A DNA stretch of 19,882 bases, taken from the IMG/VR virus record IMGVR_UViG_2548876858_000016, one strand, 5' to 3'. Numbering within the stretch: the first letter of the stretch is position 1; each line of letters begins with the position of its first letter. This document shows, piece by piece, positions 1 through 19,882 of the stretch. The translations under genes were made by a program, and so were the position numbers. Source of the DNA: a virus (lineage: Duplodnaviria; Heunggongvirae; Uroviricota; Caudoviricetes). Below the pieces are notes generated by a model. The model was not told the DNA's origin, searched no databases, and saw only the letters and a program-made list of their open reading frames with translations.

Positions 1-492
1 TGACAAACCGGTTTTTGCTTTCAGTTGGCGATATCCGGCATAGCCCTCACGAATGTTGCCCTTTTTGATTTGCTCAACTGTTTCGGCAACGTGGCTGACT
101 TTTTCTTCCACCTGAGTGATCCGTTTCTGCTGACGAACAGCTTCAAGAGCCATCGCGGCAACCATTTCGATTTCGCTCATTGGCTTACGGATCTGTTCTT
201 CCAGTTCGCGCCAGCGATCTACCAGGCGGGCTGTGAATTCGGGACAAAGCTGTGCGACGACAATGATGCTGTCGCGTTTGCCTCGTTCACCTTCGAAAAG
301 ATAATGCTTACTTTTTTGAGTTAAACCTAACCCATTGATATTTTCAGAAATCCCCATTGGGGGAAGCTGAATAATCCTTCGTTCAGCAAGGCGCTCAATG
401 GATTGTTTCACTTTGTCATGGCGGCTACCCACCAGCTCTGCGATCTCAACGCTGGTCATGGATGCTTTGCCGTTAAAAATTGCGGTGTTCAT
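1..492 (-). CDS. Phage regulatory protein Rha-family (N-terminal part; frame runs off the left window edge)
   Basis: Minus-strand frame open from ATG (490-492) to position 1; absent from the ORF track because no stop lies inside the window. My translation starts MNTAIFNGKASMTSVEIAELVGSRHDKVKQSIERL..., which matches the conserved N-terminal pattern of Rha-family regulators. GGAGA 6 nt upstream; the ATG overlaps the TGA of the upstream cro-like gene (ATGA). Confidence 0.65.
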   Translation of the reverse strand, partial: MNTAIFNGKASMTSVEIAELVGSRHDKVKQSIERLAERRIIQLPPMGISENINGLGLTQKSKHYLFEGERGKRDSIIVVAQLCPEFTARLVDRWRELEEQIRKPMSEIEMVAAMALEAVRQQKRITQVEEKVSHVAETVEQIKKGNIREGYAGYRQLKAKTGLS

Positions 493-752
493 TGTTGGTC
501 TCCTGTGGGCTTGTCATCCTCTGTGTGCGCTAAGCCTGAATGTGGAAAAAGCTCTGGTAGGTCTGGACGAAATTCATACGCTTGGATCTTTCCGTCGACA
601 GCTGCAACCAATAACGGCACAAATTCTGGTGAAATCTTGTTCTTGCAGTTCAACCAATCGCAGACTGTTGACTGGGCCTTTCCGCATCGCTTGGCTAAGG
701 CTTGCTGACTTCCAAGAATCTCAATAGCTTTCTCTATGGCTTTATGTTTCAT
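489..752 (-). CDS. Cro/YdaS-like small HTH DNA-binding regulator
   Basis: Track ORF 489..803(-); the internal Met (MKHKAIEKAIEILGSQQALAKRCGKAQSTVCDWL...) at 750-752 has an AGGAGA SD 7 nt upstream, so the shorter start is preferred. HTH-like segment; divergent from the repressor gene; translationally coupled to rha. Confidence 0.6.
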   Translation of the reverse strand: MKHKAIEKAIEILGSQQALAKRCGKAQSTVCDWLNCKNKISPEFVPLLVAAVDGKIQAYEFRPDLPELFPHSGLAHTEDDKPTGDQQ

Positions 753-774
753 AATCGCATCTCCTATTGAACGC

Positions 775-803
775 ATAATAACAACAGGAAAAGCGATATT
801 CAA
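775..803 (-). promoter_or_regulatory. Candidate early promoter for the cro-like/rha operon (minus strand TTGAAT-17-TATTAT)
   Basis: Minus-strand hexamers read from reverse complement: -35 at 798-803, -10 at 775-780, 17-bp spacer. Two related motifs TTnAACGnnTAA (767-778 and 799-810) overlap the hexamers, as operator half-sites would. Confidence 0.4.
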
Positions 804-821
804 CGTTAAACCTAGAACATT

Positions 822-837
822 TATCGGAAAGCCGATA
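822..837. promoter_or_regulatory. Palindrome TATCGGaaagCCGATA in the cro/cI intergenic region; candidate operator
   Basis: Perfect 6-bp inverted arms with 4-bp spacer, ~35 bp upstream of the repressor start. ATCGG/CCGAT elements recur around the pL-like promoter (1616-1650). Confidence 0.35.
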
Positions 838-871
838 GACTAGCCAAGATAGAGAGGGGAGGAAAATCGCA

Positions 872-1564
872 ATGACATTTTCAGAACGACTTGATTTAGC
901 TATGCGCAACGCAAAATTTACGCAAGGTAGGCTGGCCAAAGAAGTGGGTATGGCTCAGTCCAGTGTCAATCAACTACTTAACAAAGCCAACGGTTCCAGA
1001 AAAACAGTCGAAATAGCAAAAGTTTTGGGCGTTAACCCGGAATGGCTCGCATCGGGTGTTGGCCCAATGGAAATCGTGACCTCTGCAGACTCACACCAAA
1101 TACGTAACATTTCTGAGGATTGGGTTACTGATTCGTATGTCGTGGATGTTTTAGACATCAGATATAGTTGCGGACCTGGTAGTTATAACTCTGATTTTCC
1201 TGACATTGTCAGATCTATAGCGATAGAACCAGGATACGCATCAAGAGTTTTTGGCGGCAGGCCAGCATCAGCAATCAAAGCAATAAACGCCCACGGCGAC
1301 AGTATGAAAGGCACAATAGACCCTGAAGACTTGGTATTTGTAGATGTATCAGTTCGCGCATTTAATGGTGATGGTATATACGCCTTTACATACTCTGGAA
1401 CATCGCACATCAAAAGACTTCAAAAAATCAAAGATACTCTAACGGTGATATCTGACAACCCAGCTTACAAGGATTGGGCTATCGAACCGGAAGACTTTGA
1501 ACAACTTCACATTGACGGAAAAGTAATTGTCAGTTGGCCTATGACACTACACCGTTTTGCATAA
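872..1564 (+). CDS. CI-like phage repressor (N-terminal HTH_XRE domain + C-terminal S24 LexA-like autopeptidase domain)
   Basis: 230-aa ORF. N-terminal HTH (QGRLAKEVGMAQSSVNQLL), C-terminal GDSM serine motif and downstream Lys (HIKRLQK) typical of S24 peptidases. GGAGG SD ~9 nt upstream; divergent from cro-like gene. Confidence 0.85.
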   Translation: MTFSERLDLAMRNAKFTQGRLAKEVGMAQSSVNQLLNKANGSRKTVEIAKVLGVNPEWLASGVGPMEIVTSADSHQIRNISEDWVTDSYVVDVLDIRYSCGPGSYNSDFPDIVRSIAIEPGYASRVFGGRPASAIKAINAHGDSMKGTIDPEDLVFVDVSVRAFNGDGIYAFTYSGTSHIKRLQKIKDTLTVISDNPAYKDWAIEPEDFEQLHIDGKVIVSWPMTLHRFA

Positions 1565-1582
1565 GCAAAAATCATTTAACCC

Positions 1583-1608
1583 GCCCACTCTTAAGTGGGC
1601 TTTTTTTT
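1583..1608 (+). terminator. Rho-independent terminator after the repressor gene
   Basis: GCCCACTC / GTGGGC stem with short loop followed by T8 run (1601-1608). Confidence 0.55.
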
Positions 1609-1629
1609 GGAAAGAAATCGATAAACCGA

Positions 1630-1658
1630 TTGACAGGAAAAATCGGCAAACCTATTAT
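1630..1658 (+). promoter_or_regulatory. Near-consensus sigma70 promoter (TTGACA-17-TATTAT), pL-like
   Basis: TTGACA at 1630-1635, 17-bp spacer, TATTAT at 1653-1658; flanked by CCGAT/ATCGG dyad elements; drives the downstream plus-strand operon. Confidence 0.55.
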
Positions 1659-1707
1659 CATGGCATAGGTATCGAACTCACCAAAACAATTATAGAGGAT
1701 GAGAAAA

Positions 1708-2205
1708 ATGTCATCGTATATGGGGTTACCAACAAATCAGCACGATGCTCTTGAGAATATTCAGCTCTTAGTCGGGGCTGGTGCACTACTGTATAGCAGC
1801 AATAACCCTGAGTTAATTGAACTTGCCAGCTCCATCCTGGCTGTAACTCAAAAATATAGCCTCACAGCGTCGCGTTTATGCAAACAAAATTTAGCTATTA
1901 ATTCCCAGAATCGGATTAGCACCCAACGCGAAGCCTGCGGCTTAACAACAGCCGAACTCGCCAGGCTGCTCGATCTCGATGAAGAAATTATCATCCAGTG
2001 GGAGAGCGGAGAGTATGAACCAACTATCAGTATGCTTATCCCACTGGCAAATATTCTTGGCTGCGATCCGATGTGCCTGTTAACTGGTGAGGTTACTCCT
2101 CCGGAGCAACCAAAAAGTGAGGAGCAGCAACACCATGACGCATCTCAACAAGTTTGCCCCTTATCTCGCGAAGCTCTTCTGCGGAAGAACCAATACCAAT
2201 GGTGA
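1708..2205 (+). CDS. HTH_XRE-family DNA-binding protein
   Basis: Track ORF 1699..2205. AGAGG (1694-1698) abuts the first ATG, so the second ATG at 1708 (8-nt spacing) is preferred. Cro/C1-type HTH (LTTAELARLLDLDEEIIIQWESGEYEPTISMLIPLANILG) lies in the C-terminal half. Confidence 0.55.
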   Translation: MSSYMGLPTNQHDALENIQLLVGAGALLYSSNNPELIELASSILAVTQKYSLTASRLCKQNLAINSQNRISTQREACGLTTAELARLLDLDEEIIIQWESGEYEPTISMLIPLANILGCDPMCLLTGEVTPPEQPKSEEQQHHDASQQVCPLSREALLRKNQYQW

Positions 2206-2333
2206 CATAATCGCCGCTTCGCCCCTCAAGGTACATGCGAACATTTTTATCAATCATTGCGGAAACAGTCTCAATATGAAAACACTTCTGAGACTCGCTA
2301 TATAGCAGAACATATAAGTCAGCTGAGGAAGCC

Positions 2334-2690
2334 ATGAAAAAGTTCGAAAACATAACTGTTCTCCATGTTGATAACTTTGATTATACAAACCAGGAACTTC
2401 TCCCGGAGGTTGTAAAGGCAATAGATGTTGCCGATATAGTGATTAGAGGAAAGAGAATTGTCAAAAACAGGCTCGCATGCACTTCAGGAGCAATGACAGA
2501 AACAACCTCACAACAAGATGATTATGAAGGCATTTGTCTGGAGCCTGATTCATTTGCGGTAAATGTTTATCATTTATTGCATGCAACACAGGTATTACAT
2601 ATTTCCAGTAATCACGAAACGAAAACACTCGGCAGCGAAATTCTGAATTTTGCATGTGAGTATGCAAAAGCTGCTGCCGAAAATAATTAG
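2334..2690 (+). CDS. Hypothetical protein (118 aa)
   Basis: Track ORF; GAGGA SD 4 nt upstream; same orientation as the operon. Start overlaps a competing minus-strand ORF (see findings). Confidence 0.4.
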   Translation: MKKFENITVLHVDNFDYTNQELLPEVVKAIDVADIVIRGKRIVKNRLACTSGAMTETTSQQDDYEGICLEPDSFAVNVYHLLHATQVLHISSNHETKTLGSEILNFACEYAKAAAENN

Positions 2691-2890
2691 CACAATAAAT
2701 ATGCCCTGAACGTTTATTACGGTTTTATCGCCGGGGATTGTTACAACCTTTATTCACAGATGGAACTCAGTTATGACTTTCCTGAAAAATAAGGCATCGT
2801 ATAAAACTGCCTGCCTCATTGCACAACATGGAGATTCTTATCTTCATATAGCCAACCTGTATTTGCGCAAAGCATATGGGAGATAAATCA

Positions 2891-3079
2891 ATGGAAGAAA
2901 AAGAACAGAACATAACACATGAAAAAGTCAGAGTGTTGTTGACCATTGAAAATGGGAAGGTAATTCACTCAAAACATCTGTTGGATAATGAATTTGTTGG
3001 CTGCACGGATACATTTTTGTGGATGGTAAAACGAGCGGGTTACACTATTATTCCACCAGCAAAGGAGCAAACATTATGA
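2891..3079 (+). CDS. Hypothetical small protein (62 aa)
   Basis: Internal start of track ORF 2876..3079, with GGGAGA SD 7 nt upstream of the ATG at 2891. Stop overlaps the next start (ATGA at 3076-3079). Confidence 0.4.
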   Translation: MEEKEQNITHEKVRVLLTIENGKVIHSKHLLDNEFVGCTDTFLWMVKRAGYTIIPPAKEQTL

Positions 3080-3657
3080 ATCATTCAGAGTTCCGACCAG
3101 AAGTTACGCCACACGGTATAAAAATTGGCAATACAACCATAGATTATGCCGAGGCCGTACAGCGACTTAATGATGGTGAATATGATTATCCAAATTCACG
3201 CGGTTTAAGAATTCTTCAGTGCCTTGCTGAAGCGGATGATGCCGGATTGCTGGGAAAATTATCCGTCGATATGAAAGTTGCTCAATGGCGCTGGCTGTAT
3301 GTTACGACGTTTATAAATGAAGAGGAAGTCAGGAACGGCACCGTTGATATCCCTAACGATAATGGGACTACATATCGTGCAGTTATTTATAAGGGGAAAT
3401 ATGGTTGCATGAGTATATACCCTGAACCAATTCGCATTGCCCTGCAAAACCATGTCGAATGGGGATTCATTGAAAAATATGGCGAAGCTGAAGGCATGGG
3501 GCGAGTTCTGTTTCTCTATCAAAAAATGCTCATCGCAGATCCTGATAATGGCTTCATTGTCTCTGCTATGGGACGAGAAGGGCTTGAACTTCTTCTGGAT
3601 GAAATGATTCACGATCTGAATACTCATGGTATGCCAGAAACACCAGTGGCACATTAA
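3076..3657 (+). CDS. Hypothetical protein (193 aa)
   Basis: Internal start of track ORF 3019..3657 (track start is GTG without SD). ATG at 3076 has AAGGAG SD 8 nt upstream. Confidence 0.6.
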   Translation: MNHSEFRPEVTPHGIKIGNTTIDYAEAVQRLNDGEYDYPNSRGLRILQCLAEADDAGLLGKLSVDMKVAQWRWLYVTTFINEEEVRNGTVDIPNDNGTTYRAVIYKGKYGCMSIYPEPIRIALQNHVEWGFIEKYGEAEGMGRVLFLYQKMLIADPDNGFIVSAMGREGLELLLDEMIHDLNTHGMPETPVAH

Positions 3658-3659
3658 AT

Positions 3660-3938
3660 ATGTCAAATCAGAATAAAATTAATGTATTTCAGGTTGAGTC
3701 AAAACATAAAACACCTGTGATAAAACACGTTCGCCGCCATACACGCATCTATACGCCAGAAGAGTTTATGGCAATGCCAATGATAAAGAAACTCATACGA
3801 GACAATCCCGGTCTCGTTGCTATAGATAAAAACAGTGGAGAAATAATGTTATCACGTGAGATTGCCGAAATTTACTGTAGCGTGAATAACAGTAAAAAGT
3901 TGAAAAAGGCAATCAGAAAGATATCAGGAGGAGCATGA
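3660..3938 (+). CDS. Hypothetical basic protein (92 aa)
   Basis: Track ORF, 2 nt after the previous stop; its stop overlaps the next start (ATGA at 3935-3938). Confidence 0.5.
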   Translation: MSNQNKINVFQVESKHKTPVIKHVRRHTRIYTPEEFMAMPMIKKLIRDNPGLVAIDKNSGEIMLSREIAEIYCSVNNSKKLKKAIRKISGGA

Positions 3939-4123
3939 ATATTTATTTCAGAATAGTCATATCACTGGCAATTATCTCATGCATTTACGGATTACTCGTC
4001 CCGTTTCTGATATCAATGAAGGATACGGTAGCGGTAATTTCTGGCTTTGCACTGGCGTTTCTGACCCCGCCATGCATTTATGCCATTTATAAGGGGCTTT
4101 CTTTCACTAAGGATAAAAGATGA
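3935..4123 (+). CDS. Small membrane protein with two hydrophobic segments (62 aa)
   Basis: Track ORF; AGGAGG SD; segments IVISLAIISCIYGLLVPFLI and VAVISGFALAFLTPPCIYAI. Coupled on both sides by ATGA overlaps. Confidence 0.55.
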   Translation: MNIYFRIVISLAIISCIYGLLVPFLISMKDTVAVISGFALAFLTPPCIYAIYKGLSFTKDKR

Positions 4124-4947
4124 AAAAAATTATTTTTTCTTTAGCCATTGTTCTGCCTGCCATTGGCCTTGTCGGTTGTGATCGTGTTGAGCCTGGTAAT
4201 GTGGGCATCAAAGTCAACAAACTTGGCGACGACAAAGGCGTCGGTGAAGTGGTCGGTGTTGGTCGCTACTGGACAGGCTGGAACACTGAAGTTTATATCT
4301 TCCCGACCTTTAAGCAGATGAAGACCTACGATGATCCATTCAGTTTCCAGATGAGCGATGGAACAACCATTGGTTACCACATCGGAGTAGCCTACAAGGT
4401 TGATCCATCCAAAGTTACCACGGTGTTTCAAACCTACCGCAAAGGTGTGGATGACATTACCGACACCGACCTGCGCCAGAAGATAGCAGATGCACTAAAT
4501 CGGCTGGCCAGCAAAATGACCACTGATAAATTTATCGACGGTGGCAAATCTGAACTACTGGATGCAGCTCTAAAAGATATTCAGGCAGAAATGACGCCCA
4601 TCGGTATTCAGGTAATGAGCCTGTCTTATGTAGGTAAACCGGAGTACCCGCCAACCGTTATCGACAGCATTAACGCCAAAGTCACGGCAAACCAGAAAAC
4701 CCTGCAACGCGAGCAGGAAGTAAAACAGCGCGAAGCGGAAGCCAACATGTTGCGTGCGGAGGCTGCCGGACAGGCAGATGCAATTCGCACAAAAGCCCAG
4801 GCCGAAGCCGATGCTATTCGTTTACGCGGTGAAGCTCTGCGCCAGAACCCCGGAGTTATGGAGCTGGAAGCCATCAATAAATGGAACGGCACACTGCCGC
4901 AATACATGACCAGCGGAGCCAATACACCCTTTATCCAGGTTAAATAA
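4120..4947 (+). CDS. SPFH/band-7 (stomatin/HflK-C-like) domain lipoprotein
   Basis: 275-aa ORF; N-terminal signal peptide with lipobox LVGC (MKKIIFSLAIVLPAIGLVGC); central region resembles the SPFH fold; A/E/Q-rich coiled-coil tail (QREAEANMLRAEAAGQADAIRTKAQAEADAIRLRGEA); AAGGA SD 6 nt upstream. Confidence 0.75.
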   Translation: MKKIIFSLAIVLPAIGLVGCDRVEPGNVGIKVNKLGDDKGVGEVVGVGRYWTGWNTEVYIFPTFKQMKTYDDPFSFQMSDGTTIGYHIGVAYKVDPSKVTTVFQTYRKGVDDITDTDLRQKIADALNRLASKMTTDKFIDGGKSELLDAALKDIQAEMTPIGIQVMSLSYVGKPEYPPTVIDSINAKVTANQKTLQREQEVKQREAEANMLRAEAAGQADAIRTKAQAEADAIRLRGEALRQNPGVMELEAINKWNGTLPQYMTSGANTPFIQVK

Positions 4948-4954
4948 CTTATAT

Positions 4955-4973
4955 GCCCGGCAGGCCGCCGGGC
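4955..4973 (+). other. GC-rich hairpin (GCCCGGC-aggcc-GCCGGGC) between the SPFH gene and the next gene, without a U-tract
   Basis: Perfect 7-bp GC stem with 5-nt loop; no T-run follows, so not a classical intrinsic terminator; possible RNA-stability or processing element. Confidence 0.4.
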
Positions 4974-4987
4974 TAAGGGAAAAGCAG

Positions 4988-5347
4988 ATGAACACTCATA
5001 ATACTCAACCGCAAATAATGAACTATGACCCAAATCTGACGTTATGCGGACGCATGGCAAAACAAACCGTTCGATTAATTTTCGGGCTATGGGAATACCG
5101 CGAAACATTCGAAGTCACTGTCGGTGGCAACCTGACCGGACTCGATGTTATCAGTTGCGCTATTGAAAGCCTGTACGAAACGCTGCCTTATGAAGAAGTC
5201 GAGGATGAGCGCGATATCATCGCCACCATTAATATCGGCGGCGTGAAATGCAAGGATGAAAACTTGATCGGAGAGCTATGGCTTGCCGGAATGCTTATCT
5301 CAGCAGAAATTATCAGTATTGAACCCGCTACAAACATACGGCTCTGA
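4988..5347 (+). CDS. Hypothetical protein (119 aa)
   Basis: Track ORF; AAGGG SD 8 nt upstream. Confidence 0.5.
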   Translation: MNTHNTQPQIMNYDPNLTLCGRMAKQTVRLIFGLWEYRETFEVTVGGNLTGLDVISCAIESLYETLPYEEVEDERDIIATINIGGVKCKDENLIGELWLAGMLISAEIISIEPATNIRL

Positions 5348-5378
5348 AGTTCTCACAACTCAGGGAACAGGAGAAAAA

Positions 5379-5621
5379 ATGTTCGCTTTGATTAATCAAG
5401 GGCAACTGTATACCGACAGTGCCGGTTACCCGGTAAAAATTATTCGCTGCATAAATAATATCGTGTTGTACAGAAGAATGGATGGGCGAACACAGTCGGT
5501 AAAAATAAACGATTTTAATGAACTGTTTGAACGGATCGATCACCAGGAATACCGACAAATTCTGGCAGAAACAGAGCAGGAAGCTCATCTGAAAAAATTA
5601 CGAGCCATGAAAAGGAAGTAA
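5379..5621 (+). CDS. Hypothetical small protein (80 aa)
   Basis: Internal ATG of track ORF 5283..5621, with AGGAGA SD ~5 nt upstream. Confidence 0.5.
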   Translation: MFALINQGQLYTDSAGYPVKIIRCINNIVLYRRMDGRTQSVKINDFNELFERIDHQEYRQILAETEQEAHLKKLRAMKRK

Positions 5622-5624
5622 AGA

Positions 5625-5771
5625 ATGAATAAAGCATTTGAACGATGGGTCCACCAGCGTTACGGCAATCGCTATGACCTGACACGAGATGTTGACGGTT
5701 TCTACTGTCGTGAAATTGTGAAACGAATGTTTGAAGTGTGGTGCCACTGCCGTGGGCTGAGTGTTGTGTGA
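5625..5771 (+). CDS. Hypothetical small Cys-containing protein (48 aa), not in ORF track
   Basis: My translation: MNKAFERWVHQRYGNRYDLTRDVDGFYCREIVKRMFEVWCHCRGLSVV, stop TGA at 5769-5771. AGGAAG SD ~8 nt upstream; fills the gap between neighbouring genes in the same orientation. Confidence 0.35.
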   Translation: MNKAFERWVHQRYGNRYDLTRDVDGFYCREIVKRMFEVWCHCRGLSVV

Positions 5772-5779
5772 GGTAATGC

Positions 5780-6016
5780 ATGGGCAATGTGATTCAACTG
5801 GCTCCCAATGAATGGGTTTGTGAAAGCGTTCTAATCGCAATTACCGGGCTCAAACCAGGCACAATTCTTCGGGCCCGGAAAGAATGCTGGATGGTTGGAA
5901 GAGAGTATATTCACGTATCACCAGACGGTAATCCAAAGCCTTCCAGTGAATGTATGTATAACAGAAAAGCAATAGATGCCTGGGTTGCTTCAATGAAAAA
6001 CAAACAACCTGGGTGA
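5780..6016 (+). CDS. Excisionase-like (Xis-type) small DNA-binding protein
   Basis: 78-aa ORF immediately upstream of the integrase; EW...R...W...GREY pattern reminiscent of lambda-type Xis; GAGGT SD. Confidence 0.55.
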   Translation: MGNVIQLAPNEWVCESVLIAITGLKPGTILRARKECWMVGREYIHVSPDGNPKPSSECMYNRKAIDAWVASMKNKQPG

Positions 6017-6071
6017 TTTAATGCCATGAAGTATGTAAGCTCGTATCGCTCTTGGGTGTCTGGAGGTATCA

Positions 6072-7385
6072 ATGGATAAAGTCAAATATCCAACAGGCGT
6101 CGAAAACCACGGTGGCACATTACGCATCTGGTTTAATTTTAAAGGTAAACGTGTCAGGGAAAATCTTGGTGTCCCTGACACTGCCAAGAACAGGAAGATC
6201 GCCGGAGAGCTGCGGACATCTGTATGTTTTGCTATTCGTACAGGAAACTTTGATTACGCTGCGCAGTTCCCTGACTCTCCTAACCTCAAGGCTTTTGGGG
6301 TAAGTAAAAAAGAAATTACGGTGAAGGAACTTGAAGAAAAGTGGCTGGATCTGAAACGAATGGAAATCTCTGCAAATGCATTCAATCGCTATGAATCCGT
6401 TGCAAGAACGATGGTTCCGAAAATTGGAGGCAGCAGACTGGTGTCATCGGTAACTAAAGAGGAATTGCTGTATATCAGGAAAGATTTGCTGACCGGATAT
6501 CAGAATTCAACGAAAAACAAAGCAGCAGCAAAAGGACGGAGCGTCGTTACTGTAAATTATTACATGACGACAATCGCTGGAATGTTTCAGTTTGCTGCAG
6601 ATCACGGTTACCTAGAAGCAAATCCTTTCCAGGGAATTAAGCCTCTTAAAAGAGCCAGGGCAGAGCCAGATCCGCTAACTCGTGACGAATTTATTCGCCT
6701 GATAGATGCTTGCCGACATCAGCAGACGAAAAACCTGTGGTCATTGGCTGTGTACACAGGAATGCGTCACGGTGAACTGGTCTCCCTGGCCTGGGAAGAT
6801 ATCGATCTGAAAGCAGGAACTATTACTATCAGGCGCAATTATACGAAACTCGGTGAGTTCGCTCTACCTAAAACTGAAGCAAGTACAAACAGGGTTGTGC
6901 ATCTTATCCAGCCCGCTATCAGTGTCCTGAAAAATCAGGCTGAAATGACAAGACTGGGTAAGCAGCACCACATCAAGGTTCAACTACGTGAATATGGGCG
7001 TTCAGTGAATCATGAATGTACTTTCGTATTTAACCCCCAGGTGGTTAGAAAAAGCAAACAGGTCGGTTTTATCTACAAGGTAGATTCTATTGGCGACTCA
7101 TGGGAAACAGCCATTAAGCGTGCGGGCATCAGGCACCGGAAAGCATACCAGTCACGACACACTTATGCGTGCTGGTCATTATCTGCCGGAGCAAACCCAA
7201 GCTTCATTGCCAGCCAGATGGGCCATGCAAGTGCCCAGATGGTGTTCAATGTATACGGAGCATGGATGACTGACAGTAATGCAGAACAGATCGCAATGCT
7301 GAATCAGAAGCTGGCAGATTATGTCCCAATGATGTCCCATGGTCACCAAAGTGACACAAGAGACTTATTAAAATCAGTGGGTTAG
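6072..7385 (+). CDS. int: Tyrosine site-specific integrase (phage integrase family)
   Basis: 437-aa ORF; GGAGGT SD; C-terminal catalytic-domain pattern (TGMRHGEL, HxxR-type segment SRHTYA, catalytic Tyr in NVYGAWM); stop lies directly at the junction with the host-gene fragment. Confidence 0.9.
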   Translation: MDKVKYPTGVENHGGTLRIWFNFKGKRVRENLGVPDTAKNRKIAGELRTSVCFAIRTGNFDYAAQFPDSPNLKAFGVSKKEITVKELEEKWLDLKRMEISANAFNRYESVARTMVPKIGGSRLVSSVTKEELLYIRKDLLTGYQNSTKNKAAAKGRSVVTVNYYMTTIAGMFQFAADHGYLEANPFQGIKPLKRARAEPDPLTRDEFIRLIDACRHQQTKNLWSLAVYTGMRHGELVSLAWEDIDLKAGTITIRRNYTKLGEFALPKTEASTNRVVHLIQPAISVLKNQAEMTRLGKQHHIKVQLREYGRSVNHECTFVFNPQVVRKSKQVGFIYKVDSIGDSWETAIKRAGIRHRKAYQSRHTYACWSLSAGANPSFIASQMGHASAQMVFNVYGAWMTDSNAEQIAMLNQKLADYVPMMSHGHQSDTRDLLKSVG

Positions 7386-7399
7386 CCTTCAATACCCGT

Positions 7400-7813
7400 C
7401 ATGTTAACTGTGTGGAGGGTAACACCACGCTTTATGCCCTGCCGAAACCCGAGGTTGTCCTGCGCTGGCGTGAGCAGACCACAGATGACTTCCGCTTCTG
7501 TTTTAAGTTTCCGGCGACTATTTCGCATCAGGCAGCATTACGGCATTGCGATGATTTAGTGACTGAATTTTTGACCCGCATGTCACCGTTGGCTCCGCGC
7601 ATTGGACAATACTGGCTGCAACTGCCTGCCACATTCGGCCCACGGGAGCTGCCTGCGCTTTGGCATTTTCTCGACTCTCTTCCCGGCGAATTTAATTATG
7701 GTGTGGAAGTCCGCCATCCACAGTTTTTCGCCAAAGGGGAAGAGGAACAAACGATTAATCGCGGTTTACATCAGCGCGGCGTTAATCGGGTGATTTTCAT
7801 CAGACACGTTTAA
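7400..7813 (+). pseudogene. yecE: Internal fragment of a DUF72-family host gene (yecE-like), disrupted on both sides
   Basis: Frame encodes ~135 aa (VEGNTTLYALPKPEVVLRWREQTTDDFRFCFKFP...GVEVRHPQFF...) with no plausible start. Assignment to DUF72/yecE is from memory of the family. The fragment sits between the integrase and the serine recombinase. Confidence 0.5.
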
Positions 7814-7914
7814 ATACACCACCTAAAGCGATACAATCTAGGGGTTGGTAGATGATTCGGATGAAGCATCCTCATAACAAGCCCAACTGCTATTAGTTTT
7901 TATGGTGGTAAAGA

Positions 7915-9438
7915 ATGAAACGTGTAATCAGCTACATCAGATTCAGTTCTGAGCGACAAGCCAAAGGCGACTCACTACGCAGACAGTCTAAGATGGTTAA
8001 TGACTGGCTTAAGGCTCATCCTGAGTACTACCTTGACCAAGATTTATCCTTCCGTGATTTGGGGGTGAGTGGGTTCACTGGTAAGCACTTGAAAGGTGGC
8101 TTAGGTGACTTTTTAACCGCTATCGAGAAAGGGCTTGTTAAAGCTGGTGATACGCTCTTGATAGAATCTCTTGACCGTCTGTCACGTCAAGATGTAGACC
8201 AAGCAAGTGAGCTACTCAGAAACATTCTTCGCTCTGGTGTAGATGTGGTCACCTTGTCCGATGGTGAACATTACACACGAGAATCTCTTAAAGACCCGTT
8301 AGCTCTGATTAAAAGCATTCTGATAATGCAGCGGTCGCATGAGGAGAGTTTGAGGAAGTCTGAGCGTATACAAGCTGCATGGAACCGTAAAAAAGAACTC
8401 ATCTCTGAAGGTATCAAGATTTCTAAACGTTGTCCTGCATGGCTTAAGCTTAATGATGACCGTAAAAGCTTCTCTGTAATCCCTGAGAAAGTGGAGACTG
8501 TGAAGAGGTGCTTTCAGCTACGGTTAGAGGGTAAGTCTATCTGGGAGATTGTCAGGACTCTTAATGATGAAGGTCACCAGACGCTTAACCAATATAAAGC
8601 GGGTTCATTTGGTCAAACCTCAGTACAAGACCTTCTGAAAAATCGCTCTGTAATTGGTTACTTCACACCTAAAGGCTGTGAAGAGATAGCTGATTATTAT
8701 CCTGCAATTATAGATGAAACAACATTCTACAAAGTCCAGCAACTATCATATGCTCGTTACGGTAGAAAACCTGCTTCAGATAAGCCAATGGCTGTGAATC
8801 TTTTCAAAGGTGTTATCCGTTGCTCTGAATGTGGTCATGCTCTGATTATCACAGGCTTTAGCGATACAAGAAACGGGATTTATCGCTGTCCCCTTCGTAA
8901 TGAAAACCGTTGTAGTGCTAAAGGGCTGTCACGTAAGCAAACCGATGGTACATTGCTTACCCTGCTATCTCGTCTTGACCGATTTGATAGCGATACGACG
9001 AATACCATCGATACACTGAAGTTACACCGTGAACACATCTCAAGCAATATTGAGAAGCTGGTACAGCTATCACTTGAAATTGAAGATTTGTCAGCTATTA
9101 CCAGCAAGCTAAAACAACTAAAGAATGAGCTATCACAGGTTGATGCGGATATCGAGAAGGAGACACAACGCCTTAAATCTATTGATGTGGGGTGTTTGTC
9201 TGATTGTGACTTGACTACAAAGGCGGGAAGGATTGAAGCACAACTGATAATCAAAAGTGCTGTTAAAGAGGTCGTTTTAAATACTGCTAAACGTCGATGT
9301 AAAGTGACTTTTCACAACGGTAAGGTAATTGACCTACCAATAACAGAAAACCCCTCAGACAACGTTACAGAGGCTATACAGTCGCTTTCTGAAGTCACTG
9401 AGAGGGGTTTAATAGATGTTGATGAGGTTATCATATAG
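7915..9438 (+). CDS. Large serine recombinase (resolvase catalytic domain + recombinase domain + zinc-ribbon)
   Basis: 507-aa ORF; N-terminal YIRFSSERQ with catalytic Ser; Cys cluster CSECGH...YRCPLRNENRC; C-terminal coiled coil. Confidence 0.85.
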   Translation: MKRVISYIRFSSERQAKGDSLRRQSKMVNDWLKAHPEYYLDQDLSFRDLGVSGFTGKHLKGGLGDFLTAIEKGLVKAGDTLLIESLDRLSRQDVDQASELLRNILRSGVDVVTLSDGEHYTRESLKDPLALIKSILIMQRSHEESLRKSERIQAAWNRKKELISEGIKISKRCPAWLKLNDDRKSFSVIPEKVETVKRCFQLRLEGKSIWEIVRTLNDEGHQTLNQYKAGSFGQTSVQDLLKNRSVIGYFTPKGCEEIADYYPAIIDETTFYKVQQLSYARYGRKPASDKPMAVNLFKGVIRCSECGHALIITGFSDTRNGIYRCPLRNENRCSAKGLSRKQTDGTLLTLLSRLDRFDSDTTNTIDTLKLHREHISSNIEKLVQLSLEIEDLSAITSKLKQLKNELSQVDADIEKETQRLKSIDVGCLSDCDLTTKAGRIEAQLIIKSAVKEVVLNTAKRRCKVTFHNGKVIDLPITENPSDNVTEAIQSLSEVTERGLIDVDEVII

Positions 9439-9452
9439 TTGAGATTCTATCG

Positions 9453-10226
9453 TCAGTAGCGCTTATTCGGATTCACCGAAAACTTCTTCAAAGTACTACC
9501 TGTACCAGCATTATTAAGCACCTTTGAAGCTTGCTCATTAGCGGCATCTGAGAAGGTGCTTTTTCCGTTCTTAACTCTGACATTCCTACCACAATTGATA
9601 CGGGCTTGAAGTTGCTCATTAGAAAGTTCACTCGTAGAGCGATTATATAGCTCCTGACACATCAACATACCGTTACCTAAGCTTGTCGTAGTGTTCCCTG
9701 TATTCTTTTTGCTGGTAGCACCACCATCATTTGTAGTAGCTGTCTTTCCAGTAGCAGCCGAAATATCAGTTTGACCCACAATAGCTTTAAAGTTAATTTC
9801 CTGAAAAGTTAGCTGGATTCTTAGACCATTTGAAATACCAACATCTTTAGAGGCTTTAAAGCTTGTAATAATGGAGTCATCAATTTTAATACCATCTTTA
9901 CAGATGACCGAAATAATCTGCTTCTGGTCACGCCAGTTTTCAAGAGTGTCGATGAAGTTCTCCACCAGCTTATTATCTCTTGAGATAAGGATACTACCGG
10001 ATTCACCAACCACAACCACACCACTGATTGAAATAGTTCTTGGTGAACGCATTACATTATCTGTTACAGTCTGCCCTGATTGCATATTTTGAGTGGTCAC
10101 CATCATAGGGCTGTCATATTCCATCTGTTCAGTTGCTGATAAGGTTAAGAAATTATCTGGCTGTCCTTGTAGATGGAAGTAAACACCATCTTTACCAGTG
10201 TAACGAAGCTGACTAGTGTAAATCAT
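9453..10226 (-). CDS. Hypothetical protein (257 aa); possible tail component by position downstream of the tape-measure-like gene
   Basis: Track ORF; GGAGA SD 5 nt upstream of ATG; convergent with the recombinase gene. No domain recognised. Confidence 0.55.
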
Positions 10227-10309
10227 TAAATTCTCCTTTGATTTCAGAGACTTAGTGTATTTTAATCATTTTTAACCAAGCCTTTGATATATAAGTGTTT
10301 TCTCTGTTA

Positions 10310-10376
10310 AGCGTGAGCTACGTAAAAAATAATTTTTGGTGGGTATATCTGTTCAGAAGATTTCACGTAGCACACG
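10310..10376. promoter_or_regulatory. Copy A of a duplicated intergenic regulatory element (AAGCGTG..TACGTAAA..GTGGGTAT..CAGA..TTTC..ACGTAGCACAC)
   Basis: Shares ordered conserved blocks with 12501-12594; arms CGTGAGCTACGT / ACGTAGCACACG form an 11/12 inverted repeat; lies upstream of gene 9453-10226. Confidence 0.5.
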
Positions 10377-10389
10377 GATATATAAGAAA

Positions 10390-12480
10390 TCATTCTTCCT
10401 CTGGATAGCTTGAACTTAAGAGCATATCCTGCGTGAACTGGTCATTAGCTGATTGATTGAAAGTAAAGAAAGCTGGTTCATCCGGTCTAACAATTGCTTC
10501 ACCAGTGATATTAACTGACAAGGGCTTCTTAGCTTCTACTGTTAAAGCATCAACCTTGCGTGATAGCTCACTAATAGTCATTGCAAGTTGAGCATTACTA
10601 TTAACCATGTCACCCGTAATAGCTGGTGGAGTTGATTGTGTGTTATTTACGAAGTTATTCATCGGTTCTTGGGAGTTAGCAATTTTATCAGCTGCACTAC
10701 TAAACCAACCTTTAACATCGTCCATAGTGAACACTGGTTTAAGTCCAGACTCTTTAGCTAGCTCTGGTAATTTAGCTTGTGCTTCCATTCGTTCAGGTGT
10801 AGAAGCTAATCTTTCATAACCTGCATAGATAGCACTACCAGCTAATAGCATATTCATAGGGTTTAGTCTTGATGGTTTCCCATTCTTTCTATTCACGTTA
10901 TCCGCTGTGGTATCAGCGACCTGACCTAATCTTGTGATAGCAGTCATAAGCCCGTAAATACTTCTGGTTACACCAACAACTTTATTCACAGCAATAACAC
11001 CAGCCAAGACTTTTAAACTATTAATCAAGCCAGAACCTAAAGCATCAACTACTTTCTTTTGCTCATCGGTTAAACCACGATAAGCTAATGTCACCTCATC
11101 GAAGAATGCTCTTACCCTGTAGCTGATATCAGTCAATGAATCGACACCATGCGACATATCGCTCATCAAGCTACCAAGAGATTCACCAAGACTTTTACCA
11201 CTTCCACCAAGAGCGTTTAAAAGCGTTGTTAGGCTTCTTGTGAAATCTTGAAGACCATTTTCAGAACCTCTGAAGATACTATCAAGCGTGGTATTCCAAG
11301 AGTTTTTCAAGTTCCCTAGTTGTGCCTGTGTACTTTCTGAAATGGCTTTCCAGCCACCTTTAGCGGTGATTTGTCTATTCAGTTCCTGAGTGACCTTCTG
11401 AAGAGTATCGGCAGATTTTAAAGCCCCCTTCTTCATGGCATCAAATAATTCCTGTTCACTCTTTCCGGTTGCTTTAGCGAATACCTGAACCATACCAGGA
11501 ACAGCTTCAGCCAGTTGCCCCTTAAGCTCTTCAGCCATAATCTGACCCTTACCAGCCATCTGTGATAATGCTGTCAGTGCTCGCTTAATCTCTTCTTCAC
11601 TTCTCCCCATCAGACGAGCATAGCCAATCATATTTTTAAAAAGTTCTTCAGAACCTTGAATACCCATAGACTCTTTAGCTGAAGCACCAAAACCAGCAAA
11701 CTGTGATTGCAGTTCAGCGATATCTAAACCCGTTGTTTGAGCTAATGACTTTGTGAACTCTTTTACCTGACCTGCATCTTTATCAAATACGAAATCAATT
11801 GAACGCTCAGCACTTGCACGCTGTAAACCAATTTCCATAATCTTCTGATAACTGGCTAATACAGCCTGCATTGAGATAAATGCACCTGCTGTTTTAACTG
11901 CTGCTGAAGACAGGTTATCAAGACTATTAGCTGCTCTGTCAGCATTAATGCTGGTGGATGTATGACCTCTGGCTTTAGCAATTGCTTCTCTGACTGAAGC
12001 GTTTAACTGAGCTAACTTCTCATTGAATTTTGAAGAATCCATTGACCCGGCTTTAGCAGATAGCCCGTAAAACTGAGATTTGATGTATTTCTGCAAAATA
12101 GGGTCAAAGCCTTTTAGCTTAGACATATTAGCTGAGTAAGCCGCTGTGATTGCTCTGTTGCCGCTAATTAGTGGCTGTCTTGGCTGTCTAAGTGGCTTTA
12201 AAGTATCCTCAATTTCCGTTTTAATCTTAAACGCTCTAGTGTTTTTAAGACGCTGCTCAATCTTGTCAAAGGTCTTATTAAACTTCCTTTCAAGTTGCCC
12301 TAAAGAACTTGTCAGATTGCTGTCAAGTTGCTTGGTATCGACCTTAAACGCTCTATTCAAATTGCGTTCAATTCTTTGTGCTGACTGCAAAGCTGCCTTT
12401 TCAACTCTTTGCAGTCCCTTAATAACGTTTTCATTGAAGCCTAGCTCAACGATAAAACTATCAACTGTGAATTTGCTCAT
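10390..12480 (-). CDS. Phage tail tape-measure-like protein
   Basis: 696-aa ORF; central region (GSEELFKNMIGYARLMGRSEEEIKRALTALSQMAGKGQIMAEELKGQLAEAVPGMVQVFAKATGKSEQELFDAMKKG) matches the tape-measure core pattern; coiled-coil N-terminus; GAGGTG SD. Confidence 0.7.
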   Translation of the reverse strand: MSKFTVDSFIVELGFNENVIKGLQRVEKAALQSAQRIERNLNRAFKVDTKQLDSNLTSSLGQLERKFNKTFDKIEQRLKNTRAFKIKTEIEDTLKPLRQPRQPLISGNRAITAAYSANMSKLKGFDPILQKYIKSQFYGLSAKAGSMDSSKFNEKLAQLNASVREAIAKARGHTSTSINADRAANSLDNLSSAAVKTAGAFISMQAVLASYQKIMEIGLQRASAERSIDFVFDKDAGQVKEFTKSLAQTTGLDIAELQSQFAGFGASAKESMGIQGSEELFKNMIGYARLMGRSEEEIKRALTALSQMAGKGQIMAEELKGQLAEAVPGMVQVFAKATGKSEQELFDAMKKGALKSADTLQKVTQELNRQITAKGGWKAISESTQAQLGNLKNSWNTTLDSIFRGSENGLQDFTRSLTTLLNALGGSGKSLGESLGSLMSDMSHGVDSLTDISYRVRAFFDEVTLAYRGLTDEQKKVVDALGSGLINSLKVLAGVIAVNKVVGVTRSIYGLMTAITRLGQVADTTADNVNRKNGKPSRLNPMNMLLAGSAIYAGYERLASTPERMEAQAKLPELAKESGLKPVFTMDDVKGWFSSAADKIANSQEPMNNFVNNTQSTPPAITGDMVNSNAQLAMTISELSRKVDALTVEAKKPLSVNITGEAIVRPDEPAFFTFNQSANDQFTQDMLLSSSYPEEE

Positions 12481-12500
12481 TCATATTTTTCACCTCTTTA

Positions 12501-12594
12501 AGCGTGTTGTACGTAAATTCTATTTTTCAGTGTGGGTATTAGCTTTACAGATTTCATGAGGATAATTCTTATCCGAATCATCACGTAGCACACA
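12501..12594. promoter_or_regulatory. Copy B of the duplicated intergenic regulatory element, upstream of the tape-measure-like gene
   Basis: Same conserved blocks as 10310-10376 with a ~27-bp insertion; contains CACGTAGCACACAGGAT (12582-12598). Confidence 0.5.
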
Positions 12595-12622
12595 GGATTC
12601 GATAGAAGACTATCTCATATAC

Positions 12623-12663
12623 AAAAAAGGGAGAGCTACCGATGTCACTCGATAATCTCTCCC
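12623..12663 (-). terminator. Candidate intrinsic terminator on the minus strand (GGGAGAG / CTCTCCC stem, 21-nt loop, U6)
   Basis: 7-bp GC-rich stem at 12629-12635 / 12657-12663; on the minus-strand transcript it is followed by UUUUUU (plus-strand A6 at 12623-12628). Loop is long for a terminator. Confidence 0.4.
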
Positions 12664-12688
12664 GTTGATTTTTACCCAACCAATCTTT

Positions 12689-12892
12689 TTACCTAACCAG
12701 ATAATAATTACCATCTTCACCGACAATCTGACAATCACTTGGTAATTTATCAAGACACCATTTAGCGATTCTTCTGATTCTATTCTTTTGCTTAGAGGTG
12801 GATGATTTGATTCGTTTTGGTTTGTTGGGTTGTTCTTTCAATCGTTCACTAATTGCTTTAATAAGCTCATAGCGTTCTGTTAAATCAATCAT
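12689..12892 (-). CDS. Hypothetical small basic protein (67 aa)
   Basis: Track ORF; strong AGGAGGTG SD; Lys/Arg-rich centre (KPKRIKSSTSKQKNRIRRIAK). Confidence 0.5.
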   Translation of the reverse strand: MIDLTERYELIKAISERLKEQPNKPKRIKSSTSKQKNRIRRIAKWCLDKLPSDCQIVGEDGNYYLVR

Positions 12893-12916
12893 TCACCACC
12901 TCCTTTTAATTCATAG

Positions 12917-13657
12917 TTAAAGTGCCTTTGCATATTTCTGAGAAATCTTCACTAACTGCTCAATATCAGCCTGCATAGCAATTTTCTTCTGTGATTCATA
13001 TTCACTAACAAGCTCTTTCATAGTATCAAGCTCTTTTTTAAGCTTTTGCTTTAACTTATCCAGCTTATCGGAGTAATGCTTAGTCAGATTAGCTTCAGCT
13101 AACTGAAGAATCTCTTCATCTGTTTTGTTAGTCATCAGGATATATGAGCCTGTACCACGTGAAGCTTGTCTGACATCCATTAATCGAAAACCGTCAGGAA
13201 TACTTTGAAGCACTTTTGGAACATTCTCTCTTGCTGTACCGAAACCATTGTTGTAATTTCCTTCGTAATAGATAAACGGGTTTGTCTTAAGCTCATATTC
13301 AATATCATATTCTGAAGGTTTCTGAGTTTCTTCGAAGTTTTTGACAACATCATAAGCATTATCAAGCTTGATGCGCTGCTCTTTTAGTAGTGGATAGTAC
13401 TTCCTCTCAAGTGCAATCAGAGCTTCTGTCTTGCAAACATCAGTCATTTCCAGAGGCTCAGGATTGATATATTCAAGATTATTGGCTGGAACAATCTTTC
13501 GCAGCCTTTCTTTTTTGGCCTCTTCATCTGCAAGCTTGGCAATAATTTTGTGATAAGGTTTCATATGTGCATACTCATCTCCTTCATCAGTAAAATGCAA
13601 ATCATATGCACAAGGTTTTCTATCAACAATCGCTTCATGTTCATCACGGATAGACAT
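12917..13657 (-). CDS. Hypothetical protein (246 aa), charged with coiled-coil C-terminus
   Basis: Track ORF; GAGGAAAA SD ~9 nt upstream. Confidence 0.55.
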   Translation of the reverse strand: MSIRDEHEAIVDRKPCAYDLHFTDEGDEYAHMKPYHKIIAKLADEEAKKERLRKIVPANNLEYINPEPLEMTDVCKTEALIALERKYYPLLKEQRIKLDNAYDVVKNFEETQKPSEYDIEYELKTNPFIYYEGNYNNGFGTARENVPKVLQSIPDGFRLMDVRQASRGTGSYILMTNKTDEEILQLAEANLTKHYSDKLDKLKQKLKKELDTMKELVSEYESQKKIAMQADIEQLVKISQKYAKAL

Positions 13658-13692
13658 TATTATTTTTCCTCTTCTAAGATAATTTATGTTTC

Positions 13693-13774
13693 AGTTTTTA
13701 AAAAGCACACCTGACAGCCTACGAACTTAGAAGAGACTTAAAAGGCGGTTTGCCAAGTGCGCTTTTTAAAAGCT
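13693..13774. repeat. 18-bp inverted repeat (AGTTTTTAAAAAGCACAC ... GTGCGCTTTTTAAAAGCT, 16/18) with ~47-bp spacer
   Basis: Seen directly in the sequence, inside a 470-bp ORF-free gap between minus-strand genes. Confidence 0.6.
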
Positions 13775-14130
13775 GAAAAAGCCCTAGATAACTAAAACGC
13801 TATAAAGGGCTAAGGTGAAGAAATTAAAGAACATCCAAAGGATTCAATAACGAATGAACAAAGACTTTTTGAGATAGCCTATCTAGTGTGGGCTAAATAG
13901 GCCATGACGAAAAGCATTGCACCTTTCCAACTCAGAATAACTATCATTGATGTAGAATGATTAATAGTTTAATTCAGGAAGAGTTGCTCTCCCCTATTAC
14001 CATCATCTCATGCTTAAGGTTATTTGTCAACAGCTTTTAACAGATTGATAACATCAATTCTTATTTACTGTGTTACCCACCCAGCAACCAACAAATAAGC
14101 CAAGCAACGTCCAAGCAATTATTAAGCCCA

Positions 14131-14454
14131 TTAGTGAACCCTCACGGAATCCGTAACCAAAATATTATCGCTGTACAGGATTGTCACAGCACCTTTCAAA
14201 AATCGCTCTGGGGAAATACTGTATTTGTTCGTTTGCTCAATAACCAATCTTTTCATATTACTGTCTGTAATTGGTAACATCATTCGAGGCTCGTTAAACT
14301 CCACCGAGTGAATAAAGTCAGAGATGCTTTCCGCATTATCAGCCATTAACTCTAACAACTTATCAAAGTCAATGCTAACACCTACATCAGTGAAAGCCTG
14401 AATCATCATGGCGGTGTCGGTATCAATAAAAATCTGTAGTGGGAAATTATTCAT
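14131..14454 (-). CDS. Hypothetical protein (107 aa)
   Basis: Internal Met of track ORF 14131..14565 (MNNFPLQIFIDTDTAMM...), with AGGA SD 9 nt upstream. Confidence 0.5.
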   Translation of the reverse strand: MNNFPLQIFIDTDTAMMIQAFTDVGVSIDFDKLLELMADNAESISDFIHSVEFNEPRMMLPITDSNMKRLVIEQTNKYSISPERFLKGAVTILYSDNILVTDSVRVH

Positions 14455-14592
14455 TTTTAAAATCCTATAAAAACACATCTTAAATCTGCCAAAATAGCCA
14501 TTCTGAGGCCAGTAACCATGCGGGTTACAGAGGGAGTGAGACACCTTAGTAATAGGGTAGCTCATCTTTGAGTCTCACTCATTCTCACAGAC

Positions 14593-14979
14593 TTACACAG
14601 ACGCTTTAATCTTGTAGTATTGACTACGTGATAAGCCGTATTTCTCAGAAATATAACTTTGTGATTGTCCTTTGGTGATTGCATCAATGATTAAATCTTT
14701 ATCGTATCTGTTACCGTTGGCTTTGTGCTTGTCACTATTTTTAATAGAGTTGAAGTTCTCCATTAATTCAATGGCGTCTTTAAGGTCGCTTTCGTAAGCA
14801 TAATCAAAACCTCTGATAAACTCGAAATCACCATTATCTTTTTGTGCTTCAGCCCAGATATCAAATCTTGAGGCTAATTGCTGGTGGGTAAACTTGGGCT
14901 TATTGGTTTGTGTTACGTCTTTCCAGACCTTACCGTCAAATCTTACCAAATGGTCACGATGCTTATAAAAATCATACAT
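14593..14979 (-). CDS. Hypothetical protein with C-terminal HTH (128 aa)
   Basis: Track ORF; GGAGG SD; C-terminal ITKGQSQSYISEKYGLSRSQYYKIK resembles a resolvase/Hin-type or small-terminase-type HTH. Start overlaps the upstream stop (TAATG). Confidence 0.55.
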   Translation of the reverse strand: MYDFYKHRDHLVRFDGKVWKDVTQTNKPKFTHQQLASRFDIWAEAQKDNGDFEFIRGFDYAYESDLKDAIELMENFNSIKNSDKHKANGNRYDKDLIIDAITKGQSQSYISEKYGLSRSQYYKIKASV

Positions 14980-15257
14980 TAAACCTCCATTGCTAATTTG
15001 TGAATTTTGATACTTAGTAATCTTGCTAAATCCAGTCCAAAGGCATTTAGAGCCTTCAGACTATCAAGGTCATCTTGCTTAATCCTGATATGGTGTCTTG
15101 CTGCCTCTAAACGACTATTAAGCAAATCCTGCTCGTTAATATCACGGTTAATTGCAAGCTTCATCACTGCTGAGTGTGGCAGACCTGTAATGTTTTTGAT
15201 TCGGTTAAGTTCGTCAAAGGCTGTCTTTGTAACTCTGGTTAAAGTGTGCTTAGTCAT
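14979..15257 (-). CDS. Hypothetical protein (92 aa)
   Basis: Track ORF; tightly packed between neighbours in one minus-strand operon. Confidence 0.5.
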   Translation of the reverse strand: MTKHTLTRVTKTAFDELNRIKNITGLPHSAVMKLAINRDINEQDLLNSRLEAARHHIRIKQDDLDSLKALNAFGLDLARLLSIKIHKLAMEV

Positions 15258-15260
15258 TAT

Positions 15261-15824
15261 TTAAAATCCTTCTGCTTGTGCGTACACGTCAAATTCAAAG
15301 TCTGGCTCACTGCTTGTAAGACTGATATTACCAACGGTAATATGATGCTCGACAATACCAATTAACTTTGCGCACATCACAGCAAGTAATGCGCAATAGG
15401 CATCGCTTGGTAACTCATGGCTTAACCTGGTTGCCTGACGCTGGAGATGGTTTGTCACGGTAGCTGAGTTAATTTCATCAAGATTCTTTAGAAGATAAAA
15501 CAATTTCTTGTTGTATTTTGGGTGCCCCTCACTTCTGCAAAATCCGATAAGAATGTCGTCAAGCTTGCTCGGTAATTGCTCGTAGCTGTCAAAGTTAGCC
15601 AGATAATTCTTGATGCTGTTCTTTGTTGTTTTGCGTACTGACATATAACGACTCCTCGGTGTAATTGCCCGAATTACTTCGTCAATGCCTTTGCGTTCTG
15701 CTCTGGTGAACTTGGGTGCTTCGTGGCTGGTGGGGGAGTTTGTGTAGCTGTAGGAGTTGTAGGAGTTGTATCTGTTACGTTGTCTCGATGCCTGAAGCAT
15801 CGCTCTAAATTCTCTGTCGTTCAT
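15261..15824 (-). CDS. Hypothetical protein (187 aa) with in-frame 9-bp tandem repeat
   Basis: Track ORF; AAGGA SD 11 nt upstream; GTAGGAGTT x2.3 at 15750-15770 encodes NSYNSYSY. Confidence 0.55.
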   Translation of the reverse strand: MNDREFRAMLQASRQRNRYNSYNSYSYTNSPTSHEAPKFTRAERKGIDEVIRAITPRSRYMSVRKTTKNSIKNYLANFDSYEQLPSKLDDILIGFCRSEGHPKYNKKLFYLLKNLDEINSATVTNHLQRQATRLSHELPSDAYCALLAVMCAKLIGIVEHHITVGNISLTSSEPDFEFDVYAQAEGF

Positions 15825-15910
15825 TCATAAGCTAGTCCTTATAATTGTTAATTCTCTGTTAACTTATATAGACAATACTAGCATTTTCAAAGACTAATGT
15901 CAAGCATTTT

Positions 15911-15940
15911 TTAACATTTCATTAACATCTGTGGTATAAT
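15911..15940 (+). promoter_or_regulatory. Candidate sigma70 promoter with extended -10 (TTAACA-18-TGgTATAAT)
   Basis: TATAAT at 15935-15940 preceded by TG at 15932-15933; TTAACA at 15911-15916. Confidence 0.5.
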
Positions 15941-16122
15941 GGTTCTATGGGGAGAGTAAAATATAAAGGCGTGGCTATGAGAGTGGTCATATGGTTATTG
16001 CATTGCACACAGACCTCTTCAATCGCTCTGTAACGAGTTAAATGGCCTCTTCAGGTCAACATATAAGGTCAGGTACTTTTTTGTGTCAGAATGCGATTGA
16101 GAGCGTCTTACAAGGAAAACTA

Positions 16123-16299
16123 ATGGTAAATCTCCCTCCTGAGCTGGGGTCACCTGATGTATGGGCTGGTGGAGGTGTTGGGCTGATTGCAGGTCTGCTA
16201 CTTCGCTACGTCCTCGTCAGAGTGCTTGTTGTCTTTAAACTGTTCGGTCGTACATGGACGCTTGACCTTAAGGATAACGACCACACAGAACCCCGTTAA
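16123..16299 (+). CDS. Candidate small single-TM protein (58 aa)
   Basis: Internal ATG of track ORF 16042..16299, with AAGGA SD 6 nt upstream; hydrophobic segment VGLIAGLLLRYVLVRVLVVF; downstream of the 15911-15940 promoter. Confidence 0.35.
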   Translation: MVNLPPELGSPDVWAGGGVGLIAGLLLRYVLVRVLVVFKLFGRTWTLDLKDNDHTEPR

Positions 16300-16340
16300 A
16301 CTCCCTTCAAAACCCCCTGTACGTGATGGTATAGGGGTAT

Positions 16341-16357
16341 CTTTAGCATTTTGTGCT
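16341..16357. promoter_or_regulatory. Copy 1 of 17-bp dyad motif CTTTAGCAWWWWGTGCT
   Basis: CTTTAGCATTTTGTGCT; internal dyad AGCA-N5-TGCT; same motif recurs at 17471-17487 and inverted at 17501-17517. Confidence 0.45.
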
Positions 16358-16525
16358 ATCTATTAATAAATAGCTTGACATAACCGGAAAACTGAATCTA
16401 TCAAGTATTCACCCCTCTGACAGTAATTTCTAAAAATGCTTATTTTTCAATGAGTTGTAATTAGCCAATATAAAGGACTGACAAGACTCTTCACAGAGAA
16501 CTTTCAAGACTCACTAAGACACAAG

Positions 16526-16562
16526 GCGATAACCCCAGACAGGGAGAGCCTCCTTCTTAACC
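16526..16562. repeat. Direct repeat copy A (GCGATAACCCCAGACAGGG...TCTTAAC)
   Basis: ~75% identical to 16696-16732; contains a CCCC-N5-GGG mini-hairpin. Confidence 0.5.
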
Positions 16563-16695
16563 GACTTCTTAAACAATCTTTACAGACCCCCGTTCACCAG
16601 TCTCAATATTTTTATTTCTCGCTCTTCGTTTTTTGCTCGTTTCTATTATTGAGGGGGTTTGAAAAACCTCTGTAAAATAACCCTTCCAGTAAAAA

Positions 16696-16732
16696 GCGAA
16701 TAACCCCAGAAAGGGGAAATCGCATCTTTAAC
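16696..16732. repeat. Direct repeat copy B (GCGAATAACCCCAGAAAGGGG...TCTTTAAC)
   Basis: Pairs with 16526-16562; contains the perfect hairpin CCCCagaaaGGGG. Confidence 0.5.
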
Positions 16733-16763
16733 ATTCTCGTAATCAGTGCTCTATATGAGAACT

Positions 16764-17432
16764 TCAGCCCAACCTTTGAACAATCCTGTAAGTGGTGCTT
16801 AGAGGTATTCTTAGCGATTCTGCGATGCTCTTGATGGGTTGCCCTTGGTCATACATTTTAATCAACCTGTCAAGCGTCTGTGCATCGTGCATATGAGGTC
16901 TTCCACGTAAACCACCCCTGTTAACCACGGCAAGTAAAAGCATTGTGTCACCACAATAGATTGTCTGGGTAACTTCAACTTTCGGTTTGCGGGGTGTGTT
17001 CCTGTATATCAAAACGCAACTTGGAAACGGTGAGCGCACTACAACACCTCTCTTTCCTGCTGGTGGAAGGTATTTGACTGCTCGGTGTAACGTTCGAATC
17101 TCATGCAGGAAGGGGTTTGTATATACACACCGAAGCCAGTAAGTTGTCTTTGACCTGAGCGGAACCAGACATACACACACATCAGCTTCAGGGGCTTTTA
17201 AGAGGAACTTTTCAGCCATGCTAAACGGCGGGTTAACGAAGACCCGTTCACCAACCCATGATTGATTGTGAATATCATCGGTGAACCGTGGCAACAATGC
17301 GTCATACTCAGTTGCAGCACCATCTAGACTGAAGTTAAACTCACGATGCAGGTTATGAAATAAACGATACGGTGTACGCCAGTCATCAGAACCACCATGA
17401 TAACGACCAACATTGATTATTGGATGCGACAC
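16764..17432 (-). CDS. Phage Dam-family N6-adenine DNA methyltransferase fused to a C-terminal resolvase/Hin-type HTH
   Basis: 222-aa ORF with GTG start (AGAGGGG SD ~10 nt upstream). N-terminal ~150 aa shows DDWRTP...F.F.LDGAA...NPPFS...SPFPS, which I recognise as the phage Dam MTase pattern; C-terminal GRPHMHDAQTLDRLIKMYDQGQPIKSIAESLRIPLSTTYRIVQRLG resembles a serine-recombinase HTH. Confidence 0.7.
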   Translation of the reverse strand: MSHPIINVGRYHGGSDDWRTPYRLFHNLHREFNFSLDGAATEYDALLPRFTDDIHNQSWVGERVFVNPPFSMAEKFLLKAPEADVCVCLVPLRSKTTYWLRCVYTNPFLHEIRTLHRAVKYLPPAGKRGVVVRSPFPSCVLIYRNTPRKPKVEVTQTIYCGDTMLLLAVVNRGGLRGRPHMHDAQTLDRLIKMYDQGQPIKSIAESLRIPLSTTYRIVQRLG

Positions 17433-17470
17433 AAGCGAAGCGCCCCTCTTAGTATATTTCTTAATCGTCT

Positions 17471-17517
17471 CTTTAGCATTTAGTGCTTTTTGTTAAGTTT
17501 AGCACTTTTTGCTAAAG
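17471..17517. promoter_or_regulatory. Inverted pair of the 17-bp dyad motif, upstream of the Dam-HTH gene; candidate operator
   Basis: CTTTAGCATTTAGTGCT (17471-17487) and reverse complement of CTTTAGCAAAAAGTGCT (17501-17517), 13-bp spacer; 40-85 bp upstream of the GTG start; a minus-strand TATACT -10 candidate lies at 17451-17456. Confidence 0.45.
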
Positions 17518-17944
17518 ACAAAAGCATTGACAAAATGGTAGGATTGTTCACATAGCCCTTACTTAACAGACTCTTAAGAGCTTTGAAACAGCCTGTTTAA
17601 CAAGGTCACTACCTCTGGTCTTATCGTTCCCTTCTTTCTAGGTAGTCATCTGTTAAGAACTTTTCAGTTTTATTCTTAAGATAATTGTTAAGATGATACT
17701 CTCCCTTCGGGTTATATCGTATCTCTCCTCCCGTTAAATATCCCTTCACAGTCAGACTAAATAACACCTGTGTAGTTTCTTGGTAGAATCTTTCAAGGTA
17801 ACTTAACTCTGAGTTTATGAAGTTGACCTATGAGATAGACTCTACCGAATCTGTTAGTCAATTGTTGCTTAGGTGCTGCTAAGGCTTACTTAGTGGGAAG
17901 AGAGGGAATATGTGACCATAGGAACCCCTCCTGTTAAAAGCTTC

Positions 17945-17972
17945 TTGACGTTACTATCTCGATATGTATAAT
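17945..17972 (+). promoter_or_regulatory. Near-consensus sigma70 promoter (TTGACG-16-TATAAT)
   Basis: TTGACG at 17945-17950, 16-bp spacer, TATAAT at 17967-17972; no credible ORF downstream. Confidence 0.5.
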
Positions 17973-17979
17973 GGCTTAC

Positions 17980-18148
17980 TGTACTAGGTTTACTTCCAAA
18001 GCAACCAAGCACACTCTCTATGGCAGTGTCCAGCGAGGTAAGGTCGTGTAGGGTGCGGTTCGGTGGGGTAAGGTTTGGTGCGGTATGGGTGGATTGTCGT
18101 AGCCACGTTAAAAATCGACTTATAGGGACTCTTTCGGGAGTCCTTTTT
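17980..18148 (+). ncRNA. Candidate ~170-nt small RNA bounded by promoter and intrinsic terminator; G-rich internal tandem repeat
   Basis: Starts ~7 nt after the -10 and ends at the 18125-18148 terminator; contains GGTAAGGT...GGTGCGGT twice (18046-18095); the only overlapping ORF (18020-18298) reads through the terminator and looks non-coding. Confidence 0.4.
18125..18148 (+). terminator. Rho-independent terminator (GGACTC-tttcgg-GAGTCC + T5)
   Basis: 6-bp stem at 18126-18131 / 18138-18143, T-run 18144-18148; plus-strand specific. Confidence 0.6.
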
Positions 18149-18298
18149 AGTTTGTATAAAATCTGTACAGTAACTTTTCAGAGTCTGAAAATTTTTATAA
18201 ATATCGTAGTAACCCCTCTACATTCCCCTTCACCGATAATTTTCAAAAATATCTACACTCAATTGATGGCTGTTAAGTACCCCAGATTCACGATATAG

Positions 18299-18308
18299 CC
18301 CCCCCCCC
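18299..18308. repeat. Homopolymeric C10 tract
   Basis: Ten consecutive C in intergenic DNA, immediately upstream of a promoter-like TTGCAA-16-TATAAC (18310-18337). Confidence 0.9.
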
Positions 18309-19048
18309 TTTGCAAAAGCAGTTAAAATATCTATAACCAACCATTGACTTTCTTCATGATATCTGTTTAGCCCCACCTCAATAAGCCATCATCACACATC
18401 AAAGCATCTATCAAGAAGGTTTAACCTATCAATAGCTGTAACATTTTATAGTTCTGTGAAGTCCTATCCAGTTTTCTCTGTAACAGCTACAAACTTCTGT
18501 GACCTTATGTGTCAATGACTTATAAGACATGCTCTCAAGGTGCTGTATAGCCTCTTATCAGCCAATACACAAAACCCTTATAAATCAGTACTGATATGTA
18601 TACAGTATGTTTTTAACATAATAGCTGTTTTACGCACTAATAAGCACCTACGTAGATTCTGTATAGAGATTAAGATGTCTCTAAGTGATTTTTTAAGAGG
18701 AGATACGAAGGAACTATAACCATCACTTCATAACTTTCACGTAGGTAACTATTAAGTAGGTTGATAGTCACTTTGAGGGAATATTGATAGTGACCAACTG
18801 CATAGACACCGTTATATAGCCCTGTATATAGCACTATATGTAGTGTCTGGAGAGGGACGACTAACACGATATAGTTTACCCTGAAAAGAGGATTTACAGA
18901 TTCTCTATACATTTCAATAAGTTATGATAAAAAGGGGCTATGTCGATACTGTATAGAATCTGTGTAGGATTGCATAGATACTTGGAAAAATACCGTTAAA
19001 TTGCATAGGTACTAACCTGTTTATGTCCTGTTATTTACAGGCATAGCA

Positions 19049-19882
19049 TTATTGGTTAATTAATTCATCCGACTCTATATCATTACCTTTTTCTTTTTCC
19101 TTTTTAATTTTAGCCTCTACCATATCGAACATTTTCATTGTCTGTGATGAAGTTAGCTCTTTCTTTTGTCGTAGCGCGTTACGTATGGTAGAAGCTTCAA
19201 TATCAGAAACTGTTAAAAGTTCTTCTACCCTACTCTTCAATTGCTGTAATGAACGGCTATTATCAACTTTAAAGAAATCATCCATTACCTCAAGTGAGGC
19301 AACAATCAAATCCTGTAGTCTCTCTTTTTCTATCTCGATATTTTCAATGGTTTGTTTTTCTTTAGATACTAACTGCTTTAAATTATTAATTTCTTTCTGA
19401 ATCAGTTTCTTCTCTGTCTGTAGCTCTTCTGTGACCAGCTCTTCACGCTTACCACGCTCTACTTCCGCTTTAATATCAGCATCAATTTTAGCATTTTCTT
19501 TCTCTTCTTCTCTGGCAGCCCGAACCTTTAACCCCGTTAACCTGATTGAATCCAAGTATTCTTTTTCCTTTGTAAGATAAACATTTTCATTGTGTTTATC
19601 TGTAGCCCATTTTTGAGCAAGAGAAAGTAACCATTGAGCATAAGGAGTAATAACAGCTAGCACACCTCCAAAAAAGACAGGAGCAAGCAGATAATGAGCG
19701 TAAAAATATTCCTGAGATAGTATATAATCTATTCGAAACTTAACAGGCGCATCACTCATAAAGAGCATTGCTAAGTTAGGCCAGTTGAACCATACCCATG
19801 CAAGAATGATATATCCCCATAATGGGCTTTTAATCCTATCGTTTATTGCTTGCATAGTAGAATCTAACCACCCATCACTCAT
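19049..19882 (-). CDS. Membrane-anchored coiled-coil protein (two N-terminal TM segments + long K/E-rich coiled coil); start at or beyond window edge
   Basis: Track ORF; hydrophobic segments LWGYIILAWVWFNWPNLAMLF and YLLAPVFFGGVLAVITPYAQWLL, then heptad-like K/E-rich sequence. The Met at 19880-19882 is the last codon in the window, so the true start may lie outside. Confidence 0.55.
   Translation of the reverse strand: MSDGWLDSTMQAINDRIKSPLWGYIILAWVWFNWPNLAMLFMSDAPVKFRIDYILSQEYFYAHYLLAPVFFGGVLAVITPYAQWLLSLAQKWATDKHNENVYLTKEKEYLDSIRLTGLKVRAAREEEKENAKIDADIKAEVERGKREELVTEELQTEKKLIQKEINNLKQLVSKEKQTIENIEIEKERLQDLIVASLEVMDDFFKVDNSRSLQQLKSRVEELLTVSDIEASTIRNALRQKKELTSSQTMKMFDMVEAKIKKEKEKGNDIESDELINQ

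Follow-up and report, generated by a model that had tools for sequence, protein, structure and literature searches.

Which sequences serve as operators in the immunity region of this prophage, and is the switch that they would control of a familiar kind? To address this, we analysed a 19,882-nucleotide stretch of viral DNA (Caudoviricetes; IMG/VR record IMGVR_UViG_2548876858_000016), hereafter the window, for which a preliminary description had proposed two classes of inverted repeat as possible operators. Our analysis makes it probable that region 753-1660, together with its neighbours, forms the switch that governs immunity in a lambdoid E. coli prophage, with 14-bp dyads of the form ATmG-N6-CkAT as its candidate operators. 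It is an ordinary lambda-type on/off switch, a new allele of a known kind.

A divergent cI/cro pair and two early promoters

By their open reading frames, cI and cro are divergent and lie 119 bp apart, with start codons at 872 and 752-750 (Table 1). CI combines an HTH domain with an S24 domain (Pfam Peptidase_S24, E 2.1e-17; matches to HTH_19, HTH_3 and Phage_CI_repr fell below threshold), and its partner belongs to the YdaS/Cro family, which supports the earlier assignment of a CI/Cro immunity region. Residues 4-62 of CI match the 434 repressor (2r63, 1per; phmmer E 5.2e-5), a similarity that is weak but full-length and includes the HTH, whose recognition helix, QSSVNQ, occupies residues 29-34. 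The predicted autopeptidase residues are the Cys100-Gly101 cleavage site, Ser144 and Lys181; relatives have Ala-Gly where it has Cys-Gly. In a phage collection CI found no close match (best identity 52%), and a scan of genome contigs with CI returned only three enterobacterial relatives (43-46% identity) and one 541-bp fragment, which were of no use for footprinting.

Among solved structures, Cro comes closest to XPH1 (5w8y) and to a chain whose deposited name is 'Cro protein' (3bd1). This immunity type turned up at 30 loci in E. coli genomes and viral contigs, and in the eight homoimmune loci that were translated residues 1-71 of Cro are almost invariant, with one substitution at one locus. 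The cI mRNA leader carries a Shine-Dalgarno sequence, and the stem of the terminator after cI is preserved across haplotypes despite their differing sequences. Rfam and tRNA scans of the window gave no matches. These gene identities, like the motif positions and the patterns of conservation and covariation given below, are direct observations.

Table 1. Genes, promoters and candidate operators of the immunity region (window coordinates)
Feature	Start	End	Strand	Description
rha, Rha-family regulator	1	492	-	partial, leaves the window at its left end; Pfam Phage_pRha E 6.5e-8
cro-like gene	489	752	-	87 aa, YdaS/Cro family HTH; Pfam YdaS_toxin E 9.6e-15
Candidate operator S1, AATCGCATCTCCTATT	753	768		over the cro leader; exact ATmG-N6-CkAT match
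pR-like promoter (cro-rha)	775	803	-	-35 TTGAAT 803-798, 17-nt spacer, -10 TATTAT 780-775, TG-extended
Candidate operator S2, AACAGGAAAAGCGATA	783	798		pR spacer, OR1-like position; one core mismatch in the window
Conserved block with motif B, TTCAACGTTAAA (799-810)	799	816		between pR -35 and pRM -35, OR2-like position
pRM-like promoter, predicted (cI)	813	841	+	TAGAAC 813-818, 17 nt, TAGACT 836-841; by eye, below scan threshold
Candidate operator S3, perfect palindrome TATCGGAAAGCCGATA	822	837		predicted pRM spacer, OR3-like position
cI-like repressor	872	1564	+	230 aa; N-terminal 434-type HTH, C-terminal S24 autopeptidase
Intrinsic terminator after cI	1583	1608	+	7-bp GC-rich stem 1583-1600, then T8
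Candidate operator OL-a, AATCGATAAACCGATT	1616	1631		over pL -35; its final two bases begin the -35
pL-like promoter	1630	1658	+	TTGACA 1630-1635, 17 nt, TATTAT 1653-1658; 11/12 matches in promoter scan
Candidate operator OL-b, AATCGGCAAACCTATT	1641	1656		overlaps pL -10; exact degenerate-core match
First pL gene, HTH_3 protein	1708	2205	+	165 aa; Pfam HTH_3 E 1.1e-9; PHROG 4739, 4836

Candidate operators at the early promoters

We propose as the operator class a 14-bp core, ATmG-N6-CkAT, which becomes wAT(C/A)GG-N4-CC(G/T)ATw with its flanks (16 bp), and five candidate sites of this class can be placed. The ATCG/CGAT dyads noticed earlier at both early promoters are still the best candidates, being conserved in prophages with the same CI helix, and the palindrome TATCGGAAAGCCGATA lies at 822-837 as first described; the earlier list was nevertheless incomplete, since S1 (753-768), S2 (783-798) and OL-b (1641-1656) had been missed.

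On the OR side, the minus-strand TTGAAT-17-TATTAT promoter is present where it had been reported and is also preceded by TG (9 of 12 matches plus the TG in a promoter scan). Its -10 remains TGnTAwTAT in diverged haplotypes. The -10 of the predicted pRM reads TAAACT in 13 of 22 haplotypes, and the related locus L004 has TTGCCA-17-TACTAT in the same geometry relative to its own operator. S1 spans about +1 to +15 of the pR transcript as well as the cro Shine-Dalgarno sequence, and equivalent sites adjoin the cro ATG at L004 and L038. It is identical in 21 of the 22 haplotypes, with the sole change in its centre; in this conservation, constraint on the ribosome-binding site is inseparable from constraint on an operator. 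S2 is an exact site, ATAGGTAAATCGAT, in UMNF18-type haplotypes, and at locus L036 it keeps its halves, ACAG and CGAT, with five of the six centre bases changed. The core of S3 is conserved in all 22 haplotypes within the m/k degeneracy, L036 having ATCGGAATGCCTAT.

The best palindrome is found on the cI-promoter side. In lambda the operator on that side is the one to which CI binds most weakly, so the lambda template may not hold for the logic of this switch. The pR -35, a position that OR2 covers in lambda, is without a strong ATCG-type site. An OR2-like 16-mer at 801-816 is weak, with two core mismatches and a position 1 nt off the OL-a/-35 register, and we keep it only as a possibility. Altogether, OR holds two to four candidate sites of unequal quality. 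An exact-core site inside cro (724-737) is probably due to chance, about 0.9 exact matches being expected per window, despite a 30-bp phasing of 724/754/784; because the protein is identical in all relatives, conservation at this site is uninformative.

At OL two sites were seen, both with the cI terminator directly upstream. Within the pL -35, variation is confined to the last base, which is G in 2 of 22 haplotypes, and the -10 hexamer does not vary at all, whereas positions 1636-1640 between the hexamers are hypervariable, with 14 variants of 1632-1640. These 5 bp also lie between OL-a and OL-b. OL-a has a conserved core in 21 of 22 haplotypes, the exception being a G-to-T core change at L011, and at L004 pL has the same arrangement as OL-a/-35, ATCGTTTAAGCGATTGACT. 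OL-b is the direct-repeat partner of OL-a at a spacing of 25 bp and is fully symmetric in other haplotypes (ATAGGTAAACCTAT or ATAGGATAACCTAT). The preliminary description had placed two elements, AATCGATAAACCGATT and CCGATTGACAGGAAAAATCGG, around the pL -35 (1616-1650). Both are present, at 1616-1631 and 1626-1646, but CCGAT-N11-ATCGG does not stand as an element of its own: it is the junction and gap of two adjacent 16-bp candidate operators of pL, not a site. As a third OL site we rejected ATAGG (1665-1669), which lacks a second half-site and has disappeared from 8 of the 22 haplotypes.

Conservation favours the ATCG dyads

We reasoned from counts, from haplotypes and from more distant relatives. 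Over 19.9 kb, ATCG-N6-CGAT has only two exact copies, both of them inside the two regulatory regions; with one mismatch allowed there are 7 against 4.7 expected, which alone is not significant. ATmG-N6-CkAT has 5 exact matches across the window where simulations give 0.86 +/- 0.91, and every one falls within 724-837 or 1617-1655, a statistic that is inflated because the pattern was chosen after the sites had been seen. In a 42-kb sibling locus (L005), the only matches to this pattern are the same five.

Our footprint set comprised 22 distinct haplotypes in which the CI recognition helix is identical. In this set, whose members are related by descent and not independent, 4 of 40 core columns vary, compared with 56 of 109 other intergenic columns (Fisher p = 3e-6). 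The operator centres vary more than the cores (10 of 30 columns, or 33%, versus 10%), and three of the four core changes remain within the consensus or shift toward it. At L036, where CI is 88% identical with the same helix, OR has diverged heavily; the half-sites of S2, S3 and OL-b are kept there and their centres changed. Loci with the helix QSSVNK (L003, L004 and L038-L042) have ATCGC-N4-GCGAT sites at the same promoter positions, and a one-mismatch scan found no such sites in the OR of relatives with QPSVWK, QAAIQK, QPAIQK or QPTIWR helices. A search for exact dyads shared by OR and OL in CI relatives of 43-49% identity was uninformative. On the question of which motif class is the operator, which the preliminary description had left open, comparison across related prophages favours the ATCG class and argues against TTnAACGnnTAA.

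Other motifs, binders and registers

Could the operators nonetheless be of the second class? We consider it very unlikely that the TTnAACGnnTAA/AACGTT elements at 767-778 and 799-810 are the true CI/Cro operators of OR and that the ATCG dyads are incidental or bound by another factor. Both TTnAACGnnTAA-type copies do overlap elements of pR, and TATTSAACG has only two copies in the window, both at OR; yet two or more copies of this string arise in 16 of 200 shuffles, and the 12 occurrences of TTnAACGnnTAA with one mismatch (6.8 +/- 2.9 expected) are within the shuffle range, 13 of 200 shuffles reaching 12. Copy A (767-778) occurs as 8 variants among 22 haplotypes that share identical CI and Cro helices. 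Copy B (799-810) is a 10/12 palindrome, is identical in 21 of 22 haplotypes and sits in the OR2-like position where a strong ATCG site is lacking. However, its palindrome is broken in L036 (ATCAACGGTAAA), and its conservation can be explained by the -35 hexamers that flank it, that of pR from the scan and that of pRM by eye. Moreover, the class has no copy at pL, which also must be repressed. Of the two TTnAACGnnTAA motifs previously said to overlap the minus-strand promoter, only that at 767-778 is exact, the copy at 799-810 (TTCAACGTTAAA) having one mismatch.

A different possibility is that the ATCG dyads are real operators whose main binder is not CI but Cro, or else the HTH product of the first pL gene. 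CI and Cro as binders of the dyads are indistinguishable by sequence alone. A single conserved module (517-2074) contains both cro and roughly the first 120 codons of the pL HTH gene; window-type and L003/L004-type phages, which have the outer ATCG bases in common, barely differ in their Cro helices; and the strongest site is at the cI promoter, the side that lambda Cro occupies first. What speaks against this reading is that position 5 of the operator (G versus C) follows the Q34/K34 difference in CI, Cro changing only from V to I, and that L004 has ATCG-type operators but not the pL HTH gene. Textbook accounts give CI and Cro common operators in the characterised lambdoid switches, and to our knowledge there is no characterised one in which they do not share them. 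Weighing these points, we regard a main binder other than CI as highly improbable.

Finally, there is only the slimmest chance that the operator register is that of the 21-bp outward dyads at pL, CCGATT-N9-AATCGG (1626-1646) and ACCTAT-N9-ATAGGT (1650-1670), with half-sites back to back across the promoter hexamers: both are perfect 6-bp inverted repeats with an equal 9-bp spacer, but OR has no 21-bp dyad and its perfect palindrome is in the 14/16-bp register, ATAGG at 1665-1669 becomes ATAAG or ATAAA in 8 of 22 haplotypes, the spacings of 19 and 27 bp between L004 OR operators do not keep the outward register, and half-site centres about 16 bp apart would misfit a 434-type HTH dimer.

Rha follows cro in the early-right operon

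The overlap of the cro stop with the rha start is borne out: TCAT at 489-492 is ATGA on the minus strand, with the stop at 491-489 and the rha ATG at 492-490. The rha product matched PHROG phrog_63, 'anti-repressor Ant' (E 3.8e-38), and the corresponding reading frame of the sibling prophage L005 is annotated in RefSeq. The gene directly after cro is rha and not a cII-type establishment regulator, which is typical of that place in lambda, though not universal; the relative L004 has a CII-family gene there. Rha had been said to replace the usual cII-O-P position. This holds for the cII slot but not for O-P, since replication genes lie further on in a sibling prophage (96.8-98.9% identical), with an O-like HTH pseudogene, a DnaC-like loader and a DnaB helicase a few genes beyond rha. 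In several prophages of the same immunity type, other genes intervene between cro and rha. Translationally coupled to cro and in the cII slot, rha would represent one mosaic variant of the early-right operon, outside the immunity specificity.

A model of the switch and its relation to known phages

The operators of phage 434 are 14 bp long, with conserved outer 4+4 bases and a variable, tunable central 6 bp (PMC1636474). In our model a CI dimer would bind the 14-bp dyads, and Cro probably the same sites; the outer 4+4 bases would be read directly and the central 6 bp would be free to vary, as in 434. S2 in the pR spacer and S1 in the cro leader would block the cro-rha operon, S3 in the pRM spacer would let CI repress its own gene or Cro shut it off, and the two pL operators, 25 bp apart over the -35 and -10, would shut off leftward early transcription. 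RecA-stimulated self-cleavage of CI at Cys100-Gly101 would lead to derepression. The identity of the binder, the promoter start sites, the relative affinities and the direction of regulation are what we infer here.

The model resembles 434 in its homologous CI N-terminal domain, HTH included, in the 14-bp operators with their core/centre pattern, and in a divergent cI/cro pair that has one operator set across pR and pRM and another at pL. It differs in the half-site, ATCG (ATmG) rather than ACAA (ACAA-N6-TTGT), in the Ser that aligns to Gln29 of 434, in the two sites seen at OL where 434 has three, in a Cro of YdaS/lambda-Cro rather than 434-Cro type, in the Cys-Gly cleavage site, and in the lack of cII after cro. 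With lambda it has in common the back-to-back pR and pRM, with predicted starts about 80 bp apart and operators in both spacers, and a CI with an S24 C-terminal domain and its Ser and Lys. As in lambda, cI lies between OR and OL, with about 794 bp from S3 to OL-a, so that OL-OR looping is geometrically possible. The differences from lambda are operators of 14/16 bp instead of 17 bp, a weak or absent OR2-like site, a best palindrome in the OR3-like position, a cI mRNA whose leader includes a Shine-Dalgarno sequence, the lack of cII, N and rexAB, and an OL that only about 50 bp separate from the cI stop.

Among the Stx phages, the Stx2 phage 933W is a lambdoid E. coli phage whose repressor has a 434-like N-terminal domain and whose five operators divide into three at OR and two at OL (PMC3317979); these differ from the present sites both in sequence and in size, which is 18 bp by hydroxyl-radical footprinting. 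The order HTH gene, cI, cro, rha is that of phiP27-like and yecE-integrating Stx phages, to whose regions rha and its junction are 79-89% identical in DNA sequence; the sequenced Stx2a phage Stx2_12E129_yecE has the 4-nt cro/rha overlap, then two hypothetical genes, O and a helicase. These phages differ from the window in their cI and cro alleles, and hence in immunity specificity. After the window's integrase lies a DUF72 gene fragment, which may be yecE-like. No stx gene is visible in the window, and a sibling prophage of this immunity type has LT-II enterotoxin genes in place of stx. Rha in this slot has been described for Eru6, Eru7 and Eru9 Stx phages (bioRxiv 10.1101/2021.11.24.469858).

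Might the switch instead be wired unlike that of lambda? This is unlikely in our judgement, and the reading has three parts. First, the operator of highest symmetry lies at the cI promoter, with only weak sites at pR and a leader site over the cro ribosome-binding site. Second, with no cII, the Cro-coupled, Ant-like Rha could take over the lysis-lysogeny decision. Third, the HTH protein of pL could be an additional determinant of specificity, inherited with the immunity module; roughly its first 120 codons fall inside the mosaic module (517-2074) that also includes cro and cI, and its gene is found together with rha in phiP27 and Stx phages. If all three hold, this would be an uncharacterised three-regulator switch.

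Otherwise a routine instance of lambdoid mosaicism, the region yields, for an immunity type still uncharacterised, a concrete operator model that names sequence, register and five positions and can be put to the test. Shiga toxin genes are found in relatives that share its architecture, and the strength of the repressor-operator interaction governs how easily a prophage is induced, and through this the level of toxin expression.

Organization of the immunity region

In its left 2.2 kb the window carries, in order, rha, a cro-like gene, a cI-like gene, a terminator and a promoter driving an HTH_3 gene. Among solved structures, the Cro-like protein is nearest to XPH1 (5w8y) and to a chain with the deposited name "Cro protein" (3bd1), and the N-terminal HTH of CI aligns to the 434 repressor (E 5e-5). 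The C-terminal domain of CI has Ser144 and Lys181. Its self-cleavage site is predicted at Cys100-Gly101 (window 1169-1174, context YSCGPG), where the relatives L003 and L004 have Ala-Gly (SAGPG); Cys-Gly cleavage sites also occur in UmuD and the phi80 repressor. The minus-strand promoter of the preliminary description, here pR, is real. The predicted cI promoter (pRM) has TAAACT as its -10 in 13 of 22 homoimmune haplotypes, and the start sites predicted for pR and pRM lie ~80 bp apart, close to the geometry of lambda.

Features of the window and their coordinates
Feature	Coordinates	Strand	Remarks
rha	1-492	minus	truncated by window edge; Pfam Phage_pRha E 6.5e-8; best PHROG "anti-repressor Ant"
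cro-like gene, 87 aa	489-752	minus	Pfam YdaS_toxin E 9.6e-15
S1, candidate operator	753-768		over ~+1 to +15 of pR (start inferred) and cro Shine-Dalgarno sequence
S2, candidate operator	783-798		fills pR spacer
pR-like promoter	803-775	minus	TTGAAT-17-TATTAT, extended -10 TG; promoter scan
pRM, predicted cI promoter	813-841		TAGAAC-17-TAGACT; only plausible cI promoter; -35 read by eye
S3, candidate operator	822-837		within pRM spacer
cI-like gene, 230 aa	872-1564	plus	Peptidase_S24 E 2.1e-17
intrinsic terminator	1583-1600		followed by T8
OL-a, candidate operator	1616-1631		last bases are first two of pL -35
pL-like promoter	1630-1658		TTGACA-17-TATTAT, near-consensus (11/12 matches); drives HTH_3 gene
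OL-b, candidate operator	1641-1656		overlaps pL -10
HTH_3 gene (first pL gene)	1708-2205		
tyrosine integrase	6072-7385		
DUF72 gene fragment	7412-7813		after tyrosine integrase
large serine recombinase	7915-9438		in second element, after DUF72 fragment

Positions 517-2074 form the immunity module, a mosaic unit that E. coli prophages with differing flanks share at 97% identity. The first ~120 codons of the first pL gene are co-inherited with cro and cI in this unit. Its product matches PHROG 4739 and 4836 (the latter annotated as "CII-like regulator") and, weakly, NCBIfam DicA. Homologues occupy the same location in phiP27 and Stx phages that have rha as well; in L004, which carries a CII-family gene, the HTH_3 gene is missing.

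A single candidate operator class at both early promoters

A repeat finder paired AAATCGATAAACCGATT (1615-1631) with AAATCGGCAAACCTATT (1640-1656) at 25-bp spacing. Together with the palindrome TATCGGAAAGCCGATA, confirmed at 822-837, these repeats define a 16-bp dyad, wAT(C/A)GG-N4-CC(G/T)ATw, with the 14-bp core ATmG-N6-CkAT. Because this core was defined after the sites had been seen, its match counts are descriptive and do not amount to a formal test: there are five exact matches in the window (at 724, 754, 823, 1617 and 1642), against 0.86 +/- 0.91 expected from simulations, and four of the five fall within 226 bp of regulatory DNA. The same five, and no others, are found in L005, the 42-kb locus of a sibling prophage. 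One more site, at 784-797 in the pR spacer, departs from the core by one mismatch. S3 and OL-a are separated by 794 bp, centre to centre.

The exact match inside the cro coding sequence (ATAGCTTTCTCTAT, 724-737) is 30 bp from the 754 site, and the same distance separates the 754 and 784 sites; chance alone would be expected to give about one exact match per window.

The preliminary description had also named AATCGATAAACCGATT and CCGATTGACAGGAAAAATCGG around the pL -35, and both are present, at 1616-1631 and 1626-1646. Because the sites fit one 16-bp dyad class, the proposed CCGAT-N11-ATCGG element dissolves into two halves of neighbouring candidate operators, the right half of the first and the left half of the second, on either side of the -35 hexamer. 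The competing class consists of two reported TTnAACGnnTAA copies, of which motif A (767-778) is exact and motif B (799-810) has one mismatch. Allowing one mismatch, this pattern matches 12 times in the window against 6.8 +/- 2.9 in shuffles, which is within the shuffle range. There are two exact copies of ATCG-N6-CGAT in the 19.9 kb, each in a regulatory region; its count allowing one mismatch is not significant by itself.

Conservation among homoimmune prophages

Comparison with related immunity regions had been proposed as a way to tell the two motif classes apart, and it favours the ATCG class, whose cores are conserved where motif A varies. The homoimmune set comprised 30 loci, 8 from E. 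coli genomes and 22 from IMG/VR, which reduced to 22 distinct OR+OL haplotypes. The CI recognition helix, GMAQSSVNQLLNKANGS, is identical in all 22, and in the 8 loci with cro translated, residues 1-71 of Cro have one substitution in one locus. We found variable columns at 4/40 positions (10%) of the operator cores (outer 4+4 bases), 10/30 (33%) of the centres (inner 6 bp), 9/31 (29%) of the promoter hexamers and 56/109 (51%) of other intergenic DNA. The difference between cores and other intergenic DNA gives a Fisher p of 3e-6 over the 22 haplotypes, a value that overstates independence because the haplotypes share descent. Of the four core changes, three respect the consensus or bring a site closer to it: OL-b changes to the fully symmetric ATAGGTAAACCTAT, S2 from ACAG to ATAG and S3 from CGAT to CTAT. 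In L036, whose CI is 88% identical with the same helix, OR is heavily diverged; S2 retains ACAG...CGAT with 5/6 centre bases altered, S3 is ATCGGAATGCCTAT and OL-b is ATAGGATAACCTAT.

Motif A occurs in eight variants across the 22 haplotypes, nine of which lack its AACG. Motif B, part of a conserved block at 799-816, is identical in 21 of 22, its palindrome being broken in L036, and this conservation is ambiguous because the motif lies between the -35 hexamers of pR (from the scan) and pRM (read by eye).

The 5-bp gap between OL-a and OL-b (1636-1640) is hypervariable, with 14 variants of the 9-mer 1632-1640 in 22 haplotypes; it is flanked by the conserved pL -35 hexamer (variable at its last base alone) and OL-b core.

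Covariation with the CI recognition helix

At the DNA level, L003 and L004 are ~69-71% identical over cro and the cI N-terminus; they have the CI helix QSSVNK, as do L038-L042, whose CI is just 48-49% identical overall. All seven loci have ATCGC-N4-GCGAT sites at matching positions: within the spacer of pR, adjoining its -35, and within the spacer of pRM immediately before the -10. L004 has further sites of this type over the pL -35 and -10, with the same 25-bp spacing. ATCG-N6-CGAT was not found in the OR of relatives with the helices QPSVWK, QAAIQK, QPAIQK or QPTIWR. Because QSSVNK relatives have the sites and relatives with other helices lack them in OR, the outer ATCG of these candidate operators accompanies the QSSVN helix. 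The inner base of the putative half-sites accompanies CI residue 34: by hand count it is G in 7/10 half-sites of the window and C in 8/10 half-sites of L004's five best sites.

Residues Q28, Q29, S30, I31, E32 and Q33 of the 434 repressor align to Q29, S30, S31, V32, N33 and Q34 of CI, and in 434 co-crystal structures Gln28, Gln29 and Gln33 read operator positions 1-5. By analogy, the covariation is what this reading model would predict. The candidate operators also resemble those of 434 in being 14 bp long with conserved outer 4+4 bases; in 434 the centre tunes affinity (PMC1636474).

Coupling of rha to cro

The cro stop and rha start do overlap, sharing ATGA (TCAT at 489-492 on the plus strand). 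It had been suggested that rha replaces cII-O-P. L005, which is 96.8-98.9% identical to the window over the shared left 2.4-3.7 kb, continues after rha with ash, two small genes, an O-like HTH pseudogene, a DnaC-like loader, DnaB and Q; rha therefore fills the cII slot without replacing the replication genes, which lie downstream.

Among homoimmune prophages, L005 and L010 have rha directly after cro with the 4-nt overlap, and L002 and L015 have a hypothetical gene and a helicase. In the related L004 a CII-family gene precedes replication genes. The Stx2a phage Stx2_12E129_yecE shares the window's gene order (HTH gene, cI, cro, rha) as well as the overlap, and phiP27 has a similar region. Because the gene after cro varies among homoimmune loci and the overlap recurs in Stx2_12E129_yecE, the coupling is real, recurrent, already sequenced elsewhere and independent of this immunity type. 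Rha has been described in this slot in the Eru6, Eru7 and Eru9 Stx phages (bioRxiv 10.1101/2021.11.24.469858).

In the homoimmune L001 (1095-1412), L011 (1112-1363) and L012-L014, a small opposite-strand gene (bssS-family or hypothetical), which looks like a moron, separates cro from rha and breaks the coupling.

Other elements

The pL operon also includes, upstream of the integrase, a gene for an SPFH/Band 7 domain protein (4120-4947, Pfam E 1.1e-30). The integrase and DUF72 fragment, the latter possibly yecE-like, suggest a prophage end. The second element has Dit-like and tape-measure tail genes on the strand opposite to its serine recombinase, and 6072-12480 looks like tandem prophages. 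Between Q and the lysis genes, L005 (E. coli strain "numer 3") has genes for the A and B chains of heat-labile enterotoxin type II (7487-8632).

A proposed switch

No CI in the phage collection exceeds 52% identity to this one, RefSeq annotates it generically as a LexA family regulator, and we found no experimental work on it in the literature searched. We propose that CI dimers on OL-a and OL-b would occlude pL, and that CI on S2, and probably also on S1, would block pR. The cI promoter would be repressed through S3, by CI at high concentration or by Cro, and self-cleavage of CI at Cys100-Gly101 would induce the prophage. We regard this arrangement as quite likely and assign a small probability to a differently wired switch, mainly because of two departures from lambda: the best palindrome lies at the OR3-like position, and no strong candidate site covers the pR -35. 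In architecture, protein families and operator design alike, the region belongs to known kinds.

What the first reader, a model, noticed from the sequence alone, without database searches (positions are those of the whole stretch)
2891..5771. Operon of eight short coupled unknown genes where lambdoid phages normally carry recombination and early-left genes
Seen: between the pL-like promoter (1630-1658) and xis/int lie ORFs at 2891, 3076, 3660, 3935, 4120, 4988, 5379 and 5625, all plus strand, mostly overlapping or separated by under 40 bp, with plausible SD sequences. None carries a motif I recognise as Exo/Bet/Gam, Kil or cIII-like. Inference: this is an accessory cargo operon expressed from the early-left promoter; several products are small enough to be regulators or inhibitors (anti-defence or host takeover). 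The 193-aa product (3076-3657) and the 119-aa product (4988-5347) have no recognisable domain.
Basis: partly seen in the sequence, partly recalled or inferred. Interest (0 to 1): 0.55.

Follow-up and report, generated by a model that had tools for sequence, protein, structure and literature searches.

The report
phiP27-type prophage early-left accessory operon
The eight small genes are real and conserved, but they are the ordinary, already-sequenced "early-left" accessory region of a phiP27-type E. coli prophage; its most interesting part is a two-gene membrane cassette (a tiny membrane protein plus an SPFH lipoprotein) that many unrelated phages carry and whose job nobody has tested.

Summary
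Observation confirmed. All eight ATG-started plus-strand ORFs exist at the stated coordinates. Spacings are -4, +2, -4, -4, +40, +31 and +3 nt, and seven have Shine-Dalgarno sequences. NCBI's annotation of a 98.5%-identical prophage (E. coli MS8345) calls the same eight genes. All eight show purifying selection (dN/dS 0.01-0.25).

The region is the int-proximal arm of a phiP27-family prophage in yecE, a lineage with no annotated Red-type recombination genes. It is not one system but a mosaic of modules with different distributions:
- g1+g2: phrog_340 plus a 193-aa protein with a confident fold and no PDB or BFVD relative.
- g3: sporadic.
- g4+g5: a 62-aa two-TM protein translationally coupled to a 275-aa SPFH/Band-7 lipoprotein with Asp at +2, so probably inner-membrane and periplasmic.
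- g6: DUF5406.
- g7: DUF4222, the family of the EHEC regulator RgdR.
- g8: 48 aa.

The g4+g5 pair recurs in P2-like, P1-like, SSU5-like and Klebsiella temperate phages and in virulent N4-like and rV5-like phages. This argues for a role in lytic growth. No match to known defence systems; function untested. Ordinary overall, with modest interest in the SPFH cassette.

The parts
1630..1658 (+). pL-like sigma-70 promoter (TTGACA-17-TATTAT), downstream of the cI-like gene (872-1564) and its terminator (1583-1600). It is the presumed start of the early-left transcript.
   Evidence: 11/12 match, the best site in 600-7900; the 9-mer ACAGGAAAA occurs only twice in the window, inside this promoter's spacer (1633-1641) and in the cI/cro intergenic region (784-792), which suggests shared operator half-sites.
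2891..3079 (+). g1: 62-aa soluble protein (pI 6.3), phrog_340, unknown function. Its stop overlaps the g2 start by 4 nt.
   Evidence: phrog_340, 1.3e-22; dN/dS 0.08-0.25.
3076..3657 (+). g2: 193-aa acidic (pI 4.9) cytoplasmic alpha/beta protein, phrog_1515 (phiP27 L06). No Pfam family. The predicted fold is confident and has no solved or viral-predicted relative.
3660..3938 (+). g3: 92-aa basic (pI 10.1) protein with no family. Variable: found only in MS8345 and phage ASU11, where it is unannotated.
   Evidence: no PHROG at E<0.09; no hit in phiP27, SE11, APEC, STEC313; dN/dS 0.18 in frame against 1.25 and 1.47 out of frame.
3935..4123 (+). g4: 62-aa two-TM membrane protein (phrog_1130) with a basic C-terminal tail. 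It overlaps the g5 start by 4 nt and is the partner gene of the SPFH cassette.
   Evidence: 1.5e-23; Kyte-Doolittle hydrophobic windows; conserved Y-x-L-x-P-x-x-[IV]-S ... V-x-x-G ... P motif in P88, P1-like, SSU5-like, MY01, Pastis, Klebsiella prophage and KpS8.
4120..4947 (+). g5: 275-aa SPFH/Band-7 lipoprotein (phrog_200, phiP27 L05). It has a signal peptide with lipobox LVGC and Asp at +2, an SPFH domain at 22-208, then an Ala/Glu/Arg-rich coiled-coil helix and a KWNG-LP tail.
   Evidence: PF01145, 1.1e-30, 107.5 bits; HflC/HflK equivalogs far below cut-off; prohibitin-2, HflC, QmcA, HflK at E 6e-7 to 3e-5; dN/dS 0.011-0.014.
4955..4973 (+). GC-rich hairpin (GCCCGGC-AGGCC-GCCGGGC) just after the g5 stop, with no U tract. 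Probably not a terminator; it marks the 3' edge of the higher-GC SPFH gene.
   Evidence: -17.1 kcal/mol, z -1.3, not significant; not called as a terminator; g5 GC 0.49 against 0.37-0.43 for g1-g4.
4988..5347 (+). g6: 119-aa acidic DUF5406 protein (phrog_3409, phiP27 L04). Small alpha+beta fold with no solved relative. Widespread in early regions of proteobacterial and Treponema mobile elements.
5379..5621 (+). g7: 80-aa basic (pI 9.5) DUF4222 protein (phrog_285). It belongs to the family that contains the EHEC prophage regulator RgdR, but it is not an RgdR orthologue.
   Evidence: PF13973, 8.6e-16; BLASTP E 0.18; RGD aligns with QGQ; dN/dS 0.09-0.17.
5625..5771 (+). g8: 48-aa basic protein with three Cys and two His (phrog_3871), immediately upstream of xis.
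   Evidence: 4.1e-35; dN/dS 0.10-0.14.
5780..7385 (+). xis (5780-6016, DUF1233) and tyrosine integrase (6072-7385). They end the same co-oriented gene string and abut the yecE (DUF72) attachment site.

Best explanation
Window 2891-5771 is the int-proximal half of the early-left (pL-type) transcription unit of a phiP27-family prophage integrated in E. coli yecE.

Shown:
- The eight ORFs are real, tightly coupled protein genes under purifying selection.
- Their order (g1-g2-[g3]-g4-g5-g6-g7-g8-xis-int) is kept across the lineage.
- They form separable modules with different distributions.
- None is a recombination or replication protein or a known defence protein.

Inferred: after the cI-like (LexA-family/S24) repressor is lost, transcription from the promoter at 1630-1658 runs through the HTH gene, the 118-aa gene and these eight genes into xis/int, because no intrinsic terminator intervenes. 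Ribosomes pass between ORFs by overlap or re-initiation. The products would then be made early in lytic development.

The most interpretable unit is g4+g5.
- Shown: a two-TM 62-aa protein is translationally coupled to an SPFH lipoprotein whose lipobox Cys is followed by Asp. This same pair occurs in at least eight unrelated phage backbones, including strictly virulent N4-like and rV5-like phages.
- Inferred from the E. coli +2 Asp rule and from solved HflK/C, prohibitin and QmcA cages: g5 is retained on the periplasmic face of the inner membrane and oligomerises through its coiled-coil region into an HflK/C-like cage. With g4 it fences off a membrane patch.
- My preferred guess, with low confidence: this protects or re-organises the inner membrane during infection, for example by blocking genome entry of superinfecting phage or by controlling a membrane protease or membrane integrity.

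g7 is most likely a small nucleic-acid-binding regulator like its family member RgdR. g2 and g6 are soluble acidic proteins of unknown, probably host-protein-binding, function.
For: - Identity and context: 98.5% identical to the MS8345 prophage and 91% to phiP27. The same gene order holds in prophages whose g2 is only 55-71% identical.
- Coding status: dN/dS is well below 1 for all eight genes.
- Coupling and Shine-Dalgarno sites.
- Transcription: strong promoter at 1630-1658 after the cI terminator, and no convincing plus-strand terminator before int. The 9-mer ACAGGAAAA is shared only with the cI/cro intergenic region.
- Domain assignments: SPFH, DUF5406, DUF4222 and the PHROG families.
- Cassette mobility: P88 gp11+gp12, a P1-like phage, SSU5-like phage-plasmids, Klebsiella prophages, and the Schitoviridae MY01 and Pastis all have a phrog_1130-type small ORF overlapping or abutting the SPFH start. 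In the Vequintavirinae phage KpS8 the small ORF lies two genes upstream.
- ASU11 lacks exactly g4+g5.
- SPFH lipoprotein relatives occur in 355 of 50,697 phage records (E<=1e-20), many of them virulent.
- The lipobox followed by Asp at +2 is conserved.
- The coiled-coil region aligns to prohibitin-2, HflC, QmcA and HflK.
- RgdR precedent for DUF4222: PMC10877973 and PMC3378721.
Against: - No expression data. The 200-nt gap at 2691-2890 could hide a weak promoter, so lysogenic expression is not excluded.
- The operator inference rests on one shared 9-mer.
- The +2 Asp rule is an E. coli rule, and SSU5-like copies have lost the Cys altogether.
- No experiment links any phage SPFH protein to exclusion, FtsH or membrane protection. 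PADLOC has no model that matches.
- g7 is very distant from RgdR (E 0.18) and lacks the RGD motif.
- g1, g2, g3, g6 and g8 have no functional lead at all.
Confidence: 0.7

Rival explanations
1. Lysogenic-conversion or defence morons. Some of the genes, above all g4-g5, would be expressed from the resident prophage and benefit the host, either by excluding other phages at the membrane or as a surface or virulence lipoprotein. The precedent is the prophage SPFH protein PM0222 of Pasteurella multocida, which stimulates TLR1/2.
For: - g5 has a higher GC content than its neighbours (0.49 against 0.37-0.43) and is followed by a GC-rich hairpin.
- The cassette moves between backbones like a moron and is carried by 571 of 5426 complete E. 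coli genomes.
- PM0222 is a prophage-encoded HflK/C-like virulence factor (PMC9872710).
- PHROGs files phrog_1130 under 'moron, auxiliary metabolic gene and host takeover'.
Against: - No promoter was called upstream of g4 or g5; they are translationally coupled to g3 and g4 inside a long co-directional string.
- The hairpin has no U tract and is not significant.
- The same cassette sits among early or middle genes of strictly virulent Schitoviridae and Vequintavirinae, which have no lysogen to convert.
- No PADLOC hit.
- Homology of g5 to PM0222 was not tested.
Confidence: 0.2
2. A functional analogue of lambda CIII. The periplasmic SPFH lipoprotein would mimic or compete with host HflK/HflC, change FtsH activity, and so tune the stability of phage regulators (CII-like protein, Xis) and the lysis-lysogeny or excision decision. 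It lies where lambda keeps cIII.
For: - The best named relatives are HflC and HflK, the FtsH modulators.
- The predicted periplasmic topology matches HflK/C (plus the +2 Asp rule).
- The gene is in the early-left position next to xis.
- The idea has been raised for Pseudomonas phage SPFH proteins (PMC8540360).
Against: - HflC and HflK equivalog scores are 24.6 and 22.7 bits against cut-offs of 134 and 159; prohibitin and QmcA score equally well.
- The cassette is present in P2-like and P1-like phages and in strictly virulent N4-like and rV5-like phages. These have no CII/FtsH-type decision, or no lysogeny at all.
- PMC8540360 itself notes that obligately lytic phages carry such genes.
Confidence: 0.12
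3. Highly diverged recombination or replication genes, that is, remote homologues of Exo/Bet/Gam, Erf/RecT, NinB or replication factors that occupy the usual lambdoid slot.
For: Position only. In SSU5-like phage-plasmids the SPFH pair lies next to RecA-like and 5'-3' exonuclease genes.
Against: - No Pfam, NCBIfam or PHROG recombination hit for any of the eight proteins.
- phiP27 has no annotated Red/Erf/RecT genes anywhere.
Confidence: 0.03

Closest known systems
Early-left (int-proximal) region of Stx2e phage phiP27, ORFs L03-L07 (NC_003356), and the equivalent yecE prophages of E. coli MS8345, SE11 and STEC313
   Same: Same genes in the same order at 91-98.5% nucleotide identity, with the same xis/int and the same yecE attachment site.
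   Different: The window and MS8345 carry the extra gene g3, which phiP27, SE11, APEC and STEC313 lack. The immunity region differs: the cI-like gene has no hit in phiP27 or SE11. The old phiP27 annotation misses g4 and g8 and uses longer starts.
HflK/HflC-FtsH, QmcA and prohibitin SPFH cages, and the NfeD-SPFH two-gene operons (YbbJ-QmcA, YqiJ-YqiK)
   Same: g5 has a bona fide SPFH domain followed by a coiled-coil helix that aligns to these proteins. Like NfeD-SPFH pairs, a small membrane-protein gene sits immediately upstream and is translationally coupled. The predicted periplasmic orientation is that of HflK/C.
   Different: g5 is anchored by a lipid rather than a TM helix and is a single paralogue rather than a K/C pair. 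It scores far below the HflK/HflC equivalog cut-offs. g4 has no NfeD domain. A genuine NfeD plus flotillin-like pair does occur at the equivalent place in a Citrobacter element, which shows that the two kinds are distinct.
RgdR (ECs1581), the DUF4222 prophage regulator of LEE/T3SS and motility in EHEC O157:H7
   Same: g7 matches the same Pfam family above threshold. It is also small, basic and prophage-borne, and lies in an early region.
   Different: Pairwise similarity is negligible (E 0.18). The functionally important RGD motif is QGQ in g7, and g7 is 80 aa against 99 aa. No regulatory activity can be transferred.
Lambda early-left (pL) operon: N, cIII, kil, gam, bet, exo, ea genes, xis, int
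   Same: Same position and orientation relative to the repressor gene and xis/int. Both are strings of small, partly dispensable genes presumably under repressor control.
   Different: None of the lambda gene families is present. There is no N-like antiterminator; a DicA-like HTH gene follows the promoter instead.

Membership tests
SPFH / Band 7 superfamily (PF01145) | Match to the SPFH domain model above Pfam's gathering score | tested here: met
   g5 scores 107.5 bits against a cut-off of 23.6, E 1.1e-30, residues 22-208 covering model positions 2-176 of 176.
HflK / HflC (FtsH modulators) | Score above the NCBIfam equivalog cut-offs (TIGR01932, TIGR01933, PRK11029, PRK10930) | tested here: not met
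   24.6 and 22.7 bits against cut-offs of 134.4 and 159.4; 18.4 and 17.6 against 427 and 660. PDB HflK and HflC match only at E 1e-5 to 1e-3 over the SPFH2 and coiled-coil part.
HflK / HflC (FtsH modulators) | Physical association with FtsH and an effect on its substrates | not testable with these tools
   Needs co-purification and CII or sigma-32 turnover assays.
NfeD-SPFH operon | Upstream partner carries an NfeD domain (PF01957) | tested here: not met
   g4 has no Pfam hit at E<=0.1. The Citrobacter L003 188-aa partner hits NfeD only below the Pfam cut-off (23.9 bits against 29.1), upstream of a 514-aa SPFH protein.
NfeD-SPFH operon | A small membrane-protein gene immediately upstream of, and coupled to, the SPFH gene | tested here: met
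   4-nt overlap in the window. The same holds in P88, P1-like, MY01, Pastis and Klebsiella prophages, with a 3-nt gap in SSU5-like elements.
Bacterial lipoprotein retained in the inner membrane | Signal peptide plus lipobox [LVI][ASTVI][GAS]C, with Asp at +2 | tested here: met
   MKKIIFSLAIVLPAIGLVGC|DRVE; the same G-C-D-R-V-E-P-G is present in P88, the P1-like phage, MY01, Pastis and the Klebsiella prophage. Actual localisation was not tested.
DUF5406 (PF17400) | Match above the gathering score | tested here: met
   g6 scores 78.8 bits against 25, E 4.9e-22, full-length.
DUF4222 / RgdR family (PF13973) | Match above the gathering score | tested here: met
   g7 scores 57.7 bits against 27, E 8.6e-16.
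DUF4222 / RgdR family (PF13973) | RGD motif at the position shown to matter for T3SS activation (PMC3378721) | tested here: not met
   RGD of ECs1581 aligns with Q-G-Q of g7.
Lambda Red / early-left proteins (Exo, Bet, Gam, Kil, CIII) | Sequence or fold similarity to any of these families | tested here: not met
   No Pfam, NCBIfam or PHROG hit. Models of g2 and g6 have no such structural neighbour.
Known anti-phage defence systems (PADLOC-DB v2) | HMM match of any component | tested here: not met
   Zero families at E<=0.1 for all eight proteins.
Classical moron (autonomous cassette expressed in the lysogen) | Own promoter upstream and intrinsic terminator downstream | tested here: not met
   No promoter-like site before g4 or g5. 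The hairpin at 4955-4973 lacks a U tract and has z -1.3. The consensus scans are crude, so this is weak negative evidence.

The most novel reading that the evidence does not exclude
The g4+g5 pair is one member of a widespread and so far uncharacterised two-component phage membrane system. It consists of a roughly 62-aa two-TM protein and a periplasm-facing, lipid-anchored SPFH cage protein. Temperate and virulent phages of Enterobacterales share the pair, and relatives of the SPFH lipoprotein reach Pseudomonas, Burkholderia, Caulobacter and crAss-like phages. It could act during infection to seal or partition the inner membrane, for example as a new kind of superinfection exclusion or envelope-integrity device. 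Separately, g2 (193 aa, pLDDT 94) may represent a fold with no solved or viral-predicted relative.
Probability: 0.3. Interest if true: 0.6.

Novelty: new member of a known kind. Interest (0 to 1): 0.3.

Why it matters
As an operon it matters little. It is one more copy of a prophage accessory region sequenced in 2002, and every gene already sits in a PHROG or a Pfam DUF.

What could matter is the g4-g5 cassette:
- It is present in about one in ten complete E. coli genomes (571 of 5426), on chromosomes and on P1-like or SSU5-like plasmid prophages.
- Its SPFH protein has relatives in 355 phage records across many phage groups.
- It is under very strong purifying selection (dN/dS about 0.01).
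- It is shared by temperate and strictly virulent phages.
- It has no tested function.

SPFH cages (HflK/C, prohibitin, flotillin) are currently being solved, and what they do is still debated. A small, phage-borne, periplasmic, lipid-anchored version with a 62-aa partner would be a tractable model. It could also reveal a membrane-level step of phage infection or exclusion.

The DUF4222 gene is also a reminder that small prophage regulators of this family can rewire host virulence genes, as RgdR does in EHEC.

Tried and rejected
- Solved-structure sequence searches for g2, g6 and g7 gave nothing meaningful.
- Foldseek against BFVD for g2: best E 0.086.
- The afdb50 library was unavailable.
- PADLOC gave no hit for any of the eight proteins.
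- I tested whether DUF5406 is functionally linked to SPFH. In 11 distant loci DUF5406 never sits beside an SPFH gene; the nearest case is Citrobacter, where a flotillin-type pair lies two genes downstream. I dropped the linkage. Only g2-DUF5406 (Photorhabdus) and DUF5406-DUF4222 (Citrobacter) adjacencies recur.
- I tested whether g1 is a stand-alone C-terminal domain of the Rha-type antirepressor that precedes the g2 homologue in Photorhabdus. There is no similarity. The weak phrog_4792 hit (E 0.004) is therefore not relied on.
- BLASTP of g4 against P88 gp11 found no alignment. Homology was instead established through the shared phrog_1130 match and a conserved motif.
- Rfam scan of 1-8000 gave only a sub-threshold Trp-leader match at the cI terminator.
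- The hairpin after g5 is not significant.
- Literature searches for SPFH with prophage, defence, superinfection or band 7 found only annotations and speculation, with no functional study of a phage SPFH protein apart from PM0222 in Pasteurella.
- Homology of g5 to PM0222 could not be checked because no sequence was at hand.

Full report
**1. What is in the sequence**

The window's first 7.8 kb is the left arm of a prophage. It is 98.5% identical to one in E. coli MS8345 and about 91% identical to the Stx2e phage phiP27.

The layout on the plus strand is:
- a LexA-family/S24 cI-like repressor gene (872-1564);
- a clean terminator (1583-1600);
- the strongest sigma-70-like site of the region (1630-1658, TTGACA-17-TATTAT);
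- a DicA-like HTH gene (1699-2205);
- a 118-aa gene (2334-2690, phrog_5451);
- the eight ORFs of the finding;
- xis (5780-6016, DUF1233) and a tyrosine integrase (6072-7385);
- the 5' part of yecE (DUF72).

Spacings are -4, +2, -4, -4, +40, +31 and +3 nt. Seven have a Shine-Dalgarno sequence, and the eighth (g3) starts 2 nt after the preceding stop. PGAP's annotation of MS8345 calls exactly the same eight CDSs.

**2. Are they genes?**

Yes. Comparisons with phiP27, SE11, an APEC strain, STEC313 and phage ASU11 (nucleotide identity 89-96% for the eight genes) give these pairwise dN/dS values:

| Gene | dN/dS |
|---|---|
| g1 | 0.08-0.25 |
| g2 | 0.14-0.17 |
| g3 | 0.18 (1.25 and 1.47 in the two wrong frames) |
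| g4 | 0.13-0.18 |
| g5 | 0.011-0.014 (4 non-synonymous against 64-75 synonymous changes) |
| g6 | 0.18-0.21 |
| g7 | 0.09-0.17 |
| g8 | 0.10-0.14 |

**3. What the proteins are**

Pfam, PHROGs, NCBIfam and PADLOC scans give the following.
- g1: phrog_340.
- g2: phrog_1515, with no Pfam family.
- g3: no family.
- g4: phrog_1130, annotated 'membrane protein', with two hydrophobic helices and a basic tail.
- g5: SPFH/Band 7 (PF01145, 1e-30) and phrog_200, annotated 'lipoprotein'.
- g6: DUF5406 (PF17400).
- g7: DUF4222 (PF13973).
- g8: phrog_3871.

Nothing resembles Exo, Bet, Gam, Kil or CIII, and nothing matches a PADLOC defence model.

An exhaustive HMMER search finds only 86 cluster representatives (at 50% identity) of g2 among 1.84 billion proteins. 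Their alignment shows an invariant C-terminal His and a few near-invariant polar and aromatic residues.

**4. It is a mosaic, not one system**

- The order g1-g2-(g3)-g4-g5-g6-g7-g8-xis-int-yecE is kept even in prophages whose g2 is only 55-71% identical.
- The modules come and go. g3 is missing from phiP27, SE11, APEC and STEC313. It is present, unannotated, in ASU11.
- ASU11 lacks exactly g4+g5.
- Among 5426 complete E. coli genomes, g1-g2 matches 81, all on chromosomes. g4-g5 matches 571, with 417 chromosomal and 241 plasmid places. g6-g8 matches 653.
- In 11 distant genomes (Citrobacter, Photorhabdus, Mixta, Pseudohongiella, Ectothiorhodospiraceae, Mesorhizobium, a Rhizobiales isolate, an unclassified gammaproteobacterial MAG and three Treponema MAGs) DUF5406 mostly sits among phage- or island-type early genes such as primase, Rha and integrase. 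In the Mesorhizobium locus and on the short MAG contigs no such neighbours were seen. It is preceded by a g2 homologue once (Photorhabdus) and followed by DUF4222 once (Citrobacter).

**5. The SPFH cassette**

g4 and g5 overlap by 4 nt.

g5 begins MKKIIFSLAIVLPAIGLVGC|DRVEPG. That is a signal peptide, a lipobox, and Asp at +2. From established knowledge of E. coli lipoprotein sorting, Asp at +2 is the inner-membrane retention signal. The SPFH domain should therefore face the periplasm from the inner membrane, which is the topology of HflK/C.

The SPFH domain (22-208) is followed by a long Ala/Glu/Arg-rich helix and a KWNG-LP tail. A profile of ten family members hits prohibitin-2, HflC, QmcA and HflK at E 6e-7 to 3e-5, mainly over this coiled-coil region. 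All of these are cage-forming SPFH proteins. However, g5 is far below the HflK/HflC equivalog thresholds, so it is a separate subfamily.

The same pair, a phrog_1130-type two-TM ORF of 61-78 aa overlapping or abutting the start of an SPFH lipoprotein, is found in:
- P2-like phage P88 (gp11+gp12);
- a P1-like phage, where the small ORF is unannotated;
- SSU5-like phage-plasmids of about 110 kb;
- Klebsiella prophages, also downstream of an S24 repressor;
- two strictly virulent N4-like phages, Klebsiella phage MY01 and Erwinia phage Pastis (Schitoviridae);
- the rV5-like Klebsiella phage KpS8, with one gene intervening

.

The SPFH partner is 75-92% identical across the P88, P1-like, SSU5-like, Klebsiella-prophage and N4-like copies, and 49% in KpS8. 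The small proteins are only about 25% identical, but they keep a Y-x-L-x-P-x-x-[IV]-S ... V-x-x-G ... P motif.

More distant SPFH lipoproteins occur in 355 of 50,697 phage records (E<=1e-20). They include Pseudomonas, Burkholderia, Caulobacter and crAss-like phages. Some have a different membrane partner (Karma) and some have none (DL54, Pistou).

**6. Mechanism**

Shown:
- a co-directional, coupled gene string with one strong upstream promoter and no convincing plus-strand terminator before int;
- an operator-like 9-mer shared only between that promoter and the cI/cro intergenic region.

Inferred: repressor-controlled early transcription reads through to xis/int.

For g4-g5, the presence in virulent phages argues for a role during lytic growth. 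It argues against a role only in lysogenic conversion or in a CII/FtsH-type lysogeny decision. I therefore favour an HflK/C-like periplasmic cage that protects or partitions the inner membrane during infection, with superinfection exclusion at DNA entry or control of membrane integrity or proteolysis as candidates. Nothing here or in the searchable literature tests this. Papers only annotate such genes or speculate about HflK/C-like roles, and they note that lytic phages also carry them (PMC8540360, PMC3220722, PMC5834331). The one functional study is of a prophage HflK/C-like protein acting as a Pasteurella virulence factor (PMC9872710).

g7 belongs to the family of RgdR. RgdR is a small basic prophage protein that binds DNA non-specifically, activates LEE1 and lowers motility in EHEC (PMC3378721, PMC10877973). 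But g7 is very distant from it (E 0.18) and has QGQ in place of RGD. Only 'small regulator' can be proposed.

**7. Comparison with what is known, and verdict**

The region is the phiP27-family equivalent of the lambda early-left operon by position only. phiP27 has a Mu-like contractile tail, DnaB/DnaC-type replication genes, a Q-like antiterminator and no annotated Red/Erf/RecT genes anywhere. The 'missing' recombination genes are therefore a lineage trait.

Every gene is already deposited and placed in a PHROG or Pfam DUF, so this is a new member of a known kind. Overall interest is low to moderate (0.3).

The part worth an experiment is the g4-g5 cassette. The confident orphan fold of g2 comes second.

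Noticed in passing
window 7412-19882: yecE (DUF72) is cut after about 400 bp (7412-7813). From 7915 a second, unrelated prophage begins: large serine recombinase (7915-9438, +), Dit-like tail protein (9453-10226, -), tape measure (10390-12480, -) and Dam methylase fused to HTH_7 (16764-17432, -). Two prophages therefore sit side by side in yecE. The same junction is present in pig strain ZH177 (96.4%).
   Followed up: partly
window 2334-2690: A ninth co-oriented gene (118 aa, phrog_5451, phiP27 L08) lies upstream of the finding and probably belongs to the same transcript. PGAP in MS8345 calls only its last 65 codons. Relatives differ by a 1-nt indel.
   Followed up: partly
window 784-792 and 1633-1641: ACAGGAAAA occurs only twice in 19.9 kb, once in the cI/cro intergenic region and once in the spacer of the pL-like promoter. 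Short ATCG/CGAT inverted repeats lie nearby at 823-836 and 1618-1631. These are candidate repressor half-sites.
   Followed up: partly
window 3076-3657 (alignment A2): In 48 g2-family proteins the very last residue is an invariant His, preceded by a conserved P-x-x-P. D37, R72-W73, Y105, R120, E128 and Y148 are also nearly invariant. This is unexplained.
   Followed up: no
L021-L023 (SSU5-like phage-plasmids), 2501-3331: These SPFH copies (76% identical to g5) have Tyr in place of the lipobox Cys (IIGY-DRVEPG). They cannot be lipidated and may be anchored by an uncleaved signal peptide. They lie next to RecA-like and 5'-3' exonuclease genes.
   Followed up: no
L003 (Citrobacter braakii) 7001-9890: DUF5406 and DUF4222 genes are followed by an NfeD-like 188-aa membrane protein and a 514-aa flotillin-like SPFH protein. 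This is a different SPFH pair at the equivalent place in another element.
   Followed up: partly
window 2093-2353, minus strand: An 86-aa antisense ORF lies between the HTH gene and the 118-aa gene. phiP27 annotates a minus-strand L09 in the same interval, whereas PGAP does not. Its coding status was not tested.
   Followed up: no
window 1699-2205: The DicA-like HTH gene after the pL-like promoter is itself mosaic. Only nucleotides 218-390 or 218-507 align with relatives at about 96%, and the N-terminal third is different. ASU11 labels its counterpart 'putative CII repressor'.
   Followed up: no

Follow-up and report, generated by a model that had tools for sequence, protein, structure and literature searches.

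The last two genes of the operon at positions 3660–4947, encoding a 62-aa protein with two hydrophobic helices and a 275-aa SPFH/Band-7 lipoprotein, constitute a widespread, uncharacterised phage module, of which the window (the whole stretch of DNA analysed, 19,882 nucleotides of IMG/VR record IMGVR_UViG_2548876858_000016) holds an ordinary copy. With a probability of roughly 0.4, we read the pair as a phage-made 'split' HflK/C-type cage, produced early on the periplasmic face of the inner membrane, whose likeliest use would be superinfection exclusion at DNA entry. The structures of SPFH cages (HflK/C, prohibitin, stomatin, flotillin and erlin) are now understood but their function is still debated, and the field began with an observation linking HflK/C to phage lambda. 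Here, phages themselves encode an SPFH protein of modelled cage type, as a large family with a dedicated two-TM (2-TM) partner. The presence of the SPFH family in phages has been called unexplained (PMC13239085), and several genome papers state its role as unknown. A full-text literature search for functional studies of the phage SPFH family or of N4 gp20 found none, returning only genome notes, speculation and a paper on the Pasteurella protein PM0222; full-text searching likewise found no description of the dedicated 2-TM partner.

Three consecutive open reading frames occupy the plus strand, encoding proteins of 92 aa (3660–3938), 62 aa (3935–4123) and 275 aa (4120–4947), and, as the preliminary description had it, they are joined by ATGA overlaps, one at each end of the 62-aa gene. 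Shine-Dalgarno sequences lie ahead of the starts of the 62-aa gene (AGGAGG, 3926–3931) and the 275-aa gene (AAGGA, 4109–4113). Such tight coupling is nothing peculiar to 3660–4947, since the upstream genes have it too: an ATGA overlap joins genes 2891–3079 and 3076–3657, and genes 3076–3657 and 3660–3938 abut (3657/3660). The location of the operon between the immunity region and xis-int had also been read correctly, with the cI-like repressor gene at 872–1564, xis at 5780–6016 and int at 6072–7385. The ATGA coupling of the three ORFs described earlier stood, but the 92-aa gene lies outside the conserved unit. Most matches in E. coli genomes start at about window position 3903, and the 92-aa gene is also covered in only 80 of the 578 matching genomes. 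Unrelated genes occupy its position in other phages, and its product had no match in Pfam, PHROG or PADLOC. We therefore rejected all three ORFs as one unit, the 92-aa gene not being conserved with the pair; the conserved unit comprises the last two genes only, 3935–4947.

The N-terminus of the 275-aa protein reads MKKIIFSLAIVLPAIGLVGC followed by D. It has the layout MKK-IIFSLAIVLPAIG-LVGC, in which a positively charged n-region, a hydrophobic h-region and a lipobox (pattern [LVI][ASTVI][GAS]C) are all present. The predicted signal peptide spans residues 1–19, and the lipobox L17-V18-G19-C20 (nt 4168–4179, plus strand) is followed by Asp at +2. The signal peptide and LVGC lipobox had been recognised earlier. 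Cys20 is invariant in alignments of 11 and 54 sequences; K254, W255, G257, P270 and F271 are the other invariant residues. The SPFH domain starts two residues past the predicted lipidated Cys20, and in 87 of 99 family representatives a Cys is no more than six residues away from where the SPFH domain starts. The anchor is thus a predicted cleavable signal peptide plus lipobox, and an N-terminal TM anchor in the style of HflK/C is absent.

The SPFH/band-7 fold that had been read from the letters was recovered by Pfam, with Band_7 (PF01145) matching residues 22–208 over profile positions 2–176 of 176 (E=1.1e-30; 107.5 bits, cut-off 23.6), and PHROG 200 'lipoprotein' matched the protein at E=1.8e-114. 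The chain comprises SPFH1 (residues 20–94), SPFH2 (96–175), a long helix (178–242; nt 4651–4845, plus strand), a short helix (244–254) and a conserved C-terminal tail (255–275). In the AlphaFold2 monomer (mean pLDDT 80.7), the 65 residues of the long helix are continuous, in agreement with the coiled-coil tail described previously. The best Foldseek matches to this model were HflC, HflK, prohibitin, erlin, stomatin, flotillin and QmcA, each with probability 1.00, E values between 8e-14 and 2e-7 and 240–300 aligned columns, covering most or all of the chain length. HflK was the best PDB sequence match (E=1e-3). The NCBIfam models for HflK and HflC (TIGR01933 / TIGR01932) scored below their equivalog thresholds, hflC at 24.6 bits against a cut-off of 134.4 and hflK at 22.7 bits against 159.4. 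As modelled, the architecture is that of a full-length cage-type SPFH protein, with SPFH1, SPFH2, wall helix and C-terminal tail; the tail (residues 255–275), conserved and of low pLDDT, would be compatible with an inter-subunit role.

Under the '+2 rule' of E. coli, Asp at +2 is an inner-membrane retention signal for lipoproteins. The window copy carries this residue (C20-D21), as do P88, RCS47, SSU5, KpCHEMY26 and phi1026b; elsewhere, Tyr is found in N4 and Glu in rV5-like phages, and Ser is the commonest +2 residue across the family (19 of 36 clusters; 29 of 87 representatives). Given this predominance of Ser, we rejected Asp at +2 as a family-wide argument for the inner membrane. Because it is not family-wide, inner-membrane retention is predicted only for the window and a few enterobacterial and Burkholderia copies.

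The 62-aa protein contains hydrophobic segments at about residues 3–28 and 31–48, the two that had been noted before. It matches PHROG 1130 'membrane protein' (E=1.5e-23), which is placed in the category 'moron, auxiliary metabolic gene and host takeover'. The positive-inside rule, together with fused relatives, yields a predicted N-in/C-in topology with TM1 at about residues 7–27, a periplasmic turn at 27–31, TM2 at about 32–52 and a basic C-terminal tail. Homologues from Enterobacterales (n=36) are 51–68 aa long, and the family signature, G19..P23-x-L-[IV]-S27..V34..G37, clusters at the predicted periplasmic turn. The partner has diverged far more quickly than its SPFH neighbour, with 18% identity between window and P88 versus 93% for the lipoprotein; we counted this divergence as a hint for an exclusion role. 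The preliminary description had likened the partner to the NfeD/YqiJ type, and this comparison was rejected. The defining feature of NfeD is its OB-fold domain, which cannot fit here because the 62-aa protein consists of the TM region plus a short tail. Pfam searches at E≤1 with the partner and 10 diverse homologues gave no match to NfeD, Imm_superinfect (T4 Imm-type) or holin, and no other credible Pfam family.

A 2-TM ORF lies directly upstream of the SPFH gene in P88, RCS47, N4 (gp19-gp20), KpCHEMY26, PAN70, phi1026b and SSU5. The partner was found in 80/80 close viral loci, a set of near-identical loci. In a diverse set, obtained from a second viral-contig scan led by a distant homologue, it was found in 35 of 36 clusters, with the genes abutting or overlapping in 30 of these. 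The adjacency kept in both sets supports the earlier view of the SPFH and 2-TM proteins as a functional pair. Carriers belong to at least a dozen unrelated lineages and include lambdoid, P2-like and P1-like phages, SSU5, strictly lytic phages (N4, N4-like and rV5-like), jumbo phages, phiCbK, and crAss-like and Lak phages. Most carriers are strictly lytic, and the family is often found in environmental or lytic phages of non-pathogens (Caulobacter, Erwinia, soil Pseudomonas). It comprises 383 GenBank phage records and 619 clusters at 50% identity (E≤1e-30), and is represented in some 11% of the complete genomes of E. coli. Stx2-converting phages contain close relatives of the window pair. The mature SPFH domain is highly conserved among phages with unrelated injection machines; exclusion proteins are not usually conserved so strongly.

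Of the 99 evaluable SPFH representatives at 50% identity, 21 had an N-terminal extension of 55 aa or more. At least two hydrophobic segments occurred in 18 of these extensions and the partner motif in 10, and the Cys just ahead of the SPFH domain was retained in 18 of the 21 extended representatives. Judged from these features, the extended relatives appear to be fusions of partner and SPFH protein in one chain. Some of the fused ORFs could be gene-calling or frameshift artefacts; one of them, P0002, looks like a frame merge. In rare variants (L157, L164 and the Gram-positive phage phi6255), a TM anchor replaces the lipobox.

Upstream of the operon, an intrinsic terminator follows the cI-like repressor gene (1583–1608, plus strand; 7-bp stem with 5 GC pairs, then T8), and a near-consensus sigma-70 promoter, TTGACA-17-TATTAT, lies at 1630–1658 on the plus strand (11/12 match). 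ATCG-N6-CGAT palindromes at 1617–1630 and 1642–1655 flank or overlap this promoter. The only other exact palindrome copy in the window is at 823–836, in the repressor/cro-side intergenic region, and a one-mismatch copy is at 754–767. The motif is not enriched window-wide (7 found versus 4.7 expected), and only its placement is suggestive; the operator assignment stands on two exact and two one-mismatch sites. We regard 1630–1658 as the likely candidate for a repressor-controlled, pL-like promoter of the pair's operon. No plus-strand terminator was predicted between 1658 and 3935, and in a consensus scan the nearest predicted plus-strand promoters upstream of the pair were at 1630 and 2493, none being called immediately before it. 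Directly after the SPFH stop codon, a GC-rich hairpin (4948–4977, plus strand; -17.1 kcal/mol, z=-2.4) lacks a U-tract and was not called by the terminator scan, so that no canonical terminator follows the pair. The hairpin might stabilise the 3' end of the mRNA, terminate transcription weakly or mark a mosaic joint.

The pair lies downstream of cox in the P2-like phage P88. In P1-like phages it occupies a slot inside the C1-controlled ban operon, where it replaces the accessory cassette tciABC. The consensus scan called no promoter upstream of the RCS47 copy, which therefore offers no evidence for autonomous expression. N4 carries the pair between its RNA polymerase II genes and its replication genes. 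In all genomic contexts examined, neighbouring genes were early-region genes, with no adjacent endolysin or holin and no spanin link. The preliminary description had named a conserved core module for lysis or morphogenesis as an outcome that would speak against it, and this is not what the pair is: it belongs to early regions, as an accessory module that is conserved there. For every temperate phage examined, gene order suggests that the pair sits in an early lytic operon and does not appear to be a lysogen-expressed moron.

This arrangement bears on the earlier proposal of a prophage moron in an exclusion slot, that is, a lysogen-expressed defence acting at the membrane by abortive infection or by exclusion of heterologous phages. 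Such a moron would be in keeping with the location of the pair between immunity region and xis-int, with the PHROG category of the small protein, with the replacement of tciABC in P1-like phages and with the detection of a possibly related Pasteurella prophage protein in growing lysogens (PMC9872710). However, the same pair is common in strictly lytic phages, where abortive infection would defeat itself, and it lies apparently within early lytic operons of three temperate phage types; the lack, in consensus scans, of a promoter-like site directly before it and of a canonical terminator behind it may also speak against a moron. PADLOC-DB v2.0.0 gave no match at E≤1 for eight operon proteins (the three and five neighbours). 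Of 11 diverse SPFH homologues, a single member had a weak match, to SspF (E=0.024), which we took as noise. The absence of credible PADLOC matches agrees with the earlier remark that this is not a named defence system, and it counts against the moron. Since the pair occurs in strictly lytic phages and early operons, lysogen-expressed defence is disfavoured, abortive infection above all. We consider a defence moron improbable and abortive infection by the pair unlikely, and superinfection exclusion during the lytic cycle possible.

In the split-cage mechanism that we favour, the lipoprotein would be exported, Asp at +2 should hold it in the E. coli inner membrane, and it would oligomerise on the periplasmic side as a ring or cage resembling HflK/C. 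The 62-aa protein, at about 1:1, would provide the transmembrane 'pickets' that HflK/C have in the same chain. Its periplasmic turn, with its only strongly conserved residues, would meet the base of SPFH1, the two proteins together making up a 'split HflK'. The pair would be produced soon after infection or induction and not while the lysogen is quiescent, and the cage would fence off an inner-membrane patch to the phage's benefit. Candidate purposes are superinfection exclusion, control of FtsH-type proteolysis and envelope stabilisation. Our guess is that the most likely role is to make the inner membrane of the infected cell refractory to further penetration, with control of FtsH-type proteolysis nearly as likely. 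Carriage by strictly lytic phages fits a function in the infection cycle, a hint for exclusion, whereas a conserved host target fits better than exclusion with an SPFH domain conserved across phages with unrelated injection machines. More broadly, and tentatively, the pair may represent a new, very widespread phage envelope device: a two-piece HflK/C-like cage that seals against DNA entry independently of receptors, or captures FtsH or another inner-membrane machine, with the fast-evolving 2-TM partner setting specificity. If exclusion or proteolysis takeover proved true, lytic and temperate phages would have in common a general infection-cycle function, and the pair would offer a simple two-protein system for SPFH cage assembly and cargo selection.

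Lambda CII, CIII and Xis are substrates of FtsH, and the phage cage might take the place of host HflK/C, or compete with it, at FtsH or at a different inner-membrane protease. Such a cage would be a host-takeover device altering the turnover of membrane proteins or phage regulators and not an exclusion device. HflC and HflK are the best structural and sequence relatives, with sub-threshold NCBIfam matches to both, and the predicted periplasmic orientation is that of HflK/C, unlike the cytoplasm-facing QmcA and YqiK of E. coli; moreover, FtsH is universal, which would suit a family with so wide a range of hosts and so strongly conserved an SPFH domain. The NCBIfam scores nevertheless fall far under their cut-offs, and because prohibitin, erlin and stomatin are almost as similar, the resemblance to HflK/C may only mirror general cage architecture. 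Most carriers, being strictly lytic, lack a CII-type switch. A genome paper has speculated on the same FtsH/HflKC-type role for the protein of a Burkholderia phage (PMC10269572), and we regard this reading as possible.

A scaffold that stabilises the inner membrane mechanically or energetically throughout a long infection with high yield, or opposes host abortive systems that depolarise the membrane, and so averts premature lysis, would account for carriage by many lineages, including N4, jumbo phages, phiCbK, and crAss-like and Lak phages, as well as for early timing and a location outside lysis cassettes. N4 is known for delayed lysis, and organising and stabilising membrane domains is a general property of SPFH proteins; both count for such a scaffold. 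It is, however, an argument by analogy alone, and holin, endolysin and spanin genes are unlinked to the pair in all contexts examined, which makes the role doubtful. We regard it as very improbable that the lipoprotein serves lysogenic conversion or virulence, as a surface- or vesicle-associated factor, such as a TLR2 agonist, that acts on the animal host. PM0222 of Pasteurella multocida does occur in outer-membrane vesicles, elicits cytokines via TLR1/2 and plays a part in virulence in mice (PMC9872710), and Stx2-converting phages hold close relatives of the window pair. Yet PM0222 is no more than a candidate relative, TLR2 stimulation is possible for any triacylated lipoprotein, and the family is common in the environmental and lytic phages of non-pathogens named above (Caulobacter, Erwinia, soil Pseudomonas). 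The vesicle location of this candidate relative (PMC9872710) would speak against the inner-membrane cage model.

Among known systems, N4 gp19-gp20 (PHROG 1130 and PHROG 200) belongs to the same two-gene family and has the same gene order as the window. N4 gp19 is a 68-aa 2-TM protein that overlaps the start of gp20 and bears the same signature as the window partner, and gp20 is a 278-aa SPFH lipoprotein about 62–64% identical to the window lipoprotein. N4 is strictly lytic, and its lipoprotein has Tyr at +2 where the window has Asp; the literature searched describes no function for gp19 or gp20. T4 Imm and Sp, T5 Llp and P22 SieA are comparable by analogy only, as small inner-membrane proteins or lipoproteins that act at the envelope. 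In the lytic phages T4 and T5 these superinfection-exclusion proteins are early products, P22 SieA is a prophage product, and T4 Imm is itself a small 2-TM protein; none of them has a sequence relationship to the window pair or includes an SPFH protein. PM0222, a candidate relative known by description, is a lambda-like prophage-encoded, HflK/C-like protein of 25–35 kDa; its reported location is in outer-membrane vesicles, and its reported role is in virulence rather than in the phage cycle (PMC9872710).

SPFH-NfeD operons (QmcA-YbbJ, PDB 8Z5G; YqiK-YqiJ; archaeal stomatin PH1511 with PH1510) likewise place an SPFH gene beside a small membrane partner, sometimes fused with it, and the QmcA chain matches the window model structurally (E=1.8e-7). 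Their partners, however, have the NfeD OB-fold, whereas the window partner has neither an OB-fold nor a Pfam match. QmcA and YqiK also face the cytoplasm, whereas the window SPFH protein is predicted to be exported. The best whole-chain structural match, over SPFH1, SPFH2, wall helix and C-terminal segment, is to E. coli HflK/HflC, the FtsH-associated cage (PDB 7VHP, 7VHQ, 7WI3, 9CZ2), with which the window protein has the same predicted periplasmic inner-membrane orientation, although identity is only 17–18%. HflK and HflC are anchored by a TM helix and encoded as a K/C gene pair, whereas the window combines a predicted lipid anchor and one SPFH gene with a separate 2-TM partner.

The window contains three consecutive plus-strand ORFs, coding for 92 aa (3660-3938), 62 aa (3935-4123) and 275 aa (4120-4947) and joined at both junctions by ATGA stop/start overlaps, in agreement with the preliminary description. 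Shine-Dalgarno sequences precede the starts of the 62-aa ORF (AGGAGG, 3926-3931) and the 275-aa ORF (AAGGA, 4109-4113). Such tight packing extends across the operon, as genes 2891-3079 and 3076-3657 are also joined by an ATGA overlap. On the same strand, a LexA-family (cI-like) repressor (872-1564), an HTH protein (1699-2205) and several small, tightly packed genes precede the pair formed by the 62- and 275-aa ORFs, which is followed by DUF5406 (4988-5347), DUF4222 (5376-5621), xis (5780-6016) and int (6072-7385). The three-ORF stretch (1,288 bases) matches a prophage of E. coli MS8345 (NZ_CP025401) at 99.8% identity, and RefSeq lists the genes there as hypothetical proteins in two cases and as an "SPFH domain-containing protein" in the third; the Stx2e phage phiP27, a relative of this prophage, shows 90.6% identity across the region. 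A full-length match to PHROG 5451 (E = 5e-79) was obtained for a 118-aa ORF at 2334-2690, whose start may be mis-called, since RefSeq annotates just the C-terminal 65 codons in the MS8345 prophage.

Just past the integrase (7412-12480) lie a truncated host yecE (DUF72; 133 aa, profile positions 22-138 of 217), a 507-aa large serine recombinase (7915-9438) and opposite-strand phage tail genes (Dit-like, 9453-10226; tape-measure, 10390-12480). A second prophage seems to occupy yecE, lying in tandem with the first. In MS8345, int is followed by intact yecE-yecN-cmoAB, which shows that the window derives from another strain. Inside this putative second prophage, a 222-aa minus-strand ORF (16764-17432) combines an N-terminal match to Dam-type N6-adenine methyltransferases with a C-terminal resolvase-type HTH_7 domain.

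The 275-aa product begins with a classical signal peptide (MKKIIFSLAIVLPAIGLVGC, followed by D) whose lipobox, L-V-G-C, closes at Cys20. It matches Pfam Band_7 (PF01145) over residues 22-208 (E = 1.1e-30), and the SPFH domain therefore begins two residues past the predicted lipidated cysteine. An AlphaFold2 model built from a 54-sequence alignment (mean pLDDT 80.7) comprises a signal helix (residues 2-17), a beta-rich SPFH1 (20-94), an alpha/beta SPFH2 (96-175), one continuous helix (178-242), a short helix (244-254) and a poorly modelled tail (255-275). The signal peptide, lipobox, SPFH fold and long C-terminal helix had been read correctly from the sequence. Few parts of the family are as well conserved as the tail, and K254, W255, G257, P270 and F271 are invariant. 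Foldseek searches of the PDB aligned most or all of the SPFH chain to cage-forming SPFH proteins, including HflC (7vhq_G, E = 8e-14), prohibitin (8rrh_B, E = 4e-13) and HflK (7vhq_E, E = 7e-13), with further matches to erlin, stomatin, flotillin and QmcA (8z5g). By sequence, only HflK (E = 1e-3) and a prohibitin-2 fragment were matched in the PDB, and the protein scores far below the NCBIfam cut-offs for hflC and hflK; on these comparisons we assign it to a distinct SPFH family and rule out HflK/HflC orthology. Many GenBank records mislabel the gene as "serine protease", "transposase" or "peptidyl-tRNA hydrolase". The old COG name "membrane protease subunits" is the probable origin of the first label; no protease domain is present.

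In E. coli, Asp at position +2 is a Lol-avoidance signal; because the lipobox reads C20-D21, the window's lipoprotein is predicted to remain anchored in the inner membrane on its periplasmic side. P88, RCS47, SSU5, KpCHEMY26 and phi1026b share this C-D; N4 has C-Y, rV5-like phages have C-E, and Ser is commonest across the family. Sorting rules differ outside enterics, so the +2 residue cannot give a family-wide location. Outer-membrane vesicles of Pasteurella have been found to contain a prophage protein that may be related (PMC9872710).

The 62-aa product contains two hydrophobic segments, as the preliminary description stated; its likening to NfeD/YqiJ-type partners does not hold, the partner being a non-NfeD 2-TM protein. 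Among 5,426 complete E. coli genomes, 578 match the locus, most only from about position 3903 onward. A three-gene unit was rejected, because the 92-aa gene is also covered in just 80 of the 578 and the gene 5' of the pair is unrelated in other phages; the 92-aa protein itself has no matches in Pfam, PHROG or PADLOC. The conserved unit is thus two genes, 2-TM and SPFH, that travel together. P2-like P88 has a 67-aa 2-TM ORF with an ATGA overlap at the SPFH start, the P1-like phage-plasmid RCS47 an unannotated 78-aa ORF overlapping that start (L003 3731-3967), and SSU5 a 66-aa ORF directly upstream. The pair corresponds to the overlapping gp19 ("membrane protein") and gp20 ("lipoprotein") of coliphage N4 and to gp49-gp48 of Burkholderia phage phi1026b; it is also present in the N4-like Klebsiella phage KpCHEMY26, in Pseudomonas phage PAN70 and, with one extra small gene between, in rV5-like BIS47. 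The small gene is likewise unannotated in Stx2 phage records. Just upstream of the N4 pair, gp18 (L004 2407-2721) is annotated "superinfection exclusion, similar to P22 gp17", the only neighbour-gene hint tying the module to exclusion functions.

A tblastn search with the SPFH protein returned 383 phage records, spanning lambdoid/Stx, P1-like, P2-like, SSU5-like, N4-like, rV5-like and FelixO1-like phages, Bruynoghevirus, Burkholderia siphophages, phiCbK-like, jumbo and crAss-like phages and Lak megaphages. When 1.84 billion representatives were searched with a profile, 619 clusters (50% identity) were obtained at E<=1e-30. The pairing noticed in the window proved general: all 80 viral contigs with close relatives carry, directly upstream, a 2-TM ORF with the family motif whose stop lies inside the SPFH signal-peptide codons. 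In a second set of 80 loci around a distant homologue, the evaluable SPFH genes formed 36 clusters (80% identity); a small TM ORF lies within 400 nt upstream in 35, abutting or overlapping the SPFH start in 30 of these, and the P-x-h-h-[S/N] motif is found in 31 of the 36. Departures among remoter lineages include a crAss-like phage with a multi-TM ORF downstream in place of the upstream partner, phiCbK, whose upstream ORF has three TM segments, and phiEa21-4, with no TM neighbour beside the SPFH gene. Partners from different phages align colinearly, with P23 invariant and S27, V34 and G37 nearly so; in the 46-sequence alignment the conservation of P23 and S27 is partly by construction, as the filter demanded both, and the unselected residues V34 (0.83), G37 (0.96) and G19 (0.65) group at the turn between the two helices.

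We surveyed fusions among the best 150 representatives (50% identity), of which 99 were evaluable. N-terminal extensions of at least 55 aa were found in 21; among these, 18 have at least two hydrophobic segments in the extension, 10 carry the partner signature (e.g., ...VLPWLISAKSDLAVGCG... in P0281 and ...LVPALVSAPDTVYAIAG... in P0285) and 18 keep a Cys just ahead of the SPFH domain. The fused order is TM1, turn, TM2, basic linker, third hydrophobic segment, SPFH. P0281, P0282, P0284, P0285, P0292, P0294, P0297, P0313 and P0320 are single fused polypeptides of 330-390 aa whose third hydrophobic segment retains the lipobox Cys, which poses the question of internal cleavage and lipidation; at least one of the fusions, P0002, has the look of overlapping genes joined by a frame merge. 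The fused order is topologically coherent only with a free partner oriented N-in/C-in and a periplasmic SPFH domain. We infer this orientation for the partner, and the positive-inside rule agrees (basic C-tail KGLSFTKDKR; loop of just 4-5 residues). A plain N-terminal TM anchor replaces the lipobox in two viral contigs (L157 and L164), and the SPFH protein of the Gram-positive Mammaliicoccus phage phi6255 (L174 1012-1809) is TM-anchored without a lipobox, both as in HflK/C. These fusions and TM-anchored variants argue independently for an inner-membrane location and suggest that the small protein and the lipid anchor jointly replace the N-terminal TM anchor of HflK/C.

Nucleotide homology among the lambdoid, P2-like and P1-like copies (87-90%) is confined to 4168-4914, opening at the lipobox codons and ending about 30 nt ahead of the SPFH stop. 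The small gene and signal peptide are swapped as a block of their own, in keeping with the far lower identity between partners, and roughly the last ten SPFH codons of the window also fall in a different mosaic block. In P1-like phage-plasmids the pair (L003 3731-4775) fills the exact slot of tciA-tciB-tciC in P1 (L175 12234-12930), TerB-like genes for tellurite/colicin resistance by homology; here one membrane-related accessory cassette has taken the place of another.

The repressor gene is followed by a strong intrinsic terminator (1583-1600 plus T8) and, thirty bases further, by a near-consensus promoter (TTGACA-17-TATTAT, 1630-1658); no plus-strand terminator was predicted from this promoter to the pair. 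An ATCG-N6-CGAT palindrome adjoins the -35 hexamer (1617-1630), with a one-mismatch copy in the spacer (1642-1655). Elsewhere in the 19.9 kb the palindrome recurs exactly just once, at 823-836 in the intergenic region on the repressor/cro side, which also holds a one-mismatch version at 754-767. Their placement, rather than the window-wide count, which is not above chance, makes these four sites candidate operators for the LexA-family repressor and gives the promoter the appearance of a pL analogue under repressor control. Elsewhere the pair sits between cox and the replication gene in P88, a slot that we take to correspond to the P2 early operon; between upl and the tRNA/ban genes in P1-like phages, a slot that in reference P1 lies downstream of C1-controlled Pban operators; and, in N4, with the RNA polymerase II genes on one side and the replication genes on the other. 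No promoter-like site was detected directly 5' of the pair in the window or RCS47. A hairpin after the SPFH stop (4948-4977; -17.1 kcal/mol, z = -2.4) lacks a U-tract. From the promoter/operator layout, these positions and the absence of a promoter-like site directly 5' of it, the pair looks like an early infection-cycle function rather than a lysogen-expressed moron.

A 2-TM protein and a cage-type SPFH lipoprotein are co-translated and kept as a pair, and some relatives are apparent fusions of the two. We propose that the lipoprotein would oligomerise on the periplasmic side of the inner membrane, giving a ring or cage like that of HflK/C, and that the partner, at about 1:1, would form a transmembrane palisade with its conserved periplasmic turn contacting the SPFH1 base; the assembly would isolate a membrane patch early in infection. 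Should this model hold, the role we tentatively favour, at a probability of about 0.3-0.4, is exclusion of further DNA entry, because exclusion proteins are early products in lytic phages and the partner outpaces the scaffold in evolution (between the window and P88, the partner is 18% identical and the scaffold 93%).

We rank mimicry of FtsH or HflKC second, as nearly as likely although less likely than not; it would draw on the topology, on the closest structural relatives, on the target being universal and on how strongly the scaffold is conserved. Envelope stabilisation or lysis timing is unlikely. The defence moron envisaged in the preliminary description, taken here as lysogen-expressed defence or abortive infection, is improbable: the operon positions look early, no promoter-like site was detected directly upstream, and abortive infection is hard to square with carriage by strictly lytic phages. 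A virulence factor is the least probable of these roles, and very improbable.

The family is already catalogued (PHROG 200 and PHROG 1130; N4 gp19 and gp20; the RefSeq SPFH label), and the window copy is an ordinary member. No functional study was found in the literature searched; a 2026 paper states that the reason for the protein's presence in phage "remains unclear" (PMC13239085), and a lysogeny-control role has been speculated (PMC10269572). The conserved pairing, fusions and early-operon placement were not found in that literature, which included few subscription-journal papers. The module is widespread and uncharacterised, and it carries a clear, testable structural hypothesis. Compared with known SPFH systems, it is distinguished by being lipid-anchored, exported and phage-encoded, with a non-NfeD 2-TM partner.

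Follow-up and report, generated by a model that had tools for sequence, protein, structure and literature searches.

The yecE gene of Escherichia coli is an established integration site of Stx and other lambdoid phages; its standing as a phage integration locus, on which the original prediction for the DNA described below leaned, is confirmed by published papers (PMC8112680, PMC5592225, PMC3603311). It is also established, in the same papers, that several elements can occupy one E. coli locus, each of them keeping its own pair of attachment (att) sites. The yecE att sequence of Stx phages is given as CAYGCAGTTAA in the O26 study (PMC5592225), and the phiP27 record annotates its 11-bp attL and attR as TTAACTGCGTG. 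The idea that phiP27 might be a user of the serine recombinase is wrong: phiP27 carries the tyrosine integrase.

Two further systems provide points of reference. Large serine integrases (phiC31, Bxb1, A118-type) usually act on an attP that is laid out as imperfect inverted arms around the crossover. PLE is a Vibrio cholerae satellite of the virulent phage ICP1; it integrates by means of a large serine recombinase and is not known to carry tail genes.

The DNA analyzed here (the window, 19,882 nucleotides) brings elements of the two recombinase classes together in a single copy of yecE. Two unrelated site-specific recombination systems have very probably inserted their own elements in this gene, at sites 382 bp apart. 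At a known phage hotspot, such a tandem arrangement is nothing unusual, and the prophage side of it is known. The serine-recombinase element is a candidate new element family: no description of yecE with a serine-recombinase element, or of a Felixounavirus-associated island or satellite, was found in the literature searched. The locus differs from tandem and nested E. coli prophages in that two recombinase classes and two target sequences within one gene are involved, a piece of that gene separates the elements, and the att sites are neither shared nor nested.

The divided yecE gene

The ORF list and the sequence place three features in series: a tyrosine integrase ORF (6072-7385), an open frame (~7400-7813) and an ORF that starts at 7915. 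The gap between the two recombinase genes, which have the same direction, is 530 bp. The left part of the locus comprises the following.

5780-6016, plus strand: excisionase of the tyrosine-integrase prophage (Pfam DUF1233 putative excisionase, 9.5e-33)
6072-7385, plus strand: phiP27-type tyrosine integrase, 437 aa, whose gene closes the left prophage (Arm-DNA-bind_2, PF12167, 4.5e-24; Phage_integrase, PF00589, 2.5e-18)
7386-7403, plus strand: phage-derived arm from the int stop to the att core, nearly identical to bases 12-29 of phiP27 (complementary strand)
7404-7414, plus strand: attR core of the tyrosine-integrase prophage, TTAACTGTGTG (yecE nt 86-96; TTAACTGYGTG core)
7404-7797, plus strand: orphan internal yecE fragment (yecE nt 86-479 of 819; 96.6% identity to K-12; BLAST homology extending back to 7392)

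The left element resembles phiP27 and the yecE Stx/lambdoid prophages in its integrase, in the order of xis and int and in its 11-bp core (PMC5592225). The integrase reading frame ends at 7385 (stop TAG, 7383-7385), as had been read from the sequence, and its product is 97.5% identical to the phiP27 integrase over the full length; the excisionase gene lies directly upstream of int, the same order as in phiP27, with which the window also has a neighboring SPFH/lipoprotein-type gene in common. A CI-type repressor (HTH and S24 peptidase) is encoded at 872-1564. The int stop is followed, after 18 bp that differ little between phiP27 and the window and are only patchily similar to yecE, by the attR core, of which CAYGCAGTTAA is the reverse complement. 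The core is found at attL and attR of the prophage of E. coli EC12 and at attB of K-12; at the junction, K-12 reads ...gcccgccacTTTAACTGCGTGgagggc and the window reads ...acccgtcatgTTAACTGTGTGgagggt. Two differences from phiP27-type prophages are seen: the window core matches that of phiP27 at 10 of 11 bases, with one mismatch, and the immunity-proximal first 1.9 kb of the window, at the stringency used, have no match in the EC12 prophage, a sign of mosaicism. From what is known of its family, the lambda-Int-type integrase would recombine at the 11-bp core TTAACTGYGTG, and Int together with Xis would excise the prophage through the 11-bp overlap.

Alignment with intact K-12 yecE (BLASTN), the comparison proposed with the original prediction, delimits the fragment; the left junction is the 11-bp core and the right one a TT dinucleotide. 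Nucleotides 74-479 of the 819-nt gene correspond to 7392-7797 of the window on the same strand, collinearly and with no rearrangement. The frame at 7400-7813 matches DUF72 (Pfam, 6.6e-34) at positions 17-138 of the 217-position profile. Covering as it does only nt 74-479, the fragment is therefore without a start and without the native C-terminus of the gene, so that the anticipation of a ~400-bp mid-gene frame of the DUF72/yecE type holds on both counts.

Within the window, only 7.4 kb belong to the prophage, inside which the window begins; its last base is ~100 bp short of the place where the serine-recombinase element rejoins yecE. Neither attL of the prophage nor attR of the serine element is therefore included, and the full structure in the source genome is extrapolated from relatives. 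The best match to the junction region in the genome collection is E. coli EC12 (98.8% identity over 93% of the query). There the order is yecD, a 96-nt 5' piece of yecE that ends in the core, a ~49-kb lambdoid prophage with xis and int at its end, the middle piece of yecE, the serine recombinase with its ~12-kb element, the 3' piece of yecE starting from the TT, and yecN. The gene is thus cut into nt 1-96, 86-479 and 478-819 by two recombination systems, each with its own att site, and is inactivated by the insertions. The two target sites differ, and yecE nt 86-479 are therefore stranded between attR of the prophage and attL of the serine-recombinase island.

The same int-yecE middle-recombinase order is present in 16 independently assembled complete genomes, and the three yecE pieces keep the order and orientation that they have in the intact gene, with breakpoints that are known or typical att cores. 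These facts make it most improbable that the orphan fragment is a misassembly, or the product of a secondary rearrangement between prophages (inversion, duplication), even though prophage-rich regions are prone to recombination and misassembly and the unmatched first 1.9 kb hint at mosaicism.

Each element also occurs by itself. In ZH177, ECE218 and CFSAN061772, the 12-kb element is alone, and nt 1-479 of yecE are intact to its left. Of 5,426 complete E. coli genomes, 280 have the serine junction, all others ceasing to match at window position 7797, and 303 have the integrase junction; genomes with a single element stop matching exactly at the mapped junctions (the prophage-only ones at 7797). 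Both junctions are present in 16 genomes, close to the 15.6 expected under independence (303 x 280 / 5,426), an agreement that is only indicative, the 5,426 genomes not being phylogenetically independent. That each site is also found occupied singly speaks directly against a composite element with a single att pair, in which the yecE-like stretch would be cargo or a captured fragment. The proximity and common direction of the two recombinase genes might be taken to favor such an element, as might the yecE-like attB copies that some prophages carry and at which other phages integrate (PMC8112680). Those captured copies, however, are 87% identical over 100 bp, whereas the fragment here shares 96.6% identity with the chromosomal gene and, in EC12, spans precisely what is missing between the 5' and 3' pieces; each element stands alone at its own junction in hundreds of genomes, and the serine element alone regenerates its own attP. 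A single composite is accordingly a very remote prospect. The original prediction of two independent insertions that leave an orphan internal fragment is supported by the junction mapping, the complete genomes and the population counts alike: the frame does match DUF72/yecE, and each element has an att site of its own.

The 16 genomes with both junctions are of varied origin (human, cattle, pig, rabbit farm, cheese, wastewater). Their flanks are 81-93% identical to the window, which suggests that the combination of prophage and island may have arisen more than once. Altogether, yecE is disrupted by one or the other element in 567 of the 5,426 genomes (~10%). The gene has two distinct attachment sites that are used by two recombinase classes, and PCR for yecE occupancy in the typing of Stx phages can be confounded by the serine-recombinase element.

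The serine recombinase and its attachment site

On the right side of the yecE fragment, the features are these.

7796-7797, plus strand: TT crossover dinucleotide of the serine-recombinase element (yecE nt 478-479)
7798-7820, plus strand: P' half-site of the serine att, CATCAGACACGTTTAAATACACC, an imperfect inverted repeat of the P arm GGTGTATTTAGACCTTGCTAATC
7809-7837, plus strand: weak sigma-70-like promoter candidate upstream of the recombinase gene (TTTAAA-17-TACAAT, 9/12; a consensus match only)
7839-7889, plus strand: ~50-bp indel module with a palindrome, in the recombinase leader (shared by the window and ECE218, lacking in EC12, ZH177 and CFSAN061772)
7915-9438, plus strand: large serine recombinase, 507 aa, integrase of the ~12-kb element (Resolvase 4.2e-20; Recombinase 9.2e-16; Zn_ribbon_recom 5e-7)

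A large serine recombinase does start at 7915, as had been read from the sequence. PF00239, PF07508 and PF13408 all score above the Pfam cut-offs in it, the motif YIRFSSERQ occupies N-terminal residues 7-15, and residues 239-454 match the C-terminal domains of the A118 serine integrase structure. Its make-up (resolvase domain, recombinase domain, zinc ribbon with coiled coil) is that of the large serine integrases of A118/LI, phiC31, Bxb1 and TP901-1 and of the YbcK-like recombinases. The last of these are its closest phage-encoded relatives, at 36% identity, and the sequenced phages contain no relative closer than that. In this distance it is unlike the serine integrases of temperate phages, as it is in its cargo, a 12-kb island and not a phage genome. 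Its matches in IMG/VR lie on contigs of 22-53 kb, with one of 7.8 kb; among species-representative genomes, it is found only in Shigella flexneri and an Escherichia sp., the Shigella locus being rearranged and uninformative.

At the right junction, K-12 reads gggtgattTTagacagcc and the window reads gggtgattTTcatcagacacgtttaaatacacc; in four complete genomes, ggtgtatttagaccttgctaatcTTagacagcc or a close variant of it stands at the opposite end of the element. The attL sequence equals attB only as far as the TT, and attR of EC12, ZH177 and ECE218 equals attB only from the TT on; the crossover is therefore the TT at 7796-7797. The P arm is found at attR in relatives and, joined to the P' half-site of attL, gives a reconstructed attP of ~48 bp, TATTTAGACCTTGMTRATYTTYATYAGACACGTTTAAATA, the 23-nt arms of which match as inverted repeats at 16 of 23 positions, the outer 10 being identical. 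The attR of the window element is predicted to be GGTGTATTTAGACCTTGCTAATC-TT-AGACAGCC, ~100 bp beyond the window end, by extrapolation from these relatives. The recombinase gene starts 117 bp inside attL. A recombinase gene next to att, an attP of this length with imperfect inverted arms, an intragenic site, no target duplication beyond 2 bp and a non-palindromic crossover dinucleotide are all in keeping with the large serine integrases. The mapped 48-bp attP and the yecE attB constitute a new E. coli-native pair of serine integrase and att sites.

By analogy with its family, the recombinase would make a concerted double-strand cut at the TT, followed by subunit rotation, and excision would need a directionality factor. 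RDFs are too diverse for recognition by sequence, and searches of the element proteins with profiles of known RDF families yield no match. The two elements would be expected to excise separately, one by Int and Xis, the other by the recombinase and its directionality factor; both recombinases are presumably active in the source genome.

The small palindrome GGATGaagCATCC (GGATG-aag-CATCC) at 7859-7871 had been proposed as a possible part of the recombinase attachment site. For the minimal att site, this proposal is not sustained. The palindrome is 62 bp from the crossover, beyond the 23-nt half-site, and lies in an indel that related elements at the same site lack, including that of ZH177, which is 96.4% identical to the window element; distance and absence together exclude it as a component of the minimal att. 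The bare palindrome is, in addition, weak evidence, because palindromes of this size are common in the window, which has 33 perfect ones with 5-bp stem and 3-nt loop (22 +/- 4.6 in shuffled sequences). The palindrome belongs to a variable hairpin module that tends to adjoin either att arm. At its leader position the ~50-bp module is present in 5 of the 5,426 genomes. It may conceivably have an accessory role beside the att sites, as the inverted module recurs just inside the other end in ~190 related elements.

Two observations on the far end of the element belong here. In those ~190 genomes, the inverted module lies ~34 bp inside attR. On a metagenome contig that carries attP, a shorter GGATG...CATCC hairpin occupies the same place near the attR end.

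The ~12-kb island

From 7798 to the window end, 12,085 bp belong to the serine-recombinase element, which by analogy with EC12 and ECE218 ends ~100 bp further on. Related DNA is found in 548 genomes, always in the chromosome and ~11-12 kb long, or larger with an IS insertion. The GC content of the element is 35-43%, and that of the yecE piece is ~50%. Its features beyond the recombinase gene are the following.

9453-10226, minus strand: tail tube-initiator homologue, 257 aa, annotated Dit-like or 'baseplate protein' (72% identical to Felix O1 ORF68)
10390-12480, minus strand: tape measure protein homologue, 696 aa (Pfam TMP_3; phrog_4036)
12689-15824, minus strand: six orphan genes (67, 246, 144, 128, 92 and 187 aa), annotated as hypothetical proteins in relatives
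16764-17432, minus strand: Dam-type N6-adenine methyltransferase fused to a resolvase-type HTH (Dam 1.1e-12; HTH_7 1.3e-6; PADLOC orphan methyltransferase)
17945-18153, plus strand: candidate small-RNA-like unit with promoter, ~170-nt G/T-rich transcript and intrinsic terminator (sequence features)
19049-19882, minus strand: last element gene in the window, 277 aa, with an N-terminal hydrophobic segment and then a charged coiled-coil-like region (ORF list)

Besides the recombinase, only three genes have recognizable relatives: those of the tube initiator, the tape measure and the Dam methylase. The best full-length matches to the tape measure among all phage records are Felixounaviruses. It aligns collinearly, at 29% identity, with that of Felix O1; its N-terminus is nearly identical to the Felixounavirus counterpart over 45 residues, and the C-terminal LLSSSYPEEE is identical. 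The gene that follows the tape measure gene in the Felixounavirus Bas63 encodes the tube initiator gp18 (PMC12609058). In the island homologue, ~300 nt in the middle of the gene show ~95% identity to Felix O1 DNA (alignment read by eye). Variants of the element are Felix-like over differing stretches of this gene, which is therefore a recombination mosaic. Both tail genes are intact in all variants examined.

The eight orphan proteins of the element have no significant family match in Pfam, PHROG, NCBIfam or PADLOC, and, concatenated and compared with 50,697 phage records, they give only distant Dam methylase matches and one weak match, for the 277-aa protein. PADLOC and NCBIfam reveal no defense system among the orphan genes. 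The 277-aa gene is present at the same position in EC12, ZH177 and ECE218, where it is followed by attR and the 3' piece of yecE. Scans for direct and inverted repeats inside the element return short, chance-level pairs only.

Between the Dam methylase gene and the 277-aa gene lie 1.6 kb (17433-19048) with no credible ORF, in which long blocks are conserved across variants and indel lengths are not divisible by three. Neither Rfam, at its gathering thresholds, nor a tRNA scan gives a match in the window. The candidate small-RNA-like unit in this stretch has a near-consensus promoter (TTGACG-16-TATAAT, 17945-17972), an intrinsic terminator (18124-18145) followed by a T run, and a fold z-score of -2.6. 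Its bases 18019-18119 match an unannotated intergenic block in 119 phage records that are Felixounavirus-like by name (phages of Escherichia, Salmonella, Shigella and Citrobacter), with identity of up to 90-95% in 12 of them. The block is bounded in phage ASO1B by the DNA ligase terminator on one side and the next promoter on the other; in Felix O1 a promoter-like sequence is located just upstream of it. The CFSAN061772 variant has a different sequence at the position of the unit.

Possible mobility and Felixounavirus ties of the island

The element might be a decaying prophage remnant that is fixed in yecE and no longer mobile, with the double insertion a historical relic. Only two structural genes are recognizable in it, searches of Pfam, PHROG, NCBIfam, PADLOC and the phage records recognize no replication or packaging genes, and several copies are interrupted by IS elements. 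A remnant would nonetheless be hard to reconcile with an element length that is kept at 11.5-12 kb across 280 genomes, or with recombinase, tape-measure and tube-initiator ORFs that are intact and evolve at dN/dS of 0.11-0.38 with dS of 0.3-1.0; an attP-bearing, circularly permuted 11.5-kb metagenome contig also exists. On balance, such a remnant is unlikely. Between variants of the element, the tape-measure gene has a dN/dS of 0.25-0.38 and the tube-initiator gene one of 0.11-0.16, which indicates that the tail genes are under purifying selection in an old, diversified family and are not decaying. The dS of 0.3-1.0 separates copies of the element that occupy the same chromosomal site. It is far above E. 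coli core divergence, and the element family is therefore old, diverse and horizontally exchanged.

The predicted attP pattern is absent from the viral contig collection. It was found once in the metagenome collection, on an 11,473-bp contig (L027), the length of which is near that of the CFSAN061772-type element (~11.45 kb). On this contig, the right end of the element leads through P-TT-P' straight into the recombinase gene, which is followed by ORFs of tube-initiator and tape-measure size; no yecE adjoins attP in the stretches read. The contig starts with a module that is absent from the variant it was compared with, and a check for a closed circle found no direct repeat of at least 30 nt. 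It has the look that an excised or pre-integration form of the element should have.

With regard to known satellites, the marker genes looked for (among them alpA, primase-replicase, small terminase, sid/psu/delta, capsid) are not found among the element ORFs in Pfam, PHROGs, NCBIfam or PADLOC, and tests for the marker genes of P4-like elements, PICI, cfPICI and PLE are negative for the yecE island. In a functional sense of the term, the island does have the structure of a satellite: 12 kb, most virion genes missing, and ties to Felixounaviruses. It resembles PLE in outline only. The two are alike as small islands (12-18 kb range) that have a large serine recombinase and mostly orphan genes, and in sequence ties to a virulent myovirus and not to a temperate helper. 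Unlike PLE, the yecE island carries the tail genes for tape measure and tube initiator; no homology to PLE genes was seen in it, and no replication initiator or capsid-remodeling gene was recognized.

The island is possibly, although we put this tentatively and at somewhat less than an even chance, an E. coli satellite of virulent Felix O1-type myoviruses, or an island dedicated to opposing them, of a kind not described before. Such an island would excise upon infection, its tape-measure and tube-initiator homologues would take over or poison the assembly of the helper tail, and its predicted small RNA would copy a conserved intergenic block of the phage; it would be the enterobacterial counterpart of the Vibrio PLE-ICP1 system. 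The only two tail proteins that it encodes are those that would nucleate the tail tube and set its length, and they would be useless without the rest of a Felix-type tail. That the island would recombine with Felix O1-type phages and copy one of their non-coding blocks is in line with the mosaic tube-initiator gene and the shared intergenic sequence. With lower confidence than is placed in the two insertions, we infer from sequence comparison that the island may be functional, mobile and in interaction with virulent Felix O1-type phages. If it does parasitize or block them, the island would make E. coli a tractable model in which to study satellites of virulent phages, and it would bear on phage therapy and biocontrol, in which Felixounaviruses are widely used.

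The variant on the attP-bearing metagenome contig also carries a small serine recombinase and iteron-like direct repeats.

Joined island ends and the palindrome module

The attP predicted from the left and right junctions (attL and attR) of the serine-recombinase island with yecE is found at 2939-2978 of an 11,473-bp metagenome contig (ERZ1090866 NODE-760; L027). The contig holds the island in permuted order; no yecE adjoins attP in the stretches read, and the sequence is consistent with an excised or circular form of the element. The same contig encodes a small resolvase/invertase-type serine recombinase (2000-2575, 191 amino acids) and carries iteron-like direct repeats (TGTCATTTTGTCACTGGTAGTGG) at 1-400; both fall where the window has its non-coding region.

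The palindrome near the start of the island's large serine recombinase belongs to a ~50-bp module, also located in two further loci (L024 and L026):

window 7839-7889: ~50-bp module with palindrome
L024 2501-2550: ~50-bp module with palindrome
L026 17897-17941: ~50-bp module with palindrome

Five genomes have the module next to attL, whereas about 190 have it in inverted orientation ~34 bp inside attR. The few copies that were looked at carry it at one of the two ends, never at both.

Tail genes and a possible small RNA shared with Felixounaviruses

The island encodes no virion proteins other than two, the tape measure and the tube initiator.

9453-12480, minus strand: tape measure and tube initiator genes, related to Felixounavirus proteins

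Both have specific relatives in virulent Felixounaviruses. Protein identity is 72% for the tube initiator, and parts of its gene are roughly 95% identical as DNA; the tape measure is conserved at its termini. Across the two genes, dN/dS is 0.11-0.38; they are under purifying selection.

A second likeness to these phages lies in a non-coding stretch.

17945-18153, plus strand: ~170-nt G/T-rich unit, flanked by a sigma-70 promoter close to the consensus and by an intrinsic terminator

The core of this unit (18019-18119) matches a block in 119 Felixounavirus-like phage records, where it is intergenic and downstream of the DNA ligase gene. The predicted unit may be a small RNA common to island and phage. 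The island variant of CFSAN061772 has other sequence in its place. The surrounding 1.6 kb (17433-19048) is devoid of credible ORFs, yet retains long blocks across diverged island variants and contains many CTGTTAA-like and TGTATAG/TGCATAG-like motifs; it may house binding sites, an origin or more RNA genes.

Variation among islands and in the adjoining prophage

When window segments 14979-15257 and 19049-19882 were compared with the variants in CFSAN061772 (L009), E. coli EC12 (L001) and L026, the cargo was found to vary. The right-end 277-aa gene is missing from some variants, an HNH endonuclease is present in some, close to the place of the window's 92-aa gene, and IS2, IS100 or ISKpn26 has inserted into several.

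The tyrosine-integrase prophage of the window is 95% identical to that of EC12 except at its immunity-proximal end (1-1915), which does not match the EC12 prophage at the stringency used; this mismatch suggests lambdoid mosaicism.

872-1564: CI-type repressor gene of the tyrosine-integrase prophage

Within the island, the interval from the 187-aa gene to the non-coding region contains divergent promoter-like sites at 15875-15940 and 16314-16337. One is oriented towards the long operon on the minus strand. Its counterpart, which reads TTAACA-18-TATAAT and has an extended -10 element, points to a terminator-like hairpin ~370 nt downstream. A 28-nt inverted repeat (13689-13778; 86% complementary, 34-nt spacer) is present in the gap that separates the 246-aa gene from the 144-aa gene.

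Follow-up and report, generated by a model that had tools for sequence, protein, structure and literature searches.

The window analysed here, a stretch of 19,882 nucleotides, carries a small chromosomal island of Enterobacteriaceae that is probably a satellite of Felix O1-like phages and builds chimeric tails with them. The island encodes its own tape measure protein (TMP) and tube initiator (TI, Dit-like), which are diverged, apparently functional copies of adjacent tail genes of these strictly lytic myoviruses (Ounavirinae), and the most likely role of the pair is to swap into helper tails. Tail substitution by a satellite has so far been demonstrated experimentally only in cholera bacteria, by the V. 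cholerae PLEs, and we found no published description of this island in the literature.

Comparison of the junctions of five loci and one attP junction delimits the TMP-carrying element as a discrete island of ~12.1 kb, which runs from about position 7798 of the window to ~90 bp beyond its end. The left flank (attL) is a 5' fragment of the host gene yecE (7412-7797, plus strand; Pfam DUF72, 1.6e-31), with the crossover near 7797/7798 (GGGTGATTTT|CATCAGACACG). The left end of the island (7798-7840) and the right end, ~90 bp past the window, are imperfect inverted repeats of each other (GGTGGTGTATTTAAACGT and GGAGGTGTATTTAGACCT). Just inside the left end is the island integrase, a 507-aa large serine recombinase (7915-9438, plus strand) matching Resolvase (4e-20), Recombinase (9e-16), Zn_ribbon_recom (5e-7) and phrog_95 'integrase' (1e-78). 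This recombinase put the island into yecE, beside yet independent of a lambdoid prophage whose regulatory and integrase end makes up bases 1-7385. Several genomes have the island alone in yecE, between its inverted-repeat ends and 11.5-12.3 kb long where free of IS elements, and such IS-free islands agree in the order of their core genes and have clean att ends even in distant strains. An island variant with a different recombinase occupies another site. The excised form is seen as an attP junction, right end joined directly to left end, in one metagenome contig (L024) at 6x coverage, which a tandem array could also yield.

The TMP gene is an intact ORF of 696 aa on the minus strand (10390-12480). 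The preliminary description had called it tape-measure-like, and profile searches bear this out, with matches to Pfam TMP_3 (9.7e-20), phrog_4036 'tail length tape measure protein' (2.3e-83), TIGR02675 (1.8e-13) and the solved TMP of Felixounavirus Bas63 (9ndy_F, 2.2e-69). It had also placed the gene next to a serine recombinase, with a single 257-aa ORF downstream. The recombinase is there and that ORF (9453-10226, minus strand) is indeed the only one, though it lies between the two, so that 'next' holds only loosely. A profile check of this 257-aa protein returned a phage tube initiator (PDB 9ndy_A, 'Tube initiator protein gp018', 3.9e-114), together with Pfam Dit_like (PF21821, 2.5e-19) and phrog_3721 (1.6e-127). 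The rest of what had been read from the letters around these genes also stood: a terminator-like hairpin upstream of TMP, then two small ORFs of 67 and 246 aa instead of a tail operon. Nowhere in the window did the searches recognise a head gene (capsid, portal), a terminase, or a gene for sheath, tube or chaperone. The sequence past position 19882 adds only the last ~90 bp of the island, with no head or tail module.

Island and phage TMPs (696 and 742 aa) are ~29% identical overall and agree at both termini (the first ~45 aa and a C-terminal LLSSSYPEEE) as well as in the central TMP_3 domain. No sequenced phage carries an island-type TMP, all phage matches falling below 60% identity. The TI gene is closer to phage, with 81.6% nucleotide identity to wV8 across 9654-10197. 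Its N-terminal tube-like domain is 82% identical to wV8 gp74 and in other islands up to 96% identical to present-day phage, which implies continuing exchange with phages; its C-terminal extension is island-specific (42-58% identical). The phages have the two genes adjacent and in the same order. In Bas63, a TI hexamer bridges the C3 hub and the C6 tube, and the final 25 TMP residues dock onto hub and spike (PMC12609058). In the phages the pair thus starts the tail tube on the baseplate hub and sets its length. The island keeps the hub-docking C-terminus and N-terminal 45 aa of TMP and the tube-like domain of TI. By blastn, window positions 12346-12520 align with wV8 43216-43391, extending beyond the TMP start codon, and directly upstream of that start (12481-12520, minus strand) the 3' end of a phage chaperone gene (wV8 gp72) survives as a non-coding remnant. 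Because the match reaches into this upstream gene, the TMP-TI segment was captured in one piece, and the remnant is the scar of that capture of contiguous phage DNA.

Both genes are intact and evolve under purifying selection, with dN/dS of 0.25-0.35 for TMP and 0.07-0.16 for TI at dS 0.3-0.9; among the 120 database clusters that score best (86-100% identity), 119 hold a full-length TMP of 688-699 aa. Yet the two genes are the most variable part of the island: their dS is several-fold above that of the recombinase or dam gene, TMP identity falls anywhere from 47 to 100% where the recombinases of the islands compared still share 91-95%, and TMP is mosaic among islands in its C-terminal part. 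The tail module is not maintained universally, as IS elements interrupt TMP in some genomes. Of the 5426 complete E. coli genomes, 482 (about 9%) carry it, on the chromosome in every case, and the island's range extends to Shigella, E. albertii, E. fergusonii, Salmonella and Citrobacter. It was not found in the phage and plasmid collections searched.

Upstream of TMP, the basic 67-aa protein (12689-12892, minus strand) is part of the variable tail module, and its sequences fall into two types. The 246-aa protein (12917-13657, minus strand) combines a coiled coil with a small beta domain in a hypervariable, island-restricted family (23-95% identity), and is a candidate chaperone or inhibitor. 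Neither matched a family in Pfam, PHROG, NCBIfam or PADLOC. Next comes a backbone operon of four island-restricted ORFs of 187, 92, 128 (with a C-terminal HTH) and 144 aa (14131-15824, minus strand), with a sigma70-like promoter at 15875-15903; the structure model of the 187-aa protein has a pLDDT of 47.9. A Dam-type N6-adenine DNA methyltransferase follows, with a resolvase-type HTH fused at its C-terminus (16764-17432, minus strand; PF05869 1.1e-12, HTH_7 1.3e-6, phrog_111 5e-24). At the right end, a membrane-anchored coiled-coil protein of 277 aa (19049-19882, minus strand) occupies a variable cargo position, which in other islands is empty or filled by a small serine recombinase or by an unrelated protein of 221 aa that matches no family. 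We recognised no gene for capsid-size redirection, small terminase or tail assembly chaperone in the island, and no replication module in the window's own copy.

The island also has several non-coding elements, some of them shared with the same phages. Between TMP and TI, a conserved stretch of ~75 nt contains a long-range inverted repeat (GTGTGCTACGT ... ACGTAGCTCAC; 10302-10375, minus strand); this element is present upstream of TI in 5/5 islands compared, where the phage has no spacer; a second copy upstream of TMP (12493-12593, minus strand) occurs in only some island types. The terminator-like hairpin, GGGAGAG...CTCTCCC followed by T6, lies between the 67-aa ORF and TMP (12629-12663, minus strand) and was missed by the automatic terminator scan because its loop is 21 nt. 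Motif A (37 nt, 17597-17633, minus strand) matches inside the helper direct terminal repeat (DTR), with counterparts at 14617-14653 in wV8 and 266-302 in phage E9. It is nearly invariant across islands and scores 41.0 bits, whereas 200 shuffles gave at most 33.1. A candidate small RNA gene (17945-18145, plus strand) consists of a sigma70-like promoter (17945-17972), about 11 GGTNN pentamers (18033-18119) and an intrinsic terminator (18124-18145); outside the islands, all matches to the pentamer-repeat element (146 records) lie in Ounavirinae phages, in their non-coding DNA. Beside it, positions 18161-18345 (minus strand; motif B at 18170-18201) are homologous to the right boundary of the helper terminal repeat and adjoining sequence, and form a candidate site for packaging or for recognition by the terminase. 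Built from five islands only, a profile of this region matches wV8 solely at 14895-15059 (165 nt, E 1.9e-18) and E9 at 521-685 (E 2.2e-17), where it spans the right boundary of the 580-bp DTR, which ends at position 580. Only this boundary gave a significant match in the island, the left one giving none, and motifs A and B stand in an order different from that of the phage. Last, CTATACAG-like repeats (30 in the window vs 14.2 +/- 4.3 expected) cluster at 18363-18967 (minus strand), possibly as an iteron or operator array.

From these features we infer induction, packaging and tail incorporation of the island. When a Felix O1-like phage infects an island-bearing cell, the island would excise, as the single attP contig suggests, and would then replicate; iterons and a Rep-like protein are present in one of its variants. 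The helper terminase would then package it via the copied terminal-repeat boundary, and island TMP and TI would replace the phage's own in otherwise helper-made tails; these chimeric tails would be shorter by about 5-7 nm. The substitution would also cut the infectious yield of the helper, possibly assisted by the 246-aa and 67-aa proteins and the repeat-rich small RNA.

This scheme has an experimental precedent in the PLEs, satellites of the lytic myovirus ICP1, for which chimeric tail assembly was shown in 2026 (Nature 2026, PMC12987554). PLEs swap in their own TMP, TAC and BhuB (20, 20 and 41% identical to those of the helper), and the tails are 10 nm shorter (PMC12987554). Both elements are small chromosomal islands with a large serine recombinase and a strictly lytic, contractile-tailed helper (presumed for the island). 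Both carry a strongly diverged TMP (20% identity to the helper's in PLEs, 29-33% in the island) that is shorter than the helper's, by 95 aa in PLE11 and 46 aa here. Each also encodes a baseplate protein that lies near the hub (BhuB at 41%, island TI at 65-82% identity to the helper's). PLEs have a conserved small RNA, SviR, and the island a candidate one. They differ in host and helper (Enterobacteriaceae and Ounavirinae for the island), in size (~12 vs ~18 kb) and in site (yecE vs a V. cholerae repeat). The island TI is much closer to its helper's than BhuB is; no homologue of TAC, RepA, a TcaP-like capsid remodeller or Rta was recognised in the island, which is known from sequence alone. The evidence favours the suggestion, already raised in the preliminary description, of a satellite-type element that retains selected tail functions and redirects helper tails.

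An unlikely but not negligible alternative is that the island serves defence only, its diverged TMP and TI acting as dominant-negative decoys that enter the baseplate hubs of an invading phage and spoil tail assembly or DNA delivery, thus protecting the population without phage packaging or transfer. The phage-interface parts are conserved (TMP termini, TI tube domain) and the remainder diverged and hypervariable, the pattern that an arms race would be expected to leave on a poison subunit. The island also has a slot for variable cargo at its right end, and interference with tail assembly is a documented defence strategy (PMC11364771; Rta in PMC12987554). Such Tai and Rta inhibitors, also borne on mobile elements and satellites, would have the same outcome for the helper, fewer properly tailed infectious virions, but they are dedicated inhibitors rather than homologues of tail components, and no homologue of Tai or Rta was identified in the island. 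No PADLOC family matched in the island either, and pure defence leaves unexplained the homologue of the phage genome terminus and the other phage cis elements, the excised attP form and the spread, without conjugation genes, over five host genera of these phages. Since defence and satellite transfer coexist in PLEs, this reading is closer to a subset of the satellite model than to a true alternative.

It is very improbable that an integrative element has co-opted a TMP-derived protein outside phage parasitism, as a membrane-active effector, a toxin or a part of another nanomachine. Contractile injection systems are reported to have TMP-related effectors (PMC13277306), and the majority of island genes have no known function, but the island has no contractile-injection, secretion or tailocin genes. 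Its TMP is kept alongside the cognate tube initiator, both retain precisely the surfaces that touch helper hub and tube proteins, and the TI N-terminal domain stays so close to present-day phage. That the two genes are non-functional leftovers of a decayed prophage whose head and other tail genes were deleted, as first entertained, fits superficially with an integrase beside two tail genes and hypothetical ORFs and with the IS insertions in TMP, but is refuted by the strictly lytic donor lineage, the lack of island-type TMPs in sequenced phages, the uniform att-bounded islands with no head or other tail genes, the near-universally full-length 2.1-kb ORF and dN/dS of 0.07-0.35.

The satellite reading can also be set beside other known satellites. 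SaPIbov5 and P4 copy their helpers' cos sites, and the island would resemble them in bearing a copy of the helper's packaging site, in its case a DTR boundary. They differ in remodelling capsids instead of tails, in their temperate helpers and in their tyrosine recombinase integrases. SaPIbov5, described as a cos-type SaPI, is also alike in having a homologue of a helper structural protein, the capsid-protein homologue Ccm (PMC8569155). TMP-bearing satellites include the EPIPs of Mycolicibacterium, which share the serine integrase, and cf-PICIs with a putative tmp (PMC12822802; Extended Data Fig. 10 of PMC12987554); these have capsid, scaffold, connector or small-terminase genes and temperate helpers, whereas the island has just TMP and TI. 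A 12-kb genome would badly underfill a capsid of ~87 kb unless it were multimeric or an island protein remodelled the capsid. PICMIs of Vibrionaceae (PMC10803314) are likewise minimal satellites that exploit virulent phages and in which no capsid-remodelling gene is recognisable; their abstract speaks of reduced gene content and leaves helper-derived structural genes unmentioned, and they exemplify concatemer packaging as one way past the size problem.

The window comes from the E. coli chromosome, at the yecE (DUF72) locus, where two separate mobile elements lie. The first (1–7385) is the end of a lambdoid prophage that bears its regulatory genes and integrase; it includes a LexA-like repressor, an SPFH protein, a DUF5406 protein, and a tyrosine integrase at 6072–7385. 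A yecE fragment (7412–7797) lies between the end of this prophage and the second element, an island that starts at about 7798. The island carries a large serine recombinase of 507 aa (7915–9438, plus strand) with Resolvase, Recombinase, and Zn_ribbon_recom domains, then a 257-aa ORF (9453–10226) and a 696-aa ORF (10390–12480), both on the minus strand. Upstream of the 696-aa ORF are a hairpin followed by six Ts (12629–12663) and, beyond it, ORFs of 67 and 246 aa. Every feature named in the preliminary description (the recombinase, both larger ORFs, the hairpin, and the upstream ORFs) was found to be present. Its failure to recognise head genes or a tail operon was also borne out, as Pfam and PHROGs searches of the whole window recognised no capsid, terminase, sheath, tube, chaperone, or portal gene. 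The start codon of the island's last gene marks the window end exactly; comparison with related loci places the island end about 90 bp past 19882, and this remainder holds neither head genes nor further tail genes.

The 696-aa ORF had been called tape-measure-like, and it scored above the curated cut-offs of PF20155 (TMP_3; 71.5 bits against a cut-off of 41, E = 9.7e-20) and TIGR02675 (50.6 bits against 21.35). It also matched phrog_4036 (E = 2.3e-83) and chain F of PDB entry 9ndy, the 742-aa ‘TMP gp017’ (E = 2.2e-69). The 257-aa ORF is homologous over its full length to chain A of the same entry, ‘tube initiator protein gp018’ (E = 3.9e-114), and scores 70.1 bits against PF21821 (Dit_like; cut-off 24.2). 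We refer to the two proteins as TMP (tape measure) and TI (tube initiator). PDB 9ndy appears to come from the cryo-EM study of Felixounavirus Bas63, where proteins of the same names, TMP and TI, are described. In Bas63, a TI hexamer is the adaptor between the threefold baseplate hub and the sixfold tail tube, and the final twenty-five TMP residues dock on the hub and spike (PMC12609058). The order of the genes, TMP then TI, is identical in the island, in Bas63, and in wV8, another of the Felix O1-like phages (Ounavirinae).

Full-length matches to TMP, and the closest ones to TI, all come from these Ounavirinae phages. Within the phage collection, matches to the TI gene were confined to Felix O1-like phages (82–86 per cent nucleotide identity over about 500 nt; about 72 per cent for the protein), where it always lies directly 3′ of the TMP gene. 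Island TIs are 65–82 per cent identical to that of wV8. They retain the N-terminal tube-like domain (72–96 per cent identical to wV8) and carry a C-terminal extension of an island-specific type (42–58 per cent identical), the phage counterpart of which spans the baseplate. Island and phage TMPs align end to end at only 28–33 per cent identity and are conserved in the N-terminal ~45 residues, in the TMP_3 domain at the centre, and in LLSSSYPEEE at the C terminus; no island-type TMP was found among sequenced phages. The DNA match at TMP continues 40 nt beyond the start, into the 3′ end of the phage chaperone gene, and therefore the segment was captured from phage DNA in one piece. We are confident that Felix O1-like phages were the source from which TMP and TI were captured, that both genes are functional, and that the island carrying them is a discrete, widespread integrative element.

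The phage TMP and TI genes abut with no spacer, whereas the island has a conserved element of about 75 nt between them. This element contains a long-range inverted repeat (GTGTGCTACGT ... ACGTAGCTCAC; 10302–10375 and 12493–12593, minus strand) and lies 5′ of the TI gene in all five islands compared and 5′ of TMP in some. Its role may be that of an operator or of a structured regulatory RNA. A phage late promoter before TMP and TI was considered and dropped, since wV8 makes no general use of the shared motif, ACGTRGCT, as a promoter.

In strains ZH177, CFSAN061772, and E8, the island sits alone between the two halves of yecE, with a constant core gene order, no head genes, and no other tail genes. 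Islands are 11.5–12.3 kb without IS insertions; the ZH177 copy, which carries IS5, is about 13.4 kb. Their ends are imperfect inverted repeats, and attL, attR, and the one attP observed are compatible with a crossover in GATTTT. The TMP–TI module was present in 482 of 5426 complete E. coli genomes (~9 per cent), chromosomal in every case, and protein searches also identified it in Shigella, E. albertii, E. fergusonii, Salmonella, and Citrobacter. A scan of species representatives returned only three loci and no distant relatives outside Escherichia and Citrobacter. The island backbone was not found in the phage or plasmid collections, and no deposited phage, plasmid, or virome contig corresponding to the island was found; the IMG/VR matches, seven of them in isolate genomes and one in a metagenome, are predictions of the prophage type. 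One variant (locus L008, 1–11834) lies next to tonB, not yecE, and encodes a 506-aa serine recombinase that is 34 per cent identical to the one in the window. This variant also carries an HNH-AP2 endonuclease, 34 per cent identical to wV8 gp113.

We searched metagenome contigs for an excised form using a query made of the right end, a short spacer, and the left end. The one match was the 11,473-bp contig L024 (ERZ1090866 NODE_760), in which the island is circularly permuted, with its two ends joined directly (2936–2981) in the interior and no yecE between them. This is direct evidence for an attP junction in nature, though from a single low-coverage contig that could be a tandem array. The L024 variant has a small serine recombinase as cargo and, alone among the variants, four TGACATTTTGTCAC iterons adjoining a 154-aa HTH_36 (Rep-like) gene. 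About 100 nt 5′ of its dam gene resemble the wV8 intergenic stretch 23815–23937 (E = 1e-4), and the contig terminates in Nextera adapter sequence.

The resemblance to Felix O1-like phages extends to non-coding DNA. The island has a gene-free stretch of 1.6 kb (17433–19048), three pieces of which are related to Ounavirinae non-coding DNA. Phage vB_EcoM_E9 is reported to have direct terminal repeats (DTRs; PMC11737134), and its record shows a 580-bp repeat at both ends that maps to wV8 14351–14953. This DTR counterpart falls in a gene-free, repeat-rich 1.7-kb stretch of wV8 (13885–15560), which therefore marks the physical genome ends of Felix O1-like phages. (Many database records of these phages are opened at rIIA or terL instead.) A profile built from five islands only, including window 18161–18345, had a single match in wV8 (14895–15059, E = 1.9e-18) and matched E9 at 521–685 (E = 2.2e-17), both matches straddling the right DTR boundary. 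The homologue at 18161–18345 is thus a candidate packaging signal copied from the helper, and the predicted island terminus in packaging would be at about 18250 (GGGTACTT|AACAG). At the left DTR boundary the island match was non-significant (score of 16 against a shuffle maximum of 19.5). A 37-nt motif (A, 17597–17633) has its match inside the DTR. This motif and motif B (18170–18201) each outscored every one of 200 dinucleotide shuffles, and their sequences hardly vary from island to island. The gene-free region of the island and the repeat region of the phage are both enriched in TGTTAAG repeats.

The remaining element is an array of about eleven pentamer repeats in 85 nt (18033–18119), NNACC on the minus strand and GGUNN in plus-strand RNA. 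It matches 146 phage records, all with Felix O1-like (Ounavirinae) type names, and each of the matches listed is either non-coding or overlapped by a short hypothetical ORF. Four copies occur in wV8, where they belong to the leaders of minus-strand genes close to the ligase and polymerase genes; they include 59305–59521 and 60704–60925 (locus L004). Islands conserve the 5-nt periodicity of the element and not its exact sequence, as for a binding site of a ring-shaped or multimeric protein. On the plus strand it is flanked by a sigma70-like promoter conserved in position and by an invariant terminator, which suggests an RNA of about 170 nt (17978–18150) and makes 17945–18145 a candidate small RNA gene. 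Such an RNA could be a decoy, or the repeats could be part of a replication origin. Rfam gave no credible family in the island.

Taken as a whole, the island is probably a satellite that is packaged by Felix O1-like phages and travels in chimeric tails. Its TMP and TI would replace the helper's tube-nucleating pair in tails, it would copy the helper's genome-terminus signal for packaging, and it possibly deploys a (GGUNN)n small RNA that mimics the phage repeat element. The island TMP is 46 aa shorter than the helper's, equivalent to ~7 nm at 0.15 nm per residue, and the chimeric tails would be ~5–7 nm shorter, matching this difference. The island is 12 kb, against a helper capsid of ~87 kb.

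The closest parallel is with the PLEs of Vibrio cholerae, large-serine-recombinase islands that parasitise the lytic myovirus ICP1 and were the subject of a 2026 study (PMC12987554). PLE TMP, TAC (tail assembly chaperone), and BhuB are 20, 20, and 41 per cent identical to those of ICP1, and PLE chimeric tails are 10 nm shorter, with the remaining parts made by the phage (PMC12987554). Like the PLEs, our island has a large serine recombinase, a lytic myovirus as donor, and a diverged TMP with a hub-proximal partner, the satellite TMP being shorter than the helper's. PLEs have a conserved regulatory sRNA (SviR), and the island has a candidate one. The two differ in host, helper family, and size; the island has no recognisable TAC, Rep, capsid remodeller, or Rta; and its TI has diverged far less from the helper's than BhuB has from its ICP1 counterpart. 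With these shared traits and differences, we suggest that the island works like a PLE and do not file it as one, the likeness being one of features and not of compared backbone gene sequences. A rival account is that the island TMP and TI are purely decoys that spoil phage tails. We think this unlikely; it overlaps with the satellite model, because PLEs show both effects together. In PLE11, the chimeric tail is combined with Rta, an inhibitor of the phage TMP (PMC12987554).

The preliminary description had also allowed for a decayed prophage remnant, a reading that the data refute. TMP length is 688–699 aa in 119 of the 120 best-scoring database clusters (86–100 per cent identity), the remaining one being annotated as partial, and island TMPs from fetched loci are 679–725 aa. 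Across five islands, leaving the near-identical pair of the window and locus L001 out of the figures, dN/dS was 0.25–0.35 for TMP (dS 0.37–0.79), 0.07–0.16 for TI (dS 0.3–0.9), 0.135–0.171 for the recombinase (dS 0.07–0.33), and 0.22–0.78 for dam (dS below 0.09). Islands with 91–95 per cent identical recombinases have TMPs only 47–80 per cent identical and 246-aa proteins only 23–70 per cent identical, and the C-terminal part of TMP is visibly mosaic among islands. The module of 246-aa protein, 67-aa protein, TMP, and TI is under purifying selection, yet it is the hypervariable part of the island, the outcome expected from an arms race or from repeated exchange with phages. A constrained but variable module (dN/dS 0.07–0.35 for TMP and TI, ORFs full-length in 119 of 120), together with conserved island size and att ends and a lytic donor lineage, therefore rules out a decaying prophage. 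We likewise rejected the reading of TMP as part of the adjoining lambdoid prophage, which closes with its own tyrosine integrase at 7385, is separated from the island by the yecE fragment, and is missing beside the solitary islands of many genomes. The tandem of lambdoid prophage end and island at yecE recurs in several human isolates (e.g. FDAARGOS_1252).

A broader claim, on which we are evenly divided, is that these islands form a new and widespread Enterobacteriaceae satellite family specific to Felix O1-like phages. Such a family would combine a tube-pair swap, a terminus mimic, and a possible sRNA in convergence with the PLE strategy, and would be the first virulent-phage satellite in E. 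coli. Neither a satellite of Felix O1 or Felixounavirus nor a yecE serine-recombinase island turned up in our literature search. According to the authors of the PLE study, manipulation of tail assembly had not been known in any satellite family before the PLEs, and they listed putative tmp genes only in Vibrio PLE-like elements and cf-PICIs (PMC12987554); mycobacterial EPIPs, too, are reported to have a TMP (PMC12822802). Chimeric-tail piracy has been demonstrated for a single satellite family of a single cholera phage, and not before 2026. If our reading is true, an independent family in E. coli and Salmonella would make such piracy a general strategy and provide a tractable virulent-phage satellite model for E. 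coli. Felix O1-like phages are standard Salmonella typing tools and are also candidate agents in biocontrol and therapy. With about one in eleven E. coli genomes carrying it, the island could lower their yield or alter their tails, and could spread via their lysates, which bears on host-range prediction and the choice of production strains. Hundreds of genomes annotate island genes as ‘tape measure protein’, ‘phage baseplate protein’, or ‘transposase’ without this context. A 544-bp locus common to the virulent phage vB_EcoM_DE7 and two PHASTER prophage-negative E. coli chromosomes was left uninterpreted by its authors (PMC11069274). This locus is most likely the island TI gene, and the island would account for the recombination signal reported there, which links a virulent phage to E. 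coli loci taken to be ‘prophage-free’ (PMC11069274).

Several island proteins have no assigned family. The 246-aa protein had no match in Pfam, NCBIfam, PHROGs, PADLOC, or PDB sequences. Its AF2 model (pLDDT 71.5) gave nothing under E = 0.07 in Foldseek searches of PDB or BFVD, and no TAC structure is among the Foldseek matches listed. Aligning its family to the wV8 chaperone gp71 with hhalign gave a probability of 0.5 per cent. The name ‘transposase’, given by RefSeq/PGAP to many family members, has no Pfam, NCBIfam, or structural backing, and we set it aside. No TAC family was found among island ORFs with Pfam, PHROGs, or NCBIfam, though a very divergent TAC could escape these profiles. A 187-aa protein belongs to a family confined to islands, with a model too poor for structure search (AF2 pLDDT 47.9), and the 144-, 128-, and 67-aa proteins found nothing in PDB sequences. 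Pfam and PHROGs searches of island ORFs also found none of the hallmarks of PICI, cf-PICI, or P4-like satellites (tyrosine integrase with alpA and pri-rep or terS; capsid, portal, or connector; psu, sid, delta, alpha), and PADLOC gave only two chance-level matches (E = 0.006 and 0.0007).

At its right end, the island has a slot for variable cargo (window 19049–19882, minus strand; equivalents in loci L005, L006, and L008). In the window this slot is filled by a 277-aa protein that has a long coiled coil and two predicted membrane helices; other islands have a small invertase-like serine recombinase or an unrelated 221-aa protein there, or nothing. These cargo genes may be accessory defence or exclusion genes; their proteins had no PADLOC match. 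In a minority of genomes, IS elements (IS2, IS3, IS1, IS100/IS21-like) interrupt the island TMP (hits H11–H15, H153–H159, and H163 in E. coli; locus L021 in Citrobacter). Last, two strong sigma70-like promoters (10/12 and 11/12 matches) lie back to back at 15875–15940. One faces the backbone operon, and the other faces a small ORF (16042–16299, plus strand) that includes a hydrophobic segment and is given a length of 58 aa in the annotation of relatives, a layout that resembles a genetic switch or a small toxin.

Follow-up and report, generated by a model that had tools for sequence, protein, structure and literature searches.

The window, the whole stretch of 19,882 nucleotides that was analysed, carries a tape-measure protein (TMP) gene that is bracketed by two copies of a short intergenic cassette, both of which are oriented with the sense of the minus-strand genes. 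Copy A separates the TMP gene from the gene of a Dit-like tail protein, and copy B is placed between the TMP gene and a terminator.

9453 to 10226, minus strand: gene of a Dit-like tail or 'baseplate' protein, 257 aa (PF21821, E = 2.5e-19; PHROG 3721, E = 1.6e-127)
10302 to 10376, minus strand: copy A, with the TMP stop codon (10390-10392) on one side and the leader of the Dit-like gene on the other (nhmmer E = 1.5e-21)
10302 to 10314, minus strand: gene-side tail of copy A, ACGCTTAACAGAG, outside the inverted repeat
10315 to 10331, plus strand: gene-proximal (3') arm of copy A, GAGCTACGTAAAAAATA on the plus strand, inverted relative to the 5' arm (arm score 18.1)
10357 to 10373, minus strand: gene-distal (5') arm of copy A, GTGCTACGTGAAATCTT (arm weight-matrix score 25.4, the top score in the window)
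10390 to 12480, minus strand: TMP gene, 696 aa (PHROG 4036, E = 2e-83)
12494 to 12594, minus strand: copy B, between the intrinsic terminator and the TMP ribosome-binding site (nhmmer E = 8.8e-17)
12506 to 12522, plus strand: gene-proximal arm of copy B, GTTGTACGTAAATTCTA in plus-strand reading (arm score 16.3)
12554 to 12580, minus strand: 27-nt insert of copy B, TGATTCGGATAAGAATTATCCTCATGA, which includes a separate GGATAA/TTATCC hairpin (from sequence comparison of the copies)
12575 to 12591, minus strand: gene-distal arm of copy B, GTGCTACGTGA, followed by the insert (arm score 14.1)
12623 to 12663, minus strand: Rho-independent terminator with a 14-bp interrupted stem and T6, which closes the p246-p67 genes upstream and borders copy B on its 5' side

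The original prediction had assumed a phage genome, but the copy-bearing DNA is an E. coli chromosomal island, satellite-like and located beside the end of a lambdoid prophage. The island is ~13 kb long, is inserted in yecE and codes for a large serine recombinase, to which some variants add a small serine recombinase; the lambdoid tyrosine integrase nearby belongs to the neighbouring prophage. It is found in ~9% of complete E. coli genomes (about 1 in 11) and in ~480 RefSeq genomes. The closest phage homologues of the island TMP are Felixounavirus TMPs (~29% amino acid identity), and the Dit-like gene is a homologue of Felix O1 ORF68 (72% amino acid identity by tblastn, ~85% DNA identity by megablast). 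Sequence comparison marks the TMP ends and the Dit gene as Felixounavirus-derived, and both genes stem from Felix O1-type phages. Literature searches returned no paper on a Felixounavirus satellite. The 'transposase' label that PGAP attaches to some p246 homologues is unsupported by Pfam, NCBIfam and PHROGs, and ARAGORN found no tRNA or tmRNA gene in the window. The terminator has a minimum free energy of -21.1 kcal/mol (z = -4.2), which none of 200 shuffles attains, and it is kept in all islands, including those devoid of copy B.

Anatomy of the two copies

Copies A and B are homologous. Local alignment of the intergenic regions 10227-10389 and 12481-12688, read in the minus sense, gives a score of 59, far above the background of 1000 dinucleotide shuffles (mean 20.0, sd 3.5, max 35; z = 11.2). 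Likewise, both copies are recovered by a six-copy nhmmer profile with the E values listed above, and the same profile detects no third copy in the 19.9-kb window, only a palindromic reverse match at the same place. The shared, ordered blocks on which the original prediction was built are real, and AAGCGTG, TACGTAAA, GTGGGTAT and CACGTAGCACAC can be read in both copies. It had also proposed imperfect inverted arms in each copy and a location in intergenic DNA upstream of the minus-strand starts at 12480 and 10226, and both points are borne out, the arms lying at 10357-10373/10315-10331 and 12575-12591/12506-12522. Furthermore, the 13-mer GTGTGCTACGTGA is identical in the two copies (12581-12593 in B, 10363-10375 in A).

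In each copy, two inverted arms (GTGCTACGTGAAATCT and its complement) enclose the asymmetric interior ATACCCAC..AAAAAT, and the tail CACGCTTAA follows on the gene side. Copy A is spaced by 13 nt from the TMP stop and by 75 nt from the ATG at 10226, and the ACGT-to-ACGT distance of its arms is 45 bp, as counted by hand from the sequences. The islands and some of the phage members (L029, L022 and L042) conserve its tail. Copy B begins 28 nt past the T-run of the terminator and ends 13 nt short of the ATG at 12480, with its tail extending into the TMP Shine-Dalgarno sequence. It is longer than copy A because of the 27-nt hairpin insert, which raises the arm spacing from 45 to 72 bp, and because of which an ungapped repeat finder and MAFFT missed or misaligned the pair. 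The insert is present in copy B of L002 and L026, and is missing from L004, L009, L013, L014, L028, L037, L038 and others. Elsewhere in the island the arm motif is not enriched according to a weight-matrix scan, and a regulon of extra arm sites was rejected, the only matches (18645 and 18747) being weak and non-conserved.

Variation among islands and relatives in phages

In all of 20 or more diverged islands (E. coli, E. albertii, Citrobacter, Shigella and IMG/VR proviruses) the element follows the gene sense, and it is positioned directly after the TMP stop and/or directly before the TMP ribosome-binding site. Copy A is kept in every intact island, even when the flanking genes are only ~66-70% identical, and the ACGT-to-ACGT spacing is exactly 45 bp in copies with strongly differing interiors. 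Copy B is precisely absent from islands L003 and L006, in which the TMP ribosome-binding site comes directly behind the terminator. Comparison of the filled (GTATG/.../AGGTG) with the empty (GTATG/AGGTG) site reveals no target-site duplication, only one ambiguous G at most. In addition, one Shigella copy is disrupted by an IS, and L057 has a third arm in direct repeat.

The TMP alleles reassort independently of their flanks among the islands. For island L004 the identities are 76% in Dit, 72% in p246 and 43% in TMP, and the corresponding values for L003 are 66%, 43% and 77%. The BLAST breakpoints between islands coincide with the edges of the element, and the interiors of the elements are hybrids or recombinant mosaics with varied breakpoints. 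TMP-deleted recombinants between B and A were considered and rejected, as no place in 480 island-bearing genomes covers at least 80% of a synthetic, TMP-less B x A junction.

Pairs of the same arms are also carried by unrelated phages, closely upstream of ORFs and 45 bp apart, a spacing that is imposed on the phage set by the search pattern (N36). The arm consensus of this family is GCGCTACGTGAAWTCTG, 17 nt long, and the 25-nt interior is asymmetric (WACCCRC..AAAAW), with an orientation relative to the downstream gene that varies between members. The family extends over P1-like phage-plasmids, lambdoid phages, T7 and GC-rich phages, and its elements lie 10-85 nt before start codons. Solitary, exact 17-mer arms are found 8-12 nt before SD-ATG in GC-rich phages, and an exact-arm scan of IMG/VR stretches yielded single or paired arms and no long element bounded by arms. 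In phage P1 the element is located at ~113-178, between lox and cra-cre, and the -10 hexamer TAAAAT (124-129) of the annotated sigma-70 promoter P3cre/pR1 falls inside its left arm. When a profile of other phage members only was run over 194 kb, it recovered the P1 element (E = 4e-6), window copy A (E = 3e-4) and copies A and B of L004. The T7 relative adjoins gene 18.5, presumably near the RNase III site R18.5, whose coordinate is not given in the record. A BLAST search of 50,697 phage records with the element returned noise only, BLAST of the L022 member returned no match, and literature text searches located the arm sequence only in a primer of the phage Skate announcement. The cassette is a widespread, intergenic element of many phages that has apparently escaped description so far.

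How the cassette may act

The reading that we favour, with a probability of about 0.4, is that the cassette is a protein-recognised DNA operator or promoter-proximal cassette that is also a recombination joint, most likely in the service of gene control and module exchange. The ~75-bp intergenic cassette would act at the DNA level, and its arms would be recognised by a DNA-binding factor that is dimeric or multimeric. As identical arms recur in unrelated phages, this factor is probably encoded by the host or shared very widely. The cassette would occupy the promoter or operator position of the following gene, the tail meeting the leader or the ribosome-binding site in islands, and from there it would set or gate the expression of TMP (copy B) and of the Dit-like protein (copy A). 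Copy B may re-start TMP expression after the terminator, and re-initiation right behind so strong a terminator would be useful. Since the same sequence is found on both sides of TMP and is shared between island variants, the cassette may also be a homologous-recombination joint at which TMP alleles and flanking modules are reassorted. Protein binding by the arms, any effect on transcription and the identity of the factor are points that we infer.

The promoter or activator module of the original prediction survives in part. It is favoured by the sense orientation directly 5' of an ORF in every island, by the position of copy B behind a strong terminator, by the conservation of the arms without compensation and by the overlap with pR1 in P1. 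On the other side, a consensus scan found no sigma-70-like promoter inside 10302-10376 or 12494-12594, manual reading showed that -35 candidates are not conserved between island variants, and L003 and L006, which have no copy B, keep TMP behind the terminator, therefore a promoter there is not indispensable. The TAGAAT/TATTTT '-10' beside the gene-side arm was rejected as part of the inverted repeat, and most phage members have CAGATT instead.

One and the same consensus is preserved in both arms, and departures from it are uncompensated, a pattern that marks a palindromic protein site and not an RNA helix. A sequence-conserved dyad, fixed spacing and a location at the 5' end of a gene, as would characterise a generic two-site operator, are all found. 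The 72-bp spacing in window copy B, however, is one that a strict two-site protein complex might not tolerate. Among the island proteins no candidate binding protein stood out, as they give only weak HTH matches. To our knowledge, the site architecture is unmatched by CRP, FruR, NrdR, MatP, SlmA, chromosomal parS, the DnaA box, IHF, RfaH ops, boxA and sigma-32/ECF promoters. An informal check with a 16S rRNA sequence gave only 7-9-nt matches, whether of similarity or of complementarity.

A more far-reaching proposal, which we put forward tentatively, is that the cassette is a member of an unrecognised but widely distributed class of phage cis-elements, in which inverted GCGCTACGTGAAWTCTG arms, 45 bp apart, enclose a WACCCRC..A-tract core. 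These elements could be read by a conserved trans factor of the Proteobacteria, and one might have been recruited by a Felixounavirus-derived, satellite-like E. coli island to control and swap its TMP gene.

The arms could alternatively work in RNA, the cassette being co-transcribed with the operon and folding into a 10-17-bp hairpin that is itself processed (e.g. by RNase III), stabilises the TMP message upstream or modulates translation of the next gene, as intercistronic hairpins do in polycistronic phage mRNAs. The sense strand of copy A indeed folds better than shuffles (-18.7 kcal/mol, z = -3.9), and this copy is probably transcribed, because no terminator separates it from TMP. Moreover, the G of ACGTG is placed opposite a T or a C of the other arm (14 G-C, 9 G-U), both of which are allowed in sense RNA, and the placement ahead of start codons and beside T7 gene 18.5 would suit such a role. 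Copy B, however, folds no better than shuffles (z = -0.6), and across 27 members 73.3% of cells are paired compared to 71.3% in column shuffles, a level reached by 27 of 500 shuffles. The covariation score of the same 27 members, 0.154 compared to 0.133 in shuffles (reached by 53 of 500), likewise does not exceed column composition, and at most positions outside the core 10-17 of the 27 sequences lack a pair. Many island copies have lost the outer stem (GTCGAATGC versus GCTCACGC) without compensation, solitary arms exist without a partner, and the interior is found in both orientations, something that a DNA site would tolerate and that fits an RNA loop poorly. A known RNA family was rejected, since Rfam gives no match at E <= 1 over the window copies nor at E <= 5 in five phage loci. 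T7-type intercistronic RNase III hairpins are likewise hairpin-capable inverted repeats between the cistrons of long late transcripts, and the cassette family has a member beside T7 gene 18.5, but the cassette differs from them in its solitary arms and lack of covariation, sequence being conserved rather than structure. An action at the RNA level seems rather unlikely.

It is also doubtful that the cassette is a selfish or neutral repeat, be it a recombination scar or a MITE-like element, whose spread through phages and islands is so recent that its conservation reflects this spread and not function. The small mobile module that the original prediction had allowed for agrees with the precise presence or absence of copy B between otherwise collinear islands, with the hybrid interiors and with the spread over unrelated phages. 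The 17-nt arms form terminal inverted repeats around a variable interior, identical 17-mers recur in unrelated phage types and in GC-rich genomes, and the IS-disrupted Shigella copy was dispensable there. However, the lack of a target-site duplication at the copy B site speaks against mobility, and no transposase is associated with the cassette. The element is restricted to two fixed positions per island in ~480 E. coli genomes, with none elsewhere in the loci examined, it invariably precedes an ORF directly and in the sense of that gene, and copy A is retained in all intact islands despite the divergence of the flanks. MITEs of the Correia/ERIC type share with the cassette the small size, the terminal inverted repeats, the intergenic location near gene starts and the presence/absence polymorphism; they differ from it in target-site duplication, and they are dispersed in many copies through a genome, while in the islands the cassette was seen at two fixed sites each and in a strict gene-sense orientation.

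Site-specific recombination, in which the direct copies are substrates of the island serine recombinases or of an integron-like system and TMP is an excisable or exchangeable cassette, is improbable. It would account for direct repeats that bracket exactly one gene with reassorting alleles, it could draw on the serine recombinases of the island, and in P1-like phages the element adjoins lox and cre. On the contrary, none of the 480 island-bearing genomes has a TMP-less junction, the arm spacing with a 25-nt non-symmetric interior is unfit for lox-type (13-8-13) or serine-recombinase crossover sites, and no matching recombinase lies near the T7 and lambdoid members. The hybrid interiors with their varied breakpoints look like homologous and not site-specific exchange. 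Integron attC sites resemble the cassette in that imperfect inverted repeats (57-141 bp) lie in direct orientation at the boundaries of single-gene cassettes; unlike attC, the cassette has GCTACGTGAA-type arms in which the R''/R' cores (RYYYAAC / GTTRRRY) are not evident, no IntI accompanies it and no excision products were found. The recombinases present are of the serine type, apart from a lambdoid tyrosine integrase that belongs to the prophage next door.

Promoters that are activated by the helper are used by satellites such as P4, and the derivation of the TMP ends and the Dit gene, together with promoter-poor copies that would fit an activator-dependent promoter, could suggest that the cassette copies a Felix O1-type late promoter or activator site and that TMP and Dit switch on with the helper late genes. 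This is very improbable, and the possibly late, coordinated expression of the original prediction is left without support: a Felix O1 origin of the cassette was rejected, as the element is absent from the complete Felix O1 genome, arm motifs occur there at chance level and in coding DNA, and its chaperone, TMP and ORF68 genes abut without spacers. The search of phage records, too, returned nothing. The TGT-N12-ACA dyad of P2 Ogr and P4 Delta is absent from both strands of both intergenic regions, and neither the T4 late TATAAATA nor the P1 Lpa late promoter (a 9-bp, AAGTGACTT-like -22 box, 4 nt and TAnnnT, compared with extracted P1 late promoters) is found inside the copies. The only match to the Lpa box, a loose 8-mer, falls downstream of copy A, in the AT-rich leader, and has the wrong spacing.

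Significance and comparison with known systems

To conclude, should the arms prove to be a true recognition signal, P1 (upstream of cra-cre) and probably T7 (by gene 18.5) harbour a conserved but unannotated element of control or recombination, which is also present at module junctions of many uncultured phages. The question of what marks and regulates module boundaries in mosaic phage genomes would then become testable, and the signal, regulatory or recombinational, would be a new one common to many model phages. An island with TMP and Dit genes from virulent Felix O1-type phages is possibly a satellite or tail-interference element of a so far undescribed kind, and the cassette offers a handle for asking when TMP and Dit are expressed and how TMP alleles are exchanged. 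Even as a neutral repeat, it would still be a defined recombination joint that explains the TMP mosaicism.

The cassette follows the same plan as lambda cosB (R3-I1-R2) and P1 parS (ParB box A ATTTCAC around an IHF site), in which inverted recognition sequences stand tens of bp apart around an asymmetric A-tract interior. Its arms even contain GTGAAAT/ATTTCAC, the P1 ParB box-A heptamer. The cassette differs from both in that manual inspection of the interior found no IHF consensus, and in that there are no box-B hexamers. In addition, the P1 copy is located at lox-cra and not at parS, and no ParB-like or terminase small-subunit partner was identified in the island.

The PeSL cassettes (promoter-early stem-loops) of T4-type phages combine a strong sigma-70-like early promoter with a terminating stem-loop (Arbiol et al. 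2010, PMC2839356; PMC4122927). Neither an internal promoter nor an internal terminator is found in the present cassette, which has no sigma-70 consensus and consists of a 17-nt inverted repeat with a 25-nt interior. Its arms enclose an interior of 25-52 nt and are not followed by a T-run, the terminator at 12623-12663 being separate and present also where the cassette is absent, and no mini-circle or deletion product was seen. Both elements, however, are short, conserved intergenic repeats that are placed at gene 5' boundaries beside terminators and that flank variable genes on both sides, and in PeSL, as in the TMP alleles of the islands, the bracketed genes are shuffled, which recombination between the PeSL copies brings about (PMC2839356; PMC4122927).

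Two copies of an inverted-repeat cassette

The ORF listing and a reading of 10100-12800 place a 696-aa ORF on the minus strand, flanked by non-coding gaps at 10227-10389 and 12481-12688, and each gap holds one copy of a cassette of about 75 bp with inverted-repeat arms. The original prediction had described a duplicated element at these places, with ordered shared blocks, inverted arms and a position directly upstream of two gene starts, all of which proved correct. Local alignment of the two gaps scores 59 (z = 11.2); 1000 dinucleotide shuffles average 20.0 +/- 3.5 and reach at most 35. A profile of six copies hits the window at two places and no others, copy A (E = 1.5e-21) and copy B (E = 8.8e-17). 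The homology is plain in gapped local alignment; the pair went unreported by an ungapped repeat finder and was misaligned by MAFFT because of a 27-nt insertion in one copy. The observation of a duplicated element is solid.

Features of the window
6072-7385, tyrosine integrase at the phiP27-like prophage end
7915-9438, large serine recombinase at the start of the island
10302-10376, minus-strand sense, copy A
10390-12480, minus strand, 696-aa ORF (tape-measure protein, TMP)
12494-12594, minus-strand sense, copy B
12623-12663, strong intrinsic terminator (-21.1 kcal/mol, z = -4.2)
17758-17787, 18638-18667 and 18928-18957, iteron-like repeats

In the minus-strand sense, copy A reads CCGTGTGCTACGTGAAATC-TTCTGAACAGATATACCCACCAAAAATTA-TTTTTTACGTAGCTCACGCTTAACAGAG and consists of a 5' arm (GTGCTACGTGAAATCT), an asymmetric interior between the arms, a 3' arm ((A/T)TTTACGTAGC) that is the inverted complement of the 5' arm, and a tail (CACGCTTAA(C/A)AGAG), with 45 bp from ACGT core to ACGT core. 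It lies between the TMP stop, 13 nt away, and the next ATG, 75 nt away. Copy B follows the same plan, plus an insert (TGATTCGGATAAGAATTATCCTCATGA, 12554-12580) that widens its arm spacing to 72 bp; it begins 28 nt past the terminator, and its tail overlaps the TMP Shine-Dalgarno (SD). The leader between copy A and the next gene (10240-10300, the 'long leader' variant) contains TGATTAAAAT, with a good -10 hexamer and a near-extended TG, which could be the actual promoter of that gene; this segment is missing from 'short leader' islands.

The island and its mosaic cassettes

The bracketed gene encodes a tape-measure protein (PHROG 4036, E = 2e-83), and the next gene a Dit-like tail protein (PF21821) with 72% identity to Felix O1 ORF68. 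A Felix O1-type phage was rejected as the identity of the window, since only these two genes resemble Felix O1, in which no spacer separates the chaperone, TMP and ORF68 genes and no cassette is found at their junctions. Window positions 1-~7400 (to 7414) are the left, integrase end of a phiP27-like lambdoid prophage (~93% identity over aligned pieces, roughly 28% of the window), and 7404-19882 belongs to a ~13-kb island interrupting yecE; the two abut, so the yecE region is common to two mobile elements. Of 5426 complete E. coli genomes, about 470-480 (~9%) have a related island at yecE or beside tonB, and such islands also occur in E. albertii and Citrobacter, with a degraded form in Shigella; no paper on the yecE/tonB island was found in the literature. 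In the island and its relatives (L002-L015) the TMP and Dit-like genes derive from Felixounavirus, and there are also about eight proteins that match no family and a Dam methylase with a fused HTH; taken together, these features suggest a so far undescribed phage satellite or tail-interference element.

Some island variants (L008, L009, L013, L014) have, in the group of hypothetical genes upstream, one for a small HNH endonuclease, as well as a second, small serine recombinase, neither of which was seen in the island part within the window. A 28-nt inverted repeat, 86% complementary (13679-13792; arms 13689-13716 and 13751-13778), lies inside the 473-nt gap between the 246-aa and 144-aa ORFs (p246, p144), where a sub-threshold Rfam miRNA match is meaningless. 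By tblastn, the 144-aa ORF (14131-14565) matches L003, L004 and L006 in two pieces that overlap (residues 1-37 and 32-144), and RefSeq annotates only a 107-aa ORF at its counterpart; a start at another position, or a shift of frame, programmed or not, could account for this. The ~1.6-kb, mostly non-coding stretch at 17433-19048 holds the three iteron-like repeats (TCTATACAG.AT...), one of which contains the palindrome CTACGTAG and resembles the cassette's gene-side arm (AGAATCTACGTAGGT), and may be an origin or regulatory region. In L006 (Citrobacter sp. ANG330), TMP is split by a ~2-kb insertion at residues ~367/~371 (6959-8928).

For 14 RefSeq loci and some 15 IMG/VR proviruses, the sequences of both junctions were extracted. 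No intact island lacks copy A, which invariably follows the TMP stop directly, runs in gene sense, and is kept even where the flanking proteins are only 66-78% identical. Copy B occurs in many islands and is exactly missing from L003 and L006, where the ribosome-binding site (RBS) comes immediately after the terminator (…TTTTTGTATG joined to AGGTGAAAAA…); comparison of filled sites with these empty ones revealed no target duplication. That the cassette is a neutral or selfish repeat is regarded as improbable. Its interiors fall into about four types, each found at either position, with hybrids joining left and right halves of different types; copy B of one island and window copy A share a 74-nt stretch at 100% identity, and the ACGT spacing is 45 bp in all island copies except the insert-bearing variant. 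Furthermore, Dit, p246 and TMP are 76%, 72% and 43% identical in L004 and 66%, 43% and 77% in L003; TMP alleles thus reassort independently of their neighbours, and BLAST segment breaks coincide with the element edges. Reassortment and breaks together mark the cassette as a recombination joint, and on these sequence comparisons homologous recombination is its demonstrated secondary role. TMP loss by recombination between copies B and A was seen in none of 480 island-bearing genomes.

A wider phage family

An exact-pattern scan of IMG/VR (CTACGTGA-N36-TTYACGTA), in which N36 imposes the 45-bp spacing of the phage set, returned 70 stretches. About ten clusters of matches look like chance, and the remainder share far more than the pattern required: on either side the arms reach as far as GCGCTACGTGAA(A/T)TCTG, and a WACCCRC..AAAA motif lies ~15 nt past GTGAAW in many members. 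These reside in P1-like phage-plasmids (told by Cre, Cra, C1 and PacB homologues), at TerS/TerL or TerL/next-gene junctions of lambdoid-type contigs, at lysis/packaging junctions, in GC-rich phages and in T7. A profile of 17 phage members, built without the P1 record, T7 and the islands, was searched against 194 kb; Felix O1 gave no match.

Matches to the phage-only profile
P1, E = 4e-6
Window copy A, E = 3e-4
T7 36,884-36,935, E = 4e-4
L004 copy A, E = 5e-4
L004 copy B, E = 2e-3

The cassette belongs to a widespread family that has apparently not been described before. In P1 (NC_005856) the element, GCGCTACGTAAAATCTG-N25-CAGATTTCGCGTAGCGC, lies at ~113-178 between lox and cra, and its left arm contains the -10 hexamer (124-129) of the annotated P3cre/pR1 promoter. 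The P1 records hold no annotation of this 17-nt inverted repeat, which is conserved in P7, RCS47, SJ46 and other P1-like phages. The T7 sequence at 36,880-36,939 (481-540 of the extracted stretch, L089), CCTACGTGAAATCTG … TTTTTACGTAAG, has the RBS and start codon of gene 18.5 between its arms and is either a genuine family member or a chance resemblance.

Scanning for the exact 17-mer recovered solitary arms as well, some 8-12 nt ahead of an SD-ATG and others directly ahead of a terminator hairpin, and one locus (L057) has a third arm as a direct repeat. In a 60-kb IMG/VR phage contig (L093, 1540-1900), a solitary exact arm lies among several direct and inverted, iteron-like GCGTAGAAGATA-type repeats, which hints that arm-like sequences can belong to multi-site protein-binding arrays.

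DNA site, RNA structure and likeness to known systems

As an RNA hairpin the cassette would act through pairing of its arms. Sense-strand folding beats the shuffles in copy A (z = -3.9) and does not in copy B (z = -0.6), and no Rfam family matches. In a set of 27 distinct members, complementarity over the 20 arm pairs is 73.3%, versus 71.3% after column shuffling (27 of 500 shuffles reach the observed value), with a covariation score of 0.154 versus 0.133 (53 of 500); a single consensus that both arms match accounts for this complementarity. Departures from the consensus are uncompensated, and in many copies from the islands one side of the outer stem is gone and the other is kept. In addition, the interior points toward the downstream gene in the islands, L018, L022 and L029, and away from it in the P1 types, L035, L041 and L049. 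A DNA site recognised by a putative protein is a better fit than an RNA helix to the uncompensated arms, both interior orientations and solitary or triple arms, and the hairpin is considered unlikely.

The element is consistently the last feature ahead of a leader or RBS and is tied to no single gene family, and is, judging by this placement, probably a general-purpose cis signal. It would serve as an operator or promoter-proximal module for a putative, broadly conserved factor, a reading that we hold tentatively (probability about 0.4). A consensus scan found no sigma-70 promoter in the cassette copies, and a promoter at the copy B position is not essential because islands without copy B exist. 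The original prediction of a promoter or activator module, or a small mobile one, was thus partly right: the cassette does precede a leader or RBS, but a sigma-70 promoter and a target duplication are missing.

The finding is more interesting than first apparent, as the family is widespread and includes an unannotated P1 inverted repeat, and as the tape-measure gene enclosed by the cassette copies is of phage origin and lies in an E. coli island that is common and uncharacterised. Among known systems, a MITE was rejected for want of a target duplication, and the defining features of an integron attC site, the P1 Lpa promoter and an Ogr/Delta promoter are absent. Although it lacks the sigma-70 promoter and built-in terminator that define the PeSL cassettes of T4-type phages (PMC2839356), the cassette is functionally analogous to them as a recombination joint.

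Follow-up and report, generated by a model that had tools for sequence, protein, structure and literature searches.

The gap of 470 bp at positions 13658–14130 of the window (the whole 19,882-nucleotide stretch of viral DNA that was analysed) is probably the control region between an early-type operon and a tail-like operon of a 12-kb island, and from its sequence it appears to be the main switch of that island. We favour, with some confidence, a late-operon leader in which a strong promoter produces a short, terminated RNA and the read-through mRNA is placed under a translational lock. All of these parts would act on the minus strand, and the hairpins and the terminator would act as RNA. The individual parts are all of known kinds, being a σ70 promoter, an intrinsic terminator, a structure sequestering a Shine-Dalgarno (SD) sequence and a long duplex. 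What is new is the combination, with an anti-SD segment in the apical loop of a very long hairpin that is itself fused to the U-tract of the terminator, in islands that are uncharacterised. The design is a clean, covariation-supported case of an uncommon translational lock, and it is absent from Rfam. Definition of the promoter, terminator and lock provides handles for finding the inducer of the island, and for testing whether the island is a phage satellite or a tail-interfering element.

The island and its distribution

The region of the window matches Escherichia coli chromosomes. Its closest complete relative is in strain NT1F10, where the matching segment is a 12-kb insertion splitting yecE (DUF72), between yecD and yecN, and is annotated as containing a serine recombinase, a tape-measure protein and a baseplate/Dit-like protein. 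The first gene of the island encodes a 507-aa large serine recombinase on the plus strand. A first-pass annotation had placed the gap between two minus-strand gene groups, which is correct. On one side are the genes for a Dit-like protein, a tape-measure protein, a 67-aa protein and a 246-aa protein. On the other are a 25-aa peptide and then genes of 107, 128, 92 and 187 aa, with a Dam-type methyltransferase carrying an HTH_7 domain and a 277-aa gene beyond the last of these. A divergent promoter pair at about 15,900 forms the head of this upstream operon. Gene order flanking the gap is identical in all relatives inspected. The only tail-related products encoded by the island are the tape-measure protein and the distal-tail (Dit-like) protein, the rest being unassigned.

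By BLAST, the gap region is present in 478 of 5,426 complete E. coli genomes (about 9%), among which the block 13837–14062 is the most widely detected part of the gap. E. albertii, Citrobacter and Shigella carry it too. No match to the region was found by BLAST among phages, searched in near and distant modes, or among plasmids. Relatives were gathered by an exact 19–20-nt leader motif from 5 species genomes, 13 IMG/VR contigs and 107 metagenome contigs. Exact matching biases the conservation estimates for the leader motif itself; neither the BLAST hits nor L131, the most divergent copy from E. coli, were chosen in this way. L131 came from the BLAST search, and it keeps every element of the gap in the same order. 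A promoter is carried 97–160 nt upstream of the motif in 116 of the motif-collected loci. A scan of IMG/VR with a degenerate form of this promoter returned family members and unrelated consensus promoters, and nothing else.

The gap had been described as free of open reading frames. This is true of about 13658–14053, which is non-coding, but not of 14054–14131, where the ORF list has a conserved minus-strand ORF for a hydrophobic peptide of 25 aa, MGLIIAWTLLGLFVGCWVGNTVNKN. This is the last gene of the upstream operon, and its start overlaps the stop of the preceding 107/144-aa gene in TAATG. Across 92 distinct upstream sequences its frame and hydrophobic character are kept despite nucleotide changes.

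The 246-aa protein has no match among phages and no family match, and neither it nor the 107-aa protein has a match in a PDB sequence search. A structural model of the 246-aa protein (pLDDT 72) gave weak coiled-coil matches alone when compared by Foldseek with the PDB and BFVD (best E = 0.08). Its RefSeq names, "transposase" and "myosin/kinesin", are unsupported by any family, PDB or fold match and were rejected. The 107-aa protein has 3,070 homologues, with 18 representatives at 50% identity; the best 120 of the 3,070 are all at least 89% identical and come from Escherichia or Shigella. Its AlphaFold model is unusable (pLDDT 43). PADLOC identified an orphan methyltransferase and a sub-threshold similarity of the tape-measure protein to ZorA (E 0.0057), with no further defence-system match. 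A search for tRNA and tmRNA genes found none. Likewise, the whole window has no Rfam 15 match at gathering thresholds, and at E ≤ 10 there are only matches far below threshold, to miRNA precursor, unrelated sRNA, snoRNA and cis-regulatory models. Literature searches on yecE, serine recombinase, satellite, tape measure and the motif string found nothing relevant to the locus.

Predicted promoter, leader RNA and terminators

The putative σ70 promoter is located at 14002–14030 on the minus strand, 24 nt beyond the stop of the 25-aa peptide gene. It has a -35 TTGACA (14030–14025), a 17-bp spacer with a TG and a -10 GATGAT (14007–14002), giving 10 of 12 hexamer matches plus the TG of an extended -10, with a spacing inside the 16–18 bp range. 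The -10 in most relatives is CATAAT. The promoter and the preceding 30 bp are 90–100% conserved in 92 distinct sequences, with the flanking coding sequence being variable, and the promoter is retained in the divergent L131. Transcription is predicted to start near 13995. On the opposite strand, a promoter-like site at 13651–13680 was considered and rejected; it is weak (9 of 12), and it overlaps with the start of the 246-aa gene, a start that is not the same in all relatives.

RNA folding places a 5'-terminal stem-loop, GGGGAGAG-CAA-CUCUUCCU, at 13976–13994 (minus strand). A hairpin of 6–10 bp is formed here in all 37 variants of the first 34 transcribed bases. It begins 7–13 nt, mostly 7–10 nt, after the -10, at about +1 to +6 of the predicted transcript, and is built from differing sequences such as GAGAG/CUCUC, GAAGAG/UUUUUC and GGGAG/CUCCC. 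In 13 copies it is preceded by an inserted GGAUAG/CUAUCC hairpin. Further along the minus strand is the leader motif GGAAAGGTGCAATGCTTTTCG (13908–13928), which is unique in the window, falls within the widely detected block 13837–14062, is invariant among the motif-selected copies and includes both an AUG and an SD-like AAGG. L131 keeps its core, GUGCAAUGCUUU.

A 50-nt hairpin follows at 13865–13914 on the same strand (-18.9 kcal/mol, z = -6.3), for which 9 consensus pairs are found, 3 of them with compensatory changes. The 13-bp palindrome AGATAGcCTATCT reported earlier is indeed present at 13872–13884, where it makes up part of the 3' arm of this hairpin. Relatives keep the hairpin but not the palindrome, as in GAGAGGTCATCTC. 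Those with other stem sequences have no palindrome, and it is therefore incidental.

An intrinsic terminator-like hairpin, AGCCCU..AGGGCU, is present at 13776–13811 on the minus strand. It has 11 pairs, a hexaloop and then UUUUU, and with a folding energy of -15 kcal/mol (z = -4.5) it combines a G+C-rich stem with a U-tract in the manner of intrinsic terminators. A simple terminator scanner missed it owing to its internal loop. A short RNA of about 220 nt is predicted to have its 3' end at this hairpin, and this RNA folds with z = -4.8. The first-pass annotation had suggested a terminator plus a promoter, and both elements exist; their order is promoter (14030–14002), leader of about 220 nt and then terminator (13811–13776), and the inverted repeat discussed below is neither of the two. 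GCCC..GGGC hairpins with a T-rich tail are found in 94 of 116 leaders, 73 of which have two and 21 one. In relatives the RNA would have a median length of 195 nt if it stopped at the first terminator and of 299 nt if it stopped at the last. The remaining 22 of the 116 leaders fail the strict terminator rule, most with a weak U-tract (AGGGCUAUUCAG) and a few being loci truncated downstream. Because of these weak U-tracts, termination may be partial. A second intrinsic terminator, GGGAGAG..CUCUCCC followed by U6, lies between the 67-aa gene and the tape-measure gene (12623–12663, minus strand), and at least 39 of 96 related loci have a similar one here. A promoter scan found no promoter-like sites between the 13811–13776 terminator and the 246-aa gene.

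Taken alone, the leader is organised like a classical sRNA gene, having a hairpin at its 5' end and an intrinsic terminator. It is possible, if unlikely, that its main product is a stable trans-acting sRNA of about 220 nt, controlling mRNAs of the host or of a helper phage by base pairing, and that the long hairpin is just the 5' UTR of the next gene. In favour of this, the promoter and first 160 nt or so are the block most widely detected among the 478 E. coli genomes. The motif-selected copies show no variation in the 21-nt motif, the core of which survives in the divergent copy. Against this, a target was not found, and the motif has no complementary partner within the window. The U-tails are short (5 U, or UUUCUUU), making them poor for Hfq, and there is no Rfam family match. 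The remainder of the RNA is a mosaic in relatives, with inserted hairpins and a variable (GATG)n repeat. An sRNA function is compatible with the leader model and does not exclude it.

The long hairpin and its loop

The inverted repeat noted earlier, AGTTTTTAAAAAGCACAC at 13693–13710 and GTGCGCTTTTTAAAAGCT at 13757–13774, was found at these positions but is bigger than was described. A repeat finder gives arms of 28 nt (13689–13716 and 13751–13778) that are 86% complementary and 34 nt apart. As minus-strand RNA this is a hairpin of 27 bp with a 34-nt loop (13689–13778), and it belongs to the 5' UTR of the 246-aa gene. The 5' arm begins within the U-tract of the terminator and the hairpin ends 10 nt before the SD region of the gene. 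The folding energy is -37.3 kcal/mol, compared with -17.6 ± 2.9 for shuffled sequences (z = -6.7), and none of 200 shuffles was equally good; this stability is well past chance. Folding of both strands supported a structured RNA, the 181-nt stretch having -57.4 kcal/mol on the minus strand and -44.7 kcal/mol on the plus strand. The minus strand folds better because the two DNA mismatches of the inverted repeat are G·U pairs there and only there. With 27 pairs, the hairpin has the length of an RNase III site, for which at least 20 bp or so of nearly uninterrupted double-stranded RNA is needed.

Prediction gives helices of 21–32 bp in 85 of the 88 distinct UTRs. Of the other three, two reflect wrongly called ORF starts, and the last, L022, has a predicted helix that runs on into the loop. 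There are at least five sequence types of the hairpin among about 85 distinct relatives. In a 15-sequence alignment, RNAalifold finds 21 pairs, 14 of which have compensatory changes. Pairing is possible in 97.4% of the alignment cells, compared with 82% when shuffled, and none of 500 shuffles reaches the observed values; in slid controls, in which the partner is moved by 1–3 columns, 38–50% are paired. G·U pairs account for 42 of 312 stem cells (about 13%). Of 49 distinct hairpins, 43 are more stable as the sense strand, which has a mean advantage of 7.9 kcal/mol.

A covariance model scores the window, which is part of its training alignment, at 101 bits in the sense (minus) orientation and 46 bits in the antisense. 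Each of the 59 family loci searched yields a single sense copy, whereas L040, an unrelated chance match to the motif, yields none. L131, on which the model was not trained, is detected at 54.5 bits. The G·U pairs, the strand asymmetry and the helix-type covariation all argue for an RNA structure, and on this sequence evidence the inverted repeat is one, rather than a DNA site.

The loop of the hairpin contains the anti-SD segment CUCUUCUAAG (13726–13735, minus strand), which is complementary at 10 of 10 positions to 13669–13678. The latter is within the start region of the 246-aa gene (13655–13678, minus strand), which consists of CUUAGAAGAG (13678–13669, including the SD GAGG), a spacer and the AUG at 13657–13655. 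Complementarity of the loop to the SD region of the downstream gene extends over 9–12 nt across relatives, and the best loop-SD duplex has a mean of -16.4 kcal/mol, compared with -7.3 ± 2.75 for shuffled loops. The two segments covary, with CUUCUAAG/CUUAGAAG in some relatives and UUCACCUC/GAGGUGAA in others. The first solution is seen in types A, B and D, where CUUCUAAG is found with CUUAGA(A/G)G, and the second in types C and E, where UUCACCUC(U) is found with (A)GAGGUGAA. Duplexes formed within one solution have energies of -12.4 to -17.7 kcal/mol, and those formed across solutions only -5.8 to -10.1 kcal/mol. Single differences in loop or SD within a type are mostly G·U-compatible. The hairpin and the loop-SD match are kept before either version of the N-terminus of the 246-aa protein, MSIRDEHE... 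or MENLYINGKK.... The geometry is a weak point of the proposed lock, as the SD region begins only 3–35 nt after a stem that is about 75 Å long, so that loop-SD pairing needs fold-back of the loop or breathing of the lower stem. The complementarity, the duplex energies and the two covarying solutions indicate an anti-SD segment that is evolutionarily maintained, as in a translational repressor structure. The earlier proposal of a structured regulatory RNA is borne out to this extent, since the transcribed (minus) strand forms a covarying hairpin with a loop that complements the ribosome-binding site downstream.

A simpler explanation, which we consider improbable, is that the terminator simply closes the upstream operon and causes partial attenuation of a constitutive promoter, and that the hairpin is an RNase III site or an mRNA-stabilising 5' structure, with neither a translational role nor an antitermination factor being involved. 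The terminator is downstream of both the upstream operon and the promoter, U-tracts are weak in some relatives, and near-perfect duplexes of 21–30 bp are generic RNase III substrates. This leaves unexplained the loop-SD complementarity, arrived at in two unrelated solutions, as well as the two tandem terminators in most leaders and the additional terminator within the operon.

A coding role is very unlikely. This could take the form of a type I toxin-antitoxin pair, formed by the 25-aa peptide and the leader RNA, or of leader-peptide attenuation from the invariant AUG. A small hydrophobic peptide gene does adjoin a candidate sRNA gene, and the start region of the peptide is complementary to the leader at 10 of 11 positions. 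This complementarity is lost in relatives; L002 has the same peptide start with another leader loop, and L003 the same loop with another peptide start. An SD-like sequence and AUG are conserved in the leader motif, and in the L036 type the mini-ORF extends through the first terminator. However, the length of the ORF from this AUG varies between 5 and 58 codons, and neither its sequence nor the position of its stop is conserved.

Least likely of all is that a protein recognises the inverted repeat and palindrome as sites in the DNA, as an operator pair or as the origin, packaging or partition site once suggested for the gap: a near-palindrome, GCTTTTAAAAAGC, is present in each arm with the copies 64–67 bp apart, and the location is between operons of a mobile element, but there are no iterons or repeated binding motifs beyond short two-copy repeats, the roughly 13% of stem positions that are G·U would be A·C mismatches in DNA or antisense RNA, the arms covary as a helix through five arm sequences without keeping a fixed binding motif, the palindrome at 13872–13884 is lost in relatives in which the RNA hairpin persists, and the element occurs once per island, always right before the same gene start. 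Overall, the observations of the first-pass annotation are partly confirmed and its interpretation is partly supported.

Proposed operation of the leader and comparison with known systems

In the late-operon leader that we prefer, the near-invariant σ70 promoter downstream of the 25-aa gene would start a highly structured leader, and most transcripts would stop at the intrinsic terminator, of which there is one here and two in most relatives, to give the short RNA of about 220 nt. The tail-like genes, encoding the 246-aa, 67-aa, tape-measure and Dit-like proteins, would then be made from read-through transcripts only. Those transcripts would also have to pass the second terminator, upstream of the tape-measure gene. 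Read-through past both the leader terminator and the second one points to a processive antitermination factor. No homologue of an antiterminator, whether of the Q, N or another family, was found among the island proteins using Pfam, PHROGs and NCBIfam, the 187-, 92-, 128- and 107/144-aa proteins being included. As a tentative extension, the leader may be the recruitment site of an undescribed processive antitermination system, based on an island or helper-phage protein or on a put-like cis RNA, that switches on the tail-like operon of a satellite-like island; the RNA of about 220 nt could in addition accumulate as an abundant sRNA.

On the read-through mRNA, the inverted repeat would fold into a hairpin of 21–30 bp, the loop of which would pair with the SD region of the first gene of the tail operon and keep its translation off. 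How the lock is released is a matter for speculation. The most economical route would be a cut by RNase III in the long duplex that detaches the loop, as in the lambda N leader, with an RNA-binding activator as the alternative. If RNase III cutting is constitutive, the lock would add little regulation.

In lambda, late control involves the pR' promoter, the 194-nt 6S RNA, the tR' terminator and antitermination by Q. The gap resembles this arrangement in having a strong promoter directly after the last gene of an early operon, a leader of about 200 nt that ends in an intrinsic terminator with virion-type genes downstream, and further terminators within the operon that call for processive read-through. 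It differs in that a Q-family protein was not found in the island. An A+T-rich TAATAG, TAATTA or TATATA follows the -10, none of which fits the TAnnnT of a -10-like pause element in the initially transcribed region. By BLAST the gap has no sequence similarity to any deposited phage. In addition, a putative anti-SD hairpin is present here after the terminator, whereas lambda is not known to have one after tR'. The layout is also that of the HK022 put RNAs and lambda nut, with a structured RNA right after the promoter and upstream of terminators. A nut-like boxA/boxB was considered and rejected, as the boxA-like UGCUUUUCG, which is followed by a hairpin, agrees with rrn boxA in just 6 of 9 positions, and the acidic 107-aa protein lacks an arginine-rich motif at its N-terminus.

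The RNase III hairpin of the lambda N leader and the RNase III sites of T7 modulate the translation of the adjacent gene. As in these, a long duplex within the 5' UTR separates an upstream regulatory RNA from a ribosome-binding site, and the unprocessed structure would limit translation. The anti-SD segment is here in the apical loop, not in a strand of the stem, and the stem is almost perfect over 21–30 bp. The pairing of the SD region with an upstream segment of the same RNA is shared with IS10 fold-back inhibition, hok mRNA and the ROSE and fourU thermometers, and as in IS10 the lock would apply to transcripts reading in from upstream. It is distinguished from these leaders by the pairing of a loop with a single strand, in the manner of a pseudoknot, and by the promoter scan, in which no internal promoter bypasses the lock. 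The hairpin, at about -37 kcal/mol in the window, is far too stable to be a thermometer of the ROSE or fourU kind. StxS is an sRNA made from the terminated pR' transcript of Shiga-toxin phages. The leader RNA has no sequence relation to StxS, and the likeness is that a short, terminated transcript from a late promoter could double as a regulatory RNA.

The 12-kb island and its neighbour

The 12-kb island lies at 7404–19882 of the window and at 10500–22660 of the related locus L001, and in E. coli strain NT1F10, the closest complete relative, it splits yecE. Among complete E. coli genomes, approximately 9% carry it; it had no match among the deposited phages or plasmids searched. The island encodes a large serine recombinase, and of its genes just two, for a tape-measure protein and a Dit-like protein, can be recognised as virion genes. 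The element may be a satellite, or it may act in tail interference. At 1–7400 of the window, a different island, with a tyrosine integrase gene (6072–7385, plus strand), adjoins the yecE fragment; strain NT1F10 has yecD and aspS in the place of this island.

Genes and leaders on either side of the promoter

The gene for the 107-aa protein is located just upstream of the σ70 promoter. It overlaps, at a TAATG through which the two are translationally coupled, a conserved gene for a 25-aa hydrophobic peptide (MGLIIAWTLLGLFVGCWVGNTVNKN; 14054–14131, minus strand) that is missing from the RefSeq annotation of strain NT1F10. P0133, a 1,356-aa protein of the representative library, is related to the 107-aa protein through five repeats.

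The 246-aa protein gene is at 12917–13657 (minus strand), and the predicted model of its product has mostly long helices with a small β-sheet. RefSeq names homologues of this protein 'transposase' or 'myosin/kinesin family protein', identities that have no support from Pfam, PHROG, PDB or fold evidence. Otherwise similar leaders 5' of this gene in related loci (e.g. L133 and the L022 type) contain 2 to 5 copies of a (GATG)n tetranucleotide repeat, at the equivalent of window ~13940–13950. Optional hairpin modules of 25–30 nt are also inserted at two positions in the leaders of related loci.

The gap before the tape-measure gene

A 209-nt untranslated gap separates the 67-aa gene from the tape-measure gene and contains a strong intrinsic terminator (GGGAGAG..CUCUCCC, then U6; 12623–12663, minus strand). 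Adjoining this is a GAGATAGTCTTCTATC hairpin (12592–12617, minus strand), similar to an optional insert hairpin in the leaders of other islands. The tape-measure gene has a ribosome-binding site, AAAGAGGTGAA, identical to the Shine–Dalgarno sequence of type C, one of the hairpin types found 5' of the 246-aa gene.

Other repeats and promoter-like sites

Operator-like TTTAGCA-N5-TGCTAAA repeats (16337–16366, 17467–17496 and 17493–17522) flank the Dam-methyltransferase/HTH_7 gene (16764–17432). In the following 1.6 kb (17433–19048), ORFs do not exceed 92 aa; the stretch includes a 15-bp tandem repeat (18037–18085) and several dispersed repeats. Between the 187-aa operon and the plus-strand 85-aa ORF, back-to-back promoter-like sites at 15875–15940 (minus strand TTGACA-17-TAGTAT; plus strand TTAACA-18-TATAAT) resemble a genetic-switch region.

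Follow-up and report, generated by a model that had tools for sequence, protein, structure and literature searches.

The window analysed here is a single stretch of DNA of 19,882 nucleotides, whose positions are used throughout. A preliminary description had noted four tightly packed minus-strand open reading frames (ORFs) in it, and we found all four in place, with A and B separated by 3 bp, B and C overlapping by 1 nt (TAATG) and C and D separated by 138 bp. A fifth, overlooked ORF follows them.

15261..15824, minus strand: gene A, 187 aa, core gene
14979..15257, minus strand: gene B, 92 aa, core gene
14593..14979, minus strand: gene C, 128 aa, in a variable slot
14131..14454, minus strand: gene D, 107 aa, acidic, core gene
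14054..14131, minus strand: fifth ORF of 25 codons, encoding the hydrophobic peptide MGLIIAWTLLGLFVGCWVGNTVNKN

A to D are real genes under purifying selection. Median dN/dS values in six related loci were 0.19 for A, 0.135 for B, 0.14 for C and 0.20 for D, at dS values of 0.26 to 0.9, and conservation in these loci with such low dN/dS indicates that the four are more than chance ORFs. Protein identity between variants falls to 64-85%. A longer ORF for D was also listed (144 aa, 14131..14565); we favour the start at 14454, since nearly all relatives among the matches listed are 107 aa long. The ATG of the fifth ORF overlaps the stop codon of D (TAATG), and the ORF is kept in seven of seven loci. 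When the window was compared by eye with the related locus L002, eight synonymous-only codon changes and three replacements were counted in it. This ORF was absent from the gene list of the preliminary description.

The content of the group is fixed except at one place. A, B and D are present in every variant of the island described below. In the slot of gene C, small HNH genes replace or accompany C in three loci (L002, L004 and L008); C is also seen as frameshifted fragments, and some intact-looking variants have no C at all. The alleles of gene B fall into two classes (~98% and ~60% identical). A to D lie close together downstream of a single promoter, predicted from its sequence to be strong and sigma-70-like, and no intrinsic terminator was predicted on their strand when the region was scanned. 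Together with the 25-codon ORF, A to D constitute the promoter-proximal, leading operon of the island.

The four proteins had been described as unrecognisable, and we likewise obtained no Pfam, PHROG, NCBIfam or PADLOC family above threshold for any of them. The family scans also gave no above-threshold homology to standard phage packaging or replication proteins, a point on which the earlier interpretation had been made to depend. PDB sequences were searched with single proteins (A, C) or with profiles (B, D) and gave nothing meaningful, and the 2.2-kb segment had no near-identity DNA match in phage or plasmid collections. Protein A has an N-terminus that is basic and of low complexity, followed by a helical core predicted with confidence at residues ~70-165; this helical fold is common only to uncharacterised proteins of virulent phages. 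A translated search of A against phages returned nothing. Its distant relatives (P0153-P0155) have a phage context and gave no further functional clue; in a genuine phage contig, an A-like gene lies ~4 kb upstream of the terminase, where it opens a run of small ORFs.

Protein B had weak, sub-threshold matches to DndE in six of seven orthologues (E 0.018 at best) and to VapB_antitox in two of seven, and these matches span a strand-helix-helix segment. B probably carries a ribbon-helix-helix (RHH) motif at its N-terminus and possibly a second one. An hhalign comparison of B with D showed no relationship, which leaves the idea that both are tandem RHH proteins a matter of pattern-reading. Protein D has 3070 close homologues, all annotated as 'hypothetical'; its AF2 model is of low confidence (pLDDT 40.9), and the Pfam, PHROG, NCBIfam and PADLOC scans gave no family matches for it.

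The preliminary description had placed a helix-turn-helix (HTH) at the C-terminus of protein C. The profile support for it is sub-threshold, with matches to HTH_28 (E 0.0033; 17.9 bits against a 25-bit cut-off), HTH_7 (E 0.043) and HTH_23 (E 0.095), all over residues 93-127. This region is invariant among homologues and the N-terminal half is variable, and the exact C sequence is named 'Helix-turn-helix domain-containing protein' in UniRef. We take these matches as a weak signal of a resolvase-like HTH of the HTH_7/HTH_28 type. In comparison with the known domains, the matches of B to RHH proteins (MetJ/Arc/CopG clan) and of C to HTH_7/HTH_28 all fall below curated thresholds. The HNH genes of the block have an HRDGN..NL motif, which we take to be typical of homing endonucleases. 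A role for them as an HK97-style packaging cofactor was considered and downgraded in view of their small size, variable slot, HRDGN..NL motif and lack of an adjoining terminase.

Gene A contains a short repeat.

15749..15770, no strand: in-frame 9-bp tandem duplication in gene A, NSY to NSYNSY (TRF)

The repeat reported earlier is present, as TGTAGGAGT in about 2.4 copies with 100% matches (TRF), and encodes NSYNSYSY. The window has 11 small repeats of this kind, this one included, so that it does not stand out statistically. The suggestion that it is a slippage site for length variation was not sustained by a check of copy number, in which 120 of 120 cluster representatives were single-copy and the duplicated allele was found on 3 contigs only (the exact allele is WP_071791669.1), compared with 192 contigs for a sibling 184-aa allele. 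The repeat is a rare private duplication and not a slippage hotspot or contingency locus.

The operon is flanked by a control region upstream and by a second promoter and a hairpin downstream.

15875..15903, minus strand: P_A, the promoter of genes A to D, TTGACA-17-TAGTAT with a TG ahead of the -10, 10 of 12 consensus matches
15845..15862, no strand: operator-like pair TTGTTAATTCTCTGTTAA, 11-bp-phased units between the -10 and the Shine-Dalgarno of gene A
15911..15940, plus strand: divergent promoter, TTAACA-18-TATAAT, 11 of 12 matches, back to back with P_A and kept in all loci
16123..16299, plus strand: conserved 58-aa protein with one hydrophobic segment, predicted to be expressed from the divergent promoter
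14002..14030, minus strand: second promoter P2, TTGACA-17-GATGAT in the window, with CATAAT in most variants
13689..13778, minus strand: long conserved hairpin, U-rich on its 3' side and lying 32 nt before the ATG of the next gene

The -35 and spacer of P_A are invariant in seven loci, including Citrobacter, and ~170 bp upstream of A are nearly invariant across variants while the proteins diverge. On the other side, a terminator is predicted after the 58-aa gene (16314-16337). The operator-like pair is kept across island variants, and it is of the same motif type as the iterons in the Felix O1-like terminal repeat (DTR). The pattern YTGTTRR-N4-YTGTTRR has a single match in the window, in the leader of gene A, against an expectation of 0.01; Felix O1 has seven copies in its DTR region (12788-13287), against an expectation of 0.08, and one copy elsewhere. 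Specificity is confined to the paired form, single YTGTTAR units being only mildly enriched in the island. A unit pair, CTGTTAA..CTGTTGA, also overlaps the -35 of P2. The downstream hairpin has a dG of -43 kcal/mol and a z of -4.66, and five of its 26 pairs show compensatory double changes among six sequences. It looks like a terminator or attenuator that bounds the A-D unit and separates the operon from late-looking genes. Rfam matches were confined to spurious miRNA models on hairpins, and a tRNA was not detected.

The remaining features that bear on the operon lie elsewhere in the island.

7915..9438, plus strand: large serine recombinase (integrase), adjoining the 5' fragment of yecE (7412-7813)
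9453..10226, minus strand: tail-tube initiator homologue (Felix O1 ORF68 / Bas63 gp18; 72% aa and 83% nt identity)
10390..12480, minus strand: tape measure protein (TMP), aligning end to end with Felix O1 ORF67
12689..12892, minus strand: 67-aa protein with no assigned function
12917..13657, minus strand: 246-aa protein, highly divergent between variants (25-72% identity)
17597..17656, no strand: DTR-like element, an imperfect inverted repeat resembling the interior of the 581-bp Felix O1-like DTR

The "element" of the preliminary description is an island of ~12 kb without head or packaging genes, and is not a phage. It has been inserted into yecE by its large serine recombinase and is bounded by the two halves of that gene in PEC1009; the same gene order recurs at tonB-yciI, a second integration site, where the serine recombinase is a different one. 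Pfam, PHROG and NCBIfam scans found no capsid, portal, other head or terminase gene in it; the only structural genes recognised were those for the TMP and the tube initiator. Members of the island family were found in 548 of 5426 complete E. coli genomes (~10%), and also in E. albertii and Citrobacter. A cargo slot lies between 16.7 and 17.4 kb, outside A-D, and many genomes have IS insertions that break up neighbouring genes. The GC content of the island is 36-44%, compared with 39% reported for Felix O1. Scans of viral contigs for the island returned proviral regions only. We found no description of it in the literature, where one candidate proved to concern IncI1 plasmids instead.

The TMP and tube-initiator genes of the island are derived from Felix O1-like lytic myophages. 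The TMP aligns with Felix O1 ORF67 at 29% overall identity, and its N-terminal ~45 aa and C-terminal LLSSSYPEEE are nearly identical to those of the phage protein. It is the shorter of the two, with 696 aa compared with 742 aa in Felix O1. The second gene is a homologue of Felix O1 ORF68 / Bas63 gp18, to which the role of tail-tube initiator has been assigned (PMC12609058). A link in cis is provided by the DTR-like element, which matches positions 245-303 of the I14.1 DTR (81% over 62 nt, E 5e-9) and Felix O1 13018-13061 (87% over 45 nt), and is kept in five of six island variants.

Among the roles proposed earlier for A-D, that of a regulatory module is the best supported, by the weakly RHH-like B, the weakly HTH-like C and the nearly invariant back-to-back promoter region with its operator-like motif. 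An accessory system of the element does not agree with the distribution of the genes: A, B and D are core in every variant, and the true cargo slot is elsewhere. As to the island itself, it has its own integrase and defined ends (the serine recombinase at one end and the yecE halves) and an incomplete set of virion and packaging genes. The 62-nt match to the DTR interior and the DTR-type paired motifs are candidates for a packaging or replication signal in cis that would match that of a helper. The two phage-derived tail genes and the DTR-like sequence suggest that the island is a previously undescribed phage parasite, or satellite.

Our best explanation, to which we assign a probability of about 0.4, is that the A-D operon serves regulation and DNA handling, through DNA binding, in an island that looks like a satellite of Felix O1-like phages in the manner of the Vibrio PLE. 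B (RHH-like), C (HTH-like) and A (basic tail and helical core) would be small DNA-binding proteins, with D unassigned, and their targets would be iteron-type sites common to the island and the phage terminal repeat, the candidates being the operator in the leader of gene A, the unit pair at P2 and the DTR-like element at 17.6 kb. Binding at such sites may couple the island programme to infection by the helper phage. The programme would include readthrough of the conserved hairpin into the genes for the 246-aa and 67-aa proteins, the TMP and the tube initiator, and might extend to interference with DTR-dependent replication or packaging of the phage. The island would depend on such a helper and may be mobilised by it.

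A related possibility is that one or more of the A-D proteins redirect packaging, acting like a satellite small terminase or like Ppi or Rpp of PICIs, by binding the DTR-like element and the large terminase of the helper such that island DNA is packaged instead of phage DNA. Felix O1-like phages package by DTRs, and the island has both a conserved partial copy of the helper DTR and a DTR-type motif in the operon leader; the weak HTH match of C and a faint match of B to the P27-family small terminase (E 0.017) also point in this direction. The small-terminase-like role suggested in the preliminary description nevertheless has no support in the family scans, in which no terminase family scored above threshold and this B match (TIGR01558) reached 15 bits against a 45.6-bit cut-off. 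Small terminases commonly have their HTH at the N-terminus, whereas that of C is C-terminal, and C is dispensed with in some intact-looking variants. No A-D protein combines an above-threshold small-terminase family with an N-terminal DNA-binding domain and an oligomerisation core. The HNH genes, homing-endonuclease-like by motif and with no adjoining terminase, and the ~4-kb distance of the A-like phage gene from its terminase also argue against this role, which we regard as unlikely. It is likewise rather unlikely that the operon serves excision or replication, as a directionality factor for the serine integrase and/or an iteron-binding initiator that recruits the helper replisome, comparable to RepA in PLE. 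In its favour, we recognised neither a replication gene nor a directionality factor elsewhere in the island, although the small size and diversity of the directionality factors of serine integrases make them difficult to spot. Iteron-like units are present, and gene A, which opens the operon, encodes the largest of the core proteins.

Defence genes are common in satellites, and A-D could be imagined as a defence or addiction cassette in which an RHH-type antitoxin (B or D) is paired with the hydrophobic peptide as a membrane toxin that causes abortive infection. The translational coupling of the 25-aa peptide to D, the weak match of B to the VapB-antitoxin family and the second small membrane protein (58 aa) encoded divergently are in keeping with this. 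We consider it improbable, as A-D have no PADLOC or toxin-antitoxin family match above threshold, form an invariant core that lies apart from the cargo slot of the island, and with four or five genes are large for a toxin-antitoxin pair. Least credible of all is that A-D are what remains of a decayed prophage and have no function. Their uniform annotation as 'hypothetical', the interruption of neighbouring genes by IS elements in many genomes and the frameshifted fragments of C might give that impression, but it is contradicted by strong purifying selection at high synonymous divergence, by a gene order kept across two integration sites and three genera, and by the nearly invariant promoter region.

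The satellite reading of A-D can be carried further. The island could be the first recognised member of a satellite family of virulent Felix O1-like myophages of E. coli and its relatives, with its own TMP and tube initiator possibly setting tail length or poisoning helper tail assembly. A-D would then be a new DNA-binding set that recognises the terminal-repeat iterons of the helper, both to sense infection, for example through an autorepressor titrated off its operator by replicating phage DNA, and to divert or block DTR-dependent packaging. In this full form the proposal is tentative and, in our estimation, somewhat unlikely.

Similar to the Vibrio PLE, the E. coli island is compact, has a large serine recombinase, consists of nearly all ORFans, lacks capsid and terminase genes, and is connected by its sequence with one virulent-myophage lineage, its putative helper. 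PLE is about 18 kb in size, in comparison with ~12 kb here. Unlike in PLE, no RepA-like initiator was recognised, and PHROG and PADLOC scans gave no sequence similarity between the island and catalogued satellite or defence proteins. To our knowledge, PLE has not been described as carrying a mimic of the helper DTR or helper-derived genes for a tape measure and tube initiator, as the E. coli island does. PICIs and cf-PICIs resemble the island in being integrated in the chromosomes of E. coli and its relatives, and the island may share their practice of combining a copy of the helper packaging signal with morphogenesis genes that interface with helper parts. The hallmarks of PICIs are a tyrosine integrase, AlpA/Stl-type regulators, a primase-replicase, terS, ppi and rpp, whereas the integrase here is of the serine type and no family match to AlpA/Stl, primase-replicase, terS, ppi or rpp was found. 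Moreover, the helpers of PICIs are temperate phages, and the structural genes of cf-PICIs are for heads and not for a tape measure and a tube initiator. Assignment to the P4-like satellites is not indicated either, since family matches to psu, sid, delta, the alpha primase and the P4-type integrase were all lacking. PICMIs are minimalist Vibrionaceae satellites of virulent phages (PMC10803314). They too form small islands linked to virulent phages, with very few genes that can be recognised, but their gene content and integrase type are unrelated to those of the E. coli island, which has tail genes, and no homology was detected.

Even on a conservative reading, A-D leave the category of 'prophage junk', two unannotated small genes are added to the locus, and a control region with a specific motif is identified. 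If the island is a satellite, it would offer an experimentally tractable E. coli counterpart of PLE-ICP1, and the use of its own TMP and tube initiator together with a copy of a terminal-repeat element would, if true, represent a new hijacking strategy, for which the four-gene operon is the obvious place for the switch. Felix O1-like phages are widely used in typing, biocontrol and therapy. Since roughly a tenth of complete E. coli genomes have a member of the island family, it could influence how susceptible their hosts are to these phages.

Four tightly packed minus-strand genes, A to D, had been placed in the preliminary description, and all four open reading frames were found where it put them. 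The spacing it gave also held: 3 bp between A and B, a one-base TAATG overlap between B and C, and 138 bp between C and D. The block and the features around it are as follows.

Genes A-D and neighboring features (window positions unless a related locus is named)
15261-15824, minus strand: gene A, 187 aa
14979-15257, minus strand: gene B, 92 aa
14593-14979, minus strand: gene C, 128 aa
14131-14454, minus strand: gene D, 107 aa
14054-14131, minus strand: 25-codon ORF whose ATG overlaps the D stop codon (TAATG), encoding the hydrophobic peptide MGLIIAWTLLGLFVGCWVGNTVNKN
13689-13778, minus strand: hairpin, U-rich on its 3' side (dG -43 kcal/mol, z -4.7)
15911-15940, plus strand: predicted divergent promoter, TTAACA-18-TATAAT, back to back with the gene A promoter
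16123-16299, plus strand: conserved protein of 58 aa containing a single hydrophobic segment, driven by the divergent promoter
L002 9342-9614, L004 9900-10187, L008 ~2760-3030 (related island variants): small HNH genes of the C slot

An alternative 144-aa reading of D is possible; the 107-aa form was present in nearly all relatives listed. We compared orthologues from six related loci (four from E. coli, one from E. albertii and one from Citrobacter; synonymous divergence 0.26-0.9), and obtained a median dN/dS of 0.19 for A, 0.135 for B, 0.14 for C and 0.20 for D. Such values at this divergence rule out that A-D are decaying pseudogenes. A reading of the block as a dead remnant was contradicted by the same results. 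Divergence was mosaic, with B ~98% identical in two loci and ~60% in others, suggesting that the lineages have recombined over a long time.

Genes A, B and D were found in all loci examined. C is not a core gene, and its slot varies: ET82 carries a ~90-aa HNH gene between B and C, and MLI107 and E. albertii carry HNH plus unrelated sequence in place of C. These small HNH genes, which encode 90-95 aa and share an HRDGN..NL motif, are either inserted in the C slot or substitute for C. In the database protein P0134, HNH and C are fused, and P0135-P0138 correspond to frameshifted pieces of C. The 138-bp C/D spacer contains an inverted repeat, GAGTGAGAC ... GTCTCACTC, at ~14540-14580 (minus strand).

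The 9-bp repeat in gene A was recovered by Tandem Repeats Finder (TGTAGGAGT x2.4, 15749-15770, copies perfect). Because ten further small repeats in the window have a similar score, it is real and not unusual. The proposal that it is a slippage site for length variation was not borne out: a single NSY was present in all 120 representatives of the A cluster, and NSYNSY in the window alone. The exact A allele of the window (WP_071791669.1) occurs in 3 contigs, and a 184-aa allele of the same 90% cluster in 192. The repeat is a rare private duplication, not a contingency locus.

None of the four proteins had been recognizable from sequence, and no curated family in Pfam, PHROGs, NCBIfam or PADLOC matched them above threshold. 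For the C-terminal HTH ascribed to C, three related HTH families (HTH_28, E 0.0033; HTH_7; HTH_23) do match residues 93-127, all below threshold. This C-terminal region is nearly invariant, and the N-terminal half is variable. B gave a weak DndE match in six of seven orthologues and a VapB-antitoxin match in two of seven. Both families belong to the ribbon-helix-helix (RHH) clan, so the B signal is consistent, though sub-threshold. D has 3070 close homologues, each annotated as 'hypothetical', and its structure model failed (pLDDT 41). Profile searches of PDB sequences found nothing, and hhalign detected no relationship between B and D. Our impression is that B and D may be tandem RHH proteins.

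A near-consensus promoter, TTGACA-17-TAGTAT, is predicted just 5' of A, and ~170 bp at this promoter region are nearly invariant in all loci, including Citrobacter. On the divergent side, the 58-aa gene is followed by a terminator (16314-16337) and was annotated in just one related genome among those examined; its product could act in exclusion, as a toxin or like a holin. The 25-codon ORF, which has no RefSeq annotation, is kept in 7 of 7 loci with mostly synonymous changes, and is predicted to be translationally coupled to D through the TAATG overlap. A second conserved promoter, P2, lies downstream of D and this ORF. Beyond P2 is the hairpin, 32 nt 5' of the next gene (246-aa protein), conserved and with compensatory changes at 5 of 26 pairs among six sequences. 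Its form suggests a terminator or an attenuator; in the latter case it may gate the operon for the tape measure protein (TMP). With P2 and the hairpin after them, A-D and the 25-codon ORF form their own unit, apart from the downstream genes.

The window comes from the E. coli chromosome. A lambdoid prophage (CI, CII-like protein, SPFH, DUF5406, tyrosine integrase) has its end at positions 1-7385, and a separate island extends from 7915 onward. At 6072-7813, the prophage's tyrosine integrase abuts the same 5' yecE fragment as the island, so the yecE locus holds two unrelated elements in tandem. In strain PEC1009 the island is ~12 kb, flanked by two yecE halves. Its contents are listed below.

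Island gene order, with variable and gene-poor segments
1: large serine recombinase
2: 'phage baseplate protein'
3: TMP
4: 67-aa and 246-aa proteins
5: A-D block
6: ~1 kb without annotated gene
7: Dam methylase fused to HTH
8: ~1.6 kb without annotated gene
9: 277-aa protein, 19049-19882, minus strand
Cargo slot in variants, L003 12869-13393 and L004 13136-13705: AP2/ERF-type gene in TW11681, small resolvase in MLI107
15825-16675, 17432-17936 and 18153-19044: three gene-poor blocks, mostly non-coding, ~2.2 kb in total

The island has no head, portal or terminase genes. Of 5426 complete E. coli genomes, 548 match some part of it, and the same gene order occurs at the tonB/yciI site with a different serine recombinase. 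In the window, the variable cargo slot (16764-17432, minus strand) is occupied by a Dam-type N6-adenine methyltransferase with a fused resolvase-type HTH; at tonB-yciI an AP2/ERF-type gene or small resolvase takes its place, and an unrelated 221-aa protein replaces the 277-aa protein. Inspection by eye suggests that the latter is membrane-anchored, with a hydrophobic segment at the N-terminus and a long coiled coil; it matches PHROG families phrog_13369 and phrog_4780, of unknown function, and could have an exclusion or abortive-infection role. Irrespective of intervening cargo, the gene-poor blocks are 80-94% conserved among variants. Short repeats, both direct and inverted, are numerous in them (TCTGTATAGA-type motifs, for example). 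Rfam gave no match, and the blocks may contain an origin or a packaging site, or encode non-coding RNAs. A 15-bp tandem repeat with imperfect copies, GGTAAGGTTCGGTGG x3.3 (18037-18085), lies inside the third conserved non-coding block.

Two island proteins have homologues in the lytic phage Felix O1; none was found for the others. The 'baseplate protein' is 72% identical to Felix O1 ORF68 (83% in DNA), whose gene is directly 3' of the TMP gene. In the Felix O1-like phage Bas63, gp18, numbered right after TMP gp17, serves as tail-tube initiator in the baseplate hub (PMC12609058); gene order after TMP suggests that gp18 and ORF68 are equivalent. The island TMP (696 aa vs 742 aa in Felix O1; TMP and initiator region 9453-12520, minus strand) aligned end to end with its counterpart at 29% overall identity, near-identical over ~45 residues at the N-terminus and in the closing LLSSSYPEEE and diverged in the middle, and DNA similarity extends 40 bp 5' of its start. 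The conserved TMP termini and the 72% tube-initiator homologue suggest that contacts with helper tail parts have been kept, and the island TMP possibly sets a tail length different from the helper's. GC content is close (island 36-44%, Felix O1 39%).

The second link is in cis. Packaging in Felix O1-like phages uses direct terminal repeats, of 581 bp in Pr103Blw by PhageTerm (PMC8303462). In phage I14.1 the two genome ends carry an exact 581-bp repeat, and records opened at inferred termini all start at Felix O1 coordinate ~12771. The repeat region contains a dense YTGTTAR array at ~11 bp spacing, unique within the Felix O1 genome. YTGTTRR-N4-YTGTTRR occurs seven times within Felix O1 12788-13287 (0.08 expected) and once elsewhere in that genome; the 19.9-kb window has one copy, at 15845-15862 (0.01 expected), between the -10 and the ribosome-binding site of A and conserved across variants. 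A similar unit pair overlaps the P2 -35. In addition, 17597-17656 matches the repeat interior (81% over 62 nt, E 5e-9); five of six island variants keep this element, which forms an imperfect inverted repeat. Together, this element and a short stretch at 18170-18201 show homology to the repeat interior and to sequence just beyond it. In Felix O1 (L006), the terminal repeat and the 11-bp-phased iteron array lie in a 1.6-kb gene-free region (12306-13927, ORF23-ORF24) undiscussed in the original genome paper.

A-D are the conserved promoter-proximal module of the island. Judged from sequence, they most plausibly encode small putative DNA-binding proteins acting on shared iteron-type sites, through which they would control the island programme and perhaps interfere with the helper phage. 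Rival readings are that A-D form a packaging-redirection module, an excision or replication module, or a toxin-antitoxin/abortive-infection cassette around the small hydrophobic peptide. The small-terminase resemblance proposed in the preliminary description found no support.

For the island as a whole, we infer from its anatomy a satellite of a virulent phage, because it combines an integrase with parts derived from the helper and cis sequences resembling the helper's, has few recognizable genes, and lacks head and packaging genes. We found no account of this island, or of any Felix O1-like phage satellite, in a literature search whose coverage was incomplete, so that an earlier description is possible. 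We would place the island among phage satellites.

Follow-up and report, generated by a model that had tools for sequence, protein, structure and literature searches.

The question raised by this locus is whether a 58-codon open reading frame, read rightward from a strong promoter that stands back-to-back with the promoter of a leftward operon, is a genuine gene and, if so, what its predicted membrane product would do for the element that carries it. A first-pass annotation of the window, meaning here the whole stretch of 19,882 nucleotides that was analyzed, had described the promoter, a long leader, the reading frame and a hairpin behind it, and had proposed a small membrane peptide of the kind found among type I toxins, Kil-like proteins or exclusion peptides. 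The features of the window are collected in Table 1.

Table 1 Features of the window and of the control region of the peptide gene, with positions counted from the first letter of the window
Feature	Position	Strand	Remarks
Lambdoid-type prophage end	1-7385		S24/HTH repressor, SPFH protein, DUF5406, tyrosine integrase
yecE (DUF72), 5' part	7412-7813		
Host island	7915-19882	.	Separate from the upstream prophage
Large serine recombinase	7915-9438	+	
FelixO1 ORF68-like/Dit-like gene	9453-10226	-	257-aa product
TMP (tape-measure) gene	10390-12480	-	
Six or so ORFs	between the TMP gene and 15824	-	No assigned role
Four TAACA/TGTTA boxes	15847-15928	.	TGTTAA at 15847 and 15858; TTAACA at 15911 and 15922
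Leftward promoter	15903-15875	-	TTGACA-17-TAGTAT with TG; main operon promoter, back-to-back with the peptide promoter
Rightward sigma-70 promoter	15911-15940	+	-35 TTAACA 15911-15916, 18-nt spacer, extended -10 TGgTATAAT 15932-15940
Sub-elements of the rightward promoter	TG 15932-15933; -10 TATAAT 15935-15940	+	Read in the sequence
Leader stem-loop H1	15971-15990	+	GUGGCUA 15971-15977 pairs with UGGUCAU 15984-15990
Invariant leader box TTGCATTGCACACAG	15998-16012	+	15-mer downstream of H1
Optional ~100-nt palindromic repeat	~16013-16111	+	Between the leader box and the Shine-Dalgarno sequence; island-specific
Shine-Dalgarno sequence AAGGA	16112-16116	+	6 nt upstream of ATG 16123
58-codon ORF, predicted single-pass inner-membrane protein MVNLPPELGSPDVWAGGGVGLIAGLLLRYVLVRVLVVFKLFGRTWTLDLKDNDHTEPR	16123-16299	+	ATG 16123, TAA 16297-16299
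Hairpin CCCCUGUAC-GUGAUG-GUAUAGGGG	16314-16337	.	3' of the stop codon; 9 bp, 5 G-C pairs
Dam-HTH methyltransferase	16764-17432	-	Followed by a gene-poor stretch
277-aa ORF	19049-19882	-	

The reading frame lies in an integrative island, 11-13 kb in size, with copies in E. coli, E. albertii, Citrobacter and Salmonella. The E. coli NT1F10 copy, 97-99.5% identical to that of the window, splits yecE between yecD and yecN, and yecE is also the site occupied in O157:H7 and Citrobacter; the APEC O18 island sits between dinB and lafU, the Salmonella enterica island lies near putA, and a further site carries a tyrosine integrase. Relatives of the island are present in 452 of 5,426 complete E. coli genomes (~8%), all of them chromosomal and at no more than four places per genome, and a contig scan gave one locus only, in E. 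albertii. A comparison of the DNA of this region with phage and plasmid collections yielded no match. The identification of the O157 copy with the Sakai element SpLE2 was not adopted, the sole positional information placing SpLE2 near sbcB.

Gene order in the island is constant, running from the recombinase through the Dit-like gene and the TMP gene to ORFs of ~71, ~240 and ~107 aa, and it continues through an HNH gene (in some copies) and ORFs of 71/128, 92 and ~185 aa to the divergent promoters and the peptide gene. Genes are sparse and variable in the 1-2 kb on the 3' side of the peptide gene (Dam-HTH, AP2, a small resolvase, a ~270-aa ORF), and conserved non-coding sequence extends ~400 nt past the ORF. 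The genes that neighbor the peptide gene gave nearly no matches in Pfam, PHROGs, PADLOC and NCBIfam, and for the 187-aa protein encoded on the divergent side AlphaFold2 gave a model (mean pLDDT 48) too poor for fold comparison. Rfam yielded no match in the whole window at the gathering threshold and, at E<=5 over 15800-19100, only a chance-level match to a Streptococcus sRNA. The peptide gene is found at the same place in islands with three integrase arrangements and at four chromosomal sites, and this comparison of islands shows it to be a core gene of an integrative island family of the Enterobacteriaceae.

The way in which island copies vary shows, as far as sequence comparison can, that the ORF is a genuine gene under purifying selection. 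Across ten loci, the variable sites at codon positions 1, 2 and 3 number 23, 9 and 36 of 55 (chi-square 16.1, p=3e-4), pairwise dN/dS lies between 0.05 and 0.33, and every indel within the ORF is a multiple of three (3, 6 or 12 nt). The ORF is intact in 18 of 18 related loci fetched and in the Salmonella island, including an O157:H7 island in which the TMP gene is split by IS1203. Taken together, the third-position bias, the low dN/dS, the in-frame indels and this universal intactness point to selection on the protein. Conservation of the protein sets in at the proposed methionine, and the extra codons that an in-frame start further upstream (ATG 16042) would add lack conservation; AAGG or AGGA is retained together with the ATG in all variants compared. 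The start codon, Shine-Dalgarno sequence and length given by the first-pass annotation were borne out, and the conservation in related elements on which it had staked its reading was seen in every island copy examined.

This gene has been recorded unevenly. In E. coli NT1F10, the PGAP annotation lists the 58-aa ORF as hypothetical protein WP_000247749.1, and in the O157:H7, APEC O18 and Salmonella copies it was overlooked by the annotation or gene caller. Related proteins fall into 55 clusters, down to ~70% identity, from E. coli and Citrobacter, and a profile search run exhaustively over 1.84 billion representatives produced 15 matches, all of them from the same island family. Neither the EHEC Ribo-seq nor the Enterobacteriaceae microproteome supplements contain the peptide sequence, nor do the EDL933 TSS supplements contain the promoter string.

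The same comparison indicates that the gene is read rightward from a near-consensus extended -10 promoter, with a putative transcription start at ~15947. In the promoter scan, the site scored 11/12 plus the TG extension, a grade (at least 11/12 plus TG) that is expected by chance 0.063 times per window of the same size and composition, and the string TGnTATAAT occurs nowhere else on either strand of the 19.9-kb window. The promoter core TATAATGG is invariant in 14 of 14 copies (13 compared by script and the Salmonella copy read directly), and the two bases ahead of it give TG-G or TG-A among copies. Back-to-back with it stands the promoter of the main leftward operon of the island, whose first codon is the ATG at 15824 on the minus strand and whose -35 box (CTTGACAT, minus strand) is kept among the copies compared. 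The promoter and the divergent arrangement described in the first-pass annotation were thus both confirmed.

The two promoters share a set of short repeats that are candidate operators spanning both of them. The TAACA/TGTTA boxes form two pairs, with the members of each pair 11 nt apart and mirror symmetry about ~15887. In each pair the second box does not vary among copies, and this holds for the TAACAT box within the spacer of the peptide promoter. As promoter spacers normally vary freely, this invariant box provides a hint of regulation. The boxes, counted as a heptamer, showed no statistical enrichment across the window.

The hairpin reported behind the ORF is present, with a weak T tail on the plus strand and UUUU after it on the minus strand, and it is terminator-like only in a weak sense; sites of this grade are expected 1.3 times by chance in the region scanned. 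Copies from E. coli, E. albertii and Salmonella retain it, and other hairpins take its place in L008 and L010 (numbers with L denote related loci).

The first-pass annotation had also described a long leader of about 180 nt that could host RNA structure. From the putative start, the leader of the window copy is 176 nt long, and it does contain predicted structure, namely the stem-loop H1 and a long hairpin formed by the ~100-nt repeat; the idea of a dedicated long leader was not supported, since the length is owed to this optional and island-specific repeat. The conserved core of the leader is ~76 nt (75-81 nt) and consists of H1 and the 15-nt invariant box, the rest being optional insertions. 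The pairing of H1 is preserved through five different one-sided changes (L008, L006/L015, L007, L012 and the window copy), and its loop carries insertions in L004, L005, L012 and L016, such that 12-50 nt are tolerated. Because H1 depends on G-U pairs, it can form only in plus-strand RNA, which marks the plus strand as the functional one. Invariant positions make up 81% of 15985-16013 compared with 62% of the ORF, and in 6 of 14 copies, those that lack the ~100-nt insertion, the leader box directly adjoins the Shine-Dalgarno sequence.

The ~100-nt repeat itself, with conserved arms and a variable core that ends in T6, is predicted to form a long, imperfect hairpin (dG -33.6 kcal/mol, z = -3.4). 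It is missing from L003, L005, L008/L009, L010/L011, L016, L017, L018 and L021, and the leaders of the 6 of 14 copies without it measure 75-124 nt, or 75-81 nt when nothing is inserted. Among 406 genomes, the repeat is confined to this island family, and other islands carry a second copy with conserved arms beside the HNH gene. Confinement to the family and the second copy by the HNH gene argue that the element is an island-specific structured repeat, as judged from its distribution, and not a riboregulator dedicated to the peptide. Two other explanations of the hairpin were considered and set aside. A genome-wide MITE was ruled out by its occurrence solely in this island family, and an antisense RNA acting in trans on the leftward operon would not be a general mechanism, because the second copy, which has the same DNA orientation as the first, is missing from this window and some islands have one copy only. 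Finally, a 5' purine tract pairs with codons 4-6 of the ORF (UCUCCCUC) in 7 of 9 independent folds, so that the leader is closed; as the purine and pyrimidine tracts are of low complexity, this pairing, which shows no strict covariation, is only a hint.

The product is 56-64 residues long across copies, and AlphaFold2 predicts a single helix over residues 11-54, with a mean pLDDT of 91 for residues 21-30 and 89 for residues 31-40. It begins with an acidic, Pro-rich tail of 13 residues that carries the invariant motif NLPxELGS. The hydrophobic span that follows contains an invariant small-xxx-small/GxxxGxxxG zipper (G16, G20, G24), in which position 16 is Gly or Ser and G17, G18, G20 and G24 are invariant; such motifs are linked to the packing of transmembrane helices and to oligomeric pores. 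After the zipper come a basic, amphipathic stretch that does not vary (RYxxVRVxxVFxLFGxxWxxDLK) and an acidic tail, short and variable, which differs in length and is replaced by a frameshifted extension in some copies. In the core alignment, the invariant residues include N3, L4, P5, E7, L8, G9, S10, W14, G17, G18, G20, L21, A23, G24, R28, Y29, R33, V34, V37, F38, F41, G42, W45, D48, L49 and K50.

The peptide had been described as having one strongly hydrophobic helix. A single helix is indeed predicted, with a Kyte-Doolittle maximum over 19 residues of 2.27, and "strongly" is somewhat overstated, as the span includes two invariant arginines (R28 and R33). With these two residues in the span and an insertion energy of +1.7 kcal/mol by simple sum, insertion into the membrane is predicted but not certain. 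The N-tail (residues 1-13) carries a net charge of -2 and residues 28-45 one of +4, from which the positive-inside rule predicts an N-out/C-in topology, with the N-terminus in the periplasm and the C-terminus in the cytoplasm.

Searches with the peptide in Pfam, PHROG, NCBIfam, PADLOC and PDB gave no match, in Pfam and PDB also at E<=10, and neither did tblastn against 50,697 phage records; Smith-Waterman alignments to ten small or membrane ORFs of FelixO1 scored no better than shuffles. By these searches, the peptide forms a new, narrowly distributed family that belongs to no known one; in kind it is a familiar family, adding to the small membrane proteins that phage-related elements encode. 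The Kil label was left unsupported, as a membrane helix is predicted and no family match was found. The Kil-type inhibitors (lambda Kil, Rac KilR, DicB) are small soluble proteins that act on FtsZ or Min, and Kil proteins are not known to be membrane helices. Holins are closer in form, with a small size and at least one transmembrane domain, both of which the peptide is predicted to have, and the glycine-zipper transmembrane helix of the phage 21 S21 pinholin has a parallel in the small-xxx-small zipper of the peptide, which would be suited to oligomerization. However, the peptide is predicted to have one transmembrane segment instead of two or more, and it shows no dual-start motif, late operon, or adjacent endolysin or spanin, its neighbors being the divergent operon and the Dam-HTH methyltransferase.

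The genes that the island shares with phages provide a context for this product. The Dit-like protein of the island is 72-73% identical to ORF68 of FelixO1 (83% at the DNA level over 553 nt), and the FelixO1 ORF68 gene lies immediately downstream of the FelixO1 TMP gene. The island TMP is 29% identical to Felixounavirus TMPs over its full length, with DNA-level conservation at the two ends only. The remaining island ORFs had no match in FelixO1, leaving the TMP gene and the adjacent hub-proximal gene as the only shared genes. Three matches of 34-45 nt (82-87%) were also observed between the gene-poor stretch of the island at 17597-18337 and a gene-free region of FelixO1 at 13.0-13.45 kb. Salmonella is the classical host of FelixO1, and the islands are present there as well. 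Literature searches revealed no described island with TMP and Dit genes and no Felixounavirus satellite, so that the link of the island to virulent FelixO1-like myoviruses is apparently undescribed so far; the island is at most a putative satellite of FelixO1-like phages.

As the searches gave the peptide no family likeness, be it to holins, toxins or exclusion proteins, its function is deduced from context and composition only, and on that basis we infer that it is most likely a membrane effector in phage-host conflict. The more specific form of this proposal, in which the peptide shares its regulation with the leftward operon and acts on the inner membrane during infection through lysis timing or abortive infection, is held tentatively, with somewhat less than an even chance of being right. 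One DNA-binding protein would hold both divergent promoters at the TAACA repeats, and the two would fire together once the island is activated. The leader stem-loop H1 and the invariant box near the Shine-Dalgarno sequence may tune the stability or translation of the mRNA. The peptide would then insert in the N-out/C-in orientation, self-associate in the inner membrane through its glycine zipper, and perturb the inner membrane or the timing of lysis during phage infection to the benefit of the island, in a manner that could be holin-like, LidI-like or abortive.

Some observations sit uneasily with an effector. A strongly toxic product would be difficult to maintain behind a near-consensus promoter and a good Shine-Dalgarno sequence, and no antitoxin or immunity partner for the peptide was identified; furthermore, the intactness of the gene in a degraded island fits a constitutive gene of benefit to the host at least equally well.

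By analogy, the closest functional precedent for the peptide would be LidI of the PLE satellite, a small transmembrane protein of 66 aa, initially unannotated, from a satellite of the virulent myovirus ICP1 (PMC7182436). Experiments showed LidI to be produced upon infection and to collapse lysis inhibition, and the PLE of Vibrio cholerae uses a large serine recombinase (PMC7182436). The likeness, drawn by description, is that both are small proteins (66 vs 58 aa) with a predicted transmembrane domain, that both were missed by annotation and resemble no other families, and that both are encoded on integrative islands with a large serine recombinase and a link to a virulent myovirus, in the present case through the TMP and ORF68-like genes shared with FelixO1. 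The difference is that expression on infection and the effect on lysis are experimental findings for LidI, whereas the peptide is known here from sequence alone. An extended version of the proposal, which we consider unlikely as a whole, makes the peptide an effector of a PLE-like island family in E. coli, Salmonella, Citrobacter and E. albertii that parasitizes, or defends against, FelixO1-type myoviruses and that would, if so, be previously undescribed. In this version, infection would switch on the divergent control region, the zipper helix would oligomerize in the inner membrane, the peptide would reset lysis timing or abort the infection, and the tape-measure and hub-proximal proteins of the island would redirect or poison the assembly of helper tails.

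Several features of the locus could also be accommodated by a gene that protects its host continuously. The peptide may be a constitutive protective moron that, from the inner membrane of island carriers, would stop incoming phages at an early membrane step such as DNA entry or tape-measure insertion, giving superinfection exclusion that would benefit the host and hence the retention of the island; we regard this as doubtful. The gene has the stand-alone look of the autonomous promoter-ORF-terminator unit expected of a moron in a phage-derived element, in that a strong promoter serves a single small ORF trailed by a hairpin (weakly canonical as a terminator), all facing away from the main operon, and it stays intact where an IS has destroyed the island TMP gene. 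Small inner-membrane exclusion proteins are known from phages, such as T4 Imm and HK97 gp15, and serve as precedents; the strongly conserved and presumably periplasmic NLPxELGS motif suggests a specific contact, and the FelixO1-type tail-tip genes on the island make a link between tail and membrane conceivable. However, the peptide is unlike any known exclusion protein and has no homology to these precedents, its gene stands at a divergent control region and not among late or tail genes, and an entry block would be self-defeating against a helper phage if the island needs one to spread. The invariant box in the promoter spacer also suggests regulation over constitutive expression. The peptide may still be an exclusion peptide, as the first-pass annotation had proposed. 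A gentler role for the same helix would be that of a small membrane modulator whose zipper binds a membrane protein of the host or island without membrane damage, much as MgrB, AcrZ and SafA modulate sensor kinases or transporters. The small-xxx-small zipper with its invariant flanks would suit specific helix-helix binding, purifying selection extends along nearly the whole peptide, and the gene is tolerated alongside a strong promoter. We nonetheless judge this role rather improbable, given that no partner is evident, no other predicted membrane protein was identified on the island, and confinement to one island type (15 of 1.84 billion representatives) argues for an island- or phage-specific job.

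The label of type I toxin, which the first-pass annotation had named, and the possibility that the RNA is what matters both bear on the leader. In a type I toxin-antitoxin system, the peptide would be a membrane-depolarizing toxin, with an antisense RNA and the folded leader keeping its translation in check, and post-segregational killing would stabilize the island. The size and composition fit such toxins (Hok, Ldr, TisB, Ibs, ShoB, ZorO, DinQ), the peptide being under 60 aa with one hydrophobic helix and a charged C-terminal tail; the 5' leader is structured, its elements are highly conserved in the mRNA, and the pairing of the purine tract with codons 4-6 could occlude initiation. The regulatory half of such a system was not found. 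On the strand opposite the leader, the ORF and the 3' flank, the antisense promoter that the first-pass annotation had suggested looking for did not emerge, the best candidates in a sequence scan, which a weak promoter could escape, scoring 8-9/12 without TG, and the transcript of the divergent promoter does not overlap the peptide mRNA. The invariant leader box has no complement elsewhere in the island, the Rfam searches gave no family, and neither the toxin families (Hok, Ldr, TisB, Ibs, Sho, Zor, DinQ) nor other Pfam toxin models match the peptide. Furthermore, the occluding pairing is of the low-complexity kind described above, and the gene occupies a fixed single-copy position in the island in contrast to the repeated chromosomal loci of these toxins. 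With no antisense promoter, complementary RNA or family likeness, the labels of type I toxin and Kil are both unsupported, and we consider a toxin-antitoxin system very unlikely. Scarcely credible is the reading in which the promoter serves to make a non-coding RNA, be it from the leader, the hairpin element or the gene-free region that follows, and the ORF is incidental. Conservation is higher in the leader box than in the ORF, the non-coding conservation continues past the ORF, and the trailing hairpin is weak as a terminator. However, the codon bias, low dN/dS, in-frame indels and universal intactness are the marks of selection on a protein, the Shine-Dalgarno sequence and ATG are retained in every variant, and there is no Rfam match. 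The peptide transcript may have a dual role, coding and as an RNA.

Annotation systematically passes over the small membrane proteins of mobile elements, and this peptide, though clearly under selection, is a case in point, its gene being one of the few conserved genes on an island found in ~8% of complete E. coli genomes. Were the peptide merely a tolerated accessory membrane protein, the finding would be an ordinary one. FelixO1-like phages are used for Salmonella typing and biocontrol. Control of lysis timing, abortive infection or exclusion by the peptide would, if true, affect the phage susceptibility of clinically relevant strains, and the peptide would in that case also provide an enterobacterial counterpart of the PLE/ICP1 system of Vibrio.

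The small-peptide gene is preserved in an intact form in three other islands of this enterobacterial family (O157:H7, APEC O18 and Salmonella copies), where the ORF was neither annotated nor called (Table). In the O157:H7 island, IS1203 splits the tape-measure (TMP) gene, yet the peptide gene is preserved together with its promoter. The leader of the peptide gene contains a palindromic repeat of ~100-127 nt that is specific to these islands; its arms (AGACCTCnTCAATCGCTCTGTAACGAG / AGAATGCGATTGAGAGCGTCT) are conserved, and its core varies and terminates in T6. This repeat occurs in the peptide leader and/or directly downstream of an HNH endonuclease gene of the leftward operon, so that a given island carries the leader copy alone, the HNH-side copy alone, or both.

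Table. Coordinates of features in the window and in related island loci (L-numbers)
Feature	Location	Position	Strand	Remark
CI-like S24 repressor	window	872-1564		prophage end
HTH protein	window	1699-2205		prophage end
SPFH protein	window	4120-4947		prophage end
DUF5406	window	4988-5347		prophage end
tyrosine integrase	window	6072-7385		prophage end
yecE fragment	window	7412-7813		133 codons, after prophage end
Dit-like gene and TMP	window	9453-12480		within island 7915-19882
187-aa protein gene	window	15261-15824	minus	divergent from peptide gene
palindromic repeat	window	~16013-16111		copy in peptide leader
Dam-HTH methyltransferase gene	window	start 17432	minus
FelixO1 matches	window	17597-17639, 18163-18201, 18304-18337		short, DNA comparison
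palindromic repeat	L016	9001-9127		second copy
palindromic repeat	L004	5108-5228		second copy
palindromic repeat	L006	4998-5118		second copy
palindromic repeat	L005	8283-8403		second copy
peptide ORF	L015, O157:H7	12298-12471		intact, not annotated or called
peptide ORF	L016, APEC O18	10715-10888		intact, not annotated or called
peptide ORF	L021, Salmonella	7583-7756		intact, not annotated or called

Four TAACA/TGTTA boxes (window 15847-15928) form two pairs with 11-nt spacing, mirror-symmetric about the divergent promoters, and the box within the spacer of the rightward promoter does not vary in any copy. These four boxes are candidate operators. The 92-aa and 128-aa products of the leftward operon, the latter with a weak match to HTH_28, are candidates by inference for the proteins that would bind them. 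The divergent neighbour of the peptide gene codes for a 187-aa protein with 1,084 homologues in E. coli, Shigella, E. fergusonii and Salmonella, each hypothetical; no family match was found for this protein, and its AlphaFold2 model is all-helical with low confidence (pLDDT 48).

Further repeats lie past the peptide gene, on either side of the Dam-HTH methyltransferase gene. An operator-like palindrome, CTTTAGCA-N5-TGCTAAAG, occurs directly past the post-ORF hairpin (16340-16358) and again, in two inverted copies, a short way upstream of the methyltransferase gene (17470-17487 and 17501-17518), and a further copy of the CTTGACAT box of the leftward promoter is found at 16374-16381. A direct repeat, ATAACCCCAGAnAGGG... 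(16529-16561 and 16700-16732, spacing ~171 nt), sits in the gene-free stretch that separates the peptide and methyltransferase genes, and related islands have an additional tandem copy of this region.

The first part of the window (1-7813) holds a second prophage end, unrelated to the island and in tandem with it at the same yecE locus, and then the yecE fragment. Within the island, the stretch at 17433-19048 is gene-poor, with no PGAP genes in the NT1F10 E. coli copy. A gene-free region of FelixO1 (~13.0-13.45 kb) matches it in segments of 45, 40 and 34 nt at 82-87%, which could be cis-acting packaging or replication sites common to both.

The Dit-like gene of the island and FelixO1 ORF68 share 72-73% protein identity (83% at the DNA level over 553 nt), and the island TMP is 29% identical to Felixounavirus TMPs, with DNA-level conservation confined to the gene ends. 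Beyond these two, none of the remaining island ORFs matched FelixO1. The island encodes a large serine recombinase, as does the Vibrio PLE, and Salmonella is also among the carriers of such islands. The sequence comparison suggests that the island is an undescribed satellite-like or tail-interference element tied to virulent FelixO1-type phages.
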